Shown here: piece by piece, positions 1 through 64,000 of the stretch
How the letters are laid out: every line of letters starts with the position of its first letter
Position numbering within the stretch: position 1 is the stretch's first letter
NCBI GenBank assembly: GCA_963824835.1
Contig: CAWGRA010000007.1
Coordinates: 70,464-134,463, forward strand
Source of the DNA: Terriglobia bacterium
GTDB taxonomy: Bacteria > Acidobacteriota > Terriglobia > Terriglobales > Acidobacteriaceae
Length of the DNA stretch: 64,000 bases
Reading direction: 5' to 3'
Made by a program: the position numbers and the translations under genes
Notes under the pieces: model-generated
Databases searched by the model: none
Seen by the model: the letters and a program-made list of their open reading frames with translations, nothing else
Told to the model about the DNA's origin: nothing

Positions 1-30
1 GCCAAGACGGCAGCTTAACCAAACCCATCA

Positions 31-106
31 ACCACAAAGGACACAAAGGTTCACGAAGGAATTTTACAGCTTTCCTCTTTGTGTTCCGGAGTGTCCTTTT
101 GTGGTT
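31..106. repeat. Imperfect inverted repeat built from 9-10 nt CACAAAGG-type units (arms 31-59 and 72-106, 12-nt spacer)
   Basis: Left arm reads accacaaaggacacaaaggttcacgaagg. The reverse complement of 72-106 reads accacaaaaggacactccggaacacaaagaggaa. Same unit family as the arms around the GxxExxY gene at 46236-46696. Confidence 0.7.
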
Positions 107-111
107 TAGCA

Positions 112-143
112 GCAATGGCAAATGGCAATTGGCAAATGGCAAT
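112..143. repeat. Heptamer tandem array GCAAWTG x ~4.5
   Basis: gcaatg gcaaatg gcaattg gcaaatg gcaat, read directly. It abuts the truncated end of IS481 copy A. Confidence 0.85.
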
Positions 144-829
144 CAGCGGCGCGGAAAGCATGGGAGCGATAACAATGGCCGTTATCGGTAAGCAGGCGGC
201 GAATGGGGATACCGAGAGTGGCGTAGTAATCCACGGCAGCAAAGAGAAAGGCTACCGCATCCGCGGCGGTGAAGGTGGGCAGGATCTGAGCAAAGGCGAT
301 GCGGGAATGGTCATCGATGGCGACGTGAAGGTACTCCCAGCGGCAATGATGTTTGCCGCGACGGCGGCCGTCGGGACGAACCTTGACTTCGGAAAAGCGG
401 CCCAGCTGCTTGATATCGAGGTGGAGCAGATCGCCAGGAGCGGCATGTTCATAACGCTGGATGGGAATGGCCGGCTCCAGATCGCGCATGCGGTTCAAGC
501 CAAGGCGGCGGAGAATGCGACTGACGGTGGCCCGGCTCAGACCGGTGAGCTTGGCAATGTGAAGGCCGGAGAAGCGCTGTCGCCGCAGCTGTTCCACGCG
601 CTCTGCCAGCGCTTCTCCGGTGCGACGTGGTGAGCGATGAGGACGCGAGGAACGATCCTGTAAACCAGGCGCTCCTTCGAGTTGATAACGGCGCGTCCAT
701 TGGCTGCGGTTCGAGGGCAAATTGGAAGACAGTGGCCGCGGCCTGTAACGATAGCTTATGAAACAGGACCTGCTCGACCAACTGCCCTCGACGAATCAGG
801 GTAAGTCGGGCATTCTTATGAATGTCCAT
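144..829 (-). pseudogene. IS481-family DDE transposase fragment (lacks C-terminal ~80 aa, two 1-nt deletions)
   Basis: ORFs 449-829 and 106-720 together match residues 1-233 of the intact copy (MDIHKNARLTLIRRGQLV...CYRSHAFRAA). Relative to copy B, a G is missing in two CCAAGT contexts near 700-730. Confidence 0.9.
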
Positions 830-913
830 TCGGGCCTCCAGGATGAAACTGACTGCTCAACACAATCAGCTTCTCTGGTTTTGCTCGAATGGACAACCTG
901 TTGAAATGTCACA
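144..913 (-). mobile_element. IS481-family insertion sequence, copy A, 3'-truncated (about 770 of 1027 bp)
   Basis: Colinear and near-identical to 49702-50475 in inverted orientation. The terminal TGTGAC end is at 908-913. Homology stops abruptly at 144. Confidence 0.9.
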
Positions 914-965
914 GTTAGCCCAGCGTAAAGGCGAGCGAAAGCGAAGCCGGAAGGCTGGGTAAGCG
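914..965 (-). repeat. REP-like element (hairpin plus GCTGGGCTAAC) flanking IS481 copy A
   Basis: The reverse complement reads cccagccttccggcttcgctttcgctcgcctttacgctgggctaac and directly joins the IS end. Same family as 27531-27589, 47968-48025 and 49677-49701. Confidence 0.6.
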
Positions 966-1009
966 TAAAGATAGAAAATGAGCCCGGAGGGGCGGCACAG
1001 AAAGCCACG

Positions 1010-2119
1010 ATGGCCTATACAGTTCCCAAACTCGAAGATTTCTCGCCTGCGGCACTGGACAAAGCCGTCCAGGAGTTGCTGGCGGCCGCTCGCCAGGAAG
1101 CTGACGCCATCACGGGCGAGAACGCCGGGAAAGAATTTCGCGATCGCTGGATGGCGCGCAAGAACGGCATTCTCACGCAGATCAACGATCTTTGGCTGAA
1201 AGCTGCGCCCGGGCCCTGCGAAGCGCGAGGTCGGCGCACGCGTCAATCAATTGAAGACGGAAGTCGAACAGATCGTGGACGCCGCGCAATCGCGCCTTGC
1301 CGGCGTCCTCCTCGGCAGCGCGCTTCGAAGCCGAACGCATTGACGTGACTCTGCCCGGCACTCGCAAGACCATTGGCGCCGAACATCCCATGCTCAAGAC
1401 GATGAATGAAGTAGTTAGCGTTTTCCGCGCCATGGGCTACTCCGTCGCCGACGGTCCTGAGATTGAAACCGACTACTTCAATTTTGAAGCGCTGAACTTT
1501 CCTCCTAACCATCCGGCACGCGATACGCAGGACACATTGTTTGTCGCCGGACAGGAGAAGAAGCCGCAGCGCGACCGTCTGCTGCTGCGCACGCATACGT
1601 CGCCGGTACAGATTCGCTCCATGCTGAAGAACACCGCCGCCGTTGCGCGTGGTGATTCCGGGCAAAGTTCATCGTGCGGACACCGCCGACGCCACGCATT
1701 CGCCGATTTTCCATCAGGTGGAAGGGCTGGCCGTGGACACCAACATCACTTTCAGCGATCTCAAAGGCACGCTGGACCACGCCATGAAGTCGCTGTTCGG
1801 ATCGAGCGTGAAGACGCGTTTTTATCCTTCGTTCTTCCCTTTCACTGAGCCGAGCGCTGACGTGCAGATTACCTGCTTCAAGTGCGGCGGCAAGGGATGC
1901 CGTCTGTGCAAGATGAGCGGATGGATTGAGCTGCTGGGTTGCGGCATGGTCGATCCCAATGTCTTCAAATCGGTCGAGCAAAACGGCTACGACTCGCAAA
2001 AGATCAGCGGCTTCGCCTTCGGTATGGGCGTGGAACGCATCACCATGCTGAAGTACGGGATCGACGACATTCAGTTGTTTTATCAGGGCGATGTGAGGTT
2101 TTTGGAGCAATTTGCGTAA
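1010..2119 (+). CDS. pheS: Phenylalanine--tRNA ligase alpha subunit (needs about 3 frame corrections)
   Basis: Fragments 1010-1348, 1297-1848 and 1643-2119. Motifs [54 protein letters not shown]. Confidence 0.9.
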
Positions 2120-2242
2120 GAAGCCTTGGAGAAGTCAGCAGTCAGTCCATTCCGACACGGACTAACAGGTTCGAATCGATGCGGAACTAATTAGAGATTT
2201 CGAAGGTCTGGGACGAAGTGCACCACGAAGTGGCGCTGGCTG

Positions 2243-2491
2243 CTACGAATTCAACGACCTAGCGTCGGGAAGAGCTCTCATCCCGTGACTCATGCGATCA
2301 GGGAAATACATCAGCAGGTAAGCTTGTCGTTCGGCGGACTCCGGTTCTGAATGATTGTGGACGGCAAAGCAGATGCCGAGCTTCATCGGTTCTTGCAAAT
2401 GGCAATGGGCGTCTGCTAGCGAATTGAGTGTCGTTTCAGTGCGTGCGCCGGATTTAGAATATTGAACGCCGAGCGGCACAAAGCCATCCAC
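2243..2491 (-). CDS. Hypothetical ORF inside the pheS-pheT spacer (possibly not coding)
   Basis: 82-aa ORF with no recognisable family. It contains two GCAAATG-type heptamer units (2395-2408) and is flanked by other repeat units. Confidence 0.2.
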   Translation of the reverse strand: MDGFVPLGVQYSKSGARTETTLNSLADAHCHLQEPMKLGICFAVHNHSEPESAERQAYLLMYFPDRMSHGMRALPDARSLNS

Positions 2492-2564
2492 GACAGCCTT
2501 GTTGAAGCAAACGCATGCTCAGCTACCTGCATTCGCGAAGTTAACATCCGAGTGAGATGACTGG

Positions 2565-2592
2565 GCTGAATGCTGAGTGCTGAATGCTGAGT
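2565..2592. repeat. Heptamer tandem array GCTGART x 4
   Basis: gctgaat gctgagt gctgaat gctgagt, read directly, just upstream of pheT. Confidence 0.85.
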
Positions 2593-2649
2593 TCACGATC
2601 AGGCGAACAGACGTCTAAGATGAGAAATCATAGTCTGACCTCGGACAAA

Positions 2650-4850
2650 ATGAGAATTTCTCCCCAATCTGGCTCCGCGAATTCGTTGATCTCAAAGTCG
2701 GCGACGCTCAACTCGCCGACGATCTCACCCTTGCCGGTGTGGCGGTGGAGTCCGTCAAACAAATTGACGGGCAGACGCTCTTCGAAATGGAGATTGGCAC
2801 CAACCGTCCCGACGCCATGTGCCACTACGGCGTGGCCCGCGAATGCTCGGCCATCTATGACATTGATCTGAAGCCGATCGCGCCGAAGCTGCCGAAAGCC
2901 AAGGCAGCCGCCGCGCATTCCCTATCGAGATCCAGGACAAAGAAGGCTGCAAGCGTTACACCGCGCGCGTGATTCGCAATGTCAAGATCGGCCCTTCACC
3001 CCAGAAAATGCTTGATCGCCTGAAGATTGACGATCATGGCGGGGTCAGCAATGCCGTGGACGCCAGTAATTACACGCTGATGGAAATGGGCCATCCCACG
3101 CACGCCTTCGATCTGGACAAACTGGAAGGCGGAAAGATTATCGTCCGTCGCGCACGCGCCGGAGAAACGCTAAAGACTCTTGATGGCGTTGATCGCAAGC
3201 TTGAGGCCGAAGACCTGGTCATCGCCGATGCCTCAAAGCCCGTAGCGCTGGCGGGCATCATGGGCGGCTTTGATACCGCGATCTCGGCCTCGACAAAAAA
3301 TATTCTGATCGAATCAGCCTGGTTTGATCCCGCCACGGTGCGCAAGACGGCCCGCCGGCTGGGCATGCACACTGACGCTTCGCACATTTTCGAACGCGGC
3401 GCGGACTGGGGAGCAACGCCGCTGGCCTGCAATCGCGTGGCTGAATTGATTCTGTCCACCGCCGGCGGAGAACTGGAAGGCGATACCGTGGACGCCATTG
3501 CAGGACACGTTCCGCGCTACTCGCTGATTCTGCGCGCTCCGGAAATACTGCGGATTCTGGGCCAGGACATTCCCGAAGCGCAAGTCACACGCATGCTCAC
3601 CCGGCTGGGCTTCACCTTGAAGCTGGTCAAGGGCGAAGAAATCATGCAAGCGCATGGCAGAAGGCCTGCCGGAAGGCAGCTTCGCCGTGGTTGCTGCCAC
3701 CGTCAGAACTAATTCCGAGTAATGCCAAGGCAGGCGATTACGAGAGCGGCTCAAGAAATACGCGGCCGACCTGCTCCAGCAGCTTGGCGGACAGACCTGC
3801 TGGATTGTTGACCTGCCTACCTGGCGATTGGATATTGAACGCGAGATTGACCTGATTGAAGAGATCGCGCGCATTTACGGCTACAACAAATTTCCCAACA
3901 CGCTTCCTTCCTTCTCCGGAGGGGTGATTGAGCTGCCGGGAGCAGCCAAGGAAGCCCGCCTGCGCAATGAACTGCTCGCGCTGGGATATGACGAAGCTGT
4001 TTCCTCCACGTTCATCTCTCCGGCCGATGCGCAGGCGTTCTCCAACAGGCAAACGGTCATGCTGGCCAATCCTTTAAGCGCTGAACAGTCCGTCATGCGA
4101 AGCTCTCTGGTTCCCGGGATGCTGGGCATGATTGCCTGGAACCTGAATCGCGGAACATCGGACGTCCGGTTGTTCGAATCCGGCCACGTCTTTGAGATGG
4201 CCGGCGACAAATCAGAAGAACGAAAGATGCTCAGCGTTGGAGCAACAGGCAATGCGCTCGATCAGGACGTACACACCAAGGCGCGTCCTTATACCTTCTT
4301 CGATCTCAAGGGCGACGTTGAAACCCTGCTGGCCGGCTTTGAGCTTGGGAAGGTTCAGCTGGATGCCGGAGCTGCAAGCTACTACCACCCCGGCCGCTCA
4401 GCGCAGTTCAAAGCCGGCGGCCAGGTAATTGCCCAGTTCGGGCAGATACACCCTGACGTTGCCACGGCGCGGAAGCTCAAGCAGGAAGTCTATCTGGCAG
4501 AGATTGATCTCGACCGGCTGCTCAAATTCGAATTACGCGTTCCGCGCTATGAACCGCTGTCAAAGTTCCCTGCCGTAGGACGTGATTTCTCCTTCGTGTT
4601 TGCTGACAGTGTCACATTCGCTCAAATCTCCTCAGCCGTCCACGCGCTGAACATTAGCGGAACTGCAAAGCTTTGTCCCGGCTGAGATCTTTCGCGGCGG
4701 CGCGGTTCCGGCAGGCAGCTACTCGATTCTGTTGCGAGCGGAGTTCCAATCGCCAGACCGGACCTTGCGCGATGACGAAGTGGCGCAGTGGTCGGCGGAG
4801 ATCGTCAAGGCATGGTGCAAGCCATGGGCGGAAGTCTTCGGAGTTCGTAA
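2650..4850 (+). CDS. pheT: Phenylalanine--tRNA ligase beta subunit (needs at least 5 frame corrections)
   Basis: N-terminus WLREFVDLKVGDAQLADDLTLAGVAVESV. Fragments 2739-2972, 2969-3712 and 3828-4685, plus the tail AEIFRGGAVPAGSYSILLRAEFQSPDRTLRDDEV. Start and end are approximate. Confidence 0.85.
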
Positions 4851-4880
4851 GCCGGAGTTCGTAAATCGGAGTTAGTGAAT
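4839..4880. repeat. 14-nt tandem array CGGAGTTCGTAANN x 3
   Basis: cggagttcgtaagc cggagttcgtaaat cggagttagtgaat. It spans the pheT stop and the GNAT start. A solitary unit recurs at 60150-60163. Confidence 0.85.
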
Positions 4881-5514
4881 GCGTTGGTTGTCGGCAGTTC
4901 GCAAGTCAGGCAAGACGTCGGTCCAGATTCTGCCAAAACGCCGCTGCGAGCCCGTTTGCAACCGACTCTGCAGACAGAACGACTGGTGCTGCGGCCCTTT
5001 GTCGCCGCGGATGCGGTGCGGCTCTCCGAACTGGCCGGCAAACATCGCATTGCAGACACCACCGTATCCATCCCACATCCTTACAGCCCCGACCAGGCAC
5101 TGGATGACATTCAGAAGTACAGCGAAGAATTTGTCTCTGGCACAGGAGCATATTTTGCCATCGCTTTGCGCGAGACCCCACAGGACCTGATTGGGGGCAT
5201 TCTGATCAAGACGATTGACCGGCCCCATGAGCAGGGCGAGCTTGGTTACTGGATTGACGAGGCCTACACCGGGCCGCGGACTGGTCACGGAAGCAGCGCG
5301 CGCCATGCTTGACTATGGCTTCAACATGGAAGGCCTCAATCGCATTTGCGCCTATCACATGGTCCGCAATAACGCTTCCGGGAATGTGCTGGCCCGCCTG
5401 GGCATGAGACAGGAAGGCCGTTTGCGCCAGATGATCAAGAAATGGGACGTATTTGAAGACGTGCTGGTGTGGTCGATTCTGCGAGATGAATTTCACGGTA
5501 ATTCTTACCACTGA
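4875..5514 (+). CDS. GNAT family N-acetyltransferase (RimJ/RimL-like), one frame correction near 5275
   Basis: LQTERLVLRPF N-terminal motif. GELGYWIDEAY...GRGLVTEAARAMLDYGF...NRICAYHMVRNNASGNVLARLGM. Confidence 0.75.
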
Positions 5515-5562
5515 TTTTCACTGATAACACTGATCTGAAAATCAAATGATCTGAAAATCAAG
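5509..5562. repeat. Two overlapping tandem repeats: CACTGAT(N2-3) x 3 and TGATCTGAAAATCAAR x 2
   Basis: cactgatttt cactgataa cactgatc tgaaaatcaaa tgatctgaaaatcaag. It starts at the GNAT stop codon. Confidence 0.85.
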
Positions 5563-5658
5563 ATCCTCAGGCCCTCAACGCGGCTTTAAGACCGATTCCA
5601 CGTAATCAAGTGAAAACTGATTTAAATCAACGGCTGAATTGCAGTACAATGCCGCGCC

Positions 5659-6781
5659 ATGATCTCTCGTCGCTCGCTCTTCAAAGCCGCAGGCGTTTCC
5701 GCTGCGGTCGCCGCAACCTCCGGATTTCCTGATGGACTGCTTACCTGGGCGGAACCCTTGCGAGAAGTGCAGCCAGGCGGACCCATCCTTCTGAACAGCA
5801 ACGAGAATGCCTACGGTCCGTTTCCCAGCGTTTTGGCAATGCCGAATCCGTTTAACGACGCCAATCGCTATCCCGACTTCAGCGTGGAACAACTCACGAA
5901 GAGGCTGGCGAAGATGCACAACGTCAGCGCCGAGCAGATTATTGTCGGATGCGGATCAACGGAGGTTCTGAAGCTGTGCGTGAGACGCGTTCACCGGGCC
6001 GGGCAAGAAGCTGGTGATGGCGTCGCCTACGTTTGAAGCGGTAGGTTTTTACGCCAATGCCACCAAGGCCGAGGTGGTTAAGGTTCCGCTGGCTGCAAGT
6101 TACGCGCACCAGCTTGTAGCCATGGGCACTGAGGCGCAGAAAAATCCCGGGCTGGTTTACATCTGCAATCCCAATAATCCGACGGGAAGCGTCACGCCGC
6201 GGCGCAGCCTGGAAAACTTCATTCGCGAGCTGCCGAAGAACTGCTACGTGCTCATGGATGAGGCGTATCACGACTTTGTGACCGTCTCAGCGGACTACTC
6301 GTCATTCATCGATCATCCGGTGAACGATGATCGCGTGATCGTGGCCCGTACTTTCTCCAAGATTTTTGGCATGGCAGGCTTGCGGCTGGGTTATGCGGTG
6401 GCATCACCGGCCACGGCAAAGCTGCTTCGCACTACCAGCAGCAGGACAGCATCAACATCTTCGCGCTCCGGTGCGCGGTTACATCTCTGGATGATGCTGA
6501 TGAACACCAGTTCGCCGCCCAACGCAACAACAATGATCGCGAGACTTTCATGCATGAGGCGGCTGTGCGCAGGATCATGGCAATTCCTTCCTGGACAAAT
6601 TTTGTCATGATCAACACGCAACGTCCGGTGCAAGACCGTGATTGATCACTTCACGAAAAACAATATTCGCATTGGCCGGCCGTTCCCTCCCATGGATACC
6701 TTCGCGCGCATATCACTGGGCAAACCAGACCAGATGAAAGCATTCTGGGCAGTGTGGGACAAGCTGCCCAGGTTGACGTAA
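5659..6781 (+). CDS. HisC-like class-II PLP aminotransferase with a twin-arginine signal (about 3 frame corrections)
   Basis: MISRRSLFKAAGVSAAVAA (SRRxLFK Tat motif). LNSNENAYGP, YICNPNNPTG, TFSKIFGMAGLRLGY (PLP lysine). Confidence 0.75.
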
Positions 6782-6907
6782 GTGCAAGGCGGGCAACTCG
6801 GGTAAAGTGAGTTGCTGATTTTGATCGTGGCAGGCCGCCCGAGCCGGACAACTTCGTTCGGTTTAGCTCCATCTTCTCAAAGGCAATCGCCGACTTGAAG
6901 GAGAGCT

Positions 6908-7341
6908 ATGCCACTGCTGGACCAGAGCGCCAAATTCGTTACCAATCGTCTTCCCAAAGTTATCAATCCCACAGCTCACGCGATCATTGACTACGCCATG
7001 GCGGCTTCTTTTCTCGCCATGGGAGTTTTCTTCTGGAACCGAAATAAGCGCGCCGCCATCAGCTCACTCATCTGTGGTGGAGCTGAAGTGGTAACCGCAC
7101 TGATGACGGACTACCCCGGCGGCGTGGCACGCGAGATCAGCTTTGAGACGCATGGCTCCATCGATTTTGGATTGAGCGGCATGGCAGCCAGCATGCCTGA
7201 CATGCTGAGGTTCAGTGATGATCGTGAGACTACTTTCTTCCGCCTGCAAGGGCTCGCCATGGCACGGTCTCGGGTCTCACCGACTTCACTGGAACCGGCA
7301 AAGCACGTCAACTGGAGAAACTGGACGAGCGCGCGGCGTAA
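6908..7341 (+). CDS. Hypothetical membrane protein (one frame correction near 7262)
   Basis: Hydrophobic segments AHAIIDYAMAASFLAMGVFFW and ISSLICGGAEVVTAL. Tail GLTDFTGTGKARQLEKLDERAA in the shifted frame. Confidence 0.45.
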
Positions 7342-7543
7342 GAAAACACCAGAGCAGCCACTCGGTGACGTGAGATGTCTCTGGATAAGCGCGCGCTTCT
7401 CGTTTCACCGACTTGTTTCTGATTCGCGGTTGTCGCGTTGATTCGGGCCTAAAGGTCATGGCTCGATCTTTGCAGTTAATCCCGCCATTTCCACATTTGC
7501 ATGCGATATACTTCGCTCATCCTGAATGGAGCGGTGAATATTT

Positions 7544-7843
7544 ATGGCACTACATATGGCACGAGAAACTGAACCTGAAGTGGAACGCGCGGCAGACGAT
7601 TTTCCCGCACTGGAAGAAAAGATCTACAAGGCAATCGAGCTGTTGAAGTCGGCTCGCGAAGGCAAAGCAGCCGCGGAGCGCGACGCCAGCCGTCTGCGCG
7701 AGCAGCTTGAACAACGTGAAGAAGAGGTTGAAGTATTGCGCGGCGAGGTATTGTCTCTGCGCAAGGAGCGCGAAGACGTGCGCGGCCGCGTGGAGAAGAT
7801 GCTGAAGCAGATTGATGCTTTGGTTGAAGTGGAGCAAAGCTGA
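7544..7843 (+). CDS. Coiled-coil protein, ZapB-like cell-division factor
   Basis: 99 aa, E/R/K/L-rich heptad-like sequence (LEEKIYKAIELLKSAREGK...EVEVLRGEVLSLRKEREDVRGRVEKMLKQID). Lies near zapA. Confidence 0.5.
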   Translation: MALHMARETEPEVERAADDFPALEEKIYKAIELLKSAREGKAAAERDASRLREQLEQREEEVEVLRGEVLSLRKEREDVRGRVEKMLKQIDALVEVEQS

Positions 7844-7982
7844 TGGTGCAGGCGTGGACGAGATCCGGTCAGGCGAATTCAACGAGGCACAGAGCATGTG
7901 GCAGTAAAGACCTAAAGTTGTGCGGGCCGGGTATCTGTACTAATTTGTTGCGCTTTGATCCGATTTCGAGGAGAGCTGACTC

Positions 7983-8321
7983 ATGATCTCGCATGCGATG
8001 ACGACGACGCAGTTTGAGCTGGATGGCTTTCAGGTAGTCCGGTCACTGGGGATTGTGCGCGGAATCATTGTGCGTTCACGCTCCATCTTCGGAACCATCG
8101 GCGCGGGCCTGCAGACGCTCGTCGGAGGCAATATCACGCTCCTCACCAACCTGTGCGAGAAAGCCCGCGAGGATTCGTTTGATCTCATGCTGCAACATGC
8201 AGCCCAGCTGGGAGCCAATGCCGTGGTGGGAGTACGCTATGACGCTACTGAAATCATGCAGGGCGTCAGTGAAGTCCTGGCGTATGGGACTGCGGTGATC
8301 GTCCAGCCAAAGGCGAGTTAA
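7983..8321 (+). CDS. YbjQ/UPF0145 family protein
   Basis: [63 protein letters not shown]. Confidence 0.8.
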
Positions 8322-8442
8322 AGCAATACTTGAAAGCCGGCAAGTGGCTGAAAAATCTCGGCTGAAGTTCACGAATCTACTTGACCGGAACGGCCAGGGA
8401 ACGATAATCATCAGATAGAAGTGTTTCTTTAAGGAGTTCAGC

Positions 8443-8754
8443 GTGGCTTCACAAACGACCGCGGCCCCGATCCGGGTTGAGATCTATGATCAGGCCTACA
8501 ACCTTCGAGGTGTGGATGCAGAGTACATCCTGAAGCTGGCCGACTTCGTGGACAAGAAGATGCGTCATGTTGCCGACCAGACTTCCACGGTGGATTCCCT
8601 TCGCGTGGCGGTGCTGGCGGCACTCAATATCGCTGACGAATATCAGGTCCTGAAGAAGAAGTATGATCTGCTGGCCTCGCAATTCCGTGAACGCACCGGC
8701 GCTCTCTCAGGCGCGCTGGATGAAGTATTGGAAGAGCAGCGCCGCGCAGGCTGA
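8443..8754 (+). CDS. zapA: Cell division protein ZapA
   Basis: IRVEIYDQAYNLRGVDAEYILKLADFVDKKMRHVADQTSTVDSLRVAVLAALNIADEY. Confidence 0.8.
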   Translation: MASQTTAAPIRVEIYDQAYNLRGVDAEYILKLADFVDKKMRHVADQTSTVDSLRVAVLAALNIADEYQVLKKKYDLLASQFRERTGALSGALDEVLEEQRRAG

Positions 8755-8795
8755 ATCTCTCTGGCATTCGGGTCATTTGAACAGCAACATCGAAA

Positions 8796-9213
8796 ATGAC
8801 TGAACAGCGATCTTTACGCCTTCATCGCAGGCTGCAAACTCGGAGTGATCTCCACCCTGTCCTCTTCTGGAAGTGTCCAATCGGCACTGGTCGGCATCGC
8901 CGTCACCCAGGATCTTGAAATCATCTTTGACACGGTCAAGAGTTCCCGCAAATATTCCAACCTGATCAGCAACCCTGCATGTTCACTGGTTGCCGGCTGG
9001 GCGGGTGAGCAGACCGTGCAATATGAGGGTGTCGCAACTGAGTTGCAGGGGGCTGAGTTGCAGCGTTGCCAGCGAACCTACTTTCAGGCATGGCCTGACG
9101 GGCCATCGCGCATGACATGGCCGGGGATTGTGTATTTCTGCGTGCGACCCACGTGGATCCGCTACAGTGACTTCGATGCAAACCCGCCGCTGATTCAGGA
9201 ATTTCGTTTCTAA
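8796..9213 (+). CDS. Pyridoxamine 5'-phosphate oxidase-like FMN-binding protein (one frame correction near the start)
   Basis: GVISTLSSSGSVQSALVGIAVTQDLEIIFDTVKSSRKYSNLISNPACSLV...WIRYSDF. Confidence 0.6.
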
Positions 9214-9623
9214 CACTCGGCAGCTGCCGATCAGAAAGTCCAGTCAAATTTCAGTAAAGAAGAGAAAGCTGCATAGAAAAGACGCAAGACATGCGCGTTG
9301 GTACCCTTGCTATCTAACGGGCTTTTCTTTAGCATCAACACTGTCAACCGGCCTGCACAGCAGGTGCGAATGGTAACCGTTCATGAACCAACATTCAATG
9401 AACAGGGGGCCTGACTCGTATAATAACGGCTCGGTGTGCGAGGTTCCGCCAGTACGGAAATGCCTAAAGAGCCGCGGCGGGTTCCCACCATCTTAGGATG
9501 GGTTCAGAACGGCCCAGTCTCACGGCCTCGCGGGTCGGTTGCGTAAAATCCACGTTCGTTCTGCCGAAACAGATATTTGTTCCGACTCCGAAATTCCGCC
9601 TTCGCAGTATACAATCCACCTGA

Positions 9624-10603
9624 ATGCCTGAAGCTTTTTCCACACAGACACATGTCGTCCCTGCGGATGCTGCAGGCCAGCGCCTGGACCAATGGCTCGC
9701 CTTGAAAATTCCAGACGTAAGCCGTGTGCGTGTGCAGCAATTGATTGAGCAGGAGAAGATCACGGTGAACGGAGCCAGCCCAAAGCTTCCATGCGGCTCA
9801 AAGGCGGCGAAGAAATCTTGATCACCGGACGCGTAGCTCTTCCGCCTTTGCATGCTTACGCTGAAGATATTCCGCTGGATGTGGTTTACGAAGATGATGA
9901 CATTGCCGTGATCAACAAGCCAGCCGGCATGACGGTGCATGCGGGATCGGGAAAGGGCGAGGCCGGCAGCAAGGGAACGCTGGTCAATGCCCTGCTGCAT
10001 CGCTTCGGCAATCTCTCGCAAGTGGACGATCCGTTGCGTCCCGGCATTGTGCATCGCCTGGACAAAGACACGAGCGGGCTAATGGTGGTGGCGAAGAATG
10101 ACATAGCGCATCGCAAGCTGGCGGCGCAGTTTTTGCATCGCGAGGTAAAAAAGACATACCTGGCGCTGGTGCATGGATGGCTGCCCAAGCCACAGGGCAC
10201 GGTGAACACTCCTATCAGCCGAGACCTGAAGCGCCGCGAACGCATGACAACCAGACGTTCTGATGGTCGAGCGGCGGTGACGCACTGGAAAGTATTGAAA
10301 TCAATAGAAGGAAAGCACGGAAAGTTTTCCCTGCTTGAAATAAAGATTGAAACCGGACGCACGCACCAGATTCGCGTGCATCTTGCCTCTCTTGGTCACC
10401 CAGTGGCCGGCGATGCTCTTTATGGCGCGCCACGTGCTCTTCCAGGTTACGTAGGTACAGCATCAAAGGCAGCATCTATGGGCAGGCACTATCTGCACTC
10501 TTTCGCGCTACAATTTCGGCATCCAATAAGTAACAAGCCACTGTCGTTCGAACAGCCCCTGCCGGCGGAACTCAAAGAGTTTCTGGACAGAGTGGGGGAT
10601 TAA
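9624..10603 (+). CDS. rluD: RluA/RluD-family 23S rRNA pseudouridine synthase (one frame correction near 9790)
   Basis: S4-like N-terminus (QRLDQWLA). VINKPAGMTVH, HRLDKDTSGLMVVAKN, GRTHQIRVHL. Confidence 0.85.
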
Positions 10604-10616
10604 GGACCCGGTTTTT

Positions 10617-11646
10617 ATGATGACCGAATCAAGAGTAGCTTTTTTGTCGATTTTGAGGGTCTTGGCCCTGTTTTGTGCCGCAGCCCTCGTGATTGGCGAC
10701 AGGGGCGAGTGGACATGCCCAGTCACTACTTCCGTCCGGTACGGGCGTCAGTGCAAACGTAGTCCCATTGGGCAGTGCGATTTCGGCAGATGACCCGCCG
10801 ATGCCGGTATTCCGGTCCAGAACGGATGAGGTCAACGTCATCTTTACAGTGACCGACAAGCACAACAGATTTGTAAAAGACCTGAAGCAGGCGCAGTTCA
10901 CGATCCTGGACAACAACATGCCGCCGCGCCAGGTAACAAACTTTGAATCGGAAACCGATCTGCCTTTGCGCGTGGGGCTGCTGATTGATGCCAGCAATTC
11001 CATCAAAGACCGCTTTAGTTTTGAGCAGCAGGCGTCCATCGAGTTTCTGCGCCAGATTATCCGTCCGCGGACAGACAAAGCGTTCATCCTGGCCTTTGAT
11101 GAGGTGACCGATCTTACGCAGGACTTCACTTCTGACATGAACCAGTTGACCCACGGTGTGAACGTGATTCATCCCGGCGGCGGAACCGCGCTGTGGGATG
11201 CTGTATTCACATCATGCCGGGACAAGCTGATGAACGAGCGCGCTGAAGGAACCAACGGTACGGTGCGCAAGGCCATCATCCTGGTTTCTGACGGTGATGA
11301 CAACCAGAGCCGCATGACGCGCCAGGAAGCTTATGACATGGCCCAGCGTTCCGGTGTGATCATCTACGCCATCAGCACCAACCTGAGCAACATTTACGAT
11401 AACGGCGACCGCAACCTGAAGATGCTGGCGGAAGCCACCGGCGGGCGTGCATTTTTCCCGTCGAAACTTCATGATCTGACCGGTGCGTTCAAATCGATTC
11501 AGGAAGAGCTACGCAGCCAGTACTCAGTTTCGTATAAGCCTGATCAGTTTGACGGCAGCGGCAGATACCGTCCGATTCAGATTATGGCAGAGAACAAGAA
11601 ATTCCACGTACGGGCGAAAAAGGGCTACTTTGTTCCTCGCCAGTAA
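10617..11646 (+). CDS. Secreted VWA/MIDAS protein, acidobacterial VWFA-related family, paralog 1 (one frame correction near 10690)
   Basis: Signal-like VAFLSILRVLALFCAAALV. VNVIFTVTDKHNRF, LLIDASNSI (DxSxS), GGGTALWDA, VSDGDDN, ELRSQYSVSYKP...VRAKKGYFVP. Confidence 0.85.
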
Positions 11647-11664
11647 TCGAGTACATCTTCAAAG

Positions 11665-11692
11665 AAGCCCAGCCATGGTGCTGGGCTTTTTT
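11665..11692 (+). terminator. Rho-independent terminator after VWA paralog 1
   Basis: aagcccagc-catggt-gctgggctt hairpin followed by a T-run. Confidence 0.75.
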
Positions 11693-11788
11693 CTGCTCGC
11701 AAAAAATCGGATAGTCTGCCGGCTCAGTGTGGGGGAAAGGTTAAGAATTGGGGGCCAGCAGCATATAATGTTCCGGAGAACACCCATC

Positions 11789-12805
11789 ATGCCTGCCCAC
11801 AAAGCCCTGATTGTTTTAATAGCCTGTGCGTTCCTGGCGGCTGCCACGGCGCAAAGCCAGACATCGTCACCTACTCCGGCTGCCGCGCCTCAACCTGGAG
11901 CGGCGCCGGCCGCAACACCGGCATCTGGAGCAGCGGCTCCGTTGGCCACGCCGGGGCCGGACGATTCTCCCTACAAATTCGGCGTACGCACGGACCTGGT
12001 TAACGTAATTTTTACCGTCACGGACAAGCATGGCCGGTTCATCAAAGACCTGAAGCAGAGCGATATCAAGATCCTGGACAACAATCTTCCTCCCCGGCAA
12101 GTAATGAATTTTGAAGCCGAAACTGACTTGCCATTGCGCGTAGGACTTTTGATAGACGCCAGCAACTCCATTCGCGATCGTTTTCTGTTCGAGCAACAAG
12201 CGGCCACTGAGTTTCTGCAACAGATCATACGGCCCAAAAGCGATCGCGCCTTTGTGCTTGCGTTTGACGAAGTCTGGGACCTCACTCAGGATTTCACCGG
12301 CGATCTGGACAAGCTCTCCAAGGGAATACAGGTGATTCGTCCGGGCGGTGGAACGGCGTTGTGGGACGCGGTGTATTTCGCGTGTCGCGATAAGCTGATG
12401 AAGGAGCACGATGCCGGTCCGGTGCGCAAGGCGATCATCCTGGTTTCAGACGGTGATGACAACCAGAGCCGCGTGTTGAGGCAGGAAGCGCTGGATATGG
12501 CCCAGCGAGCGGAAGTGATTGTTTATACCATCAGCACGAATCTCAGCAACATTCAGGACCAGGGCGATAAGAACCTGAAGATGCTGGCGGATGCCACGGG
12601 CGGCAGGGCGTTTTTCCCTTTCAAACTCCAGGACCTGGCGGACGCGTTTCATGATATTCGGGAAGAGTTGCGCAGCCAGTATTCGGTGTCATACAAGCCT
12701 GATCAGTTCATCGCCAATGGCCAGTATCGCCCGATCCAGATCAGCATGTCAGAAAAGAAGTTTCGCGTCCGCGCGAAGAAGGGTTACTACGTTCCTAAAG
12801 AATAA
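11789..12805 (+). CDS. Secreted VWA/MIDAS protein, paralog 2 (intact; tandem duplicate of paralog 1)
   Basis: MPAHKALIVLIACAFLAAATAQ signal and a P/A-rich linker. Same motifs as paralog 1; roughly three-quarters identical by eye. Confidence 0.9.
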   Translation: MPAHKALIVLIACAFLAAATAQSQTSSPTPAAAPQPGAAPAATPASGAAAPLATPGPDDSPYKFGVRTDLVNVIFTVTDKHGRFIKDLKQSDIKILDNNLPPRQVMNFEAETDLPLRVGLLIDASNSIRDRFLFEQQAATEFLQQIIRPKSDRAFVLAFDEVWDLTQDFTGDLDKLSKGIQVIRPGGGTALWDAVYFACRDKLMKEHDAGPVRKAIILVSDGDDNQSRVLRQEALDMAQRAEVIVYTISTNLSNIQDQGDKNLKMLADATGGRAFFPFKLQDLADAFHDIREELRSQYSVSYKPDQFIANGQYRPIQISMSEKKFRVRAKKGYYVPKE

Positions 12806-12827
12806 TGTCGCTTCAGCGCTTTTGATC

Positions 12828-13010
12828 TTGCGCTTCGCGCAAACCGCTGTCATTGTTTTGCCAGCTAGAGTTCGCGTGCTCCTGTTGCGGCGGGCTCGGA
12901 ACCTTCATCGTTGCGCTTCGCGCAAACCGCCGGTCATTGCTTTTCCTGCATAGAGTTCACGTGCTCCTGTTGCAGCGGGCTCGGCGCGTGCCCGGCCTCG
13001 CCCTTACCGG
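12828..13010. repeat. Tandem duplication of a ~83-nt repeat (units at 12828-12899 and 12911-12984, plus a tail)
   Basis: ttgcgcttcgcgcaaaccgc...agagttc[ag]cgtgctcctgttgc[ga]gcgggctcgg appears twice. A third diverged copy is at 35508-35607. Confidence 0.8.
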
Positions 13011-13037
13011 ACCTTGACTTGCCATCATCTTCGAAGA

Positions 13038-13117
13038 CGGTAGGGTTCCCTCGCTCTGCTCGGGATAAAGAACAAGACCACGGTAGGGCTGTCCCTCGCT
13101 CCGCTCGGGATGGAAAG
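13038..13117. repeat. Tandem ~43-nt repeat x 2 (CGGTAGGG..TCCCTCGCTC.GCTCGGGAT)
   Basis: cggtagggttccctcgctctgctcgggataaag and cggtagggctgtccctcgctccgctcgggatggaaag. Confidence 0.8.
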
Positions 13118-13142
13118 CAGAGGCTTTTATTCACTCCGCGTT

Positions 13143-14129
13143 TTATTCACTGGGCGCGTAATAGCCTTTGCGGGCCTGGATTTTCAAGTCTTTCGCCTTG
13201 ATCTCGATCTTGCGGAAGCTGCCGTCATGTCTTGGATCAGTGGGAGAATAGCCGATACTGTACTGGCTGCGCAGTTCATTTGAAATCTGCCTGAATGCAT
13301 CACCCAGCTTATTGGGATTGTTCACGGTGATCATGCGTCCGCCGGTCTGCTCGGCCAATTGGCTCATATCATGCGGATCAGAACCATAACGAGGATCGCT
13401 GATCAACAGGACGTAGCAGATGGTGTCAGCCTTCTGGGCGGCTTCAATGGAATCCTTCAATTTTTCGCGGCTGCCCTGATCAACGCCGTCCGTCATCACG
13501 ACAATCGCCTTGCGACCAACCTGCTTGCTCAGCATTTCGTCAGAAGCCAGAAAGATGCCGTCATACAGAAGGGTGCCTTTGGGATGAGAGATGGGAATGG
13601 GGCCCTGACCGATTCCGGGTACGCCGCCACCACCGCCACTGCCCACGTTGATCTTTGCTTTATCCAGACCACGGCTGAGCTGGTGGACGTCCGAAGTAAG
13701 GTCCTGCAATAAATCCACGCTGATATCGAAGCTAAGGACAAAGGCCAGATCTTTGTCAGTGATTACGCTGCGCAGGAAATCGCTACCGACAATTTTCTCC
13801 TCCGGAAGCATGTTTTGCATGGAGCCGCTGGAGTCAATCAGGATTCCCAGCGTCAGAGGCTGATTGCTTTCCGCGGAGAAGTACTTGATGGTTTGCGGTT
13901 TGCCTTCTTCGGTAATCTGAAATGCGTCCTTGGTGAGATTCGGCACCAGAGCACCGTGCTTGTCCTTGACATTGAAGTAGACGGTGACCAGGTTAACATT
14001 CTTGCGAAATACCGGCGGTTCGCCCTGCTGCTGGGTAGGCGAGGACTGGCCCTGGCCGGACGGCTGCTGGGCAAATCCCGGCACCTGCCAAAGCAGTGCG
14101 AGAACGAAGACGAACATAAAAGTCCGCAT
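13143..14129 (-). CDS. Secreted VWA/MIDAS protein, paralog 3 (intact)
   Basis: MRTFMFVFVLALLWQVPGFAQQ signal and a Q-rich linker. VNLVTVYFNVKDKHG, LIDSSGSM, VVMTDGVDQ, ELRSQYSIGYSP...IQARKGYYAP. Confidence 0.9.
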   Translation of the reverse strand: MRTFMFVFVLALLWQVPGFAQQPSGQGQSSPTQQQGEPPVFRKNVNLVTVYFNVKDKHGALVPNLTKDAFQITEEGKPQTIKYFSAESNQPLTLGILIDSSGSMQNMLPEEKIVGSDFLRSVITDKDLAFVLSFDISVDLLQDLTSDVHQLSRGLDKAKINVGSGGGGGVPGIGQGPIPISHPKGTLLYDGIFLASDEMLSKQVGRKAIVVMTDGVDQGSREKLKDSIEAAQKADTICYVLLISDPRYGSDPHDMSQLAEQTGGRMITVNNPNKLGDAFRQISNELRSQYSIGYSPTDPRHDGSFRKIEIKAKDLKIQARKGYYAPSE

Positions 14130-14389
14130 TACGCTGCCTTTCTAAATATGGCTATTAGGGTATGGACATTCTATTGGATGCGCTCTGCTTGCGTCCTGAA
14201 TGCCTGGAAAAGCTTACAATGTTAGCTAGATTACACCGCAGCAGAATGGAAGGGCCGGTGGGCCGGATCCAGAGACGGTCTTATATGCCGGAATTGTGCA
14301 AGATAAGCTGAAAAGATCGATCAGATATCAGGGTCCAAAGCGTCGTTTTGCATCATAAGGTCGTCTTATTGAGTGGAGGCTTGGAAAAA

Positions 14390-15686
14390 ATGTCAGGATT
14401 CGGGTCTGGTACTACAAAGCTGGTGGGTGTGTTCGCCTTATTGGTGGTCTCGCTATGGGCGCAGCAACAACAGCCTCAGAATATTCCGGACGCGCCAAAG
14501 CCCAGACCCCAGGCGCAACAAAGCCAGTTTCCAGACGACGCACCGCCCGCACCCAAGAATGATCATCCTGCGGACACAGGGAATGATGGGGCAGTGCCGG
14601 TGGCGACTCCCACGCCCAGGAGAACCGCGTCCTCAGCCAGGCATTGTCAGCAGCAGGGACGATCTTTACAAGATCAACATTGCCGTAAATTTCGTGCAAA
14701 TACCGGTGACGGTCAAGGACAGGTCAGGCCATCTTGTTTCCGGACTTACTCCGAATGATTTCACCGTGCTTGAAGATGGCACTCCGCAGCAGCTCAAGTT
14801 TTTCACCAGCGATCCTTTTCCGCTGTCGGCCGCGATTGTTCTGGATACTGATCTGCCGTCCACCACCATGAAAAAGGTGAATGACAGCCTGCCGGCTTTA
14901 ATCAGCGCATTCAGTGAATTCGATGAGGTTGCGCTGTATCGTTACGGGCACACCGTGCAACTGGTTTCTAATTACTCCGGCGCGACGAACGTTTCCACGA
15001 CCACCATCGCGAAACTAAAGCGCCCAGGGCGTGAAGGCGGACCGCCGATGGTCGGCGGCGGCCCTTTTTCTCATAACGGACCTTCACTCAATGGGCATGA
15101 AGCCGACCCAAGCGTTAAGCCACAGTCAGTGCCAGCGCCGGTGCAGGAATCCTATGTTTTGAATGACGCCATTCTGCGCGCGGCCCAGGATTTGAGTCGC
15201 AGGGACAAGACGCGGCGGCGGATCATCTTTGTGGTGAGCGATGGCCGTGAGTTAGGCAGCACAGCCCACTATGACGAAGTCAAGAAACTGCTTCTGGCAC
15301 AAAACATAGCGGTGTACGCGCTGGGAGTGGATACAGCGGCAATCCCCATTTATGACCGTCTGAACCGCGTGCGCGTGCCGGGCTTTGGGTACGGCAACAT
15401 TCTGCCCAAGTACGCTTCCGATACAGCCGGCGAAGTGTTAACGGCTTTTGATCGCAACGCGGTGGAAGCGGCATACGCCAAGCTGACGGACACAGCGAGA
15501 AATCAGTACACGCTGGGTTACACCACGCGAGCCACGCAATCGAGCAGCTATCGCGCGGTGGAGGTCAAGGTACATCGGGCGGGTTTAACCGTTTTGGCCA
15601 AACAGGGATATTATCCGCTGCCGCCATCGCCTTCACCGAACCCACAGGCGCAGCAGCCGGCGCAGCCACAGTCACAACCACAATAG
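14390..15686 (+). CDS. Divergent VWA-family paralog 4 with a degenerate MIDAS and P/Q-rich termini (one frame correction near 14620)
   Basis: Signal LVGVFALLVVSLWAQQ. INIAVNFVQIPVTVKDRSGH. VLDTDLPST replaces DxSxS. ~40-aa G/P insertion. NQYTLGYTT...VLAKQGYYPLP. PQ-rich tail. Confidence 0.8.
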
Positions 15687-15860
15687 GCTTTATGCACGCT
15701 TGCATGGTCAATGCCCATTCGCCATGCATGGTTCCGCGTTGTAAACGGCCACGCACCACGTTTTGTGCCCGATGTGATATAAACAATGCTTTCAGCAGCA
15801 TAGAAGGTCTTAACCGCTCGCCCGGCAACCATGTCAACGAGCGGTGACTGAGGACAGCCC

Positions 15861-16445
15861 TTGAGTTTCATCAATTTCGCGGCCAGGGAGATCAACTGCA
15901 AGATCGTCTATTACGGCGCCGGTCTGGGCGGTAAGACGACGAACCTGCAATTCATCTTTGATAAAACAGCCGACAAGCAGAAAAGCAAGATGATCTCGCT
16001 GGCAACCGAGACGGACCGAACGCTGTTTTTTGACTTCCTGCCTCTTGATCTCGGCACTGTGCGGGGCTTTAAAACCCGCTTTCACCTCTATACCGTTCCT
16101 GGCCAGGTTTTTTATGATGCCAGCCGCAAGCTGATCCTTCGCGGCGTGGATGGCGTGGTGTTTGTGGCTGACTCGCAGGAAGAGCGCCAGGACGCCAACA
16201 TGGAAGCCCTTGATAATCTTTACGAAAACCTGAAGGAACACGGATACGAGTTCAAGAAGATTCCCTATGTTCTGCAACTGAACAAGCGCGACCTGCCCAA
16301 TGCCCTGGCCGTGGAAGAACTGACTAAAGAACTGGTGCGCAAGGGTGAACCGGTATTTGAGGCCGTCGCCTTTCAGGGACAAGGTGTTTTTGAGACCCTG
16401 AAAGAAATAGCCAGGCTGGTTCTGGTGGAGTTGAAGAAGGGATAA
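15861..16445 (+). CDS. mglA: MglA-type Ras-like small GTPase (TTG start inferred)
   Basis: [82 protein letters not shown]. Colinear with Myxococcus MglA from memory. Confidence 0.9.
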
Positions 16446-16457
16446 GGGATTGGCGGA

Positions 16458-17342
16458 ATGGCTAACTTTCTCCACGTTCTAACCCTCCTATTTCTGGTTC
16501 CTGCCGTTGTTCCCCAGGCTCAAGTTCCCGTAAGCGAGCAGAAACCTAGGCTCTCGTTCGTGTTTGGCGTGTTCGATAAAAGCGACGAACCAATGCCGGG
16601 TCTGAGAAAGGAACAGTTCAGCATCACGGACGATGGCCAGCCAGCCGAAATCATGGGGTTTGAGTCATCCACGAAAATTCCTTTGCGTCTGGGAATCCTG
16701 ATTGACAGCAGCAAGTCGAGCGGCGGATATCTGGCAAACGAGAAAAGAGCTGCGAGCTTCCTTGCAGAACACGTTGTTCACTCTGCAACCGACCATACTT
16801 TTGTAGCGGCTTTTGATGAGGTTTGGGATGTTGTTCAGGATTTCACCAATGATGCAGGCAGCCTTACCCAAAAAATCGATGGCATCAAGCCCGGAGGCGG
16901 GACAGCCGTCTGGGATGTGATGTATTACGCCTGCCGGGAAAAACTAAAAGAACAGCCGACTGATGGTCCGGTCAGGCGCGCCATCATTCTGTTTTCCGAC
17001 GGCAATGACAACATGAGCCATGTCACACACAATGAAGCCTTCAACATGGCATTGCGCGCCGGGGTCACCGTCTACATTGTTGCTCCGGAAGCACACAAAG
17101 CAGAAGACACTCTCAGGAAGATGGCAGCAAGCACTGGTGGAGAAGCGTTTTTTCCGACAAAACCTGCGGAGTGGGCCGCAGCGGTGAACCATATTGAAAG
17201 TGACCTTGAAAATCAGTACCTGGTCACCTACACACGAGCCACGCCAGCCACCAATGCAGAATTCCATAACGTGGAGATCAAGGTCAATGACCCCAAACTT
17301 AAGGTTCGATCCCCGCGAGGGTATTTCAGCCCAAAGCCTTAA
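16458..17342 (+). CDS. Secreted VWA/MIDAS protein, paralog 5 (intact; starts 12 nt after the mglA stop)
   Basis: MANFLHVLTLLFLVPAVVPQAQ signal. LIDSSKSS, GGGTAVWDV, LFSDGNDN, NQYLVTYTR...VRSPRGYFSP. Confidence 0.9.
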   Translation: MANFLHVLTLLFLVPAVVPQAQVPVSEQKPRLSFVFGVFDKSDEPMPGLRKEQFSITDDGQPAEIMGFESSTKIPLRLGILIDSSKSSGGYLANEKRAASFLAEHVVHSATDHTFVAAFDEVWDVVQDFTNDAGSLTQKIDGIKPGGGTAVWDVMYYACREKLKEQPTDGPVRRAIILFSDGNDNMSHVTHNEAFNMALRAGVTVYIVAPEAHKAEDTLRKMAASTGGEAFFPTKPAEWAAAVNHIESDLENQYLVTYTRATPATNAEFHNVEIKVNDPKLKVRSPRGYFSPKP

Positions 17343-17382
17343 CCTGGCGGTATTTCGGGCTCATTATCACTTTTCGCAATTG

Positions 17383-17410
17383 AAAAAGGCCGCTCGCAAG
17401 CGGCCTTTTT
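17383..17410. terminator. Bidirectional rho-independent terminator between convergent genes
   Basis: aaaaa-ggccgct-cgca-agcggcc-ttttt. Confidence 0.85.
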
Positions 17411-17428
17411 ACTGGCAGTTACAGGTCA

Positions 17429-18595
17429 CTATTTGTGGTCGATGGAGGCTGATCCCCCCAGGTCACGGCCCTTTGACATTCCTCGGCTGGCACGGGCTGT
17501 CATGGTATTGCCGCTGGAGTCTCCATATCGTTCAAGAAGCACCGGCACCAATGCACCTTCGGCTTCCTTGGTAAAGGTCAAACGGCTGTCCTTCATGTCA
17601 ATGCGGATGAAGTCGCCCAGCTTGATCTGGCCGGTGGCAACAAGGTTTGCCAAGGGAAAGACAATGTTCTTCTCAATGGACCGTTTCAAATGCCGCGCGC
17701 CATACTTGGGATCAGTACCCTCGCTCAGCAGGAACTTCTTGACGATGCCGGTGCAACTGAAGACAAACTGCTGGTTTCCGGTGGCTTGAAGAATCCTTTG
17801 CTGCACCATGCCTAATTCTATTTCCAGGATGTGCTCAAGATGTTCCGGCTTGAGGGTCTTGAAGACCACCATCTTATCAATGCGGTTCATGAATTCAGGC
17901 GAGAATTTGCGTCGCGCCGCTTCTTGAGCAGTGCGGGTGATCTTCTCATCCAGCCGGGTATCCACCACTTTCTCACTGTTCTTTGACTTGGCAAACCCGA
18001 GCCCGCCGGTGAGTATGTCACTCATTTCGCCGGCGCCGAGGTTCGAAGTCATTACGATGAGACATTGTGAGAGGTCCACGCGGCGGTTATCGCCAAGCGT
18101 GAGCGTGGCTTTATCCAGAATGCCCAGCAGCAACTGCCAGAGAGCGTCACTGGCCTTTTCGATCTCGTCGAAAAGCAGCAGCGTGAGCTTGCGCTTTTCC
18201 GTATGCCATTGGTTGAGGGCTTCCTGCGTCAGCAGAGGGTGCGTCTCGCGATGGCCAAGATAGCCGGGCGGCGAACCGATCAACTTGGCGATTTCATGGC
18301 TATGCTGAAATTCGGCACAATCAATCTTGATGACGGCCCGCGGATCGCCGAACAGCGCCTCCGCCATCGCTTCCACCACCCGGGTCTTGCCGGAGCCGGT
18401 GGGGCCCAGGAACAATAGATTGCCAAGGGGCCGCCCTGGAGCATTCAGGGATGCCAGGAACATCTGGTAAATCTCCACTACTTTATCAATGGCCGCATCC
18501 TGGCCAACGATCTTCCGCCGGAGGGCGGATTCGAAATCCAGCGCATCAGAGCTGCGCCGGCTTGGATCAAGTGCTGTATTAAGACCGGTCCTCAT
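17429..18595 (-). CDS. Stand-alone AAA+ ATPase corresponding to ClpA/ClpB nucleotide-binding domain 2 plus the D2-small domain
   Basis: 388 aa, intact. IVGQDAAIDKV, FLGPTGSGKT (Walker A), LLLFDEIEKA (Walker B), VMTSNLG, FSPEFMNRID, YGARHLKRSIE. No N-domain or NBD1. Confidence 0.85.
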   Translation of the reverse strand: MRTGLNTALDPSRRSSDALDFESALRRKIVGQDAAIDKVVEIYQMFLASLNAPGRPLGNLLFLGPTGSGKTRVVEAMAEALFGDPRAVIKIDCAEFQHSHEIAKLIGSPPGYLGHRETHPLLTQEALNQWHTEKRKLTLLLFDEIEKASDALWQLLLGILDKATLTLGDNRRVDLSQCLIVMTSNLGAGEMSDILTGGLGFAKSKNSEKVVDTRLDEKITRTAQEAARRKFSPEFMNRIDKMVVFKTLKPEHLEHILEIELGMVQQRILQATGNQQFVFSCTGIVKKFLLSEGTDPKYGARHLKRSIEKNIVFPLANLVATGQIKLGDFIRIDMKDSRLTFTKEAEGALVPVLLERYGDSSGNTMTARASRGMSKGRDLGGSASIDHK

Positions 18596-18823
18596 AATTG
18601 CCTCGCCTCTTCCGCAAGAGGACTCCTCCTTAGAAGAAGCCTAGAAGCTGAGATGGAGATGAGAGGTGCAGAGTTGTAATAACTGATTTGTCAACACCCT
18701 TGCTCTCAGCATCAGAATGTTAGATGCGGCAATGATGACAAAAGGCCAAGCACCAGCAGGCATTTTGATCAGAGTAGCTGGCGTCATGCTAAGATGCGTT
18801 GCAGACCCCGGAAAAGAGTTGGC

Positions 18824-20433
18824 ATGGCACCCAAGAAATTAGGAATTTTCTCCTCCGCAACCATCATCGTTGCGGGTTTGGCAGTTGCGGTTATCTTCTT
18901 CGCACGCCACCCGCAGTTGATGTCTCAGACAAAGGTTTCAGCAGCCCAAAGTACAACCGGTTCCACGCAGAACGGAACATCCGCAGCCCAGCCAGGAAAC
19001 GCAACTTCAGCGGCATCAGCAAATTCCGCCACAGCGGGCGCCGTACCAGCCCAGCCACTGCCGCCCGGAACGATTACCCATGAAGCCAAGGCACTCACCA
19101 CCGCCACGTTTCTGGCACGCCAGCATCTGACCGAGTCAAAATACATGACGGTGGCCGATTATGTGGCTGCGATCGCCGCAGGCCAACAACGGCAAAACGA
19201 GTTTCAAAAAGGGTGAGACGGTCTTCATCCCGGGGATTGAGCCGCAGCCCATTGTGGAGAAGAGCCGGCCCTATCCGAAAGAGACCGAGCTGCGCGCCAT
19301 TTACCTGACTGGCGGAACCGCCGGCAGCGCCAAGGGAATGCAGATTGTCCAGCACTGGCATGAAGCGGGTGGCAATGCCGTGGTATTTGATATCAAGGAC
19401 AGTGACGGCAGCATCAACGTTCCTTTTGAACATCCTCTGGCGCGCAAGGTCACTCACCACGCGATCACGAACCTGCCCAAGTACGTGCGTTACCTGCACT
19501 CACTCGATATGCACGTCATCGCGCGACAGGCGCTGTTCCGGGATGACAATATTGCCCAGAACCACAGCGCACTGGCCGTCCAGAGCCGCAGCATGCACAA
19601 GCCATGGCTGGAGAACGGCAAGCTGGTGTGGTCTGACTCATCCAACAAAGAGGTGCAGGACTACAACATCGCCCTGGCAAAGTACGTAGCAGCATCCGGA
19701 GTGGATGAAATTCAGTTTGATTATGTCCGCTTCCCTGCTGAAGGCAATCAGGCGGACGCGCAGTTCGATTTTCAGAAAGATCCCAAACTGCACCGGGATG
19801 ACGTGATCGCAAATTTCCTGGAGCGCGCCTATGACCCAGTTGCACCCGATGGGCGTACTGGTCTCACTGGACGTTTTTGGCGTGATGGCGTGGCAGCGCC
19901 AGGTTGACATGGCCCATACCGGCCAGGACATCGTGAAGATGGCGAAGCACTCTGACGTGATCTCGCCCATGATCTATCCTTCGCACTTCTTCGGAATGGA
20001 CGGCTATGACCACCCGGGTGACGCGCCGGAACACTTCATCGGCGTTTCCATGGACCGGTTTATGAAGGTCACTGCGGGATCCGGCGTGGTTCTTCGTCCC
20101 TGGCTGCAGGCCTTCCACTGGAGAACCAAGACTTACTCTCCGGAATACATCCTGAAACAGGTGGGAACCTCCAGCCAGCATGGCGGAATCGGCTTCCTGT
20201 TCTGGAATGCCGCCAACGACTATTCCAAACCGTTCGCCGCGATGCCGGTGATCATGAAGAACCCGCAAGCAATATCTGCACACACCAGCACCAGCATACG
20301 GTGTGGCGCAGACAACCGTACCGCCACATCCGGCGCAGCCGCTGCGAGATCCGGCGAAAGGCCCTACAGAGCTGCAACCACGGGCGGCCGCGCAGGTAAA
20401 AATCGCCATATCCGGCTGACATTTGTAATGTGA
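18824..20433 (+). CDS. Membrane-anchored putative glycoside hydrolase (DUF4015/GHL-type TIM barrel), about 2 frame corrections; 3' end uncertain
   Basis: N-terminal TM IFSSATIIVAGLAVAVIFF. RAIYLTGGTAGS...GNAVVFDIKDSDG, IARQALFRD, VDEIQFDYVRFP, LSLDVFG, ISPMIYPSHF, GFLFWNAANDY. Confidence 0.6.
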
Positions 20434-20632
20434 CGAGACTGCATATTCGACCCATATTTCAAATGTTGGCCGGAAAATTTCTGTCAGATATAATGTGCTG
20501 TTTGCCCACGGAATCATATCTAATATAAGTGGTATGTCTTAGCCTCGTTCAGCTGCGGGCATGGCATATCTCTGGATTAGAGCAACTGAATCCGAAGCAG
20601 CAAGTTCGGCATATCTGGCAGAAGGAGCCCCC

Positions 20633-21589
20633 ATGGCGATTCAAGCAACCGAGAAGATCTGGCACAACGGAAAATTCATTCCCTGGAAAGACGCCCAGAT
20701 CCATGTGATGTCCCACGTGGTGAACTACGGTTCGTCAGTATTTGAAGGAATCCGTTGCTATGACCAGCCGGAAGGCCCGGCGATTTTCCGGTTGCGTGAG
20801 CACATGCAGAGGCTGCTGGATTCCGCCAAGATTTATCGCATTGAGACCGATTACACTCTGGACCAGCTTTGCGAAGCGGCCTGTGACCTGGTGGCGACCA
20901 ACGGTGTCTGGCCCTGCTACCTGCGTCCGATCATCATGCGCGGCTACGGTGAAGCCGGCGTAAACCCGTTCAACTCGCCCACAGACGTCTACATGACCAA
21001 CTATCCCTGGGGCAAATACCTGGGCAAAGGCGACGTGAGCGAAGGCGTGGAAGCGTGCGTATCGTCATGGTCGCGAATTGCGCCGAATACCATGCCGGCC
21101 ATGTCAAAGGCAGGCGCCAATTACATGAATTCACAGCTCATCAAGATGGAAGCCATTGTGAATGGCTACGTGGAAGGCATTGCCCTGGACGTGAACGGCT
21201 TTGTCAGCGAGGCCTCAGGCGCGAATATCTTCGTGGTCCGCAAAGGCAAGCTGATGACGCCGCCGCTGGGCAATTCAGTACTGCCGGGCATCACCCGCGA
21301 CTCTCTGCTCACGCTGGCTGAAGATCTGGGAATTCCGGTGGCAGAGCAGATAATCCCGCGCGAGATGCTCTATATCGCCGACGAAGTTTTCTTCTGCGGC
21401 ACTGCCTCTGAAATAACTCCCATCAAGTCCATCGACAAGATCAGCGTCAACGGTGGAAAGACCGGGCCGGTAACTCTTGCCCTGCAGCATGAGTTCTTCA
21501 ACATTGTTTATGGCAAAGAAAAGGACCGCCACAACTGGTTCAGCCGCGTCCCGGTAAAAGACCGGCACAAGCAGCCGGTTGGCGTTTAA
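20633..21589 (+). CDS. ilvE: Branched-chain amino acid aminotransferase
   Basis: GAAGGAG RBS, then MAIQATEKIWHNGKFIPWKDAQIHVMSHVVNYGSSVFEGIRCY...GANYMNSQL...GITRDS...EVFFCGTASEITPI. Confidence 0.9.
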   Translation: MAIQATEKIWHNGKFIPWKDAQIHVMSHVVNYGSSVFEGIRCYDQPEGPAIFRLREHMQRLLDSAKIYRIETDYTLDQLCEAACDLVATNGVWPCYLRPIIMRGYGEAGVNPFNSPTDVYMTNYPWGKYLGKGDVSEGVEACVSSWSRIAPNTMPAMSKAGANYMNSQLIKMEAIVNGYVEGIALDVNGFVSEASGANIFVVRKGKLMTPPLGNSVLPGITRDSLLTLAEDLGIPVAEQIIPREMLYIADEVFFCGTASEITPIKSIDKISVNGGKTGPVTLALQHEFFNIVYGKEKDRHNWFSRVPVKDRHKQPVGV

Positions 21590-21607
21590 AGAATTCGGGG
21601 TCAATGG

Positions 21608-21636
21608 AAGGCGCGCTTCGGCGCGCCTTTTCTTTT
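21608..21636 (+). terminator. Rho-independent terminator after ilvE
   Basis: aaggcgcgc-ttcg-gcgcgcctt followed by ttcttttg. Confidence 0.8.
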
Positions 21637-21725
21637 GCCAGTCTCGTTTTGTATTCCTGGGCTTTCCGCCCTCACAAACATGCTCTGCCTTCTCAGCATC
21701 AAATAGAGGTGATCCGGAGGCGAGC

Positions 21726-22646
21726 ATGAAGGTTGGGATTGTGGGAGCTGGAGCGGTTGGAGCCGCATGTCTTACATCACTGATCACGCGAGGCGTGTCA
21801 TGTGAAGTGGTAATGGTGAATCGCAATCGCAAGCGGGCGGACGGCCTGATCACAGACGTCCAATATGGAGCGTCACTGCAACCGCACGTGAGGTTGCGGG
21901 CAGGCGATTACGCTGATCTGAAAGGCGCAGCGCTGGTGATGATTACTGCCGGAGTGAATGAAAAAGAAGGCGGCGCCACAGACCGCAGCGATCCTAAAGG
22001 CCGCCTGAAATTGCTTCAGACGAATGCAAAGGCTTACGGGGAGATTGTTCCGCAGATTACTCAGGCGGCCCCCAAATCAGTGATTCTGGTGGTGACCGAC
22101 CCTCCGGACCCACTGGCCGATCTCACTCTGGGCCTGGGACATAAAACAGTTTTGAGTACCGGCACATATCTTGATTCACTGCGCTTCCGTTTTCATCTGG
22201 CCAGGCGATTTCAAGTGAATCCGGAAAGCGTGGAAGCCATGGTGGTGGGTGAACATGGCACGTCACAGGTGTTCCTGTGGTCTTCGGCGCGCATTGGAGG
22301 CCGGCCGATCTCAGCGATCGCAAAAGAGAACGGCATGAGCTTCAATCAGTTCAAAACAGAGATTGAGAAGGAAGTGCGCTACGCGAACATTACGATCATC
22401 GAGGGCACGGGAGCCAGCGTGTACGGCATCGGGATGGTTTGTGCACGCATCACAGAGATAATTCTGCGCGACGAGCGCACGGTGATCCCGATTGGCTCAT
22501 TCAACAAAGATTTCGGCGCAACTCTTTCCCTCCCCAGCGTTCTGGGCCGTGACGGCGTAATCAGGATTTTGATGCCGGAGATGTCTGATGAAGAACGCGG
22601 GCTGCTGGAGAAGAGCGCAAAGACGATCAGAGAAGCGGCGGCGTAG
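21726..22646 (+). CDS. L-lactate/malate dehydrogenase family oxidoreductase
   Basis: MKVGIVGAGAVGAA, ITAGV, VVTDPPD, VVGEHGTSQV. The substrate loop (NEKEGGATDRSDPKGRLKLL) is longer than in typical LDH. Confidence 0.8.
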   Translation: MKVGIVGAGAVGAACLTSLITRGVSCEVVMVNRNRKRADGLITDVQYGASLQPHVRLRAGDYADLKGAALVMITAGVNEKEGGATDRSDPKGRLKLLQTNAKAYGEIVPQITQAAPKSVILVVTDPPDPLADLTLGLGHKTVLSTGTYLDSLRFRFHLARRFQVNPESVEAMVVGEHGTSQVFLWSSARIGGRPISAIAKENGMSFNQFKTEIEKEVRYANITIIEGTGASVYGIGMVCARITEIILRDERTVIPIGSFNKDFGATLSLPSVLGRDGVIRILMPEMSDEERGLLEKSAKTIREAAA

Positions 22647-22671
22647 ACAGCAAATCAGGCCAACTAAAGTG

Positions 22672-23170
22672 CTATTTCAGGCTTACCGTGGACCAGTATG
22701 ATGCTTGCGGGGGAACGGGGAAATTTCCATTCTGGAGCTTCTCCGCCATGCATTCACTCATGCTGGAGTCGAGGCTAGGGTAGATTTTTTCGACGGCGCC
22801 GGTTTTTCCAATCTGGATCACCATCTTGAAGGGAACATAGGTTGAGTCGCCGGTAACGAAGACGCACTGCTGGACAGTAAATGAATAGTCATGCACAAAG
22901 GCTTTGGCGACCTGATCAGAATAGTTGCGACCTTCCGGCGTCATCAGATTGCTGTCTGCCATCTTCATGGCAGCCTCAACTCTTTTGCCTTTGGCAAAAA
23001 TACTCGCATCTTGCCTTGTGCTGATCATATTCTTCCTTCGAGGGCCAGACAATCGGATCCCTCTCGCCATTCAGATGATTGAAGATTTCGTTCTGAAAAT
23101 TCCCAGTCTCTGCCCGCGGCCAATCTGGCCATCTGGCTCTCGGCGTAACCTGCGTCTCCGTACAGCTCAT
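22672..23170 (-). CDS. Hypothetical protein (one frame correction near 23010)
   Basis: ORF 22672-23070 plus an upstream in-line segment starting MSCTETQV. No family recognised. Confidence 0.35.
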
Positions 23171-23207
23171 GTTGCACCAGATAACCTCGTTTGATCCTCG
23201 GCCAGCG

Positions 23208-24575
23208 TTATCCCACGCGGGCCTTCGGTTGTTCTGCCGGCTTACTTGCTTCCGCTTCTGCATCGCCAGTGATGAGCGCGCGCTATGGTTGTAAGTCAGA
23301 TACGACCATGCCCATTCCGTCATCACCAGCAGGCGATTGCGGAAGCCGATCAGGAAAAAGAGATGGATGAAGAGCCATGACAGCCAGGCAAAGTAACCGG
23401 AGATGTGAAAGCGTCCGAAGTCGGCGACGGCGTGTGACCGACCGATGGTGGCCAGACTGCCTTTGTCCCAGTATTCGAAAGGCTCGCGGGGCTGGCCTTT
23501 AAGAATGCGCTTGATCTGATGGGCCGGCGTACTTTCCCATTTGAATGGCGGCCGGCGCCACGCCGGGAACAAGCTTGCCATTTTTCATGTCGGAAGCTGC
23601 CAGATCGCCGACGACGAAGACCTCAGGATGGCCGGGGATGGTCAGATCGGGTTCCACAAGCACTCGTCCGGCCCGGTCCGTGGGAGCACCCAGCATCTTT
23701 CCCAGAGGCGATGCCGAAACTCCGGCGCCCCAGAGAATCACCGCAGCAGGAATTTTTTCCTGGCCAACCGTGACCACATGATCTTCCACATTGGTAACCA
23801 TGGCGTTGGTGCGGACTTCAACGCCCATCTGGCGTAGCTGCTTTTCGGCGCTGGCGGAAAGGTCTTCGGGATAGGTAGGCAGCACGCGCGGGCCGCCTTC
23901 CAGAAGAATGACTCGCGATCGAGTTGGATCAATGGAACGAAATTCCTCTTCCAGATAGCGGCGCGAAATATCCGAGATGGCTCCGGCAAGTTCAACGCCG
24001 GTAGCGCCCGCGCCGATCACGACAAAGTTGAGCGGCGGTGCGGGACGTCCGGCATAGCCTTCACGTTCTGCCTGCTCAAAAGCCAGCAGTACACGACTGC
24101 GAATCTCGATTGCGTCTTCAATGCTTTTGAGACCTGGAGCAAACTTGGCCCATTCCGGATGTCCGAAGTAGGCATGCGTGGCTCCAGCGGCCAGGATCAG
24201 GTAATCGTATGGCAGGTCAAGAGGCCTGGAATCGCCAGGCCCAGACGAACTGACCATGCGACGGTCAAGATCAAATCCCATGACTTCGCCCAGCAGGACT
24301 TCCGTATTTTCGTCATCCCGCAGGACGTTGCGGATGGGAGAGGCAATTTCCGCTGGAGAAAGCACCGCCAATGCGACCTGATAGAGCAGAGGCTGAAAAG
24401 TGTGGTGATTTCGGCGATCCAGCACCGTAACCCGCACGGGAAGGCCAGCCAGCGCCTTGGCGGCGTTGATTCCGGCAAAACCGGCGCCCACGATTACGAC
24501 TCGAGGTAACTCTCGGTTCTGTGTCATCAGTAACATTGTAGTCTTCCCCGGGCGGCCATACACTGCTGACAGCAA
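23208..24575 (-). CDS. ndh: Type II NADH:quinone oxidoreductase (NDH-2), about 2 frame corrections at the 3' end
   Basis: RVVIVGAGFAGINAA, HHTFQPLLYQVA, FVVIGAGATGVELAG, VFVVGD. C-terminal membrane helix FAWLSWLFIHLFFLIGFRNR. Confidence 0.85.
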
Positions 24576-24766
24576 ATGGCTTAGCCCAGCGACTCAGGGC
24601 CAAGCCGAACCGGGCAGGTTGTCTAAAGCGTTAACAGTGCGCTTATTGCATTCAGCAGCAATGCTGATTGCTTTGGCCTGCACCGCGTGATAGGTTGCAG
24701 CGAAATAACCCAGGTTTCACGGTAAAAAGCGGCAGAATTCGGCATTTTCCAAGGTAAGAGCGCATT

Positions 24767-25894
24767 ATGCATATTGATGATTTGCTTCGCATCGCGATGG
24801 AGCGCAAGTCTTCTGACTTGCACTTAAAGGTCGGCAACTACCCGCATGTCCGTGTGGACGGCGAACTCGTGCCACTGACCGACCAGCCAAGAATTTCCGC
24901 CGAAGACATGTTGAACATGGCTTTCAGCATGATGTCTAACCGGCAAAAGCAGAAATTCAAGGAATCAGCCGAACTTGATATGGCCTATGGCGTGGCCGGA
25001 CTGGGACGCTTCCGTGTGAACGTGTTCCAGCAGCGCGGCAACGTTGGCCTGGTGCTTCGCGTGATTCCCACCAAGATTCGCGCCCTGGAAGAGCTGTACC
25101 TGCCCAAGGTGATTGAGCACATCTGCGAAGAAGCCCGCGGACTGTGCCTGGTCACGGGCGTGACCGGTTCAGGTAAGTCAACCACGCTGGCCGCCATGCT
25201 GGACAGGATCAATTCGAGCCGTCCGGAACACATCATGACGATCGAAGATCCGATCGAATTTCTGCATCGCGATAAAAAAGGTTTCGTCAATCAGCGCGAA
25301 GTGGAAGTGGATACGCCCTCATTCGCGTCGGCGCTGCGCGCCAGTCTGCGTCAGGATCCTGACGTAATTCTGGTGGGCGAAATGCGCGATCTGGAGACGA
25401 TCTCCACCGCGCTGCACGCCGCTGAAACCGGTCACCTGGTGTTCTCCACGTTGCACACCTTGGACGCCGTGGAAACCATCAACCGTATCATCGCCGTGTT
25501 TCCACCGCCGGAACAGAAACAGGTCCGTATGCAGTTGGGCGCAACGCTGCGAGCCGTTATCAGTCAACGACTGGTAAAACGCGCCGACGGCGCCGGCCGC
25601 GTACCCGCTTGCGAAGTGCTTATCTCTACGGCATTCGTTCGCGAGTGCATCATGGTCCCGGAAAAGACACGACTGATTCATGAAGCCATTGCCGCCGGTA
25701 CTTCCCAATACGGCATGCAGACGTTCGACCAGTCACTCTACGATCTTTATTCGCAGGGGCTGGTCAGCTATGAAACAGCGCTTGAAAACGCCAGCAATCC
25801 AGACGACTTCAAACTCAAGGTCCAGGGCATACACTCCACGGCCGATGCGGCCCGCGAGCAGATGGAACAGGCTGGATTCAGCACGGGAAGATAA
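24767..25894 (+). CDS. pilT: Type IV pilus retraction ATPase PilT
   Basis: Intact, 375 aa. GLCLVTGVTGSGKSTT, ILVGEMRDLETI, AAETGHLVFSTLHT, and the AIRNLIRE-equivalent region. Confidence 0.9.
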   Translation: MHIDDLLRIAMERKSSDLHLKVGNYPHVRVDGELVPLTDQPRISAEDMLNMAFSMMSNRQKQKFKESAELDMAYGVAGLGRFRVNVFQQRGNVGLVLRVIPTKIRALEELYLPKVIEHICEEARGLCLVTGVTGSGKSTTLAAMLDRINSSRPEHIMTIEDPIEFLHRDKKGFVNQREVEVDTPSFASALRASLRQDPDVILVGEMRDLETISTALHAAETGHLVFSTLHTLDAVETINRIIAVFPPPEQKQVRMQLGATLRAVISQRLVKRADGAGRVPACEVLISTAFVRECIMVPEKTRLIHEAIAAGTSQYGMQTFDQSLYDLYSQGLVSYETALENASNPDDFKLKVQGIHSTADAAREQMEQAGFSTGR

Positions 25895-25903
25895 AACCGC
25901 CGA

Positions 25904-25930
25904 CCACAAACCACAAAGGGCCACGAGGAG
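25904..25930. repeat. CCACAAA / CCACAAAGGG / CCACGAGGAG tandem units after the pilT stop
   Basis: Read directly. Same unit family as 31-59 and 46236-46266. Confidence 0.7.
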
Positions 25931-26063
25931 TTATGACGACACAGAAGCTTGCGGCATAGTACGCATTCTGAAGATCGCGATGTAAGGCTGAAGCCCTTTT
26001 CCTCATGTTTTGGGGTTTTCATCCTTCTCCTGGTAGAAACGATTTCCAACGCTGCTGCATGCA

Positions 26064-26702
26064 ATGCCTTCGCTTTTGTTCTCCCTCTGCTATGCTTCTC
26101 GTCGTGGCATTCAAACGCGGCAGGTCATCGAAGATGAAGCAGCGCTCTACGACTATGCTGTGGGCGCGCTGGGACGCCGGATGCGCAGCGTGGCGGAGTT
26201 GAAGAGGCTGTTGCGCGGACGCGTCCCGCAAGGCGAACTGGGCACCGTGCTGGTTGAGATGGTGATTCTGCGCCTGAAAGAACAGAAGTATCTCAATGAC
26301 TCCAGCTATGCCGCGGCCTACACGTCATTCCGCAAAGAAAATGAGAAGTTCGGCCCACGCAGGGTGATCACCGATCTAAAAGTCAAAGGCGTGCACGGTG
26401 ACGTGATCGAAAAAGCCGTGGGTGAGGCCTATGCGGGGGTGGACGAGCAGGAACAGGCGCGCGCCTTCCTGCGGCGCAAGCGATTGAAAGAGCCGCAGAA
26501 TGAAAAAGATGCGGCACGAATATTTCGATCGCTCATGCGAGCCGGATTCAGCGCGGGCGTGATCATCAAAATACTGAAAAACTGGAATGTGGATGAAGAG
26601 ATGCTGAGCGCCTTGCAACATCAGGAAGAAGATCCACAATGCTGCCACGTGAGGAGTAACGGATCAGGCGGGAAAACGGTGACAACCCAGAAGTTGGCAT
26701 AG
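26064..26702 (+). CDS. recX: Recombination regulator RecX (3' end uncertain; overlaps the convergent gene)
   Basis: ALYDYAVGALGRRMRSVAELKRLL...LKEQKYLNDSSYAAAYTSF...RRVITDLKVKGV. Three-repeat helical pattern. Confidence 0.75.
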   Translation: MPSLLFSLCYASRRGIQTRQVIEDEAALYDYAVGALGRRMRSVAELKRLLRGRVPQGELGTVLVEMVILRLKEQKYLNDSSYAAAYTSFRKENEKFGPRRVITDLKVKGVHGDVIEKAVGEAYAGVDEQEQARAFLRRKRLKEPQNEKDAARIFRSLMRAGFSAGVIIKILKNWNVDEEMLSALQHQEEDPQCCHVRSNGSGGKTVTTQKLA

Positions 26703-27464
26703 CCGTGTTGCTGGTCTGGACTGAAACAGACGCCCAGATTCACTCGTTGCTGGCGTTTTCGAAAACAAGATGATCCGCTTAGCTGCTCAGGCATCTGAGT
26801 GGGTTCTGAAAGCGTAAACAGAAACACACGACCGGCATTCCCGTTGATTCCCGCAGCCACGCTCTGCACATCGCCTTTGGCTGAACAAGCCAGAGAGCTC
26901 AAATGCGAATCAAAGTGGGCGTCCAGGGGCCTGATTCCCTTCTGCTTGCGTGCATGATTAAACGCGCCAATGAAAGCCTGACCGAAGTCGACGTCGTTAT
27001 AAACAGGGATGGCCCAGGCAAAATCCTGTGTGACCCACAACCGGCCTTTCGCTTCAAACACGCCAATCCCAACCGAGTTGTAGCGCGGGTTCATGATGTT
27101 GGCTCTGTGTCCGGGAGATAGCATCAGGGCCATGTGCGACTTCTTCCGGGGCGTCAGCGACAGCGACATTCTCGGCGGAATCAGTGAAGCGCAAGCCAGT
27201 GGCGGCAATGCGTTGCGGAACTGCTTCTTCCCTTTCGAATTGATGCGACAGGTCGCCATGCTGGGCGAGGAGCCGAGAATGTTTGCGTGCGGCCATCGGC
27301 GGCCTGACCGTTCCATTTAAGCGGCGGAAGCTTTCTGCAGCTCGTTCATGGTTGAGGAGATCGAAGAAGTTTTTGCTCGGCAGGCGAGGGGTAGCGGCGA
27401 TTGAGCGCGCGGGTAGTCCCAGCAGGAAGAAGAAGGAGAATGATGGATGCAAAATGGGTTTCAT
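26621..27464 (-). CDS. Secreted CAP/SCP/PR-1 domain protein A with a C-terminal extension domain (at least 2 frame corrections)
   Basis: Signal MKPILHPSFSFFFLLGLPARS. LLNHERAA, HSRLLAQHGDLSHQF, AENVA, MLSPGHRANIMNPRYNSVGIGV...LWVTQDF. Confidence 0.7.
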
Positions 27465-27484
27465 GAAAAGAGCGGATTGTATGA

Positions 27485-27589
27485 CCTCAGGGGCTAAAGC
27501 CCCAGAGGCTCGTCTTCGCGATCCGTTTACCCCAGACCTTCCGGTCTGGGCCAACTCGGGGCTAAATCCTTTCGCTGCCTCCGGCGCTT
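27485..27589 (+). repeat. REP-like elements: hairpin 27485-27508, then hairpin cccagacc-ttcc-ggtctggg plus CCAAC and a conserved tail
   Basis: 27531-27589 aligns with 47968-48025 and with the reconstructed empty site of IS481 copy B. Confidence 0.7.
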
Positions 27590-27678
27590 TGTGCTTGGTC
27601 AGCCCTAATTGCCAGTTGGTAGCAAGGACCTGCTAGCATGTGCCTATATGTCCAATTTCTCAATTCGGACCGGCACGT

Positions 27679-28636
27679 TCAATTAGACACCGGAAAGAAG
27701 GCCGCCACCACCCAATAGGTTGAAAATCCTCCGTTGCCGCCTTGCTTGAAGCAGACACCAACATCCATGCGGTGAAGAGTCTTGTCAGCCGCGGCGCGCT
27801 GCATGGTAACCGGAAGCTTATCGGGTTGCGCAGTGGTAAAGACCGCCAGGTCAGTGGCGCCGGGAGTGCCATCGAGAATCTTCTGTGCGTTCAGGTTGGC
27901 GGTGCAGGCCACTTTCTGCAAACGCGCGTCAGTCGCGTACGTTCATGGGCGGAAGTCCTTTTTGACTTCCAAGCTGGTTGAAGGCTGCGATGAGCTGGCG
28001 ATCAAACTGGTCATTGCTGACGGTTTCAACCTTGCGGGAAAAATCCTGAGTGATATAAAGCTCGTCACCACGCGGAACGATTGCGATACCAACCGCGTCA
28101 AAGTCCGGCCGGAGGATATTCTCGCGATGATGCGGCGAGTTCATGAAACCATTGTGCGCCACGTCAACGTCCGGCGCGTAGCCGACGTTTTCTCCCACTG
28201 AGCTGAAGCGGCTCCCGCGGCTCCGGCACGTTTTGTGAGATCGGGTTCGCCCATGAACTGGTGTGAGAGGCTGTGATGCTGGGCAAGAAGTTTGGAATGA
28301 GCGCGCGCAGCATCGGCCAGGCTCTTTGTCCCACGTGAGCGGCTTCAGACCCGCGGTTTCACGCTCCTGGTTGACCAGTTCAAGCAATCGCTGTTCGTTT
28401 TGGATGGAAGATCGCTTTTCTGCCCGAAACAACGTGTCGAGATAAGAGCGACGGAAGGAATAGCGCGGGAATGGTGCAGCTTTCGACTGCGACCATGCCG
28501 CAGGCCGGAAAGCAAACGATCGCCAAAACGAGGTATCCGCCGTGAACTCATCATCTGTAGCTCGGCACCAATCAATTCGCAATTTCGTCACTGAGCCGAT
28601 GGTTTCAATATCGTGTTGCCGGTAGTGATGGACCAA
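27679..28636 (-). CDS. CAP/SCP/PR-1 domain protein B, paralog of A (at least 3 frame corrections)
   Basis: LVNQERETAGLKPLTWDK, GENVGYAPDVDVAHNGFMNSPHHRENILRPDFDAVGIAIV...LYITQDF. C-terminal domain ends YWVVAAFFP like paralog A (FWVVTVFP). Confidence 0.7.
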
Positions 28637-28827
28637 TTGATCGTAAATGACAGCACAATTCCCGGAGCAACAGTCACTCCCAGGAATGACCAGAACTCAG
28701 GTAGCCTCATAAGAATGAACGCTAGCAAGCCAATGGTAAAAATGGTCCCGGCAATACCACCATAAAACTGAATCTTATGCATGGTGATACCAGGATGCCA
28801 TTTTGCGTTGCGAAATCTGCGTTCCAT
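28588..28827 (-). CDS. Small two-TM membrane ORF, possibly the N-terminal anchor of CAP protein B
   Basis: FYGGIAGTIFTIGLLAFILM and FLGVTVAPGIVLSFTI. It overlaps the 5' end of 27929-28636 in another frame. Confidence 0.35.
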   Translation of the reverse strand: MERRFRNAKWHPGITMHKIQFYGGIAGTIFTIGLLAFILMRLPEFWSFLGVTVAPGIVLSFTINWSITTGNTILKPSAQ

Positions 28828-28853
28828 GGCGTGCCTCCTTGCAATGTAGCTGG

Positions 28854-29548
28854 TTAAATATTACTCCCACTTCCTGAGGTCAAAGCACCTCTTTTTGCCT
28901 TCAACTCGCCCAGGATGCGGTTTACCTGGTCTTCTTTTTCGAGTTTGGCAAAACGATCTTCAACGCTGGTGGCGCTCTCAAGCATTTCTGTCTTGGCCTG
29001 TCCGATAGCTGATTCACGCATGACCTTGTTCTTCATGCGATCAAACGCAGCGCCGGCGATCGGTGCCGTTGATAACGGTGTGCGCATCGGCAGCGCGATC
29101 CATGGTCCGGGCACGGCGATGTTCAGCGATCAGCATCTGGCTGCGGCCGCGGGCTTCCTCCAGCTTCTGCTGAAGCTTGTGCAGGGCCGTCTTGAGCGTA
29201 TCCACCTGGGAGCGCTGATCGATCACCTGCTGGGCAAAGCTTTCCGTCAATTGCTGGGCCGTGAGAGAGCGCTCAATGGCAGCGCGGGCCAGATCTTCAT
29301 GTCCTTTATCCAGGGCCAGTTCGGCCTTGCGCGCCCCAATCGGCGATTTTATCTTCGTTCTCTTTTTGTTTCTTTTCCAGCAGGTGCTGATCGGCAATGG
29401 CGATGGCCACTTGTGTCTTCACCTGGAGAAGCTGGTTTTCCATGTCAAGAATGATCTGCTTGATCATCTTTTCCGGATGCTCCGCTTTGTCAATGAGATC
29501 ATTGAGGTTTGCTTTCAGTAAAGTTGCAACTCGTTCGAGCAATGCCAT
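28854..29548 (-). CDS. pspA: PspA/IM30 family protein (about 2-3 frame corrections)
   Basis: MALLERVATLLKANLNDLIDKAEHPEKMIKQIILDMENQLLQVK...LARAAIERSL...LKTALHKLQQKLEEARGR...DRFAKLEKEDQV. Confidence 0.85.
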
Positions 29549-29572
29549 AAGTGCCTCCAGACAATATTTTGC

Positions 29573-29962
29573 TTACCTTCCAATAAAACCCCGCCACGTC
29601 ACCACGGGCAGGAACGAACTTTGAATGTCGATGGTCAGGGCCGCTATCAGACCAAACAAGAGCAGCATGGGAAGAATCACGCCAAGCGGCTGAAAGCGGG
29701 ATTCTTCAGGACTGTCATTAATCAACTGCCAGAATGCCGATGCGACAGCGACCTGAACGATAGCGATGAGGATGCTCACGTCCCCAACGCGGGCAACGAG
29801 CCAACTGGACAGCGCAGCCTGTCCAATCACAGCAAGCGGCATCAGCACGCTCGTGGCAATGTCCGGGCGCCCACGTGAAGTTTTGCCGGGCGTGACAATC
29901 AACCGCGCCACCAGCGTCGCTGCCAGAAGCCAGATCAAAACAATCACCACTGAGGGATTCAT
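29573..29962 (-). CDS. Four-TM membrane protein of unknown function
   Basis: 129 aa, hydrophobic segments VVIVLIWLLAATLV, LMPLAVIGQAALSSWLV, ILIAIVQVAVASAFW, ILPMLLLFGLIAALTI. Start overlaps the upstream stop (ATGA). Confidence 0.55.
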   Translation of the reverse strand: MNPSVVIVLIWLLAATLVARLIVTPGKTSRGRPDIATSVLMPLAVIGQAALSSWLVARVGDVSILIAIVQVAVASAFWQLINDSPEESRFQPLGVILPMLLLFGLIAALTIDIQSSFLPVVTWRGFIGR

Positions 29963-30138
29963 ATACTTGCTCCCTGGCCAAAATCTGGCCGGTGGTTACG
30001 CCTGCGGTTTACGTTGCCAAGCAACAACCCGATTGCGACGCCGAGCGCAAGCCAGAACATCCAGGCGCCGGAGACGACGGCGATCAGCGCGCCTGCGATC
30101 ACTCCGAGTACAACACCGAGAAGAGAGAACTTCTTCAT
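29959..30138 (-). CDS. Small two-TM membrane protein (59 aa; below the ORF-track cutoff)
   Basis: Manual translation gives MKKFSLLGVVLGVIAGALIAVVSGAWMFWLALGVAIGLLLGNVNRRRN... The stop overlaps the start of 29573-29962. Confidence 0.45.
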   Translation of the reverse strand: MKKFSLLGVVLGVIAGALIAVVSGAWMFWLALGVAIGLLLGNVNRRRNHRPDFGQGASI

Positions 30139-30206
30139 AGCTCATGTGAAACTCGCAACTCCAACCGGCGAGAGCCATTCTCCCGCCGGAGTTAGTTAAC
30201 TGCCTG

Positions 30207-31664
30207 TTACTTCCCTGCGCCTTTTGCCTTGGCGGCGTCATTGTCCCCAGGACCAGGTTTGGGAGATTTGTCGCCGATCAGGCGGACATTTGCGAGCAGG
30301 TCTTTAATCTGCATGCCGCTGAGCGATTCAAACAACGCCGGCACCTGTGCAGCGATCTCCGCCATGTCTCCGGTGATCTTGCTCATGCCGGCAGAATGGC
30401 CGTTGCCGGTGGAGACGATGGTGATCTTATCCACGTTGGCCAGCGGCGACGCCATGGCCCTTACAACTTCGGGCAGGCTGCTGATCAACTTATCCACCAC
30501 GGCAGCCTGGTTGTATTCCTGATAGGCCTCCGCCTTGATGTTCATGGCGCGGGCCTCGGCTTCACCCTTCTTGAAGATGATGTCGGCTTCGGCTTCACCC
30601 TGAACGCGGATGGCGCTGGCGCGACCTTCGGCTTCAGCGATGAGGCGCTGCCGTTCGCCATCGGCGATATTGAGCACGCGCTGCTTTTCGATTTCCGCCT
30701 GCTTCAGCACCGTGGCGATGAGTTCTTTTTCATGGCGCGAGATTTCCGCTTCCTGCACCTTGATCTGCTGTTCTTTCTCCACCTGCTGGATCCTGACCTG
30801 CTCGGCGATGACCTGCTGCTGCTGAATGTTGGTCTGGATTTCATAGGCTTTGTCGGCCTGCGCCTGCTGCGTCTTTACCAGTTGCAGGTATTCGGCTTTC
30901 TTTACTTCCAGATCGCGCTGGGCTTCTGCCTGCTTGGCCTGTGAAAGGGTTTCCGCCAGCACACGTTCCTGATCGGCCTGCGCCCTGGCGACAGCGGCGG
31001 CACGCTGCGCTTCCGCTTTCTTGATGGCGGTATCACGCTCGGCTTCAGCGGCCGCGACGTCAGCATCGCGCTTGATGCGGGCAACATCAGGACGGCCCAT
31101 GTTGGCGATGTATTCGTTCTTGTCGCGGACTTCCTTGATGGTGAATGAGATCACTTCCAGGCCCATCTTGCTCATGTCACCCGCGCAGGTGGCGCGCATG
31201 CGGTCGCCTACCATTTCAGGTTCCTTGACGATCTGCTCAACCGTGAGCTGGCCGATGATGCCGCGCAGGTGACCTTCCATCACCAGACGAATCAGGCCTT
31301 CACGCTGCGCCGGCGTCTTGGTAAGAAACTGCTCGGCGCCGGTACGGATAGAGATATCGTCAGACTTCACCTTGATCTGCGCGACGGCTTCTACCGTGAC
31401 GGCCACGCCCTGGCTGGTGTAGAGGTCCTGTTGCGGCGCAACATCGAACGACATTAATTCAAGAGACAACAGACGGCAGCTTTCAATCAAGGGCCAGATC
31501 ACGCTGCCAGCGCCCTTGATTACACGCGGCGTTTTGCCGCGACCATAAACCAACAAAGCTTCATTCGGGCCAACTTTGCGATACAACCGGGCCAACATGC
31601 TGATGGTCAGCATCACTCCCAGAATGCCCAAGCCAACAACAATCCAGATTGTCTGCATCTCCAT
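30207..31664 (-). CDS. Flotillin (SPFH/Band-7 family) protein
   Basis: AGGAGG RBS, then MEMQTIWIVVGLGILGVML (TM). SPFH core, then long EA-rich repeats (AEAQRAAAVARAQADQERV...). Confidence 0.9.
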   Translation of the reverse strand: MEMQTIWIVVGLGILGVMLTISMLARLYRKVGPNEALLVYGRGKTPRVIKGAGSVIWPLIESCRLLSLELMSFDVAPQQDLYTSQGVAVTVEAVAQIKVKSDDISIRTGAEQFLTKTPAQREGLIRLVMEGHLRGIIGQLTVEQIVKEPEMVGDRMRATCAGDMSKMGLEVISFTIKEVRDKNEYIANMGRPDVARIKRDADVAAAEAERDTAIKKAEAQRAAAVARAQADQERVLAETLSQAKQAEAQRDLEVKKAEYLQLVKTQQAQADKAYEIQTNIQQQQVIAEQVRIQQVEKEQQIKVQEAEISRHEKELIATVLKQAEIEKQRVLNIADGERQRLIAEAEGRASAIRVQGEAEADIIFKKGEAEARAMNIKAEAYQEYNQAAVVDKLISSLPEVVRAMASPLANVDKITIVSTGNGHSAGMSKITGDMAEIAAQVPALFESLSGMQIKDLLANVRLIGDKSPKPGPGDNDAAKAKGAGK

Positions 31665-31681
31665 ACCGCCTCCTAAGATCT

Positions 31682-32312
31682 TCACAAACTTTTCTCCTCT
31701 TCTTCAGGCAGGATGCCGGCGCAGCCAGCCATGTCACTCCAGCGGCGCACGTAAGCCACGCCTTTATCAAAGCGAGTGACTATTACTTCTTCCCCGCGCT
31801 TAAGTTCTTCCTGCTCTTCACTGCGGGCGGCACATGCTTTGCGCGCGCCTTCCTGCTCAAAAATGATTTCTCCGGTGCCACCTCTGCGAATGGTTCCGCT
31901 GATTCTTCCCAGGACGCCCGTCATTTCATAGTCAGCAGGGTCCATGGTGTAGTCATGCGCCATGAGATATTTGGCCGCGAAGATAAAAACAATGGAAGCT
32001 CCGGCCAGTCCAGCCAGCGATGCAATCATCAGTCCGGCAAAGGCCCATATGTGCCTGTAATGGACCAGCAGATAACCGGCTCCGCCAAACCAGGCCAGAA
32101 AGACGGCGACGGTCATGGGATTGAAGACCGGAAAACTTGCCGTGCGAGTGGCCGGCTGCTCCGCCGTGTCCGACATGACCTGCATGGCCGATGCCATGAA
32201 AGTGTCCATGCGGAAGATGAACGTGGAAATGCAATGTGCCGCTGAGAAATGAGACCGCGGTAAAGGCAAAGCCAACAACGAAACAGATCAGATAAAAAAG
32301 TTCCCAGTTCAT
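31682..32312 (-). CDS. NfeD-family membrane protein (one frame correction near 32130)
   Basis: TM-rich N-terminus with a His-rich loop. C-terminal OB-like GVLGRISGTIRRGGTGEIIFEQEG...GEEVIVTRFDKGVAYVRRW. Directly precedes flotillin. Confidence 0.8.
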
Positions 32313-32830
32313 GCTTGTGCCTCGCTTAAGTCCTGTGCGCTAAACCCAAGAGGCTCCTTGTCCGCCTGGGGACGCAATACCTGCAATAGACGATCGGCCA
32401 ACTGGGGCGTTTCCAGAATGGCGTCAATCAGAAGAAGACAGCGGCGCGAATCATCATGCTTGGCGATGTTGAGCAGCGCCCGCCCGACTGTTGGGTCATT
32501 ACGGAAACGCTCCGCGCCCTGAATCAACCAAAGATCAAGCTGGTCCTCCTGCGCGCTCAGGTCAGAGAGGAGCTCGGTGTGAAAACCCTCCGGATCATCC
32601 ACGAGGTATCCGGGATGGACTTTAAAAAATCTGGAGAGCAGCAAACGGGTTTTATTAGTGAGGTGCGGGCGCGCTCCGTTTTCAATCTGCGAGAGATAGC
32701 TCTGGCTGATTTTGTCTTTCAGTTCCTTGTTGATGGCGCGCACCACTTCGAGTTGCGTCATGTCACGGCCAAGACCGCGGAGATTGCCTTCCATGAGCCG
32801 GAGGTAGCGTAATTTTTCGCCCAATTTCAT
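32309..32830 (-). CDS. XRE-family HTH regulator with a ~100-aa C-terminal domain
   Basis: MKLGEKLRYLRL...MTQLEVVRAINKELKDKISQSYLSQIENGARP. The stop overlaps the NfeD start (ATGA). Confidence 0.75.
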   Translation of the reverse strand: MKLGEKLRYLRLMEGNLRGLGRDMTQLEVVRAINKELKDKISQSYLSQIENGARPHLTNKTRLLLSRFFKVHPGYLVDDPEGFHTELLSDLSAQEDQLDLWLIQGAERFRNDPTVGRALLNIAKHDDSRRCLLLIDAILETPQLADRLLQVLRPQADKEPLGFSAQDLSEAQA

Positions 32831-33058
32831 ATCGCTAATCGCAATAACATATTTCAATTTGCAATATGAGTCAAGCAGAATCGAAGCAGGAGCCTGTGGA
32901 TTTCCGGAGCTGAAGCAGAACTGCTTATTTACCAATAACTTGGAACCATCATTTCTGTGTTTGTGGTGCTTGCGAATGCAGCGTTGCGCAATGGATTTAT
33001 ACATCGCTTCACGGAGGCGAGCCATCCTACCTGATGAATCCTAAAAAGGGAGAACTCT

Positions 33059-33878
33059 ATGAATTCCCGCGAGCTCATTAACGGGTCGCCGCTAAATTCC
33101 GTGAACACACGAAAATGGGCAGCTCTAATCAGCGGAGCTGCAGTCGCCGTTTATGGCATAACCCGCAAATCCTGGACAGGAGCCGCGCTGGCCGGAGCCG
33201 GAGGCTACCTTTTATATGAGGGTGTCCGCAATGGCGGCGCACCAAAACAATTTTCGATTAAGCGCTCGATCACCATCAACCGACCAGCGACAGAGCTGTA
33301 CCAGTTCTGGCGCAACCTGGGAAATCTCCCCAGCTTTATGGAGCACCTGGAATCAGTATCTGAACGCGATGGAGTATCGCACTGGGTGGTGACAGGGGCC
33401 GATGCGCAGGACCATTGAATGGAACGCCCGAATAAGCCAGGAGCATCCGAATGAGCTGATTCGCTGGCATTCGCTGCCGGGAAGTCCGGTGGACCATCGT
33501 GGTTCAGTGGAATTCGAAACCGCGCCGGGCAATCGCGGCACGATTGTGACAGTGAACCTGGAATATGGGACGCCCGCGGGCAGAGCCGGCAATGTGGTGT
33601 CTTCCCTGTTCGGCAAACATCCGGAGCAGATCGTAAGAGAAGAGCTTCGCCATTTTAAACAACTGATGGAAGCGGGCGAGATCCCGACCACCCACGGCCA
33701 GCCAGCAGGTGAACGCGGGCTGAAAGGCAAGGCCATGGAAAAGATGCTGGGCGAAACAACAAGCCAGACTCCGATCGAGGAGATTGAAGCTGTGGAACGT
33801 CGCTTCAATGTGAATCGGGAAACCGCAGGAACTGAAACCCGCGAACCGGTGGCGTTCCGCCGCCGCGTACGAGCCTGA
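33059..33878 (+). CDS. SRPBCC (cyclase/dehydrase) family protein with an N-terminal membrane segment (one frame correction near 33400)
   Basis: [14 protein letters not shown]...[44 protein letters not shown]...IEWNARI...IRWHSLPGS. Confidence 0.65.
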
Positions 33879-33888
33879 AGGAGGAGAG

Positions 33889-35064
33889 ATGAGAGCGAAT
33901 TGTTGGCATGGCACCGGCGACCTGAGAATTGAGACAGTACCCGATCCGAAGATCCTGAATAAGCGTGATGCGGTGGTGAAGATCACCAGCTCAGCCATCT
34001 GCGGATCAGACCTTCATCTTTATGATGGATTTATTCCTACGATGGAACCCGGCGACATTCTGGGCCACGAGTTCATGGGCGAAGTTGTGGAGCTTGGGCC
34101 GGACGTTAAGAACCTGAAAGTCGGGGACCGCGTGGTGGTTCCCTTTACCATCGCTTGCGGCAACTGCTTTTTCTGCAAGGAACAACTGTGGTCGCTGTGC
34201 GATAACAGCAATCCCAACGCCTGGGTGGCGGAGAAGATGTACGGCTACTCTCCTTCCGGGCTTTTCGGATACTCCCACATGCTGGGTGGATACGCCGGCG
34301 GACAGGCGCAATATGCGCGCGTGCCCTTTGCCGATGTGGGACCGCTGAAGATCGAGTCCGACCTGGATGATGAGCAGGTACTTTTCCTCTCCGATATTTT
34401 CCCCACCGGCTACATGGGCGCGGAGAACTGCAACATTCGATCCGGTGACACTATTGCCATCTGGGGATGCGGACCTGTGGGCCAGATGGCGATCCGCAGT
34501 GCGTTTCTGCTGGGCGCGGAACGAGTGATTGCGATTGACCGGTTCCCGGAACGCCTGCGTATGGCAGCGAACGGCGGCGCCGAAATCATCAATTACATGG
34601 AAGTAGATGACGTTCTGGATGTACTCCGTGACATGACAGGCGGACGAGGTCCGGATGCGTGCATTGACGCGGTAGGCCTGGAAGCGCATGGGCACACCGC
34701 CGGCGCGCTCTATGACAAGGTGAAAGCAGCGACCTTCATGGCCACCGACCGGCCCAATGTCCTGCGCCAATGCATCATGGCATGCCGGAAAGGCGGAACG
34801 GTCTCCATCCCCGGTGTTTACGGCGGGCTGCTGGACAAGATTCCGTTCGGAGCGGCCATGAACAAGGGCCTGACCTTCAAGATGGGGCAAACCCACATGA
34901 TGAAATATATGAAGCCGCTGCTGGAACGGATTGAAAGAAAGGAAATCGATCCCAGCTTTGTGATCACGCATCGTGTGTCCCTGGAAGATACTCCTGAGAT
35001 GTATAAAACTTTCCGGGATAAACAAGATGAGTGCATCAAAGTTGTGTTGAAACCAGCGGCGTAA
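33889..35064 (+). CDS. Zn-dependent alcohol dehydrogenase family, glutathione-independent formaldehyde dehydrogenase-like
   Basis: Intact, 391 aa. [39 protein letters not shown]. Confidence 0.85.
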
Positions 35065-35087
35065 CAACAAACAACATGCGGCAAGAT

Positions 35088-35117
35088 GAGGCGGGGCAGA
35101 AGCTCCGCCTCTTTTTT
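35088..35117 (+). terminator. Rho-independent terminator
   Basis: gaggcgg-ggcagaagct-ccgcctc followed by tttttt. Confidence 0.8.
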
Positions 35118-35199
35118 GTTCGCCACGCCCCGCCTGAACATCGTCTACGAACAAAGTACTAAGAAACCTTATACGTGGCTCAGAGCATCTCAGTCTGAC

Positions 35200-35445
35200 A
35201 TGGCGACGAGAGTCCAGATGCTCGGGAAAGAAGTAATAGGCTGGGCCCTCCTGGTGTTAGCGATACTGTTATTTCCCATCCCCGTGATTCCAAGTGTTCT
35301 TTTGGTAGCTGGGCTTCTGGCACTTTCGTCGCGATATTGTTGGGCGGCAAAATTACTTGCCAGGGCGGGAAAGGTAGTTCCCGCCCGGATCATGCCGATG
35401 AATTTGCCGGTTGATAATGTTGTAGTGTCTGAGCTGAGTGTCTAG
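35200..35445 (+). CDS. Small membrane protein, PGPGW-like
   Basis: GWALLVLAILLFPIPVIPSVLLVAGLLALSSRYCWA. Confidence 0.45.
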   Translation: MATRVQMLGKEVIGWALLVLAILLFPIPVIPSVLLVAGLLALSSRYCWAAKLLARAGKVVPARIMPMNLPVDNVVVSELSV

Positions 35446-35507
35446 CGCAGTTGCAAGGTAGTGTCTCCTTTTGGGAAAGGCGTAGCGATCAATGCTGCGC
35501 CTTTTTG

Positions 35508-35607
35508 TTGTCGCTTCGCTCCAAACCGCTTGAGCAGTTTTATCGTCAGCTCGATGCCTCGTGCTCCTGTGGCACGCGGTTCGGCGCGCAAGTCGGCCTC
35601 ACCGCGT
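35508..35607. repeat. Diverged third copy of the ~83-nt repeat family seen at 12828-13010
   Basis: ttgtcgcttcgctccaaaccgct...cgtgctcctgtggcacgcggttcggcgcgcaagtcggcctcacc aligns with unit 2 at 12911-13010. Confidence 0.65.
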
Positions 35608-35672
35608 TAGGGGCGTAATCTTTTCTTTAGAAGTTGGGGGCTGAAGGACGGAACAGGGCTTCAGGAATCAAA

Positions 35673-35776
35673 CAATTACCCAATTACTCAAATTTACTCA
35701 AATCACTCAATTACCCGTTACTCAATTACCCATTCACTCAATTACCCAAATTACCCAATTACCCAATTACCCAATC
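35673..35776. repeat. Heptamer tandem array (~15 units of CAATTAC / TCAATTA variants) spanning the emrB-like stop codon
   Basis: caattac ccaatta ctcaaat ttactca aatcact caattac ccgttac tcaatta cccattc actcaat tacccaa attaccc aattacc caattac ccaatcc. Confidence 0.9.
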
Positions 35777-37358
35777 CGTCAATGCGCTCCCATGCCCGGT
35801 CCGCCGCCCCTTTCTTGGGCTTCTTCATCAGGAAGATGAGCGGAATGCAGGCAAGGAACATGACGGCAAGGATGAAAAACACATCAGAATAGGCAAGCAT
35901 GGAGGCCTGTTGTTCCACCATGCCATTAATGGCGGCATAGGCCTGTTTCAAGGCCGTAGCCTGGTCCATGCCTCGGGCCATGAAGCCCTGCATGATCTGT
36001 TGCAGCATCTGGCGGGTGAGAGCGCTGTATTGGGTAACGTTGCGGCCCAGATCATTGAGGTGCTGCTGCATGTGGCGCGCGTTGAGCGTGGTCACGCTGG
36101 CAATGCCGACGCTGGCGCCGATATTGCGCATCAGGTTGAACAGGCTGGTGGCGTTGCCCATCTCCTCTTTGGGGATTGGGTCATTGGTGATGGTGGTGAG
36201 CGGAACAAAGAGCAGTCCCATGGACGCGCCCTGAAGAAGCTGCGGCCAGAAGATGTCCCAGTATCCGGCGTTCAGGTTGAGGCGTGACAGAGCATAGATG
36301 CTGTAGCTTGCGATCACCAATCCGGCGCCAAGCAGTTTACGCGGCTCGATTTTTCCCATCAGAATGCCGACGATCGGCATGAAGAGAAATGATCCCAGTC
36401 CGCGAGGAAGCATGGCGAAGCCCGCCTGCAATGCAGGATAGCCCATCAGAGTCTGCAACCACAGCGGCAGGAGCACGGTGCTGCCGTAGAGCACAAAGCC
36501 CAGCACCGTCATCAGAAACACGCCGGTGCTGTACGTTCGCTCCTTGAAGACGCGCAGATGGACCACGGGATGGTCAGCGGTAAGTTCACGGAAGATGAAA
36601 AGCCCCAGACCGAGAACGCAGAATACGAACAGCCAGGTGATAAAGTGCGAACCGAACCAGTCTTCTTCCTGGCCTTTATCCAGCATGATTTGCAGCGAGC
36701 CGATGCCCACGGCCAGCAGGCCAATGCCCCAGTAATCAATGCCGCCTTCACCGCGCTTGATATATGGAGGATCATGGATGAAGGCCAGCGCCATGAGGAC
36801 CGCAGCCGCGCCAACCGGAATGTTGATATAGAAAAGCCAGCGCCAGCTATAGCTGTCAGTAATCCAGCCGCCAAGCACGGGACCGATCATGGGGGCCACC
36901 ACAATGCCAAGCGCCCAGAATGCCATGGCCTTGCCGCGCTTTTCCGGAGGGAAAGCTTCCATCATGATGGCTTGCGAGAGTGGTTGCAGACCTCCGCCGG
37001 TAGCTCCTTGAAGAACGCGGAACAAAATCAGCATGGACAGGTTTGGGGCGATTCCGCAAAGAAAGGAAAAGAGCGTGAATCCGCCCACTGACATCAGCAG
37101 AATGTTGCGCCGCCCAAACTGGTTGGAAAGCCATCCGGTCAGCGGCAGCACAATGGCATTGGAAACAAGATATGACGTGAGGACCCAGGTGGCTTCGTCA
37201 GTGCTGGCGGAAAGATCGCCGGCAATGTGCTGGAGTGATACGTTGACCACGGTGGTATCCAGCACCTCCATGAAAGTGCCGAGCATCACCGAGACGGCAA
37301 TCAGCCACGGGTTTACGTCACTCCTTGCTGCCGCTGGATTGAATGTCTGCGTTGCCAT
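35751..37358 (-). CDS. DHA2-family MFS efflux permease (EmrB/QacA type, 14 TM)
   Basis: Intact, 535 aa. VMLGTFMEVLDTTVVNVSL, LTGWLSNQFGRRN, and the typical 14-TM layout. The last ~8 codons (GLGNWVIG) are read from the heptamer array. Confidence 0.9.
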   Translation of the reverse strand: MATQTFNPAAARSDVNPWLIAVSVMLGTFMEVLDTTVVNVSLQHIAGDLSASTDEATWVLTSYLVSNAIVLPLTGWLSNQFGRRNILLMSVGGFTLFSFLCGIAPNLSMLILFRVLQGATGGGLQPLSQAIMMEAFPPEKRGKAMAFWALGIVVAPMIGPVLGGWITDSYSWRWLFYINIPVGAAAVLMALAFIHDPPYIKRGEGGIDYWGIGLLAVGIGSLQIMLDKGQEEDWFGSHFITWLFVFCVLGLGLFIFRELTADHPVVHLRVFKERTYSTGVFLMTVLGFVLYGSTVLLPLWLQTLMGYPALQAGFAMLPRGLGSFLFMPIVGILMGKIEPRKLLGAGLVIASYSIYALSRLNLNAGYWDIFWPQLLQGASMGLLFVPLTTITNDPIPKEEMGNATSLFNLMRNIGASVGIASVTTLNARHMQQHLNDLGRNVTQYSALTRQMLQQIMQGFMARGMDQATALKQAYAAINGMVEQQASMLAYSDVFFILAVMFLACIPLIFLMKKPKKGAADRAWERIDGLGNWVIG

Positions 37359-37407
37359 GCTTATGAGATCGCTTTTATGAGACGACTCTTGTGAGATCGC
37401 CGGCCTG

Positions 37408-38687
37408 TTACTTTACGAATACGACCGGAACCACGGACATACCCGGTCGCAAAAGATGGTTCGGGTCCTGGCCGGGATTGATGCGGATGCGTACCGGCAG
37501 GCGCTGAACAACTTTTACGTAGTTGCCGGTTGCGTTCTCCGGTGGCAGCAGGCTGAATCGTGCACCCGTGGCTCCGGGCATGGATTCCACCGTGCCTTCA
37601 AATTTTTTGCCATACGCATCCACCTCAATCTCAACCCGCTGCCCAGGACGCATATTCTTCAACTGCGTTTCCTTGAAGTTGGCGGTGACCCAAATGTCAT
37701 CAAGATTCACAATGGAAAACAGCGGCTGGCCTGCCTGAACAACCTGTCCGGGTTCAACGTTGCGCTTGCTGAGCACACCGGTGACGGGCGCGTAAACTTT
37801 GGTGTATTGAAGATTGAGTTCCGCCTGTTCAAGAGCAGCCTTGTATTTCTGTACGTCAGCAACGGCAGCTCCGGCGCGGGCACGCGTGACCCTGATCTGC
37901 TCAGGAACTGTGTGGGCCGCGTCAGCCTGCGCGCGTGTCTGCGCGACACGGCTTTCCGCGCTGGATACCGCCGCATTGGCCGCGTCCAGCGTGGCTTTCG
38001 CGGAAGCCGCGGTGGCCACCGCCGCGTCATATTGCTGGCGGGAAATTTCATCGCGTTGCACCAGCATTTCCATGCGCTTCAAATCGGCAGCGGCCTTGGT
38101 GTAATTGGCCTGAGCTTCCTGTACACGCGCCTGCGCCGCCTGCACTTCGCGGTCAGCAGAGCGCACAGCAGCATCGGCCGCAACCAACTGGCTGGAACTG
38201 GTGGTGGTGGTAAGCGGAATTCCCACGTTCGCAGCCGTGGAGCTTGCTTCAGCATTCGCCAGATCGGCCCTGGCGCGATCGACTGCCACCTGATAGTCCT
38301 TGGGATCAAGCTCAACCAGCAGCGTTCCTGCCTGCACCAATTCATTGTCGTCATGGAGTACGCGGATCGCGGTACCGGTGATGCGGGCGCTGATGGGAAT
38401 GATATGGCCGTCCACTTGCGCGTCATCCGTGGATTCGCGCAACGAATAGTAATGCCAGACAAACGCAACCACCGCGATCACCAGCACTGCAATTGCCAGC
38501 AGCACCCATTTAGCGCGCGGATTTTTGCGAAAGAAGCCCGGCTGCTTTTGCGGCGCCCGTTCACCGCCGCACGCTCCTCCTGCTCGCCAATGCTGTCCTG
38601 GTCCACGCGATGAGGGCGCTTCACGTCCTCTTCTTCTTCATAAGTGGGCGAGGTTTTTACCGGTTCAGCCACCTTATTTCCCTCCAA
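37408..38687 (-). CDS. HlyD/EmrA-family membrane fusion protein (one frame correction near 38520)
   Basis: TM LLAIAVLVIAVVAFVW. STDDAQVDGHIIPISARITG, long coiled-coil A-rich hairpin, VYAPVTGVLSKRNVEPGQ. Confidence 0.85.
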
Positions 38688-40153
38688 GGAATGCTTTGGT
38701 CTGCTCTTCAGCCACTCCCAGAGCTCTTGCCAAAGTCAATTTCGCAACGTTGTTTAGATAAAGAGCCTGGATGTAAGATTCATTCGCGGTGGCCACGGCT
38801 TCCTGCGACTGGACCACGTCCAGCGTACCTGCAACACCGGCGGCGAATCTGTCCTGTGATTGTTTCAACTGCTCTGCCGCCAGCCCAATGGAAGATTGCG
38901 CCACCTTCACCTGCTCGGCTGACGTGTTCACGTCCAGCAGCGCCGAACGGACATCCACTTCAATGCGGTTCCGCAGATCTTCCAGTTGCAACCTGCTCTG
39001 GCGAAGATCGGATTCAGCCTGGGCCACGTCAGCATGTGCGCGTCCGCCCTGAAAAATGGGAATACGCACGCCCGCGGAAAACGTATATGTGTTTTCCAGG
39101 CTATTGAAAGTTTTGCCCAGGACGCCAAAGTCGCCGTTGATCTGTGCCGTGGGAAGCATTTCGCCTTTGGCGGCCTTCACGGCAAGCTCCAGCGCGCGAG
39201 TGCGCGCTTCCGCGGCCAGAAATTCCGGACGCTGTTGATATGCCCGCTTCAAGCTGCTTTCCAGATCAATCGCCGGGGAAGGCCCATACGGCACCGCGTC
39301 AGTGAGTTCATATTGTTGCGCCACCGGCAGTCCGATGATCCGTGCCATCGCCATCTTCTGCTGCTCATATTGATCTTGTGCGGATAACACTCGTTGCTGC
39401 TGGGTCTGCATCTGCACCTGCGCGCGCAGAACATCAATTCCCGCCGCCACACCGGCGTTCTTCTGGTCCTGCGTTTGCTTGAAAATGGTCTGCGCCGTTT
39501 CCAGCTGTGTCCTGGAGGTTTGCAGCCGGGATGCAGCAGCCTGCGTCTGCAAATATTGGTTTCCCACCACCAGCACCACCAGCTCACGGGCGTCTGCCAT
39601 GGTGAACTTGGCGGCTCGTTCGTTCTCCGCCGACTGCCGCAGCCGGTTCATCGCGTTAAAGTCCACAACGGTCTGTGAAAAAGCGCCCCGCGCGTCAATG
39701 ACGTTGAAGGGTCCCACAACCGGTGAGGTCAGCCCCGCGGGCAATGGAATGCCAAAAGCCGCAAGATTGATCTGCTGGATTGAATCCGTGGCTCGCCCCG
39801 AAATGTTCGGCAACAATGAGCTCAGGTTGCGGCGATATTGCGCTCGCGCTGCCTGCGTCTGCTCCTGTGAGAGCAGTAAACCAAGGTTGTGCCGTATGCC
39901 GCGATCAATTGCGTCCAGAATCGAAATCTTCAGGACTCCGGGCGTAACTTTATCAATCTTTGCGCTGCCGCTGAACACACCAATGCCTGGCGTCTGGAAC
40001 GTGGCCTGCGGCTGAGTGGAGGTTGTCTGCTCATTCGTTGTAGTGGCGCCGCCCTGGCCCGGTGCTTGCGCGGTTGCTGGCAGCTACTACAGCGGTTACC
40101 ACCGACAAATACAAACTCCATAAACCAATGAATGACGGCCTCTTTGCTTTCAC
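38674..40153 (-). CDS. TolC-family outer membrane efflux protein (one frame correction near 40055; GTG start inferred)
   Basis: Signal VKAKRPSFIGLWSLYLSVVTAVVAA. Two repeated halves with LLPNISG..., RAQVQMQTQQQRV, LDVVQSQEAVATANE. Confidence 0.85.
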
Positions 40154-40276
40154 GACTTTCTCTTCCGATTATTCATGGCGTTTAGATGCTCTCGTGAATA
40201 TAGGTTCTCCCCCGTGTACGGGCGTTTTCAGGTTATGTTTTTGAAACCGCTGTGCGAAGTCCGGCAGAGGGGCAGG

Positions 40277-40296
40277 AATTAACCAACCGGTTAATT
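40277..40296. promoter_or_regulatory. 8-4-8 inverted repeat AATTAACC-aacc-GGTTAATT, candidate operator upstream of the efflux operon
   Basis: Perfect 8-bp arms read directly, about 125 nt upstream of the inferred tolC-like start. Confidence 0.35.
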
Positions 40297-40363
40297 AGAT
40301 TACCAGCGCAGGGCAGATGGATGCAAATAAATTCAGGGCTTGCGTCGCCATGTCTGCTGTAAA

Positions 40364-40395
40364 GCGGAAAAGAAAAGGGGCCGTTAAAAGCCCCT
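40364..40395 (-). terminator. Rho-independent terminator for the minus-strand gene ending at 40431
   Basis: On the minus strand: aaggggc-ttttaacg-gcccctt followed by ttcttttcc. Confidence 0.7.
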
Positions 40396-40430
40396 TTCAG
40401 GTGTTGGCGGGAAATACATTTATGTTTCGC

Positions 40431-41756
40431 TTATGGACACGTCAATGGTCCGAACGGAGTCGCGGATGTTGTAAGGGCTTTAGTGTTCGGATAGCTGAAC
40501 GCTCCCCCAATCGCATCAGACGTTCCCGTCTGTTCGAACCATTGCAGCAAAGCCTCGGTTTGTGGATGGAAGGTATGTCCCCCGGTTCTGATGGTGACAA
40601 TCGGATTTTTCAGGACTTCTACAGGATCGCCGGTTTCCAGATTTGCTTGACAGGTCCCTGGAGAGTTGGGGAACTGCCACGCCGGAACGGCATTGTTGAC
40701 AAAGGGATCGTCAAATGCCTCAGAGATCTCATGGCTCAGTGCGGTGACGTCCTGGAAGCCGCCACCGAATGTGCCCGGAGAAATCCAGCTGGCAAAGCAA
40801 AGAGCCAGCGGGACTCTCTGGGCGTGCCGCCGTCAGTAAAGTAGGTGTGGAAGCCGAGAACGCAGCAGACGCCGGGACCGCCGGAGCTGTTCAGGGAAAA
40901 CAGAAAAGTATTCGGGAACAGCGCCATGTTCATAGCGTTGGTACTGAAACGGTTGGCATTGATTTCGTTCACCACTATGTTAAAGATCTGCTGATTGAAA
41001 AAAGAATCCAGCAGCAATACGACCGTCTTACCGTTAGCTGCTGGTGCTGGTGAAGTAGGTCCTCACCTGGTCTTCACGCCATTCAGCGTCACGGTGACAA
41101 AGCGCGGCACCCTGATCGTAAGATGATCAACCACGCCGCAGGGAGAAAGGGCCGTATGCCATGACGGTTTCATGTAATGAAAGAATTCGGCCCGCTGCAC
41201 GGCGTCAGCAAACTGAATTTGCTATCCGCTGGTATAGTTTGCCATCTGGAAGTTGGGCGACTCAGCGTGGGCCCGACAAAAGGCAGCACTGAAACTGTGG
41301 TGAAGGTAACCAGGTCAGCGTTCTGGAGTTGCAGGGTAACGGTAACGATGCGGGCGGGAATGCTTGTAGTTCCGCCGGCAACCGGGTCATGGCCCATCAT
41401 GGTGAATGGCCACGTTTTTCCGCGGCTAAAAAATGCACCTTGAAAGTTCTGCACGGAGATCACATTCCTGACTGATAGGCGATAGGTTCGGTCCTGCGAC
41501 AGAGGACATGGGAACTCCAGGGTGGCTGAGAAAATCAGGATGCGCATGAATGGAGAGTGGCTGTTACGTGTTCATATCTGGGCGAGACCTGTGAAGTAAA
41601 AGGCGCGTCCTGAAGGCGGGAAAAATCGTTTGCGGTTTGGGCAACAGCGGCGGTAGCGGCTGCAAACGAGGAAGAGCGTTCCGATAGCGAGACATGCTTT
41701 TCGACTGCGCACAAGAACTCCTTAGGTTGCCCGCGTTGTCGCGGACCGAAAAGCAT
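40431..41756 (-). pseudogene. Hypothetical secreted protein, heavily frame-disrupted (at least 4 breaks); family not recognised
   Basis: Minus-strand fragments 41535-41756, 41170-41547 and 40736-41017, plus a terminal segment ending ...QWFEQTGTSDAIGGAFSYPNTKALTTSATPFGPLTCP. Confidence 0.4.
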
Positions 41757-41835
41757 GCCTTCAACACTACCCTAATAAAGGATGGCGCAAATCCAGCGAG
41801 AGAAGAGAATTTCGATCTAAGCAGCTTGTGTTAAG

Positions 41836-43219
41836 GTGAACAGAGAGGCTGCTCAATCGTCACGGCGATTGCATCCAAGTTCTAGGCCATGGCAAGCGAA
41901 GCATCCACTGGACCCATCCCGTAGCTTTAACTGGCGGATCCTCCGCGGCCCTCTCGTGATCGTAATTATCAGCTTTTCTTTATTGGCCAACTTCATCTCC
42001 TTAATCGGCACATGGATGGACCAAGTGGCTGAATCCTGGCTGGTTTACCCGGCTTACCGGTTCAGCTCTGCTTGCTGGGGACAGTGGCCTTCGCCAGCCA
42101 GATTCCCGTGTTCCTGCTGGCTCCAGTGGGAGGCACAATCGCTGACCGCCATAACCGGCGCAATATTCTGGTGATTACCCAATCCAGCCAGATGGTAATC
42201 AGCGCTCGCGCTGGCCGGACTGATCTTACCCACATCGTTACCGTGTGGCAGATCATCGCGCTCTGCGACGCTGGGTGGAATCGTGAATGCCTTTGACATT
42301 CCGGCGCGCCAGGCTTTTGTGGTGGACATGGTGTCACGCCAGGACCTGGTCAACGCCATCGCACTGAATCCTCGATGTTTAACGGCGCTCGCGTGATTGG
42401 ACCGGCGGCCAGCGGAATAGTCGGTTGCGGCCATAGGCGAGGGCTGGTGTTTTTTCGCCAACGGAATCAGCTTCATCGCCGTGATTGTTTGTCTGCTGAT
42501 CATGACGATTGATCGTCCCCGCACCAGACTCTCAGGCTCGCCGGTGCAAAACGTGATTGAAGGTTTTAAATTTGTGGGCGGCACAGGTCCCGTACGCGCC
42601 TTAATGATGCTGCTTGGACTTGTCAGCTTCACCGCCATGCCTTACGCGGTGCTTATGCCGTTTTTTGCGGATCAGCTGCTTCATGGTGGCCCAAGAGCTT
42701 TGGGAATCCTGATGGGCTGCTCCGGGGTGGGGGCATTATGTGGAGCGGTCACGCTGGCCATGAGAAAAACCATTAAAGGCCTTGGCACCTGGGTGGCTGC
42801 GGCGTGTTCCAGCTTCGGTGTAGCGTTGATTTTGTTTTCCTTTTCGCGCGCCCTCTGGCTCTCCGCGGTCCTGTTGGTACCTGTCGGGTTCTTCGTGATG
42901 ATCCAGATGGCATCATCCAACACGCTGATTCAAAGCATGGTGCCTGACCAGCTTCGCGGACGCGTGATGGCGGTTTACTCCATGATGTTTATGGGCATGG
43001 CGCCTTTTGGCGCGTTGACGGCCGGCAGCATCGCCCACAACATCGGCGCACCCTGGACGGTTGCGATGGGCGGGATCGTCTCTGTGATCGGCGGTATCTT
43101 CTTTGGGCTGCGCTGGCCGCGTATGCGTTCAACGCGCGCGCGAACTCATTGTGGCCCAGCAGATGACAGGCGGAGCTCCCGCACAGGAAACCACCTCAGA
43201 GATCATCGTGAAGGCTTAG
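41836..43219 (+). CDS. MFS transporter (EntS/DUF894-like), at least 5 frame corrections
   Basis: ISLIGTWMDQVAESWLVY, FASQIPVFLLAPVGGTIADRHNRRNILV, and intact fragment 42481-43287 with 6 TM segments. Confidence 0.7.
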
Positions 43220-43272
43220 TTGAAGCTGCCGGCCGAACCAGTTTTGTGAGTTTTATAGTTGAGGCAGGAGTT

Positions 43273-43713
43273 TTACGCAGGCGATGATATGTGCTCGTGG
43301 ACAATGCGCAGGCTGCCATCCTCATAACGGACAAAAACATGCGTTACCCGCGCATTCTCCAGGTGTTCTTCCAGGTCCGTGTGGCCCGAGGCGGAAAGCT
43401 TTGCCACCTGTTCAGCATGCATCTTTAAAATATAGGCGGCTACGGCGCAATTTGGCCCCAATATCTCCACGTCAATGTTCCCGACCTCAATCTGCATCTT
43501 CGCGCTGCTGGAGAGATATTCACGCTGGCGGCGCAACACAATCAGCCTTGCCGGTTCCGGACGCTTGCTGGCAGTTCCGAATACCAGCGCAACGTCAGCG
43601 TAATAACTCTGCCATAGCTGCGATTTTTTGGCGGCGAAAGACTTCCAGTAATCGCGCACGGCGGATTCAACCTCAACGGCAGTGAGGTCCCTGGGTAAAT
43701 TGTCTGGGCACAT
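43273..43713 (-). CDS. SnoaL/NTF2-like (DUF4440-type) protein
   Basis: AVEVESAVRDYWKSFAAKKSQLWQSYYADVALVFGT...RVTHVFVRYEDGSLRIVHEHIS. Confidence 0.55.
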   Translation of the reverse strand: MCPDNLPRDLTAVEVESAVRDYWKSFAAKKSQLWQSYYADVALVFGTASKRPEPARLIVLRRQREYLSSSAKMQIEVGNIDVEILGPNCAVAAYILKMHAEQVAKLSASGHTDLEEHLENARVTHVFVRYEDGSLRIVHEHISSPA

Positions 43714-43755
43714 ATTGCTATGCAATGTACTCCACACACGTCCACTGCACAACGC

Positions 43756-44271
43756 CTAAGCTGCCGCCTGTTCCATTTTCTTCAACAGCGCAATCTGTCC
43801 TGCGTGATACAGAGCGTGTTGCGTCATCCCGTGGAACAGATGATAGAAATCATAAGCCCGGCCAGGAACCGTATCTTCCAGCCGCTTGGCATCAAAGTTC
43901 TCGATAGCCTCGGCCAGCTTCTGGTTCACCTGGAATAACCGTTCTTTGGCTGCCTTGAACGCAGCTTCAGTTTGATCGGCGATCCTGGGAAAGTCCTGCT
44001 CCGGAAGCATGGGCTTTGGCATGGCAATCCCGGAGATCGCGGCGATGGCCACATTTTCCCATGCCTCAATATGAAGCATCAGTTCCCAGATGGAATGCGC
44101 GGAAGCGATCGGGCGGGCCGCGGCTTGTGTTGCACTTACTTCCGAAAGTAATTCTCCAACGGCAGGTCCGTGCCACGCGTTACCTTCAAAAGCGCGATGA
44201 AGCTGGTCACCCATGCGCATGCACTCGTTTCTCATGACGATCATGATTACAGGACGTTCGGGAATCTTCAA
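43756..44271 (-). CDS. DinB-family four-helix-bundle protein
   Basis: FEGNAWHGPAV...HSIWELMLHIEAWE...LFHGMTQHALYHAGQIALL (His triad pattern). Confidence 0.75.
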   Translation of the reverse strand: MKIPERPVIMIVMRNECMRMGDQLHRAFEGNAWHGPAVGELLSEVSATQAAARPIASAHSIWELMLHIEAWENVAIAAISGIAMPKPMLPEQDFPRIADQTEAAFKAAKERLFQVNQKLAEAIENFDAKRLEDTVPGRAYDFYHLFHGMTQHALYHAGQIALLKKMEQAAA

Positions 44272-44333
44272 GCTGGCGCTTAACTGGTGCTCGCCGAGCG
44301 ATAGAGCAGATTCCTCACTGCGTTACTAATCGC

Positions 44334-44373
44334 AAAAAAGGAAAAGCCCCGCTCACAACATGCAAGCAGGGCT
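44334..44373 (-). terminator. Rho-independent terminator after the acyl-CoA dehydrogenase gene
   Basis: On the minus strand: agccctgct-loop-agcggggct followed by tttccttttttg. Confidence 0.65.
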
Positions 44374-44397
44374 CAAGTTGGTCTTTCGATTGTGACT

Positions 44398-46196
44398 TTA
44401 GGCAATCACGTACTTGCCGGCATCCAGCACCCGGTTCGCGATCTGCTGCGTGAGGCCGATGGTATTGAATGGCTCGTACTTGAACAAGCGACGAAGGATG
44501 ACCAGTTGAGTGCGCATCATGTCACCTTCGGCAATGGCCGCCAGCACCTTCTTCGCCGCCGACTCGATCTTGTCCATGGAATGCACAAGGCTCACTTGCG
44601 TCATGGCGATGGCATGTTGCGACTTGGCTTCGCCGTTACGCTCAATCAGCTTCTGCGTGCGCAGCACAGTTGAGTCCATGGCAAATGTTTCAATCACCAT
44701 GTCCGCAATTGTGCCCAGGATTTCCTGCTGATCGGCAATGGCATTCATGTATTTCTGGGCAGCCGAACCTGCAAGCATCAGCGTGGCTTTTTTGGCATTT
44801 GCCACCATCTGGCGTTCCGCTGAGAGATGGCCTTCCGGCGCCTCCGGGCTGGATCCGCTCATGATCTCATCCATCAGCTTTTTGATTGCCGGCATGAGCG
44901 CAAGCTGCCCGCTCATGGCACGCTTCAACAGCCATCCGGTGATGATCATGCGATTGATTTCGTTGGTGCCTTCGAAGATGCGGTTCACGCGCGAATCGCG
45001 ATACGCCCGCTCCGCCGGATACTCTTCCACAAAGCCGTAGCCGCCGTAAACCTGCACCGTCTCATCCACCACGTAATCAAGCATCTCCGATCCATAGACT
45101 TTCAGGATGGAGCATTCCACCGCGTACTCTTCAATACCCTTCGCGGTCTGCTTGTAAACGTCAGGAGCATTCTTATCGATCTCCGACATGGCGGCATCAA
45201 TCATGCCCGACGGTGCGGTATGACATTGATTCGCCGGTATAGATGAAGGTAGCCATGTTGGCCAGCTTCTCTTTGATCAGTCCGAACTCGCTCAGGCTCT
45301 TGCCAAAGGCCTTGCGCTGTTTGGCATAGCCAATCGAGTTGTTCAGAGCGTTACGTGCTCCGCCAACCACGCCGGCGCCCAGCTTATAACGACCAATGTT
45401 CAGGGTGTTGAACGCGATGACCGCTCCCTTGCCGATTTCGCCCAGCAGGTTTTCTTTGGGCACGCGGCAGTCATTCAGAATGATGGGCGTGGTTGACGAT
45501 CCGCGGATGCCCATCTTCTTTTCTTCCGCGCCGGATTGGAAGCCCGGAGAATTGCGTTCCACAATGAACGCGGAAAACTTCTCGCCATCAACCTTGGCGA
45601 AGATGATGTACACGTCAGCAAAGCCGCCGTTGGTGATCCACATCTTCTCGCCGTTCAGGATCCACTCTTTGCCGTCAGGAGAAAGCACGGCCTTGGTGCG
45701 CGGGTTCATGGCGTCTGAAGCCGAGGTTGATTCCGACAGGGCATACGCCGCCACCCACTCGCCGGAGGCCAGCTTGGGCAGATACTTTTTCTTCTGATCG
45801 GGCGTACCGAAATAAACGATGGGCAGCGTGCCAATGCCGACGTGTCCGCCAAAGGCCACGCTGAAGCTGCCGTTCACGGAGAGATGCTCAGCGATGATGG
45901 CCGACGCGATCTTGTCCATGTCCGATCCGCCGTAGGCTTCGGGAATATCCACGTTGCCAATGCCGATCTCACAGGCTTTGCGGATCAGTTCGCGCGTGAC
46001 GGCGAAATCCTTGTGCTCAATCTTTTCCACGTTGGGCAGGATTTCATTTTTGGCGAACTCCTGCGTTGTCTGCGCAATCTGCTGGTGCTCTTCGCTCAGG
46101 TCTTCCGGCGTGAACACCTGTTGCGGTGGTGTGCTCTTGAATCAGAAAGCTGCCGCCAACGAGCCTGGTTTTGTTTGGGACTGCTGCTGTTGCCAT
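44398..46196 (-). CDS. Long-form (~600 aa) acyl-CoA dehydrogenase (about 2 frame corrections)
   Basis: MATAAVPNKTRLVGGSFL. AYALSESTSASDA, WITNGGFADVY, IGRYKLGAG, YGGYGFVEEYPAERAYRDSRVNRIFEGTNEI. Confidence 0.85.
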
Positions 46197-46235
46197 GAAA
46201 TCTTCTCCTTTAGCCACTGAGGAACCAAAACTTAA

Positions 46236-46266
46236 CCACAGAGGACACAGAGGAACACAGAGGAAG
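46236..46266. repeat. CCACAGAGG / ACACAGAGG / AACACAGAGG tandem units (left arm of an inverted pair)
   Basis: Read directly. It begins immediately after the GxxExxY stop codon (46267-46269). Confidence 0.85.
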
Positions 46267-46706
46267 TCATTTCCAGTCTGTTCCTTCCACGAATCTCTTA
46301 ATACCGTCCTGCAAGTGCCGGACATGGAAATTAATCATGAGACCAACGTTTTTCTTGCTTAACCGCAAATACGAGATGACTTGCGCATCATGGACGCGGC
46401 GCCAATTTCTCAACACACTTAAATTCAACGATTACCAGATCGTTGACCAGAATATCGATTCGATAACCAAGATCAATCCGCGACGCCGTCATATACGACC
46501 GGCAGGTCCACTTGCGTCCTGCACATCGAAACCCACTCTTTCGCAATTCATACGCGAGACAAGCCTTCATAAGCGCTTTCCAGAAGACCAGGTCCAAGCG
46601 CAGAATGCACCTTCATCGCTGCACCCGATAATGGCCTGCCTGTTAAATACATTGATCGCGCTCTTCTCTCGGTGTTCCTCTGTGCCCTCTGTGGTGAAGA
46701 ACTCAT
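46267..46706 (-). CDS. GxxExxY family protein (PD-(D/E)XK-like), at least 4 frame breaks
   Basis: Reconstructed [16 protein letters not shown]...AAMKVHSALGPGLLESAYEACLAYELRKSGF...IDLGYRIDILVNDLVIVEFKCVEKLAP...MINFHVRHLQDGIKRFVEGTDWK. The ATG overlaps the thiolase TGA (ATGA). Confidence 0.7.
46663..46696. repeat. Right arm of the inverted CACAGAGG-unit pair (inside the GxxExxY 5' coding region)
   Basis: The reverse complement reads caccacagagggcacagaggaacaccgagagaag, compared with the left arm aaccacagaggacacagaggaacacagaggaag. Confidence 0.85.
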
Positions 46707-47885
46707 TGCACGTTCTCAATAATCCCCGCCGCACCCATGCCGCCACCAATACACATGGTCACAATGCCGTATTTGCCGTTTCGTCCGCTTCAACTCGCGG
46801 ATGATCGTTGCCGTCAGCTTGGCTCCGGTGCAGCCCAGCGGATGACCCAATGCCACCGCGCCGCCGTTCGGATTGATCTTGTTGATATCCAGTCCGGCTT
46901 CCTTGATCACTGACAATGCCTGCGCCGCGAAGGCCTCGTTCAATTCGAATACGGAAATATCTTCCAGTTTCAGCCCGGCCATTTTCAAAACTTTTGGAAT
47001 CGCATACACCGGACCCAGTCCCATCTCTTCCGGCTTGTAGCCTGCCGTAGCAAAAGCCACAAAACGCGCCAGAGGTTTGATGCCGAGCTGCTTCGCTTTG
47101 TCAGCTGACATCAGTACGCTGGCCGCCGCGCCGTCAGAGGTTTGCGAGGAATTGCCCGCCGTCACCGTTCCCTTGGCATGGAATGCCGGCCGCAGCGCGC
47201 TGAGAGCTTCCATCGTGGTATCGGCACGCGGGCCTTCGTCGACTTTGAAGGTGATGTCTATCCGTTTCGGCTTGGAGCCGTTGGGAGTGGTGAAGCTGAC
47301 AGGAACCGGCACAATTTCATCTTCGAACTTGCCGGCCTGGATCGCCGCCAGCGCTTTCTTATGGCTGTTCAGCGAAAACTCATCGGCCTGCTCGCGCGTG
47401 ATGCCAAAGCGCTTGGCCAGACGTTCCGCCGTAAGTCCCATGGAGAGATATGCGTCAGGATAGTTGCCCACCAGCCATGGATTGGCTGAAACCTTGTGGC
47501 CGCCCATGGGAATCATTGACATGGATTCAACGCCGCCGCCGATGGCGATCTCAGCGCGGCCGGCCATGATGGAATCGGCTGCCAGCGAGATCGCCTGCAA
47601 GCCTGACGAGCAGAAGCGATTGATCGTCATGGCGGAAACTTCCACCGGCAATCCCGCGCGCAATGACGCGATGCGGGCCACGTTCATTCCCTGCTCGGCT
47701 TCCGGCGTGGCGCAGCCGATGATGACATCTTCAATCTCTTTGGTATCAACCTGCGGCACGCGCTCCAGCGCGCCTTTGATCGCCGTTGCGGCCAGATCAT
47801 CGGGACGCGTGACACGCAACGTGCCTTTACCTGACTTGCCGACCGCCGTACGGACTGAACTTACGATGACTACATCTTTGCTCAT
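46703..47885 (-). CDS. Acetyl-CoA C-acyltransferase (thiolase), one frame correction near 46790
   Basis: [28 protein letters not shown] (active Cys), [22 protein letters not shown], and the shifted tail [21 protein letters not shown]. Confidence 0.9.
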
Positions 47886-47943
47886 GATTTGCTCCTGGCT
47901 GCTAGCTTCAGCCACTAGCCCCGCCCTTTCAGCGTTTATGCCG

Positions 47944-48025
47944 CCCCTTGCGGGGCTCAATTCTTTCTTACACTGACCCAGCGCTTACGCGCTGGGCTAA
48001 CTTCTCAACGCGCCTACGGCGCTGG
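47944..48025 (+). repeat. REP-like elements: hairpin gcccc-ttgc-ggggc, then cccagcgc-ttac-gcgctggg plus CTAAC and the tail ..cgcgcctacggcgctgg
   Basis: An uninterrupted copy of the element type that is split by IS481 copy B. Confidence 0.75.
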
Positions 48026-48066
48026 TTCGCTATCGCGAGACAACGGTGGTGCTTGCGAGAGTCCTT

Positions 48067-48285
48067 TCAACCGGCTTCAACAGAAACATATTCCACCTGG
48101 ACGCTTGGTTGAGGCACGGGGTCTCCTTGGGCCTTCATGCCTTCCAAATGGAATTCAATCCCTTCACGAATCAGTTTCTTGACTTCTTCAATAGTGGGCG
48201 CTGTGACACCTAAACCCTGCAAGTCTGGAACGTATGCTCCCCATCCGGTCACCGACCTTTCGTAAAGCACCGCAAACTGTTTCAT
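48067..48285 (-). CDS. hicB: HicB-family antitoxin (UPF0150), no adjacent hicA
   Basis: MKQFAVLYERSVTGWGAYVPDLQGLGVTAPTIEEVKKLIREGIEFHLEGM. Confidence 0.75.
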   Translation of the reverse strand: MKQFAVLYERSVTGWGAYVPDLQGLGVTAPTIEEVKKLIREGIEFHLEGMKAQGDPVPQPSVQVEYVSVEAG

Positions 48286-48305
48286 TCGGTTTGTGCCACC
48301 CCTCC

Positions 48306-49650
48306 GAGTGTGCGTGAGAACTAAGCTTTTACGCCACGAAACGGGCAGTTGTTCCTGAGTTGCGATTTGCTTGTCCGTCGTTCTTTCCTAAATGGCGGAG
48401 TTGTACATCCTAGTTATGTTGTAGGCTACGGCGGCCAGGGTAAACTCAGTCGCCACTCGCTCCAGTCCCCGCGATCGGAACTGCCGCATTCCCCGTTGTT
48501 GTTTCAGCACTCCGAACACCGGTTCCACAATCGACTTCCGCTTACGGTAGATCCGTTTGCCGGATGGACTTCGCAACTTCTGCCGCATCCGGCGGTGCTC
48601 CGCGTCGTGCAGATGCTTACTCTTGCCCATGCCCTGAGCCCGGCCTCGGCCCTTCAGTTCGTAACTTAGGTTTGCATCCGGCACGTAACCATCAATCCCT
48701 CGCTCCCGCAGACCATGCAGGTTGCGCAATGAGAAGAACCCAGTATCTGCGGTCACGATGCTAGCTTTTGCCCGGCATTGCCGTTCTACCTCATCCACCA
48801 TCGGCAACAGCGAATCATTGTCACTGGCTTGCTGGGTCACTCGTTGCGCCGCGATCAGATGGTCCTCGGTCACAGCGACTTCCGCCGAGTATCCCACCAC
48901 CCATCCTTCCCGTGTGCGCAAAAACCGCGCGTCGCCATCGCTGCTGGACTGCTGCCGCAAGCCGCTTTTGCGCAGCCGCTCCAGCCGCCGCGGAATATTT
49001 TCCAAACGACGCTCCAACTCCGCCACCTTCACCTGCATGCCGGCATTCTCATCCGGATCATCTCCATTGCAGGCCTGCTGCCACTGCCGGATCTTCCGTC
49101 GCAACCACGCCCGCTCTCGCCGCAGTCGCTCTTCAGTATCCATCCTCTCCCGCGACGCCGATGCTTTTACCCGGGTGGAATCTATGGCTACATGTCCCAG
49201 TCGACCCATGCCCAGACCTCTGGCCATCTCCAATACCTGGGTAAATACGTCGTTCAACGCCCGCCCGTGGCGGCGACGAAAAGCACTCAAGGCCCAGTTG
49301 TCTGGCGTTTCCCCGCCAGCCAGATAACGAAATGCCAAATCCTCCCTTATCCGTTGTTCCAGCCGCCGCCCCGACGTCATGCCCAGCGCATACCCATATA
49401 GCCAAACTTTCAACATAAGCGTCGGAGCATACAGCGCTCCTCCTTCCTCGCTGTAGGCTCTTTCAAACTCTTCTACATCTAGTCGCTCCACGACCCGATG
49501 AATAAAGAACGCCAGGTGGTTTTCTCCTAAAATATCCTTCACGTTCGGTGGTAGCAAGTACGCCTGGTCCGGGTTATAAGCCCGAAATCTTGTCATGCCC
49601 CTTTGTCGCTCATCTCTCGTTGGAAAACAAGTAAGTTCTCACGCACACTC
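48306..49650 (-). mobile_element. IS1182-family insertion sequence (~1.35 kb)
   Basis: 17-bp terminal inverted repeats: GAGTGTGCGTGAGAACT at 48306-48322 and its complement at 49634-49650. Single transposase ORF. Confidence 0.8.
48388..49596 (-). CDS. IS1182-family DDE transposase (intact, 402 aa)
   Basis: MTRFRAYNPDQAYLLPPNVKDILGENHLAFFI (InsH-type N-terminal domain). AIDSTRVKA, TADTGF, VEPVFGVLKQ. Confidence 0.85.
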   Translation of the reverse strand: MTRFRAYNPDQAYLLPPNVKDILGENHLAFFIHRVVERLDVEEFERAYSEEGGALYAPTLMLKVWLYGYALGMTSGRRLEQRIREDLAFRYLAGGETPDNWALSAFRRRHGRALNDVFTQVLEMARGLGMGRLGHVAIDSTRVKASASRERMDTEERLRRERAWLRRKIRQWQQACNGDDPDENAGMQVKVAELERRLENIPRRLERLRKSGLRQQSSSDGDARFLRTREGWVVGYSAEVAVTEDHLIAAQRVTQQASDNDSLLPMVDEVERQCRAKASIVTADTGFFSLRNLHGLRERGIDGYVPDANLSYELKGRGRAQGMGKSKHLHDAEHRRMRQKLRSPSGKRIYRKRKSIVEPVFGVLKQQRGMRQFRSRGLERVATEFTLAAVAYNITRMYNSAI

Positions 49651-49676
49651 TCCGGGGCTTCGCGTCGTTTTATCTT

Positions 49677-49701
49677 CCCAGGCCTTCCGGCCTGGGCTAA
49701 C
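49677..49701 (+). repeat. REP-like hairpin cccaggcc-ttcc-ggcctggg plus CTAAC, the 5' half of the element split by IS481 copy B
   Basis: The tail of the element (tcatttcgcgcctacggcgctgg) resumes at 50735 after the IS and the 6-bp duplication. Confidence 0.75.
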
Positions 49702-50728
49702 TGTGACATTTCAACAGGTTGTCCATTCGAGCAAAACCAGAGAAGCTGATTGTGTTGAGCAGTCAGTTTCATCCTGGAGGCCCGAATGGACATTCATAAG
49801 AATGCCCGACTTACCCTGATTCGTCGAGGGCAGTTGGTCGAGCAGGTCCTGTTTCATAAGCTATCGTTACAGGCCGCGGCCACTGTCTTCCAAGTTTGCC
49901 CTCGAACCGCAGCCAAGTGGACGCGCCGTTATCAACTCGAAGGAGCGCCTGGTTTACAGGATCGTTCCTCGCGTCCTCATCGCTCACCACGTCGCACCGG
50001 AGAAGCGCTGGCAGAGCGCGTGGAACAGCTGCGGCGACAGCGCTTCTCCGGCCTTCACATTGCCAAGCTCACCGGTCTGAGCCGGGCCACCGTCAGTCGC
50101 ATTCTCCGCCGCCTTGGCTTGAACCGCATGCGCGATCTGGAGCCGGCCATTCCCATCCAGCGTTATGAACATGCCGCTCCTGGCGATCTGCTCCACCTCG
50201 ATATCAAGCAGCTGGGCCGCTTTTCCGAAGTCAAGGTTCGTCCCGACGGCCGCCGTCGCGGCAAACATCATTGCCGCTGGGAGTACCTTCACGTCGCCAT
50301 CGATGACCATTCCCGCATCGCCTTTGCTCAGATCCTGCCCACCTTCACCGCCGCGGATGCGGTAGCCTTTCTCTTTGCTGCCGTGGATTACTACGCCACT
50401 CTCGGTATCCCCATTCGCCGCCTGCTTACCGATAACGGCCATTGTTATCGCTCCCATGCTTTCCGCGCCGCTGTCTTGCAGCTCGGATTGCGTCATCACT
50501 TCACTCGTCCTTACACTCCCCGCACCAACGGTAAGGCCGAACGACTCATCCAGACTGCTCTCCGCGAGTGGATCTACGCCTGCTCCTATCTCAACTCCCA
50601 GGAGCGTAATGCCCGGCTTTTTCCCTGGCTGCACCACTACAACTGGCATCGCCCTCATGGTAGTCTCAAAGGCGCTCCACCCATCAGCCGCGCTGGCCTT
50701 TATCAGGACAACCTCTTGAGACTCCACA
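49702..50728 (+). mobile_element. IS481-family insertion sequence, copy B, complete (1027 bp) with a 6-bp target duplication GCTAAC
   Basis: IRs: TGTGACATTTCAACAGGTTGTCC (left) versus the reverse complement of the right end, TGTGGAGTCTCAAGAGGTTGTCC. GCTAAC at 49696-49701 and 50729-50734. Confidence 0.9.
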
Positions 50729-50733
50729 GCTAA
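49786..50733 (+). CDS. IS481-family DDE transposase (intact, 315 aa)
   Basis: HTH N-terminus; LHLDIK (D), HVAIDDHSR (D), TDNG..., RPYTPRTNGKAER (E region). GGAGG RBS. Confidence 0.9.
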   Translation: MDIHKNARLTLIRRGQLVEQVLFHKLSLQAAATVFQVCPRTAAKWTRRYQLEGAPGLQDRSSRPHRSPRRTGEALAERVEQLRRQRFSGLHIAKLTGLSRATVSRILRRLGLNRMRDLEPAIPIQRYEHAAPGDLLHLDIKQLGRFSEVKVRPDGRRRGKHHCRWEYLHVAIDDHSRIAFAQILPTFTAADAVAFLFAAVDYYATLGIPIRRLLTDNGHCYRSHAFRAAVLQLGLRHHFTRPYTPRTNGKAERLIQTALREWIYACSYLNSQERNARLFPWLHHYNWHRPHGSLKGAPPISRAGLYQDNLLRLHS

Positions 50734-50840
50734 CTCATTTCGCGCCTACGGCGCTGGATGTTTCAATAACAGATACATTTCGGAAAACTTACAAGATTTA
50801 GCCTTGTGTCAAAATTGCTCGTCTTGCTCAACCATCTTTC

Positions 50841-50875
50841 GCTAGAAGCTACTAGCCAGAAGCTAGAAGCTTCAG
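50841..50875. repeat. Heptamer tandem array GCTAGAA x 5 (variants), containing the fadN-like stop codon
   Basis: gctagaa gctacta gccagaa gctagaa gcttcag. A related cctagaagct is at 18641-18650. Confidence 0.85.
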
Positions 50876-53373
50876 TTCCGCAACGGCTTCCCTGTCTTCA
50901 GCGTGAACTGGATCCTCTCCTGAGTTTTCTTTTCGCCGCAGAGAGACTTAAATCCTTCGCGCTCCAGATCCAGGATGTACTGTTCGCTCACCGGCGTTCC
51001 CGGCGAGACGTTTCCGCCGCAGATCACTTCCGCCACCTTGGTTGCGACCTTCACATCATGGTCACTGATGTACTCAGCCTGCCTCATTAGATGTATGCCG
51101 AGCTTTAAAGTCGCCAGCACGTTTTCACCCGGCGCGGCGATGTCCGTTCTCGGCACCGGCGCAATGTAGCCGGACTTGGCCAGTTCCAGCGCGCTTTCTT
51201 TGGCGTCAGTCAGGATGCGCTCGCGATTCATGCTGATGGTGTCGCCCGGGGAGAGGAAGCCCAGCGTGCGTGCCTCGTACGCCGAGGTTGAAACCTTCGC
51301 GGTGGCGATGGTCTCAAAGATGCGCTTCATGCCTTCCATCATCTCTACCGATTCGCCGCGACCATCAGGACGGATCGCCCTGGCATTATCCAGCGCGCGC
51401 AGCAGCATCTCTTTGCAGCCGCCACCGCCGGGCAGCAGGCCAACGCCAACTTCCACCAGCCCCATATAAAGCTCTGAATGAGGTTGCCGCGCCGCGGAAT
51501 GCAGATTGATTTCGCAGCCTCCGCCCAGGCACATGCCGAAGGAAGCTGTGACCACGGGGCGCGAACAGAATTTGATTGCCTGCGTCATGCCCTGGAACTG
51601 TTTGATGGCCAGATCAACTTCGTCCCACTCTTCTTCCTGGACGGCCAGCATCAGCATCATCAAATTTGCGCCGACGGAAAAGTTTGCCGAGTCGCCGCTG
51701 ATCACAAAGGCTTCAAACTGGTCGCCAATGCCGCCGGTCTTCAGTGACTGCGTGACCATGGAAACAATGTCGCCACCGAGGGCGTTCATCTTGGAGTGGA
51801 ATTCAATGCAGCCCACGCCATCGCCCAGGTCAATCAGCGACGCGCCGGCATTCTTCTTCACCACGCCATGGGATTTCTTGGCGACCGAGACAGACCATAC
51901 GCCTTCAGCCACCTGCACCGGCTGATATTTTCCGGTCCGCAGATCAAAGTATGCGCGTCCAGACGGCGCTTTGGGATCGTCGATATACCAGCTCTTCGCG
52001 CCCGCAGCCAGCAGCTTCTCCACATTGGGCGAAACCGGCTTGCCTTCACTCTTCATCCTGGCGACAGTGGCTTCCACGCCAGCCAGGTCCCAAACTTCAA
52101 ACGGACCGATTTCCCAGTTGAACCCCATGCGCATGGCGGCGTCGATCTCAACCACGGTGTCAGCGATTTCAGGAATCCGGTTCGCCGAGTAGGTCCACAT
52201 CTCTGAGATGGTGGTCCAGATAAACTGCACGGCTTTGTCTTTGGGATTGCCGGCAAGGATGGTGCGCAGCTTTTCGCCCATGTCCTCAATGGGTTTGGCC
52301 ATCTCCAGCACCGGGAATTTGGGCTTCTGCGCCGGGCGATATTCCAGCGTCTTCCAGTCAATGCACCTGGCGCTCTTCGCCCTGCGGGCCTTTCACCTTC
52401 TTATAGAAGCCGGCTTTGGTTTTGTCGCCCAGCAGCTTGCGCTCGATCATCTTCTCGAAGAAGCCGGGCAGCTTCAGGTCAGAGCGCTCGTCCTGCACGT
52501 TCTTGCTGAAGTTCTTGACCACGCTGCCAAGCACGTCAAGCCCAACCAGATCAATGGTCCGGAACGTCGGGTTTTTGGTCCAGCCACCGCTGGAGGTGAG
52601 CGCGTCAACCTCTTCAATGCTCAGATCCATTTCCTGCATTACGCGGAAGACGTTCAGTCCGGCATAGGTGCCAATGCGATTGGCGATGAAGTTGGGCGTA
52701 TCTTTGGCGGTGACAATTCCCTTGCCCATGCGCACGTCGCCGAAATGTGAAACAGCGGCAATGGCGGCGGGATCGGCTTCCGGCGTGGGGATAATCTCCA
52801 GCAGGCGCATGTAGCGCGGCGGATTGAAGAAGTGCGTGCCGAACCAGTGCCTGCGGAAGTCGTCACTGAAGCCTTCGGCGATGCTGGCCACCGGCAGTCC
52901 GCTGGTGTTGGTGGTGACAATGCTGCCGGGCTTGCGGACGGCTTCCACCTTCTTCAGCAGCGACCGTTTGATCTCCAGGTTCTCGGCGACGGCTTCAATG
53001 ATCCAGTCGGCATCGGCCAGCAACTTCATGTCGTCATCAAAGTTGCCGGTCTTCACCAGCCGATCCAGCCCTTTTTCAAAGAACGCGGCCGGCTTGGACT
53101 TGATGGCCGCTTCAAATCCCGCGTTCGACGATCTTGTTGCGGGCGGCTTTGTCTGTGCTCTGGGCGGCGTCGGGAGGAACAATATCCAGCAGAACGCAGG
53201 GTATGCCGGCATTGGCAAAATGAGCGGCAATGCGCGCGCCCATGGTGCCGGCGCCCAGCACGGCCACTTTGTTGATGCGCGTGCTGCGGACCTTTGCCGG
53301 CAAGACCATTGGCCTGCGCTGGGGATTTCACTGAATTAGCCTGGATTGGATCAGAAACTGCGGAATGACTCAT
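50872..53373 (-). CDS. Bifunctional 3-hydroxyacyl-CoA dehydrogenase / enoyl-CoA hydratase (FadN-type order), at least 2-3 frame corrections; start uncertain
   Basis: INKVAVLGAGTMGARIAAHFANAG (Rossmann). TNTSGL, HFFNPPRYMRLLE. C-terminal crotonase part FVISGDSANFSVGANL...GGGCEINLH. Confidence 0.85.
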
Positions 53374-53599
53374 GAGAGCGACTCCTGAAATTGGTGTGGC
53401 AAGGAGAGAAGATGATTGCCTGGTCGAAGACGTAGAGAATGATAACAGCTTTCAGCACACAGTCCGGTGATGCTCATCAGCGATGGCAATTAGACGCTCC
53501 CGGGAAATAATTGCAGATGAAAACAATGGCGGGATGCGTGTTCTGCCTGACAGTTAGAAGAACCGTCGCGAGCACACATATCCGCCAACGCAATAGTAA

Positions 53600-53617
53600 T
53601 GAATGAACGTTCATTCA
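53600..53617. promoter_or_regulatory. Perfect 18-bp palindrome TGAATGAACGTTCATTCA, candidate TetR-type fatty-acid-regulator operator
   Basis: Read directly. Lies about 230-300 nt upstream of the beta-oxidation operon start, in a 310-nt intergenic region. Confidence 0.45.
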
Positions 53618-53685
53618 GTCAAGTTACACTCAGCTCCGAAGGCTGGATGCCCCTCCCCATAGCTCGGGTTTTTAACTGGTCAATT

Positions 53686-54165
53686 TCAGGTCTTAACTAA
53701 AGACCCTTGTGCGTCGTTCACATAGTCCAGCGCTTTCCTGGCCACTTGCTTTTCTCCGCTATAGCTCAGGCTCGCGGCCACTTCATCCAGCGGCATCCAC
53801 CAGGCCCGCCGGACTTCATGCTGCATGTTCGGCTTGATGTCACCAATGCGGCCGGACTGGTACTTCATGAGGAAAAAGCTCACGATCTTGAAGATCTTGG
53901 CGTTATCTGACCATTTTCGCGAATAGACATATTTGATGTCGGCGATTTTGGTCACCGGCTCAACCGTGAGTCCGGTCTCTTCCAAAACTTCGCGAATGGC
54001 TGCTTCCTGCGGCTGTTCGCCGGGATCGATGTTTCCTTTGGGCAGCGCAATCGTATTCTTGCGGTCCTCTGGCTCGCCATCGCGGCCCGGCTCAATCACG
54101 GCCGCCCACCAGCGGTCCTGCATATGCCGAAGCACCAGTGCTCCGGCTGAAAACTCACGCAACAT
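53686..54165 (-). CDS. NUDIX hydrolase
   Basis: Nudix box: LPKGNIDPGEQPQEAAIREVLEETGL. Confidence 0.85.
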   Translation of the reverse strand: MLREFSAGALVLRHMQDRWWAAVIEPGRDGEPEDRKNTIALPKGNIDPGEQPQEAAIREVLEETGLTVEPVTKIADIKYVYSRKWSDNAKIFKIVSFFLMKYQSGRIGDIKPNMQHEVRRAWWMPLDEVAASLSYSGEKQVARKALDYVNDAQGSLVKT

Positions 54166-54477
54166 ACACTGCCCTCCTCTGCTTCACCAAGCAGGCTTTG
54201 CGGGATGTAAATCCCATACGCCAATTTGAGCACGCCAGCGGGCAGGCTGGTCTTGGCATGGCTTCCCCACGGGTCATCAAGCCATTTTGGGTGATTGATG
54301 TCATGGATTTAGCGGAGTTACCAAGGTCACTGGCTGATAACGTGGTTTGGGCGAAATATATAAAGGAACTAAAGCCGCTCTGCATCGTTTAATTTACTTG
54401 CCCGCATCTTACATCTATGCAGCATCTCAGGTTGTAAGCGGGCCGCAGGGATCGCATTTCATGGTAGCAGGTCGGGA

Positions 54478-55545
54478 GTGCCGGTGAAGAATCCGCTGAA
54501 CAAGATTGTCCGCTCGGTCCAGGCATTTGGCCGCGAACTGAAACGCCAGACGGTTGTTGAAACCTCCGCACCTCAGCCGCACATGCCGCGCATCGGCCTG
54601 GCTCTGGGCGGCGGCTTTGCCCGCGGTCTGGCCCACGTGGGCATTCTCAAGGTCCTGGAGGAAGAACAAATCCCGGTGGACCTCATCGCCGGCACCAGCG
54701 TCGGCTCGGTGATTGCCGCCGCTTACGCCAGCGGCATGTCTCCTAAAGAACTGGAGGAGGTGGCGGCACTGGTCCGCTTCAAGGATTTTTCCCGTTGGAC
54801 ATTTTCCCGCTTCGGCCTCTTCAGTAATGACAAGATGTCGATCTTCCTGCGGAAGATGCTGCGAGCCAAGACCTTTGAACAGTTGCGGATCCCGCTGGCC
54901 ATCGCCGCCACAGACATCATCACCGGCGAAGCCGCCGTGTTCACCAGCGGCGATCTCATTGATCCCGTGCGCGCCAGTTGCGCCTATCCCGGAATGTTTC
55001 AGCCGGTACAGATTGGCGAGCGCCTGCTGGTGGACGGCCTGTTAGCTCACGCCGTGCCGGCCATGCCCTTGCGTGAGATGGGCGCGGAGCGCGTGATCTC
55101 CGTTCATTTGGCTGCGCACTGGGTAAAGCCCCGCGGACCACGCCATGTGTTTGACGTGATTGGCCAGTGTTTTTCCATTGCTCAGGACCGGATGTGCGGA
55201 CCATGGCGCGCCGCCTCTGACCTGGTGCTTGAACCCGAGATCGGGGAATTCGGCTATGACGATTTCGTCCGCGCACCCGAATTGATCAAAGCAGGAGAAC
55301 TTGCTGCCCGCGCCGCCCTGCCGCAGATTCGTACATGGCTGCCATCCACGGTGACCCAGTCGCAAGCCACGCCGGCCAACACCAGCACTGGCCAGACACC
55401 AGCACTACCGGTTACACGCGAAACCAGTGACCGCGAAGTAGTTTTTACAGTAGCGAAAAATGCAGCCGTGCCAGCCGCTCACCCTCTGGCGCAATCACTT
55501 CCAGAACAAAGCGCTCTGTGGGTGGCTCATTGCCGGGAAGATTGA
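54478..55545 (+). CDS. Patatin-like phospholipase (3' end uncertain; overlaps the convergent ORF by about 100 nt)
   Basis: GLALGGGFARGLAHVGILKVLEE (oxyanion GGGxxRG), GTSVGS (GxSxG), LVDGLL (Asp of the dyad). Confidence 0.8.
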   Translation: MPVKNPLNKIVRSVQAFGRELKRQTVVETSAPQPHMPRIGLALGGGFARGLAHVGILKVLEEEQIPVDLIAGTSVGSVIAAAYASGMSPKELEEVAALVRFKDFSRWTFSRFGLFSNDKMSIFLRKMLRAKTFEQLRIPLAIAATDIITGEAAVFTSGDLIDPVRASCAYPGMFQPVQIGERLLVDGLLAHAVPAMPLREMGAERVISVHLAAHWVKPRGPRHVFDVIGQCFSIAQDRMCGPWRAASDLVLEPEIGEFGYDDFVRAPELIKAGELAARAALPQIRTWLPSTVTQSQATPANTSTGQTPALPVTRETSDREVVFTVAKNAAVPAAHPLAQSLPEQSALWVAHCRED

Positions 55546-56047
55546 AATTGACGCGATAAACCCGCTCATCATAGGGGACGTCTGCCGGAACTCCGATCAT
55601 GCTTGTGGATTCGGGATCAATCACCCGCATTTGCAGCCCGTCATAGGCTTTCAGCCTGAACTTGAGACTTGTCAGCATCTGTGACGGATCTTCTTCCGTC
55701 TTCAGAGTAGTGCCGGGCTCTTCCAGCAGAGTCTTACGCAATGTCGCGGTGACACGAAAGCTGAAATGCCTTGGAAAACTCTCCAGCGGCTCGCCATCCG
55801 CAAGCACCACCCTGGCCCGCAAACCTTGGTCCACTTGCTGGGCTCCGGCAATCTCCGGACACTCCACCAAACCCAGCAGCGTGAGAACGGCGCCGGATGG
55901 TTTGAGCTGGACAATCTCATGCCTGCCGGAGTAGCGGCACGATATCGGACCTGACGCCGGCTGAGCGCCCACCAGCGCCGCAGCGGCAAGACCAACAATG
56001 GCAGCCGATCTCAAAGTTCCATGAAAAACCACGCGTGCGCCGTGCAT
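55445..56047 (-). CDS. Hypothetical secreted protein
   Basis: Signal-like MHGARVVFHGTLRSAAIVGLAAAALVGAQPASG. No family recognised. Confidence 0.4.
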   Translation of the reverse strand: MHGARVVFHGTLRSAAIVGLAAAALVGAQPASGPISCRYSGRHEIVQLKPSGAVLTLLGLVECPEIAGAQQVDQGLRARVVLADGEPLESFPRHFSFRVTATLRKTLLEEPGTTLKTEEDPSQMLTSLKFRLKAYDGLQMRVIDPESTSMIGVPADVPYDERVYRVNFNLPGNEPPTERFVLEVIAPEGERLARLHFSLL

Positions 56048-56160
56048 CTGTTGCTCCCTCGGGCTGCCTTGTTTCAAGCGATGGTAGATTTGCGCGTGCA
56101 GCCATGGCATCTGTACTTTAGTGGATGCCAACAGTTGAGAAAGGTGAAGCAAGAAAGAAG

Positions 56161-56908
56161 ATGCCTCGTTTGCTTTGTATTACCGCACACCCTGACGATG
56201 AAGCCGGCGGTTTCGGCGGATCTCTCCTCCACTACGCCGAAAAAGGGGTGGAAACCTACGTAATCTGCCTGACGCCGGGCCAGGCAGCTACCCATCGCGG
56301 CGGGGCCAAATCTGATGAGGAACTTTCCGCCATCCGCCGCCAGGAATTCGCTGCTGCCTGCAAACTACTCAAAGTAAAGCAGGGCGCGGTGCTCGACTAC
56401 CCTGACGGCAAACTCGACCAGCAAAATCTGTTTGCCGTGGTGGCAGACCTGACCCGCCGAGTACGTGAAATTCGTCCTGACGTCATGATGACCATGGGAC
56501 CAGAAGGCGCCATCACGGCCCATCCTGACCACTCCATGGTGTCGGTATTCGGTACGCTGGCGGTACATTGGGCCAGCCGCAGCCAACCGTTTTGCCGACC
56601 AGTTAAAAAACGGCCTTTCACCTCACCAGACACAAAAGATTTATTACGCTACGGCGGGCTTCACAATGCCGGAACGCCAGCCTGTGTCCCTGCCGCCTGC
56701 AAGCTTGATACTCAATCTGACGCTGAACGAAATCGAAGCCAAAGTGGCTGCGTTTGAATGCCACAAATCACAGGCTCCGCTGTTTCCTTTTTTCGAAGAA
56801 ACAATCCGCAGGCGTGGAAAGACCGAACAGTTCCAACTGGCGGCCACCGCAATGCCGCGGAAAATGAAAATTGAGACTGATATGTTTGAGGGGATCGGGG
56901 ATTTGTGA
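56161..56908 (+). CDS. PIG-L/LmbE family deacetylase (about 1-2 frame corrections near 56580-56640)
   Basis: LLCITAHPDDEAGGFGGSL, GAITAHPDH, ECHKSQ. Confidence 0.75.
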
Positions 56909-56948
56909 TTTGTGATTTGTGATTTGCGAGTTGTGATTTGTGATTGTG
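56897..56948. repeat. Heptamer tandem array TGTGATT x ~7, starting in the last codons of the PIG-L gene
   Basis: ggggatt tgtgatt tgtgatt tgtgatt tgcgagt tgtgatt tgtgatt gtg. Confidence 0.9.
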
Positions 56949-56954
56949 CTATCT

Positions 56955-57030
56955 GGTAGTTGGTAATTGGTAGTTGGTAGATACCAAATGATCAAACAAA
57001 CCGAGAACCAAAAACCAACTACCAACTACC
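56955..57030. repeat. Opposed heptamer arrays GGTAGTT x 3.5 (56955-56980) and CCAACTA x 3 (57008-57030), forming a slippable hairpin between convergent genes
   Basis: ggtagttggtag (56969-56980) is the exact complement of ctaccaactacc (57019-57030). About 16 bp can pair with one mismatch. Confidence 0.85.
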
Positions 57031-57074
57031 GCTATTTCGCCAACGGCTTGATAATTTCGCCCAGCACATCCGGC

Positions 57075-58955
57075 TTAGCTGTCATCGCGCACCAGGTGGG
57101 CAAATTTTTCGCCATCGTGATAGGGCACGCTGAAGGTTTTATAGAAATCGCCATTCAGCGTCATTAATTCCAGGTTCGCTCCAGACTGTTTTCCTGCCTT
57201 AAGCGCATCATGCAGAATTTCCGGAGTGTACTTGCGTCCATTGACGGCAGCCAGTATTGATCCCGGCGCTATGCCCGCCTTCCACGCCGGGCTTCCGGCG
57301 ATCACATCGTGAATTCCGCCTTTATCATCCAGGGAGAGGCCAACCGAGAAACGCGCATCCACAAAATTGCGTTCTTTCTCCATGGCTTTGCTGAACTCGC
57401 TGGGCTGATCGTCATAAACCAGCTTCCAGCCACCGTTGGTAATACCACCCAGCGGCGCGCCCGGTCCGTAGGTATCCAAACGATCACGCAGGAATTTGGC
57501 CCAGTCATAAGGCGCCACCTGTTTCAATCCGGCGACGATATCGTCAAATGTGTATGTGACGACCTCTGGGCGGCGTGTTCTTGCCTCCGTGAAATATCCG
57601 GCAGAAGTCATTGAGTGACTTCGCTCCATTGGTCTGCTGGCGAATTACGGTATCAGCTTCCAGCCAGATCAGGAATCCTTCGGGATAGTAATCAACGCTA
57701 CGACGCCAGCTTTCAAATTCCTGCGCAGCGCCATAGAGAATCTGCGCTGCATCAGCGGTGTCCTGAAGCGGACGCCAGCTGCGACCCGGCGTGTGGTCCA
57801 GCAGCCGCCGCGGTTTCCGCGGCCTCGTCCAGAAACTCCTGCTTCGTCCAGAGCCCTGAGCGCGCCGTCAATATCTCTCCCAGATATTGGGTGAGACCTT
57901 CATAGACCCAGAGCAGATCGCCCTTCATGGGCTCCTGGTAATTAGGGGTGGCAAGGCCTGCCGGACGGCGATATTTTCCGTTCCATGAATGCGTCATCTC
58001 ATGCGGCAACAAGCCCGCAGCCAGCATGCGCGGGGGATCTTCAATCAGCGTACGTTCGCCAACCCGATCATCACTTGACTGATGATGCTCCAGTCCAAAA
58101 TGGGCAGTGTGGTCACTCAACGTGAGCAGGAAGTGATACTCGTTGTAATGCCGCGCGCCGAACAGTGCGCCGGTTTCATTGACCAGACGCTTGTAGCCTT
58201 CCACAGTCAGCGGGCGGGATCTGCAAGGCAGCATCACCATCGGAAGCCATATCGAGGTAATGCTGAATGGGCCCTTGCGGCGATAGCGGAATGCGGCGGA
58301 AATGCGCGCTGGCCAGTACCGGCGAATCCACCAGCGTAGTGAGCGAAACAGTCTTGAAGCTGGTCTGACCGTCAGATTCACCTTCGACCGGCAGCGCCGT
58401 TCCATAATGCCATCCCGATGGCAACTTCATGGAAGCCTGCACCTGTACATCATCACTCTTTGTATTTTGCAGATACAGCAAGACCTGGTTCCAACTCAGC
58501 ACCAGCAACTGCGTGGTGGCTGAAGCGCCCGAAGAAAAGCCTTCGGGGGGAGCCGGCATCACCAGGTCCAGCTTCACGTCCAGCGTGCTGGTTCCCTGGG
58601 GCACATTGAGATGGAAAGCGTACATTTCCACGAGATCGCGACGCCACGTAAGCCGCTGGTTACCGGCAAAAAACTCCAACCCGGTCAGGTCCACAATCGG
58701 CCCGGTGGGACCATGCTCGCCCGGAATCCATTTCGGAAACACGACCGTAATTGCGCCGGGGGTCACCGGAATCTGTTCCTGCGCATGCAGAATTTTTTCG
58801 CCCGCATGGGTGGCGTCAACCACCAGCTTGATGGGCTGGCTGGAAACTGCCGTGGACGGAGAGGCCGGTGCGGCTGCTTTTTTCTTTTGTGCAACTCCGG
58901 CCAACGAAACGATCAGGCAGGCTACGATGACACTGGATGTGCGAATAAGGTTCAT
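57075..58955 (-). CDS. M61 family (glycyl aminopeptidase-like) metallopeptidase with a C-terminal PDZ domain (at least 3 frame corrections)
   Basis: Signal MNLIRTSSVIVACLIVSLAGVAQ. LLPHEMTHSWNGKYRRP (HExxH). PDZ part GIHDVIAGSPAWKAGIAPGSILAAVNG. Confidence 0.8.
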
Positions 58956-59033
58956 AGTGTGGATTGTGCTCCGAAATAAATGCAGACAGCTTAATGACAC
59001 TCCCGCCATATGCGCAAGTGACGCGCCCCAGAA

Positions 59034-59282
59034 CTACTTCTTCTTTTTGCTCTTGGCGGGCTTTTCCGGCTGGCTCCCAGTAACGCTCGCTAACAAGGTG
59101 TCAAAAGCGTCTTTAGCAGTCATTTCTTTCTTACGACTTTTGTTGCCGCGATACTTGTGCTCGCTGTTACAGGTGCGGCAACGCGTCCGCAACACCTCTT
59201 CCCCGACAAGCGAGACTATCGCGTGGTCAGTGGTGCGTTTGCAACTGGAGCAGTGATCGTCAATGTCATCACCTAGTCTCAT
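59034..59282 (-). CDS. Small zinc-ribbon protein with a Lys-rich tail
   Basis: CSSCKRTTDH...(17 aa)...CRTCNSEHKY; C-terminus PEKPAKSKKKK. Confidence 0.45.
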   Translation of the reverse strand: MRLGDDIDDHCSSCKRTTDHAIVSLVGEEVLRTRCRTCNSEHKYRGNKSRKKEMTAKDAFDTLLASVTGSQPEKPAKSKKKK

Positions 59283-59407
59283 AGGGACCTCCGCCACAAA
59301 TGGTAAGGCAAACGCCAGGCGGCTGGAAAACAGAATTAGCGGCCGCGAAATGGCAAAAGCTCGCGCCCGGGAACCATCCTGGGCCGTGTTGTGGTTAAAT
59401 CTCTAGC

Positions 59408-60085
59408 GTGCCCCGGCAACGCGGAAAATTTATCACGTTTGAAGGTCTGGATGGGGTTGGCAAGTCAACCCAACTGGAGAATCTGGCGGTTGGCTGCGTG
59501 AACGCGGCCTGGAGGTAATCACCACGCGCGAGCCCGGCGGGACGGCCCTGGGGCAGAACCTGCGCACGGTACTTCTGAGTTCCCGGACAGCCGGACTGTC
59601 TCCGCTGGCGGAAATGGGGCTTATGTTCGCTGACCGCGCGCAGCACATTGACGAGCAAATCCTGCCGGCGCTCCAGCAGGGCCAGTGGGTCCTGTGTGAT
59701 CGTTTTACGGATTCCAGTGAGGCCTATCAGGGCTGCGGCCGCCAGTTGGGCACAGACTCTGTACTGCAACTGCACAAGATACTTGTGCCATGACCTGAAG
59801 CCGGACCTGACCATCCTGATGGTGTCTGACCTTGACCACAGCATCAAGCGCGCGCGCAAGCGAAACCGTGAGCAATCCAGGCTTTCCGCGGACGATGAAA
59901 ATCGTTTTGAGCAGGAAAGCCGTGCCTTCCATCAACGCGTGCTGGATGGCTTCCTGAATATTGCACGCCGCGAACCCGATCGCGTGGCGCAAATTGACGC
60001 TCGTGATCCTATAGCCCAGGTAAAGCAGAAGATCCTTAAGCTGGTGGAAGAGCGCTTTTTCGCCACCGCCAAAGCAAAGAACTGA
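59408..60085 (+). CDS. tmk: Thymidylate kinase (two compensating frame corrections near 59495 and 59785; GTG start inferred)
   Basis: RGKFITFEGLDGVGKSTQ, TREPGGT, DRFTDSSEAYQG, PDLTILM. Confidence 0.85.
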
Positions 60086-60196
60086 AGGCGCATCTACGGA
60101 GATCCAAACCTCACTCAGCATTTTGGACGGAAAAGATTTTTGTTCCCAATTCGTAAATCGGAGCGCGATGCGGCGCAAAATCCAGGCGGACTTAGC

Positions 60197-61135
60197 TCAA
60201 GAGGCCCCCGGTTGCGAGCGGTGAACGGCGAACCAGCCCAGCACACGTAGCTCAAATTCCTGATGATCTGCCGCCCACGCCATGGTATGGCCGGCATTCG
60301 GGACGACCCATAACTGCACTCGATCGGGCGCTGCTTTGGCGAGTATCAGTCCGTGCCGCGGGCTGATGCTTCGGTCATTTTCTCCATGAATCAGCAGTAC
60401 CGGCACCCTAGATTGCTGTACCGCTGCCAGCGGGCTCGGTTGCAGCAGATCAACGTGGTAGCGAAATTTTGCGTAGATCAGAGCCGACTCAATCACAGGC
60501 CAGCCAACACTATGACCAAACCATGGACCTACATGCAGCGGACCGGAAACGCGTTCATAGCTCATTTCACGGGCAGTGGAAAACGAACTCTCCACCACCA
60601 CCGCACAGTACCGCGGTTCCCTGGCTAGTGACTGCAGCATCAAGGCTGCGCCGTAAGACTCACCAAAGCCATAAACGCACGCGGGCGGATCATGGGCATA
60701 CATCCATGAAACCCATTCATGGACATCGCCGGCTTCCTTGATTCCGTAGGTTGCCATATCTCCGCCGCTTTCGCCGTGGTCGCGTGCGTCAGGCAGCAGG
60801 ACCGCATATCCGTGATCCAGGAAAAGTTTTCCATAGCCGGCCACGCCTTCGCGATTGTCAGTGATCCCGTGGAGCAGGATAACGGAATTCCCGTTAAAGT
60901 TTTTGGGATGGACGTACCAGGCTTTCAGCATTGTTGAATCCGCTGTGGTAATGCTCACGTCCTGCAACTCAGCCTGATATTTTTCATGAACGATTGCGGC
61001 AAACTGCTGCCGGTGGCGCAAAGGCAATCGGCGCAGATGCAGGCTGCCCTCAGCAACGAAGATGCCGCCCAGGGCGGCCAAAACCATGTAGATCAAAATC
61101 GCGATGAGAGCCAGTTTGTGCGCACCTTTTACCAT
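60197..61135 (-). CDS. Alpha/beta hydrolase with an N-terminal membrane anchor
   Basis: Intact, 312 aa. LALIAILIYMVLAALGGIFV, ILLHGITDN, GFGESYGA (GxSxG-like nucleophile elbow), LIHGENDRS. Confidence 0.75.
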   Translation of the reverse strand: MVKGAHKLALIAILIYMVLAALGGIFVAEGSLHLRRLPLRHRQQFAAIVHEKYQAELQDVSITTADSTMLKAWYVHPKNFNGNSVILLHGITDNREGVAGYGKLFLDHGYAVLLPDARDHGESGGDMATYGIKEAGDVHEWVSWMYAHDPPACVYGFGESYGAALMLQSLAREPRYCAVVVESSFSTAREMSYERVSGPLHVGPWFGHSVGWPVIESALIYAKFRYHVDLLQPSPLAAVQQSRVPVLLIHGENDRSISPRHGLILAKAAPDRVQLWVVPNAGHTMAWAADHQEFELRVLGWFAVHRSQPGAS

Positions 61136-61710
61136 TTGTTATCGGCAGTCCGGAGTTGCTCTTTCTTGCAGATAAAGACGTTCCTGCTGAGTCATTATTA
61201 CGAGCAGCCTGGCTTTTTTGTTCCCGGAAATGAGGGTGTAAGGGTTGGAATTAAGCACGAACTAAGAAGGTAGCAACCGTCCCGAGTTCTTCCGCAACTA
61301 AATTAATAATGACCTTTTTGGCAGCGCGGTGCACGGGATTCGCGGGCATATAAGAGGTCACGTAGAGGCTGGTCATTATGATTGTTCTTGCCGGCAGGGT
61401 TTATTTTTTCGCACTCGCGGTGTTTTGCGGAATTGTTAAGCTGTTTGATTCGGAACGTCTTCACAGTTACAAAGCTTCCTGACTCCGCGAGTTAGAGACG
61501 ACTGCGAATGCAGGTTTTTTCTGGCCACTGCACAGGTATGGTTGCCGGCAAGCAAACTACTACATCAACACAGGCGGAAGCTGAAAATAAGGCCGGTGGC
61601 CATGGCGCTGATTAGCGCTTCTCTCAATGCATCCTTTCTCCGCCCTTTGCGTCTAACCACACAGCAACAATATCCTGTTCCATATTCGTGCTTTGCGAAG
61701 GGTAGTAAAG

Positions 61711-61908
61711 ATGAAAGTGACGCGTGATCAGATCAAGGCCCGTGCCCAGGAACTTCGCAATCAGAAGTTCACAATTCGTGCGACGCTGGAAATGAATGCC
61801 GGCGCCCGGCCAATCAATTCTCCCAGGAATATTCGCGCCGGCGCGGCAGAGAATGCGAACGAGTCGAAGCCGGACAAAAATGCCCCTGATCTTGGCAACG
61901 TTGCCTGA
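61711..61908 (+). CDS. Small hydrophilic ORF (65 aa), speculative
   Basis: MKVTRDQIKARAQELRNQKF... Weak RBS; AT-richer surroundings. Confidence 0.25.
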   Translation: MKVTRDQIKARAQELRNQKFTIRATLEMNAGARPINSPRNIRAGAAENANESKPDKNAPDLGNVA

Positions 61909-61972
61909 ACGTACGTACTGACATCCCTCCACTTTACTGATCGGAAGCACGACAATTCTTTCGAGGAAAACC

Positions 61973-62155
61973 ATGGCGAAACAGCCCAGACGTGAGAATC
62001 GGACCCAATCCGTGAGAGTTCTTCATTTCCCTGATGCCAAACCGGAATTGCCTCCCAGCAATCCACCCAAGGAAAGCGACGCGCTTGCTGACGCAATCCG
62101 CCGGGCGTGGACGCAGAAACCTGCAACGCCAATCAAACAACGCGCAAGCGGATAG
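61973..62155 (+). CDS. Small hydrophilic ORF (60 aa), speculative
   Basis: GAGGA RBS 7 nt upstream of the ATG. MAKQPRRENRTQSVRVLHFPDAKPELPP... Confidence 0.3.
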   Translation: MAKQPRRENRTQSVRVLHFPDAKPELPPSNPPKESDALADAIRRAWTQKPATPIKQRASG

Positions 62156-62179
62156 ATCTCAGCAGCGGAACCAACCCTT

Positions 62180-62246
62180 TTGTGGAAGCAACCGCCTGTG
62201 GAAGCAACGATCTGTGGAACGCAACTCATTTGTCGAAGCAATGATG
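62180..62246. repeat. ~16-nt direct repeat x 4 (YTGTGGAAGCAAC-NNN)
   Basis: ttgtggaagcaaccgc ctgtggaagcaacgat ctgtggaacgcaactcat ttgtcgaagcaatgatg, immediately 3' of the inferred DoxX stop. Confidence 0.8.
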
Positions 62247-62248
62247 TG

Positions 62249-62606
62249 TCAATCGCCAGTGTAACGCCACGCCCAGTAGATGAGCGGAATCTGCAGCGGC
62301 AACGCGCAGCCATTGTGCCCAGCTCTGGCCCAGCAATCCGGCAAATTGCACGTGGGCAACCGCCATATAGAGATTGGCGGGAAACACGGCAATCAACAAC
62401 AGCACTAATCCCCACGCGGCAGGGCGACGCCATGGCGGCAGGAGCAGCCCAGTCCCACCGATGATTTCCGCAGCACCGCTGAACCAGACAAGCGTGCCGG
62501 GCCAGGGCAAAAATGGCGGCACCATTCGAACGTAAGTTTGCGGAAAAATGAAATGCAGCAATCCGGCAACAATGAAAAACACAGCCAGTAAGAATCTTCC
62601 TGTCAT
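62249..62606 (-). CDS. DoxX-like membrane protein (one frame correction near 62300)
   Basis: FLLAVFFIVAGLLHF, WFSGAAEIIGGTGLLLP, GLVLLLIAVFPANLY. Shifted tail PLQIPLIYWAWRYTGD. Confidence 0.65.
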
Positions 62607-62647
62607 GCTGCTGATTCTAGACGAGTGGTTTCGCGGTTGAGCGTTGG

Positions 62648-62882
62648 CTAGGATTCCGCCACGCTGGAAGCGAATACTGCCATGGCTTCATAGTTCGGGA
62701 CTTCAAGGCTGATGATCTCAATCTCATTCCAGCCGAATGGCAGTTCCTTGCCGCAATCGAGACAGATGATTTTGTGCGCCGTATAAAAAGCAGCCGGCGG
62801 ACGCTGGCCGTTACCGCAGGTCATAGCAGTGGCGCCCAAGGTCATGCCGGCAGCGGAACACTTTCTTGATCAGAGTGGCCAT
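62648..62882 (-). CDS. Small CxH...CxxC protein, paralog A (one frame correction near 62845)
   Basis: MATLIKKVFRCRH..GATAMTCGNGQRPPAAFYTAHKIICLDCGKELPFGW. Confidence 0.4.
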
Positions 62883-62912
62883 TTCATGTTCCTCCCTTAC
62901 ATCTGGTCTTTA

Positions 62913-63164
62913 CTACTTACCGGCGTATAACTGAGTGGCTTTACTTAACAGCAACTTGATCTGGCTGGGCGCAGGATCAATCACGCGTCCCTGTTCCAGG
63001 TCATAAGCCCACTCTTTGCCACAGGTAAGACATACGAAGTACGTTCCGGTGATTCCCGGAACACCTTTACGCGGCTGGTTGGGTCGCAAGGTGATGAGCG
63101 GACCCTTCTTCCAGTGCCAGCAACGCACGAACATGAAAACTGTCATCTTGAGTAGATCGAGCAC
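62913..63164 (-). CDS. Small CxH...CxxC protein, paralog B
   Basis: MTVFMFVRCWHWKKGPLITLRPNQPRKGVPGITGTYFVCLTCGKEWAYDL. Colinear with paralog A. Confidence 0.45.
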   Translation of the reverse strand: MLDLLKMTVFMFVRCWHWKKGPLITLRPNQPRKGVPGITGTYFVCLTCGKEWAYDLEQGRVIDPAPSQIKLLLSKATQLYAGK

Positions 63165-63377
63165 GGTGGTGAGGCTCCGTTAAGGCCCTGGGGGACCGGA
63201 TTGGACTTATCTTCGTCTTGTTTTCTTGTCCATTCCTTAAGAACTCAGTTAAAAACACTAATATTGGCTGCGATTCACCGAAATACTGGCTCGCCGAACA
63301 CTGCACGCGGCTGAACATTCCACTGGCCTGAATCCGCAACATCCCAAGGACTGCTTCCAGCCGATACAATCGAAGCG

Positions 63378-64000
63378 ATGGGTTTTTCTGAATTTCATGG
63401 CAATCCGGAAGTGGTCCGCCAGTTACGTGAAATGCTGGCCCGTGACCGGTTTCCCCATGCCGTGATCCTGGCCGGGCCTCAAGGCTCCGGCAAATACACG
63501 CTGGCGTTGATGGTGGCGCGCGCCATGACCTGCCTTAACCCGAGAGAAACAGACGGGTTACCCGATTTTTGCGGAGTCTGCGAGAATTGCCGGCGGGATC
63601 GGCGAAGCCCTTGATCTGGATGCCCGCTTTGCTGAGGCCGTGGAGGCGCGGGAAGGACTGCGCGAGACCGACAAGCGCGAAACCCGCATTCTTGTCCAGC
63701 CCCATCCTGACGTGCTGGTCATCCCGCCGGATCCTCCGCAGATGATGGTGAAGATCGACCAGGTCCGGCATGTGAATCGAGACCATTCGTTATCGTCCGG
63801 CGGAGGCCAAGCGGCGCGTTTTATTTTCACTGACGCGGCGTTTATGAAAGAAGCGGCCAATGCCCTGCTGAAAGTACTGGAAGAGCCGCCGGATTTCGCC
63901 ACCATCATTCTTCTGGCGCGCAATGCCGGCGAACTCCTGCCCACCATCCGCTCGCGTTGCGTAAGCTTCACCCTGAGTCGCCTTGCCGCTTCGGGAAGTG
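63378..64000 (+). CDS. holB: DNA polymerase III delta' subunit, 3'-partial at the window end (about 3 frame corrections)
   Basis: FPHAVILAGPQGSGKYTLA, CGVCENC, AANALLKVLEEPP, LPTIRSRC. Confidence 0.85.

Follow-up and report, generated by a model that had tools for sequence, protein, structure and literature searches.

Conserved linkage of an mglA gene lacking an adjacent mglB with TIGR03436 VWA genes in Terriglobales

Genes and features of the locus

We analysed 64 kb of the genome of a soil acidobacterium (the whole stretch is called the window) together with the loci of its relatives, which are numbered from L001 onward; L001 is a contig 98.5% identical to the window. The annotated neighbours of the cluster are RluD, AAA, DUF4015, an aminotransferase, Ldh, NDH2, PilT and RecX. 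The features of the cluster and its surroundings are:

10617..11646, + strand: P1, TIGR03436 VWA protein, probably secreted, MIDAS LLIDASNS intact (family profile and motifs)
11789..12805, + strand: P2, TIGR03436 VWA protein, probably secreted, MIDAS intact, tandem paralog of P1
13143..14129, - strand: P3, TIGR03436 VWA protein, probably secreted, divergent from P4 (family profile and motifs)
14390..15686, + strand: P4, divergent MIDAS-less TIGR03436 protein, frame broken (profile, motifs and model)
15773..15783, + strand: extended -10 promoter element of mglA, TGTGATATAAA, kept in 48/49 aligned spacers
15813..15845, + strand: GC-rich leader hairpin of mglA; almost all orthologs have a predicted hairpin here
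15850-15854, + strand: Shine-Dalgarno sequence GAGGA of mglA
15861..16445, + strand: mglA, Group-1 MglA small GTPase, 194 aa, TTG start, without adjacent mglB
16458..17342, + strand: P5, TIGR03436 VWA protein, probably secreted, MIDAS LIDSSKS intact
17383..17410, either strand: bidirectional intrinsic terminator, AAAAAGGCCGCTCGCAAGCGGCCTTTTT, kept in L001-L004 and L164-L169
17429..18595, - strand: stand-alone ClpB-D2-like AAA+ protein (AAA_2 and ClpB_D2-small), convergent with mglA/P5 (context)
24767-25894: pilT (T2SSE), downstream of the cluster

The assignment of five paralogs to TIGR03436, made in the initial annotation, holds: all five exceed the curated cutoff of the NCBIfam model (acidobact_VWFA; 81.25 bits, 324 positions) across the whole model, with scores of 230, 233, 242, 143 and 181 bits for P1 to P5 (E 1e-41 to 1e-72). 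No further TIGR03436-like ORFs are found in the remaining 57 kb of the window. P1 and P2 are ~70% identical, and P4 shares only 20-26% identity with the other four paralogs. Two of the proposed reading frames, 10617-11646 and 14390-15686, had to be revised, as each is broken by one extra base. In P1 one extra base at ~10692 puts the putative signal peptide (10617-10691) and the mature part (10693-11646) in different frames, and in P4 one extra base at ~14632 separates the signal-peptide part from the mature part; the profile-matched spans are 10693-11646 (+) for P1 and 14373-15686 (+) for P4. Both genes are intact in L001 (342 and 431 aa, respectively). Since pheT, hisC and DUF4015 in the window are split as well, the two insertions are probably assembly errors.

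Concerning the metal-binding site, the MIDAS residues are intact in P1, P2, P3 and P5 (D(A/S)S(N/G/K)S, GT(A/L) and (S/T)DG), and the canonical MIDAS of P3 (DxSxS, GT, TDG) is kept in 51/51 orthologs. No MIDAS is found in P4: the window sequence is DTDLPS and most orthologs read D(T/L)GM(P/A)D, with both serines missing, and the loop-2 Thr (HVLNDA) and the VSDGDDN-type motif are also absent. The sole Pfam VWA match of P4 falls below threshold; a VWA fold is nevertheless predicted. In P4 the predicted signal peptide is followed by the invariant motif LPDAP; the protein further contains a disordered Gly/Pro insert and ends in a Pro/Gln-rich tail. Judged by its sequence, P4 defines a distinct orthologous TIGR03436 clade, and by gene order this clade is tied to mglA.

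In the AF2 models of P4 (core pLDDT >90) and P5 (pLDDT 88, pTM 0.85) N- and C-terminal strands form a beta-sandwich that holds the VWA domain as an insert. The common architecture proposed for the paralogs thus agrees with both models, whereas the MIDAS proposed along with it applies to all of them except P4. The closest solved structures are ITIH1, ArnB, integrin beta headpieces, BatB and a C. acidiphila VWA protein (4fx5). Export was judged by a heuristic rather than by SignalP (maximum 12-residue Kyte-Doolittle mean 2.5-3.1). By this heuristic the N-termini of all five paralogs contain hydrophobic cores of about 14-15 residues (uncharged cores of 8-18 aa) followed by AQ/AxA-type sites, and signal-peptide-like N-termini are found in 50/53 P4 orthologs and 42/51 P3 orthologs. 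Inspection of the N-termini of the VWA proteins shows no lipobox Cys. It is likely from these N-terminal features that the VWA proteins are exported, as initially supposed, with cleavable signal peptides.

MglA, its missing partner gene and the conserved block

The mglA product was described in the initial annotation as a 194-aa MglA with intact motifs, ending 12 nt before P5, and our results bear this out. It is colinear over residues 1-194 with the solved M. xanthus MglA 6hjh (E 7.9e-91) and with T. thermophilus MglA (E 1.4e-76). GxGxxGKT with G21, R53, T54, Q82 and NKxD are invariant in 54/54 orphan and 15 MglB-coupled MglAs. In the TVPGQ motif, which holds the catalytic Q82, Thr stands in place of Asp57 of Ras. 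The window MglA is a bona fide member of Group 1 in the classification of Wuichet and Sogaard-Andersen 2014, and by its residues appears hydrolysis-competent.

We built an MglB HMM from nine acidobacterial MglBs (PF03259 confirmed) and ran it with --max at E<=10. No MglB/Roadblock/LC7 match below E 0.5 was obtained in the window or in L001-L069, and none of 66 related species has mglB within 10 kb of mglA, in line with the earlier statement that the window has none. Matches of the HMM are confined to L070-L083. Other acidobacterial classes contain the canonical mglB-mglA pair, with mglB exactly in the slot of P4 (14/14 loci).

The distribution of the neighbouring genes was followed in both directions: 66 related loci/species were sampled around mglA for the 10-kb neighbourhood, and 62 Terriglobales species-level loci for P3/P4 adjacency; in reverse, 65 independently sampled metagenome contigs were collected starting from P4. 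The block P3(-)/P4(+)/mglA(+) is kept in 52/62 Terriglobales species; P4 lies upstream of mglA in these 52, at <=400 nt in 47, and P3 is present in 51. Starting from P4, mglA is directly downstream in 56/65 contigs. The recurrent placement of mglA beside TIGR03436 genes without mglB, which had been put forward as a check, was therefore found, with P4-mglA adjacency at ~85% whichever gene the sampling started from, across P4 sequences as little as ~42% identical. Within 10 kb of mglA (66 loci), P4 is kept in 53, P3 in 51, AAA in 27, RluD in 27 and DUF4015 in 21, and all other neighbours in <=15. The P3/P4 pair is found without mglA in 9/65 contigs (e.g. L136, with AAA directly after P4), and mglA without P3/P4 in 10/62 species-level loci. 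The gene pilT, regarded earlier as suggestive, is indeed present downstream, but metabolic genes lie between it and the cluster and it is within 10 kb of mglA in just 9/66 loci. Variation at the flanks of the block falls at gene 3' ends, which tolerate insertions, and promoters lie in the conserved junctions; a neutral cause is therefore possible for part of the synteny pattern.

The initial annotation placed mglA in one operon with the VWA genes; this stands for P5 and not for P4. The P4-mglA spacer is 107-391 nt long (median 190 nt) and contains a conserved TGTG(A/G)TATAAA promoter, whose extended -10 element lies 78 nt upstream of the TTG start, a direct-repeat box specific to mglA, and a leader hairpin predicted at the same position across orthologs with differing sequences. 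With this long spacer and an internal conserved promoter, P4-mglA is not simply an operon; there may be read-through from P4 into mglA. The promoter cassette stays with mglA where P4 is distant or absent. The P3-P4 spacer does not contain the direct-repeat box, so nothing shows regulation common to mglA and P3/P4.

P5 starts 12 nt after mglA, and the terminator is common to mglA(-P5) and the convergent AAA gene. In 6/6 further contigs (L164-L169) P5, 67-85% identical to that of the window, lies 12-13 nt behind mglA and ahead of the shared terminator. Orthologs of P5 are found nowhere but behind mglA. By its 12-13 nt spacer and single downstream terminator, mglA-P5 behaves as a true bicistron. 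P5 is missing from the four closest relatives (L001-L004) and is therefore dispensable.

A possible cytoplasmic switch among surface genes, or mere neighbours

Our preferred, tentative reading is that the cluster is a linked, partly co-transcribed gene set that combines a switch acting in the cytoplasm with binding proteins outside it; these would serve surface behaviour with no physical contact between them. The Terriglobales would carry a lineage-specific cluster of Sec-exported, integrin-beta-like TIGR03436 proteins in which mglA became fixed without mglB. Its core would be divergent P3 (MIDAS-competent) and P4 (MIDAS-less), then mglA, driven by its own promoter with the extended -10, a direct-repeat operator and a structured leader; one subclade, which includes the window, would add P1 and P2 upstream and a fifth paralog, P5, co-transcribed with mglA. 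In the cytoplasm MglA would act as a polarity switch by GTP/GDP cycling, its target probably being type IV pili by analogy with Myxococcus, Thermus and Bdellovibrio, and its GEF and GAP would be supplied from elsewhere in the genome. Outside the cytoplasmic membrane the VWA proteins would perform metal-dependent binding or adhesion; P4 would bind no metal and serve as partner or scaffold, perhaps in a pair with P3. The coupling would consist of linked inheritance and co-expression of surface-behaviour genes.

It is also quite possible, if rather less so, that the genes are mere neighbours with unrelated functions: in the ancestor of the Terriglobales mglA would have landed beside a P3/P4 pair already in place, mglB would have been lost or relocated, promoter-bearing junctions would resist insertion, and P5 would have been inserted in a transcribed slot. 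The autonomous promoter and leader that persist after separation from P4, an operator not common to P3/P4, the loci with only P3/P4 or only mglA, the loss of P5 in L001-L004 and the different compartments predicted for MglA and the VWA proteins all fit such an origin, as does the wide variability reported for Group 1 neighbourhoods (PMC4316618). It sits less easily with adjacency of ~85% both ways, when every other neighbour is found in <=41% of loci within 10 kb, and with P5, a second and independent TIGR03436 gene that occurs only in its place behind mglA.

That MglA switches a trans-envelope adhesion or motility complex with a VWA outer part, like Agl-Glt/CglB or SgmX-pili/PilY1, we consider unlikely. 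The precedents are real, namely the MglA-GTP-dependent Agl-Glt focal adhesions with CglB and the SgmX-stimulated pili with PilY1 (PMC9946355, PMC11135422, PMC9109919), and the conserved linkage, the mglA-P5 bicistron and the intact MIDAS of P1, P2, P3 and P5, by which these are predicted to be competent for ligand binding, agree with it. Against it, the conserved block contains no membrane-spanning connector, no Agl/Glt-like and no pilus-assembly gene, the VWA proteins lack a lipobox, P4, the closest-linked to mglA, lacks the MIDAS, pilT is not syntenic, and the gliding marker gltF is reported from only 12 genomes (PMC3441718). The analogy to myxobacterial gliding drawn initially is thus reduced to a resemblance, as the annotated neighbours and the lipobox inspection show no Agl/Glt-like gene and no CglB-type lipoprotein at the locus.

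Sec23 acts as GAP on Sar1, an Arf-like GTPase. The idea that P4 (or P5) is a Sec23-like cytoplasmic regulator replacing MglB draws on the exact mglB slot held by P4, on Arf as the top Pfam match of MglA, on Foldseek matches to ArnAB 8s05, the ArnB paralog 5a8j and Sec23/24 1m2v and 8bsh (E 3e-9 to 2e-7), and on the resemblance of the P4 beta-sandwich and VWA core to the Sec23/24 trunk and beta-barrel and to the archaeal ArnAB core. It is very improbable: P4 orthologs have ~15 aa hydrophobic cores and signal-peptidase-type sites and should be exported, the matches are generic to VWA (query-normalised TM-score 0.3-0.35, rmsd ~12 Å over long alignments), the extracellular ITIH1 and integrins score equally well, and none of the zinc-finger, helical and gelsolin domains of Sec23/24 is present. 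A GTPase-VWA pair of the Sec23/24-Sar1 type is not supported, given the predicted signal peptides and the absent extra domains. We consider unlikely the view that loss of MglB was accompanied by recruitment of P4 (and P5 in the subclade) as obligate envelope partners of MglA. This would be an MglA output module not recognised before, coupling cytoplasmic polarity to a P3-P4(-P5) adhesion complex of the periplasm or surface through a putative membrane connector; in its extreme form, P4 would act on MglA as Sec23 does on Sar1.

The evidence shows support for linkage and co-expression, as in our preferred reading, rather than for a working trans-envelope machine, and a functional link between MglA and the VWA proteins is plausible but indirect.

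Significance and comparison with known systems

MglA serves as the model of a Ras-like polarity switch in bacteria, and to our knowledge nearly all that is known of it stems from systems in which MglB is present too. The Terriglobales, abundant in soil, retain an MglA apparently competent for hydrolysis without an adjacent GAP gene. Our literature search found no paper mentioning the TIGR03436 family; the conserved block gives this large family its first concrete genomic lead, with P3, P4 and P5 as named clades for study, and the conserved promoter and operator of mglA could point to an upstream regulator. Should the link prove functional, the MglA switch would have gained a new output; otherwise the locus would illustrate clearly how misleading conserved gene order can be.

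Published surveys report Ca. Koribacter versatilis without MglB, so that the orphan MglA of the lineage was already known; what is new is the conserved P3/P4/mglA block and the P5 unit. The same 'MglA>' neighbourhood without MglB is seen in Ca. Koribacter versatilis at Acid345_0708. The window MglA is ~73% identical over its full length to M. xanthus MglA and shares with the M. xanthus and T. thermophilus proteins the P-loop with G21, R53 as intrinsic arginine finger, Q82, switch II with TVPGQ, and NKRD. In the MglA/MglB module a Roadblock/LC7 gene lies within four genes of mglA, whereas here the mglB slot is occupied by a gene for a probably secreted VWA-like protein. Bdellovibrio bacteriovorus also has an MglB-less MglA, but with S21, which is thought to leave it GTP-locked (PMC3983030); Terriglobales MglA retains G21 and a GAP is therefore still expected.

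Concerning the VWA proteins, CglB, the VWA adhesin of myxobacterial gliding, and PilY1, a VWA-bearing protein at the tip of type IV pili, are extracytoplasmic VWA/MIDAS proteins of MglA-governed systems (PMC9946355, PMC9109919); set beside them by description, P1-P5 have no lipobox and are much smaller than PilY1, and the Terriglobales locus has no Glt/Agl or minor-pilin neighbours. BatA/BatB are matched weakly (NCBIfam BatA, E 6e-7 to 4e-3; Foldseek, BatB 3ibs), but the BatA scores are far under cutoff (29 vs 380 bits), the MoxR, DUF58, TPR and Bat partners are absent, and P1-P5 have signal-peptide-like N-termini instead of transmembrane anchors. Integrin beta headpieces, ITIH1 and ArnB show the same topology as the AF2 models, a VWA domain in a hybrid beta-sandwich, and likewise the MIDAS residues of P1, P2, P3 and P5; identity to P1-P5 is only ~10-15% and long alignments superpose poorly (rmsd 9-13 Å). 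Unlike them, P1-P5 come from bacteria, consist of a single module, carry predicted signal peptides and are 290-430 aa long. Within the TIGR03436 family, itself without assigned function, the P5 clade stands out by being found only behind mglA.

Gene content and assignments

The cluster consists of five TIGR03436 genes, here termed P1 to P5, and mglA. These genes are listed below with their downstream neighbours, and with the two RNAs found by an Rfam scan and the transposase genes of the window.

106-717, (-): IS481-family transposase at the window start, the shorter of two IS481 genes
9347-9540, (+): 6S RNA, 58 bits, directly upstream of rluD
10617-11646, (+): P1
11789-12805, (+): P2
13143-14129, (-): P3
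14390-15686, (+): P4
15861-16445, (+): mglA, TTG start
16458-17342, (+): P5
17429-18595, (-): AAA, a stand-alone ClpB-NBD2-like AAA+ protein of 388 aa (AAA_2 + ClpB_D2-small), divergent from the next gene
18794-20433, (+): DUF4015 gene
47977-48023, (+): Acido-Lenti-1 sRNA, 47.9 bits
48391-49596, (-): IS481-family transposase
49786-50730, (+): adjacent DDE_Tnp_1/DUF772 transposase

The five genes at 10.6-17.4 kb score 143-242 bits against TIGR03436 (acidobact_VWFA, NCBIfam), all above its curated cutoff of 81 bits, and no further ORF of this type is found in the 64 kb. ORF 15861-16445 aligns end-to-end with the solved MglA of M. xanthus (E 7.9e-91) and with that of T. thermophilus; G19, G21, K25, T26, R53, T54, Q82 and NKxD are retained in it and in all 54 aligned orthologs of the orphan type. 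Both family assignments of the initial annotation are upheld. No known RNA family was detected within the VWA/mglA cluster by the Rfam scan. Elsewhere the window consists of metabolic or mobile DNA. The G+C content of the window is ~55%, metagenome contigs of ENA sample ERZ25039574 match it at 94-98% identity, and the closest relatives at species level are MAGs that bear the label Terriglobia, Terriglobales or Candidatus Angelobacter.

The gene coordinates first proposed are essentially correct, except that P1 and P4 are frame-broken between the signal-peptide segment and the mature part. Each carries one extra base (~10692 and ~14632, just 3' of the signal-peptide segments) relative to the related locus L001, in which both genes are intact. 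Because pheT-, hisC- and DUF4015-like genes are likewise split into several ORFs (2969-4685, 5659-6610 and 18794-20433), these frameshifts are probably assembly errors, and the several split genes suggest an indel-prone long-read assembly. They may instead reflect real pseudogenisation, in which case both proteins would be missing their export signals.

Pairwise identity is ~70% between P1 and P2, ~40% between P5 and P1 or P2, ~30-35% between P3 and P1, P2 or P5, and 20-26% between P4 and any other paralog. The full MIDAS, the metal-binding signature of the VWA domain (DxSxS, GT threonine and (S/T)DG), is present in P1, P2, P3 and P5 and is retained in 51/51 P3 orthologs, whereas both serines and the threonine are missing from P4 and from its 53 orthologs. 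The P4 clade is also marked by the motif (L/I/V)PD(A/G)P, 4-8 residues past the predicted cleavage site (residues 35-39 of P0001), which occurs in 52/53 P4 orthologs and 0/51 P3 orthologs; a disordered insert rich in Gly and Pro and a tail rich in Pro and Gln are further features of P4. In the AlphaFold2 models (P4 core pLDDT >90; P5 pLDDT 88, pTM 0.85), the VWA domain of both P4 and P5 interrupts a beta-sandwich with four strands from the N-terminus and three from the C-terminus, the latter corresponding to the conserved tail (ELRSQYS...KGYY) described initially. The description of five VWA/MIDAS paralogs of one architecture holds for the fold common to these two models, but not for the MIDAS of P4. 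Foldseek matches in the PDB include ITIH1, archaeal ArnB/ArnAB, Sec23/24, integrin beta headpieces, BatB, a VWA protein of Catenulispora and numerous isolated I/A domains; the modelled fold belongs to a general class, a VWA domain inserted in a hybrid-like sandwich, with no specific relative.

Signal peptides had been proposed for all five paralogs, and a heuristic finds signal-peptide-like N-termini in all five and in most P3/P4 orthologs: after a short charged stretch come ~14-15 residues of hydrophobic core and then an AQ/AxA-type site (in P1 and P4 of the window, these segments are out of frame). No lipobox was found in the five proteins or in the P3/P4 orthologs. On these N-terminal features, export of the five proteins through Sec is likely.

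Conservation of the P3/P4/mglA block and the search for MglB

Two samples were compared. Outward from mglA, 66 species-level loci from GTDB genomes were collected, 62 of which have enough upstream sequence; of these 62, 52 have a P4 ortholog 5' of mglA in the same orientation (within 400 nt in 47 of the 52, median 190 nt), and 51 have a divergent P3 ortholog on its far side. Outward from P4, metagenome contigs were scanned independently with a P4-only alignment, and mglA is directly 3' of P4 in 56 of 65 assessable contigs, none of the 65 containing mglB. As proposed initially for comparison, mglA is thus recurrently flanked by TIGR03436 genes without mglB. Retention of each neighbour within 10 kb of mglA was counted over all 66 loci as a control for synteny decay.

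Table. Loci, out of 66, that retain each neighbour within 10 kb of mglA.
Neighbour: loci
P4: 53/66
P3: 51/66
AAA: 27/66
RluD: 27/66
DUF4015: 21/66
Class IV aminotransferase: 15/66
ZapA: 10/66
PilT: 9/66
PadR, YbjQ, PNPOx, Ldh, NDH2: 0-2 each of 66

Since P4 and P3 are retained more than every other neighbour, the P3/P4/mglA triad stands out as preferentially conserved, but its linkage can be broken: ten of the 62 species have mglA without P3/P4, and nine contigs (L130, L131, L134, L136, L138, L139, L141, L145 and L154) have the divergent P3/P4 pair without a downstream mglA. The closeness of pilT, earlier taken as a hint, loses its weight because pilT is not syntenic with mglA (9/66 loci).

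Several further arrangements were seen at these loci. AAA and DUF4015 genes are often kept together near mglA, and in L136 AAA directly follows P4, as if mglA had been excised cleanly. In the Terriglobia lineages L029, L037, L053, L063 and L065, where mglA occurs without P3/P4, it has a GTG start and another upstream sequence, GTGTTATATAC in L029, L037 and L053 and yet another in L063 and L065; a conserved convergent gene of ~370-550 aa lies downstream of mglA in L029, L037, L053 and L063 (the L063 copy ends at the contig edge).

In Blastocatellia, Pyrinomonadaceae and Chloracidobacterium, the ~160-aa genes directly upstream of mglA encode MglB (PF03259; JGI name Roadblock/LC7/MglB family), the usual partner of MglA. 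An HMM made from nine such acidobacterial genes recovers MglB in 14/14 loci of these groups and has no match in the window or within 10 kb of mglA in the 66 Terriglobia-type species, which bears out the reported lack of a roadblock/LC7 gene in the window. Inferring genome-wide absence from the source names of MglB homologs was abandoned, as some bear the label 'Terriglobia bacterium'. As a P3 equivalent, the Blastocatellia gene that precedes mglB was considered and ruled out; it is CofD/YvcK-like and lies beside glmU and glmS. Outside Terriglobales, one 11.6 kb region (L070) with an mglB-mglA pair carries a TIGR03436 gene of P1 type on the opposite strand, 1.7 kb 3' of mglA.

Transcription of mglA and P5

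Scanning 12700-17600 for consensus promoters and terminators gave no useful signal (4 promoter-like sites vs 2.4 expected), and the mglA promoter emerged only from comparative alignment. An extended -10 element, TGTG(A/G)TATAAA, is present in 48/49 aligned P4-mglA spacers and precedes the conserved TTG start by 67-130 nt. About 20 nt ahead of this element, most loci (L010-L064) carry the direct repeat GTAACC-N3-4-GTAACCTGC, or degenerately GT(A/C)AC(C)-N3-4-GTAACCTGC, which looks like a response-regulator-type operator; the motif was counted 34 times in the P4-mglA spacer vs 2 elsewhere in ~1 Mb of locus sequence. The subclade of the window (L004-L008) has other sequence in this position, and the repeat is not evident at 15700-15860. 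A regulon common to P3/P4 and mglA through this repeat is unsupported, as there are 0 occurrences in the P3-P4 spacer. The leader after the -10 element contains a predicted GC-rich hairpin (15813-15845 in the window), found with varying sequence in almost all loci, and then the Shine-Dalgarno GAGGAAAG; a T-run often lies 3' of the hairpin, which resembles an attenuator or terminator.

Because this cassette stays upstream of mglA even where P4 is missing or lies at a distance of 0.7-5.7 kb, mglA appears to have its own regulated promoter. The P4-mglA spacer is not an operon junction, and the single P4-mglA operon proposed earlier is not supported. Transcription may still read through from P4 into mglA, since no convincing terminator was found after P4 in the consensus scan.

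The mglA-P5 part of the proposed operon stands. The spacer is 12 nt in the window and a bidirectional terminator lies after P5, or ~45 nt after mglA in P5-less relatives, so that P5 is predicted to be co-transcribed with mglA. P5 is missing from L001-L004; a strain-specific insertion was considered and ruled out, as six further contigs, drawn from several samples, carry orthologs of 67-85% identity in the same slot, spaced 12-13 nt from mglA and ahead of the same terminator. Among the six, a 3.25-Mb contig has the full order RluD-P1-P2-P3(-)-P4-mglA-P5-AAA(-). Beyond these six, homologs fall to 58% and then to <=45% identity, which together with the shared slot points to P5 as a clade-restricted, variably lost paralog that occurs only behind mglA. 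Exact-sequence look-up of P5 and P0241 (100%-identical cluster representative) returned no record. Identity to L001 is 98.5% over P3-P4-mglA (13080-16444), 94.5% downstream of the P5 slot (17376-21767) and 95-97% upstream, steps suggestive of mosaic recombination, the breakpoint coinciding with the site of P5 presence/absence.

Interpretation and comparison with known systems

Cytoplasmic MglA and exported VWA proteins cannot touch directly, and neither a membrane-spanning connector nor pilus or Agl/Glt genes lie in the conserved block. For this reason, and because pilT is not syntenic, the trans-envelope machine originally deduced from a shared operon is not shown; the data support a conserved, partly co-transcribed neighbourhood. 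Such a neighbourhood is consistent with co-deployment of an inside switch and outside binding proteins: MglA would act as a polarity or pilus switch within the cell, the MIDAS-bearing VWA proteins would mediate MIDAS-dependent binding outside it, and P4 would be a non-metal-binding partner of P3.

A neutral account, in which mglA and the VWA genes are merely neighbours, is a serious alternative to co-deployment; in it, promoter-bearing junctions would resist insertion, and P5 would simply have taken an available transcribed slot. The preferential retention of the triad speaks against it. It is also attractive to regard P4 as a Sec23/24-like replacement of MglB, which would fit both its topology and its position in the mglB slot, but its predicted signal peptides and its structural matches, which are generic, weigh against this. 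We retain, as the best reading, a conserved neighbourhood whose co-deployment is plausible.

In the literature searched, no work on TIGR03436, or on an MglA-VWA link in Acidobacteria, was found. Neither the MglA nor the TIGR03436 assignment is unusual, and the orphan state of mglA, which appears real, is already published for the lineage: our result agrees with surveys in which Ca. Koribacter versatilis Acid345_0708 has the neighbourhood 'MglA>' and Chloracidobacterium 'MglB>MglA>' (PMC4316618 supplement), and in which Koribacter is cited with RomR and without MglB (PMC3983030). To judge by the literature searched, four points are new: the P3/P4/mglA block, which is order-wide and has P4 in the place of mglB, the split between MIDAS-competent and MIDAS-less clades, the predicted mglA-P5 bicistron, and the conserved putative promoter and operator of mglA. 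The locus offers a concrete, testable lead for researchers of MglA and of acidobacterial surface biology.
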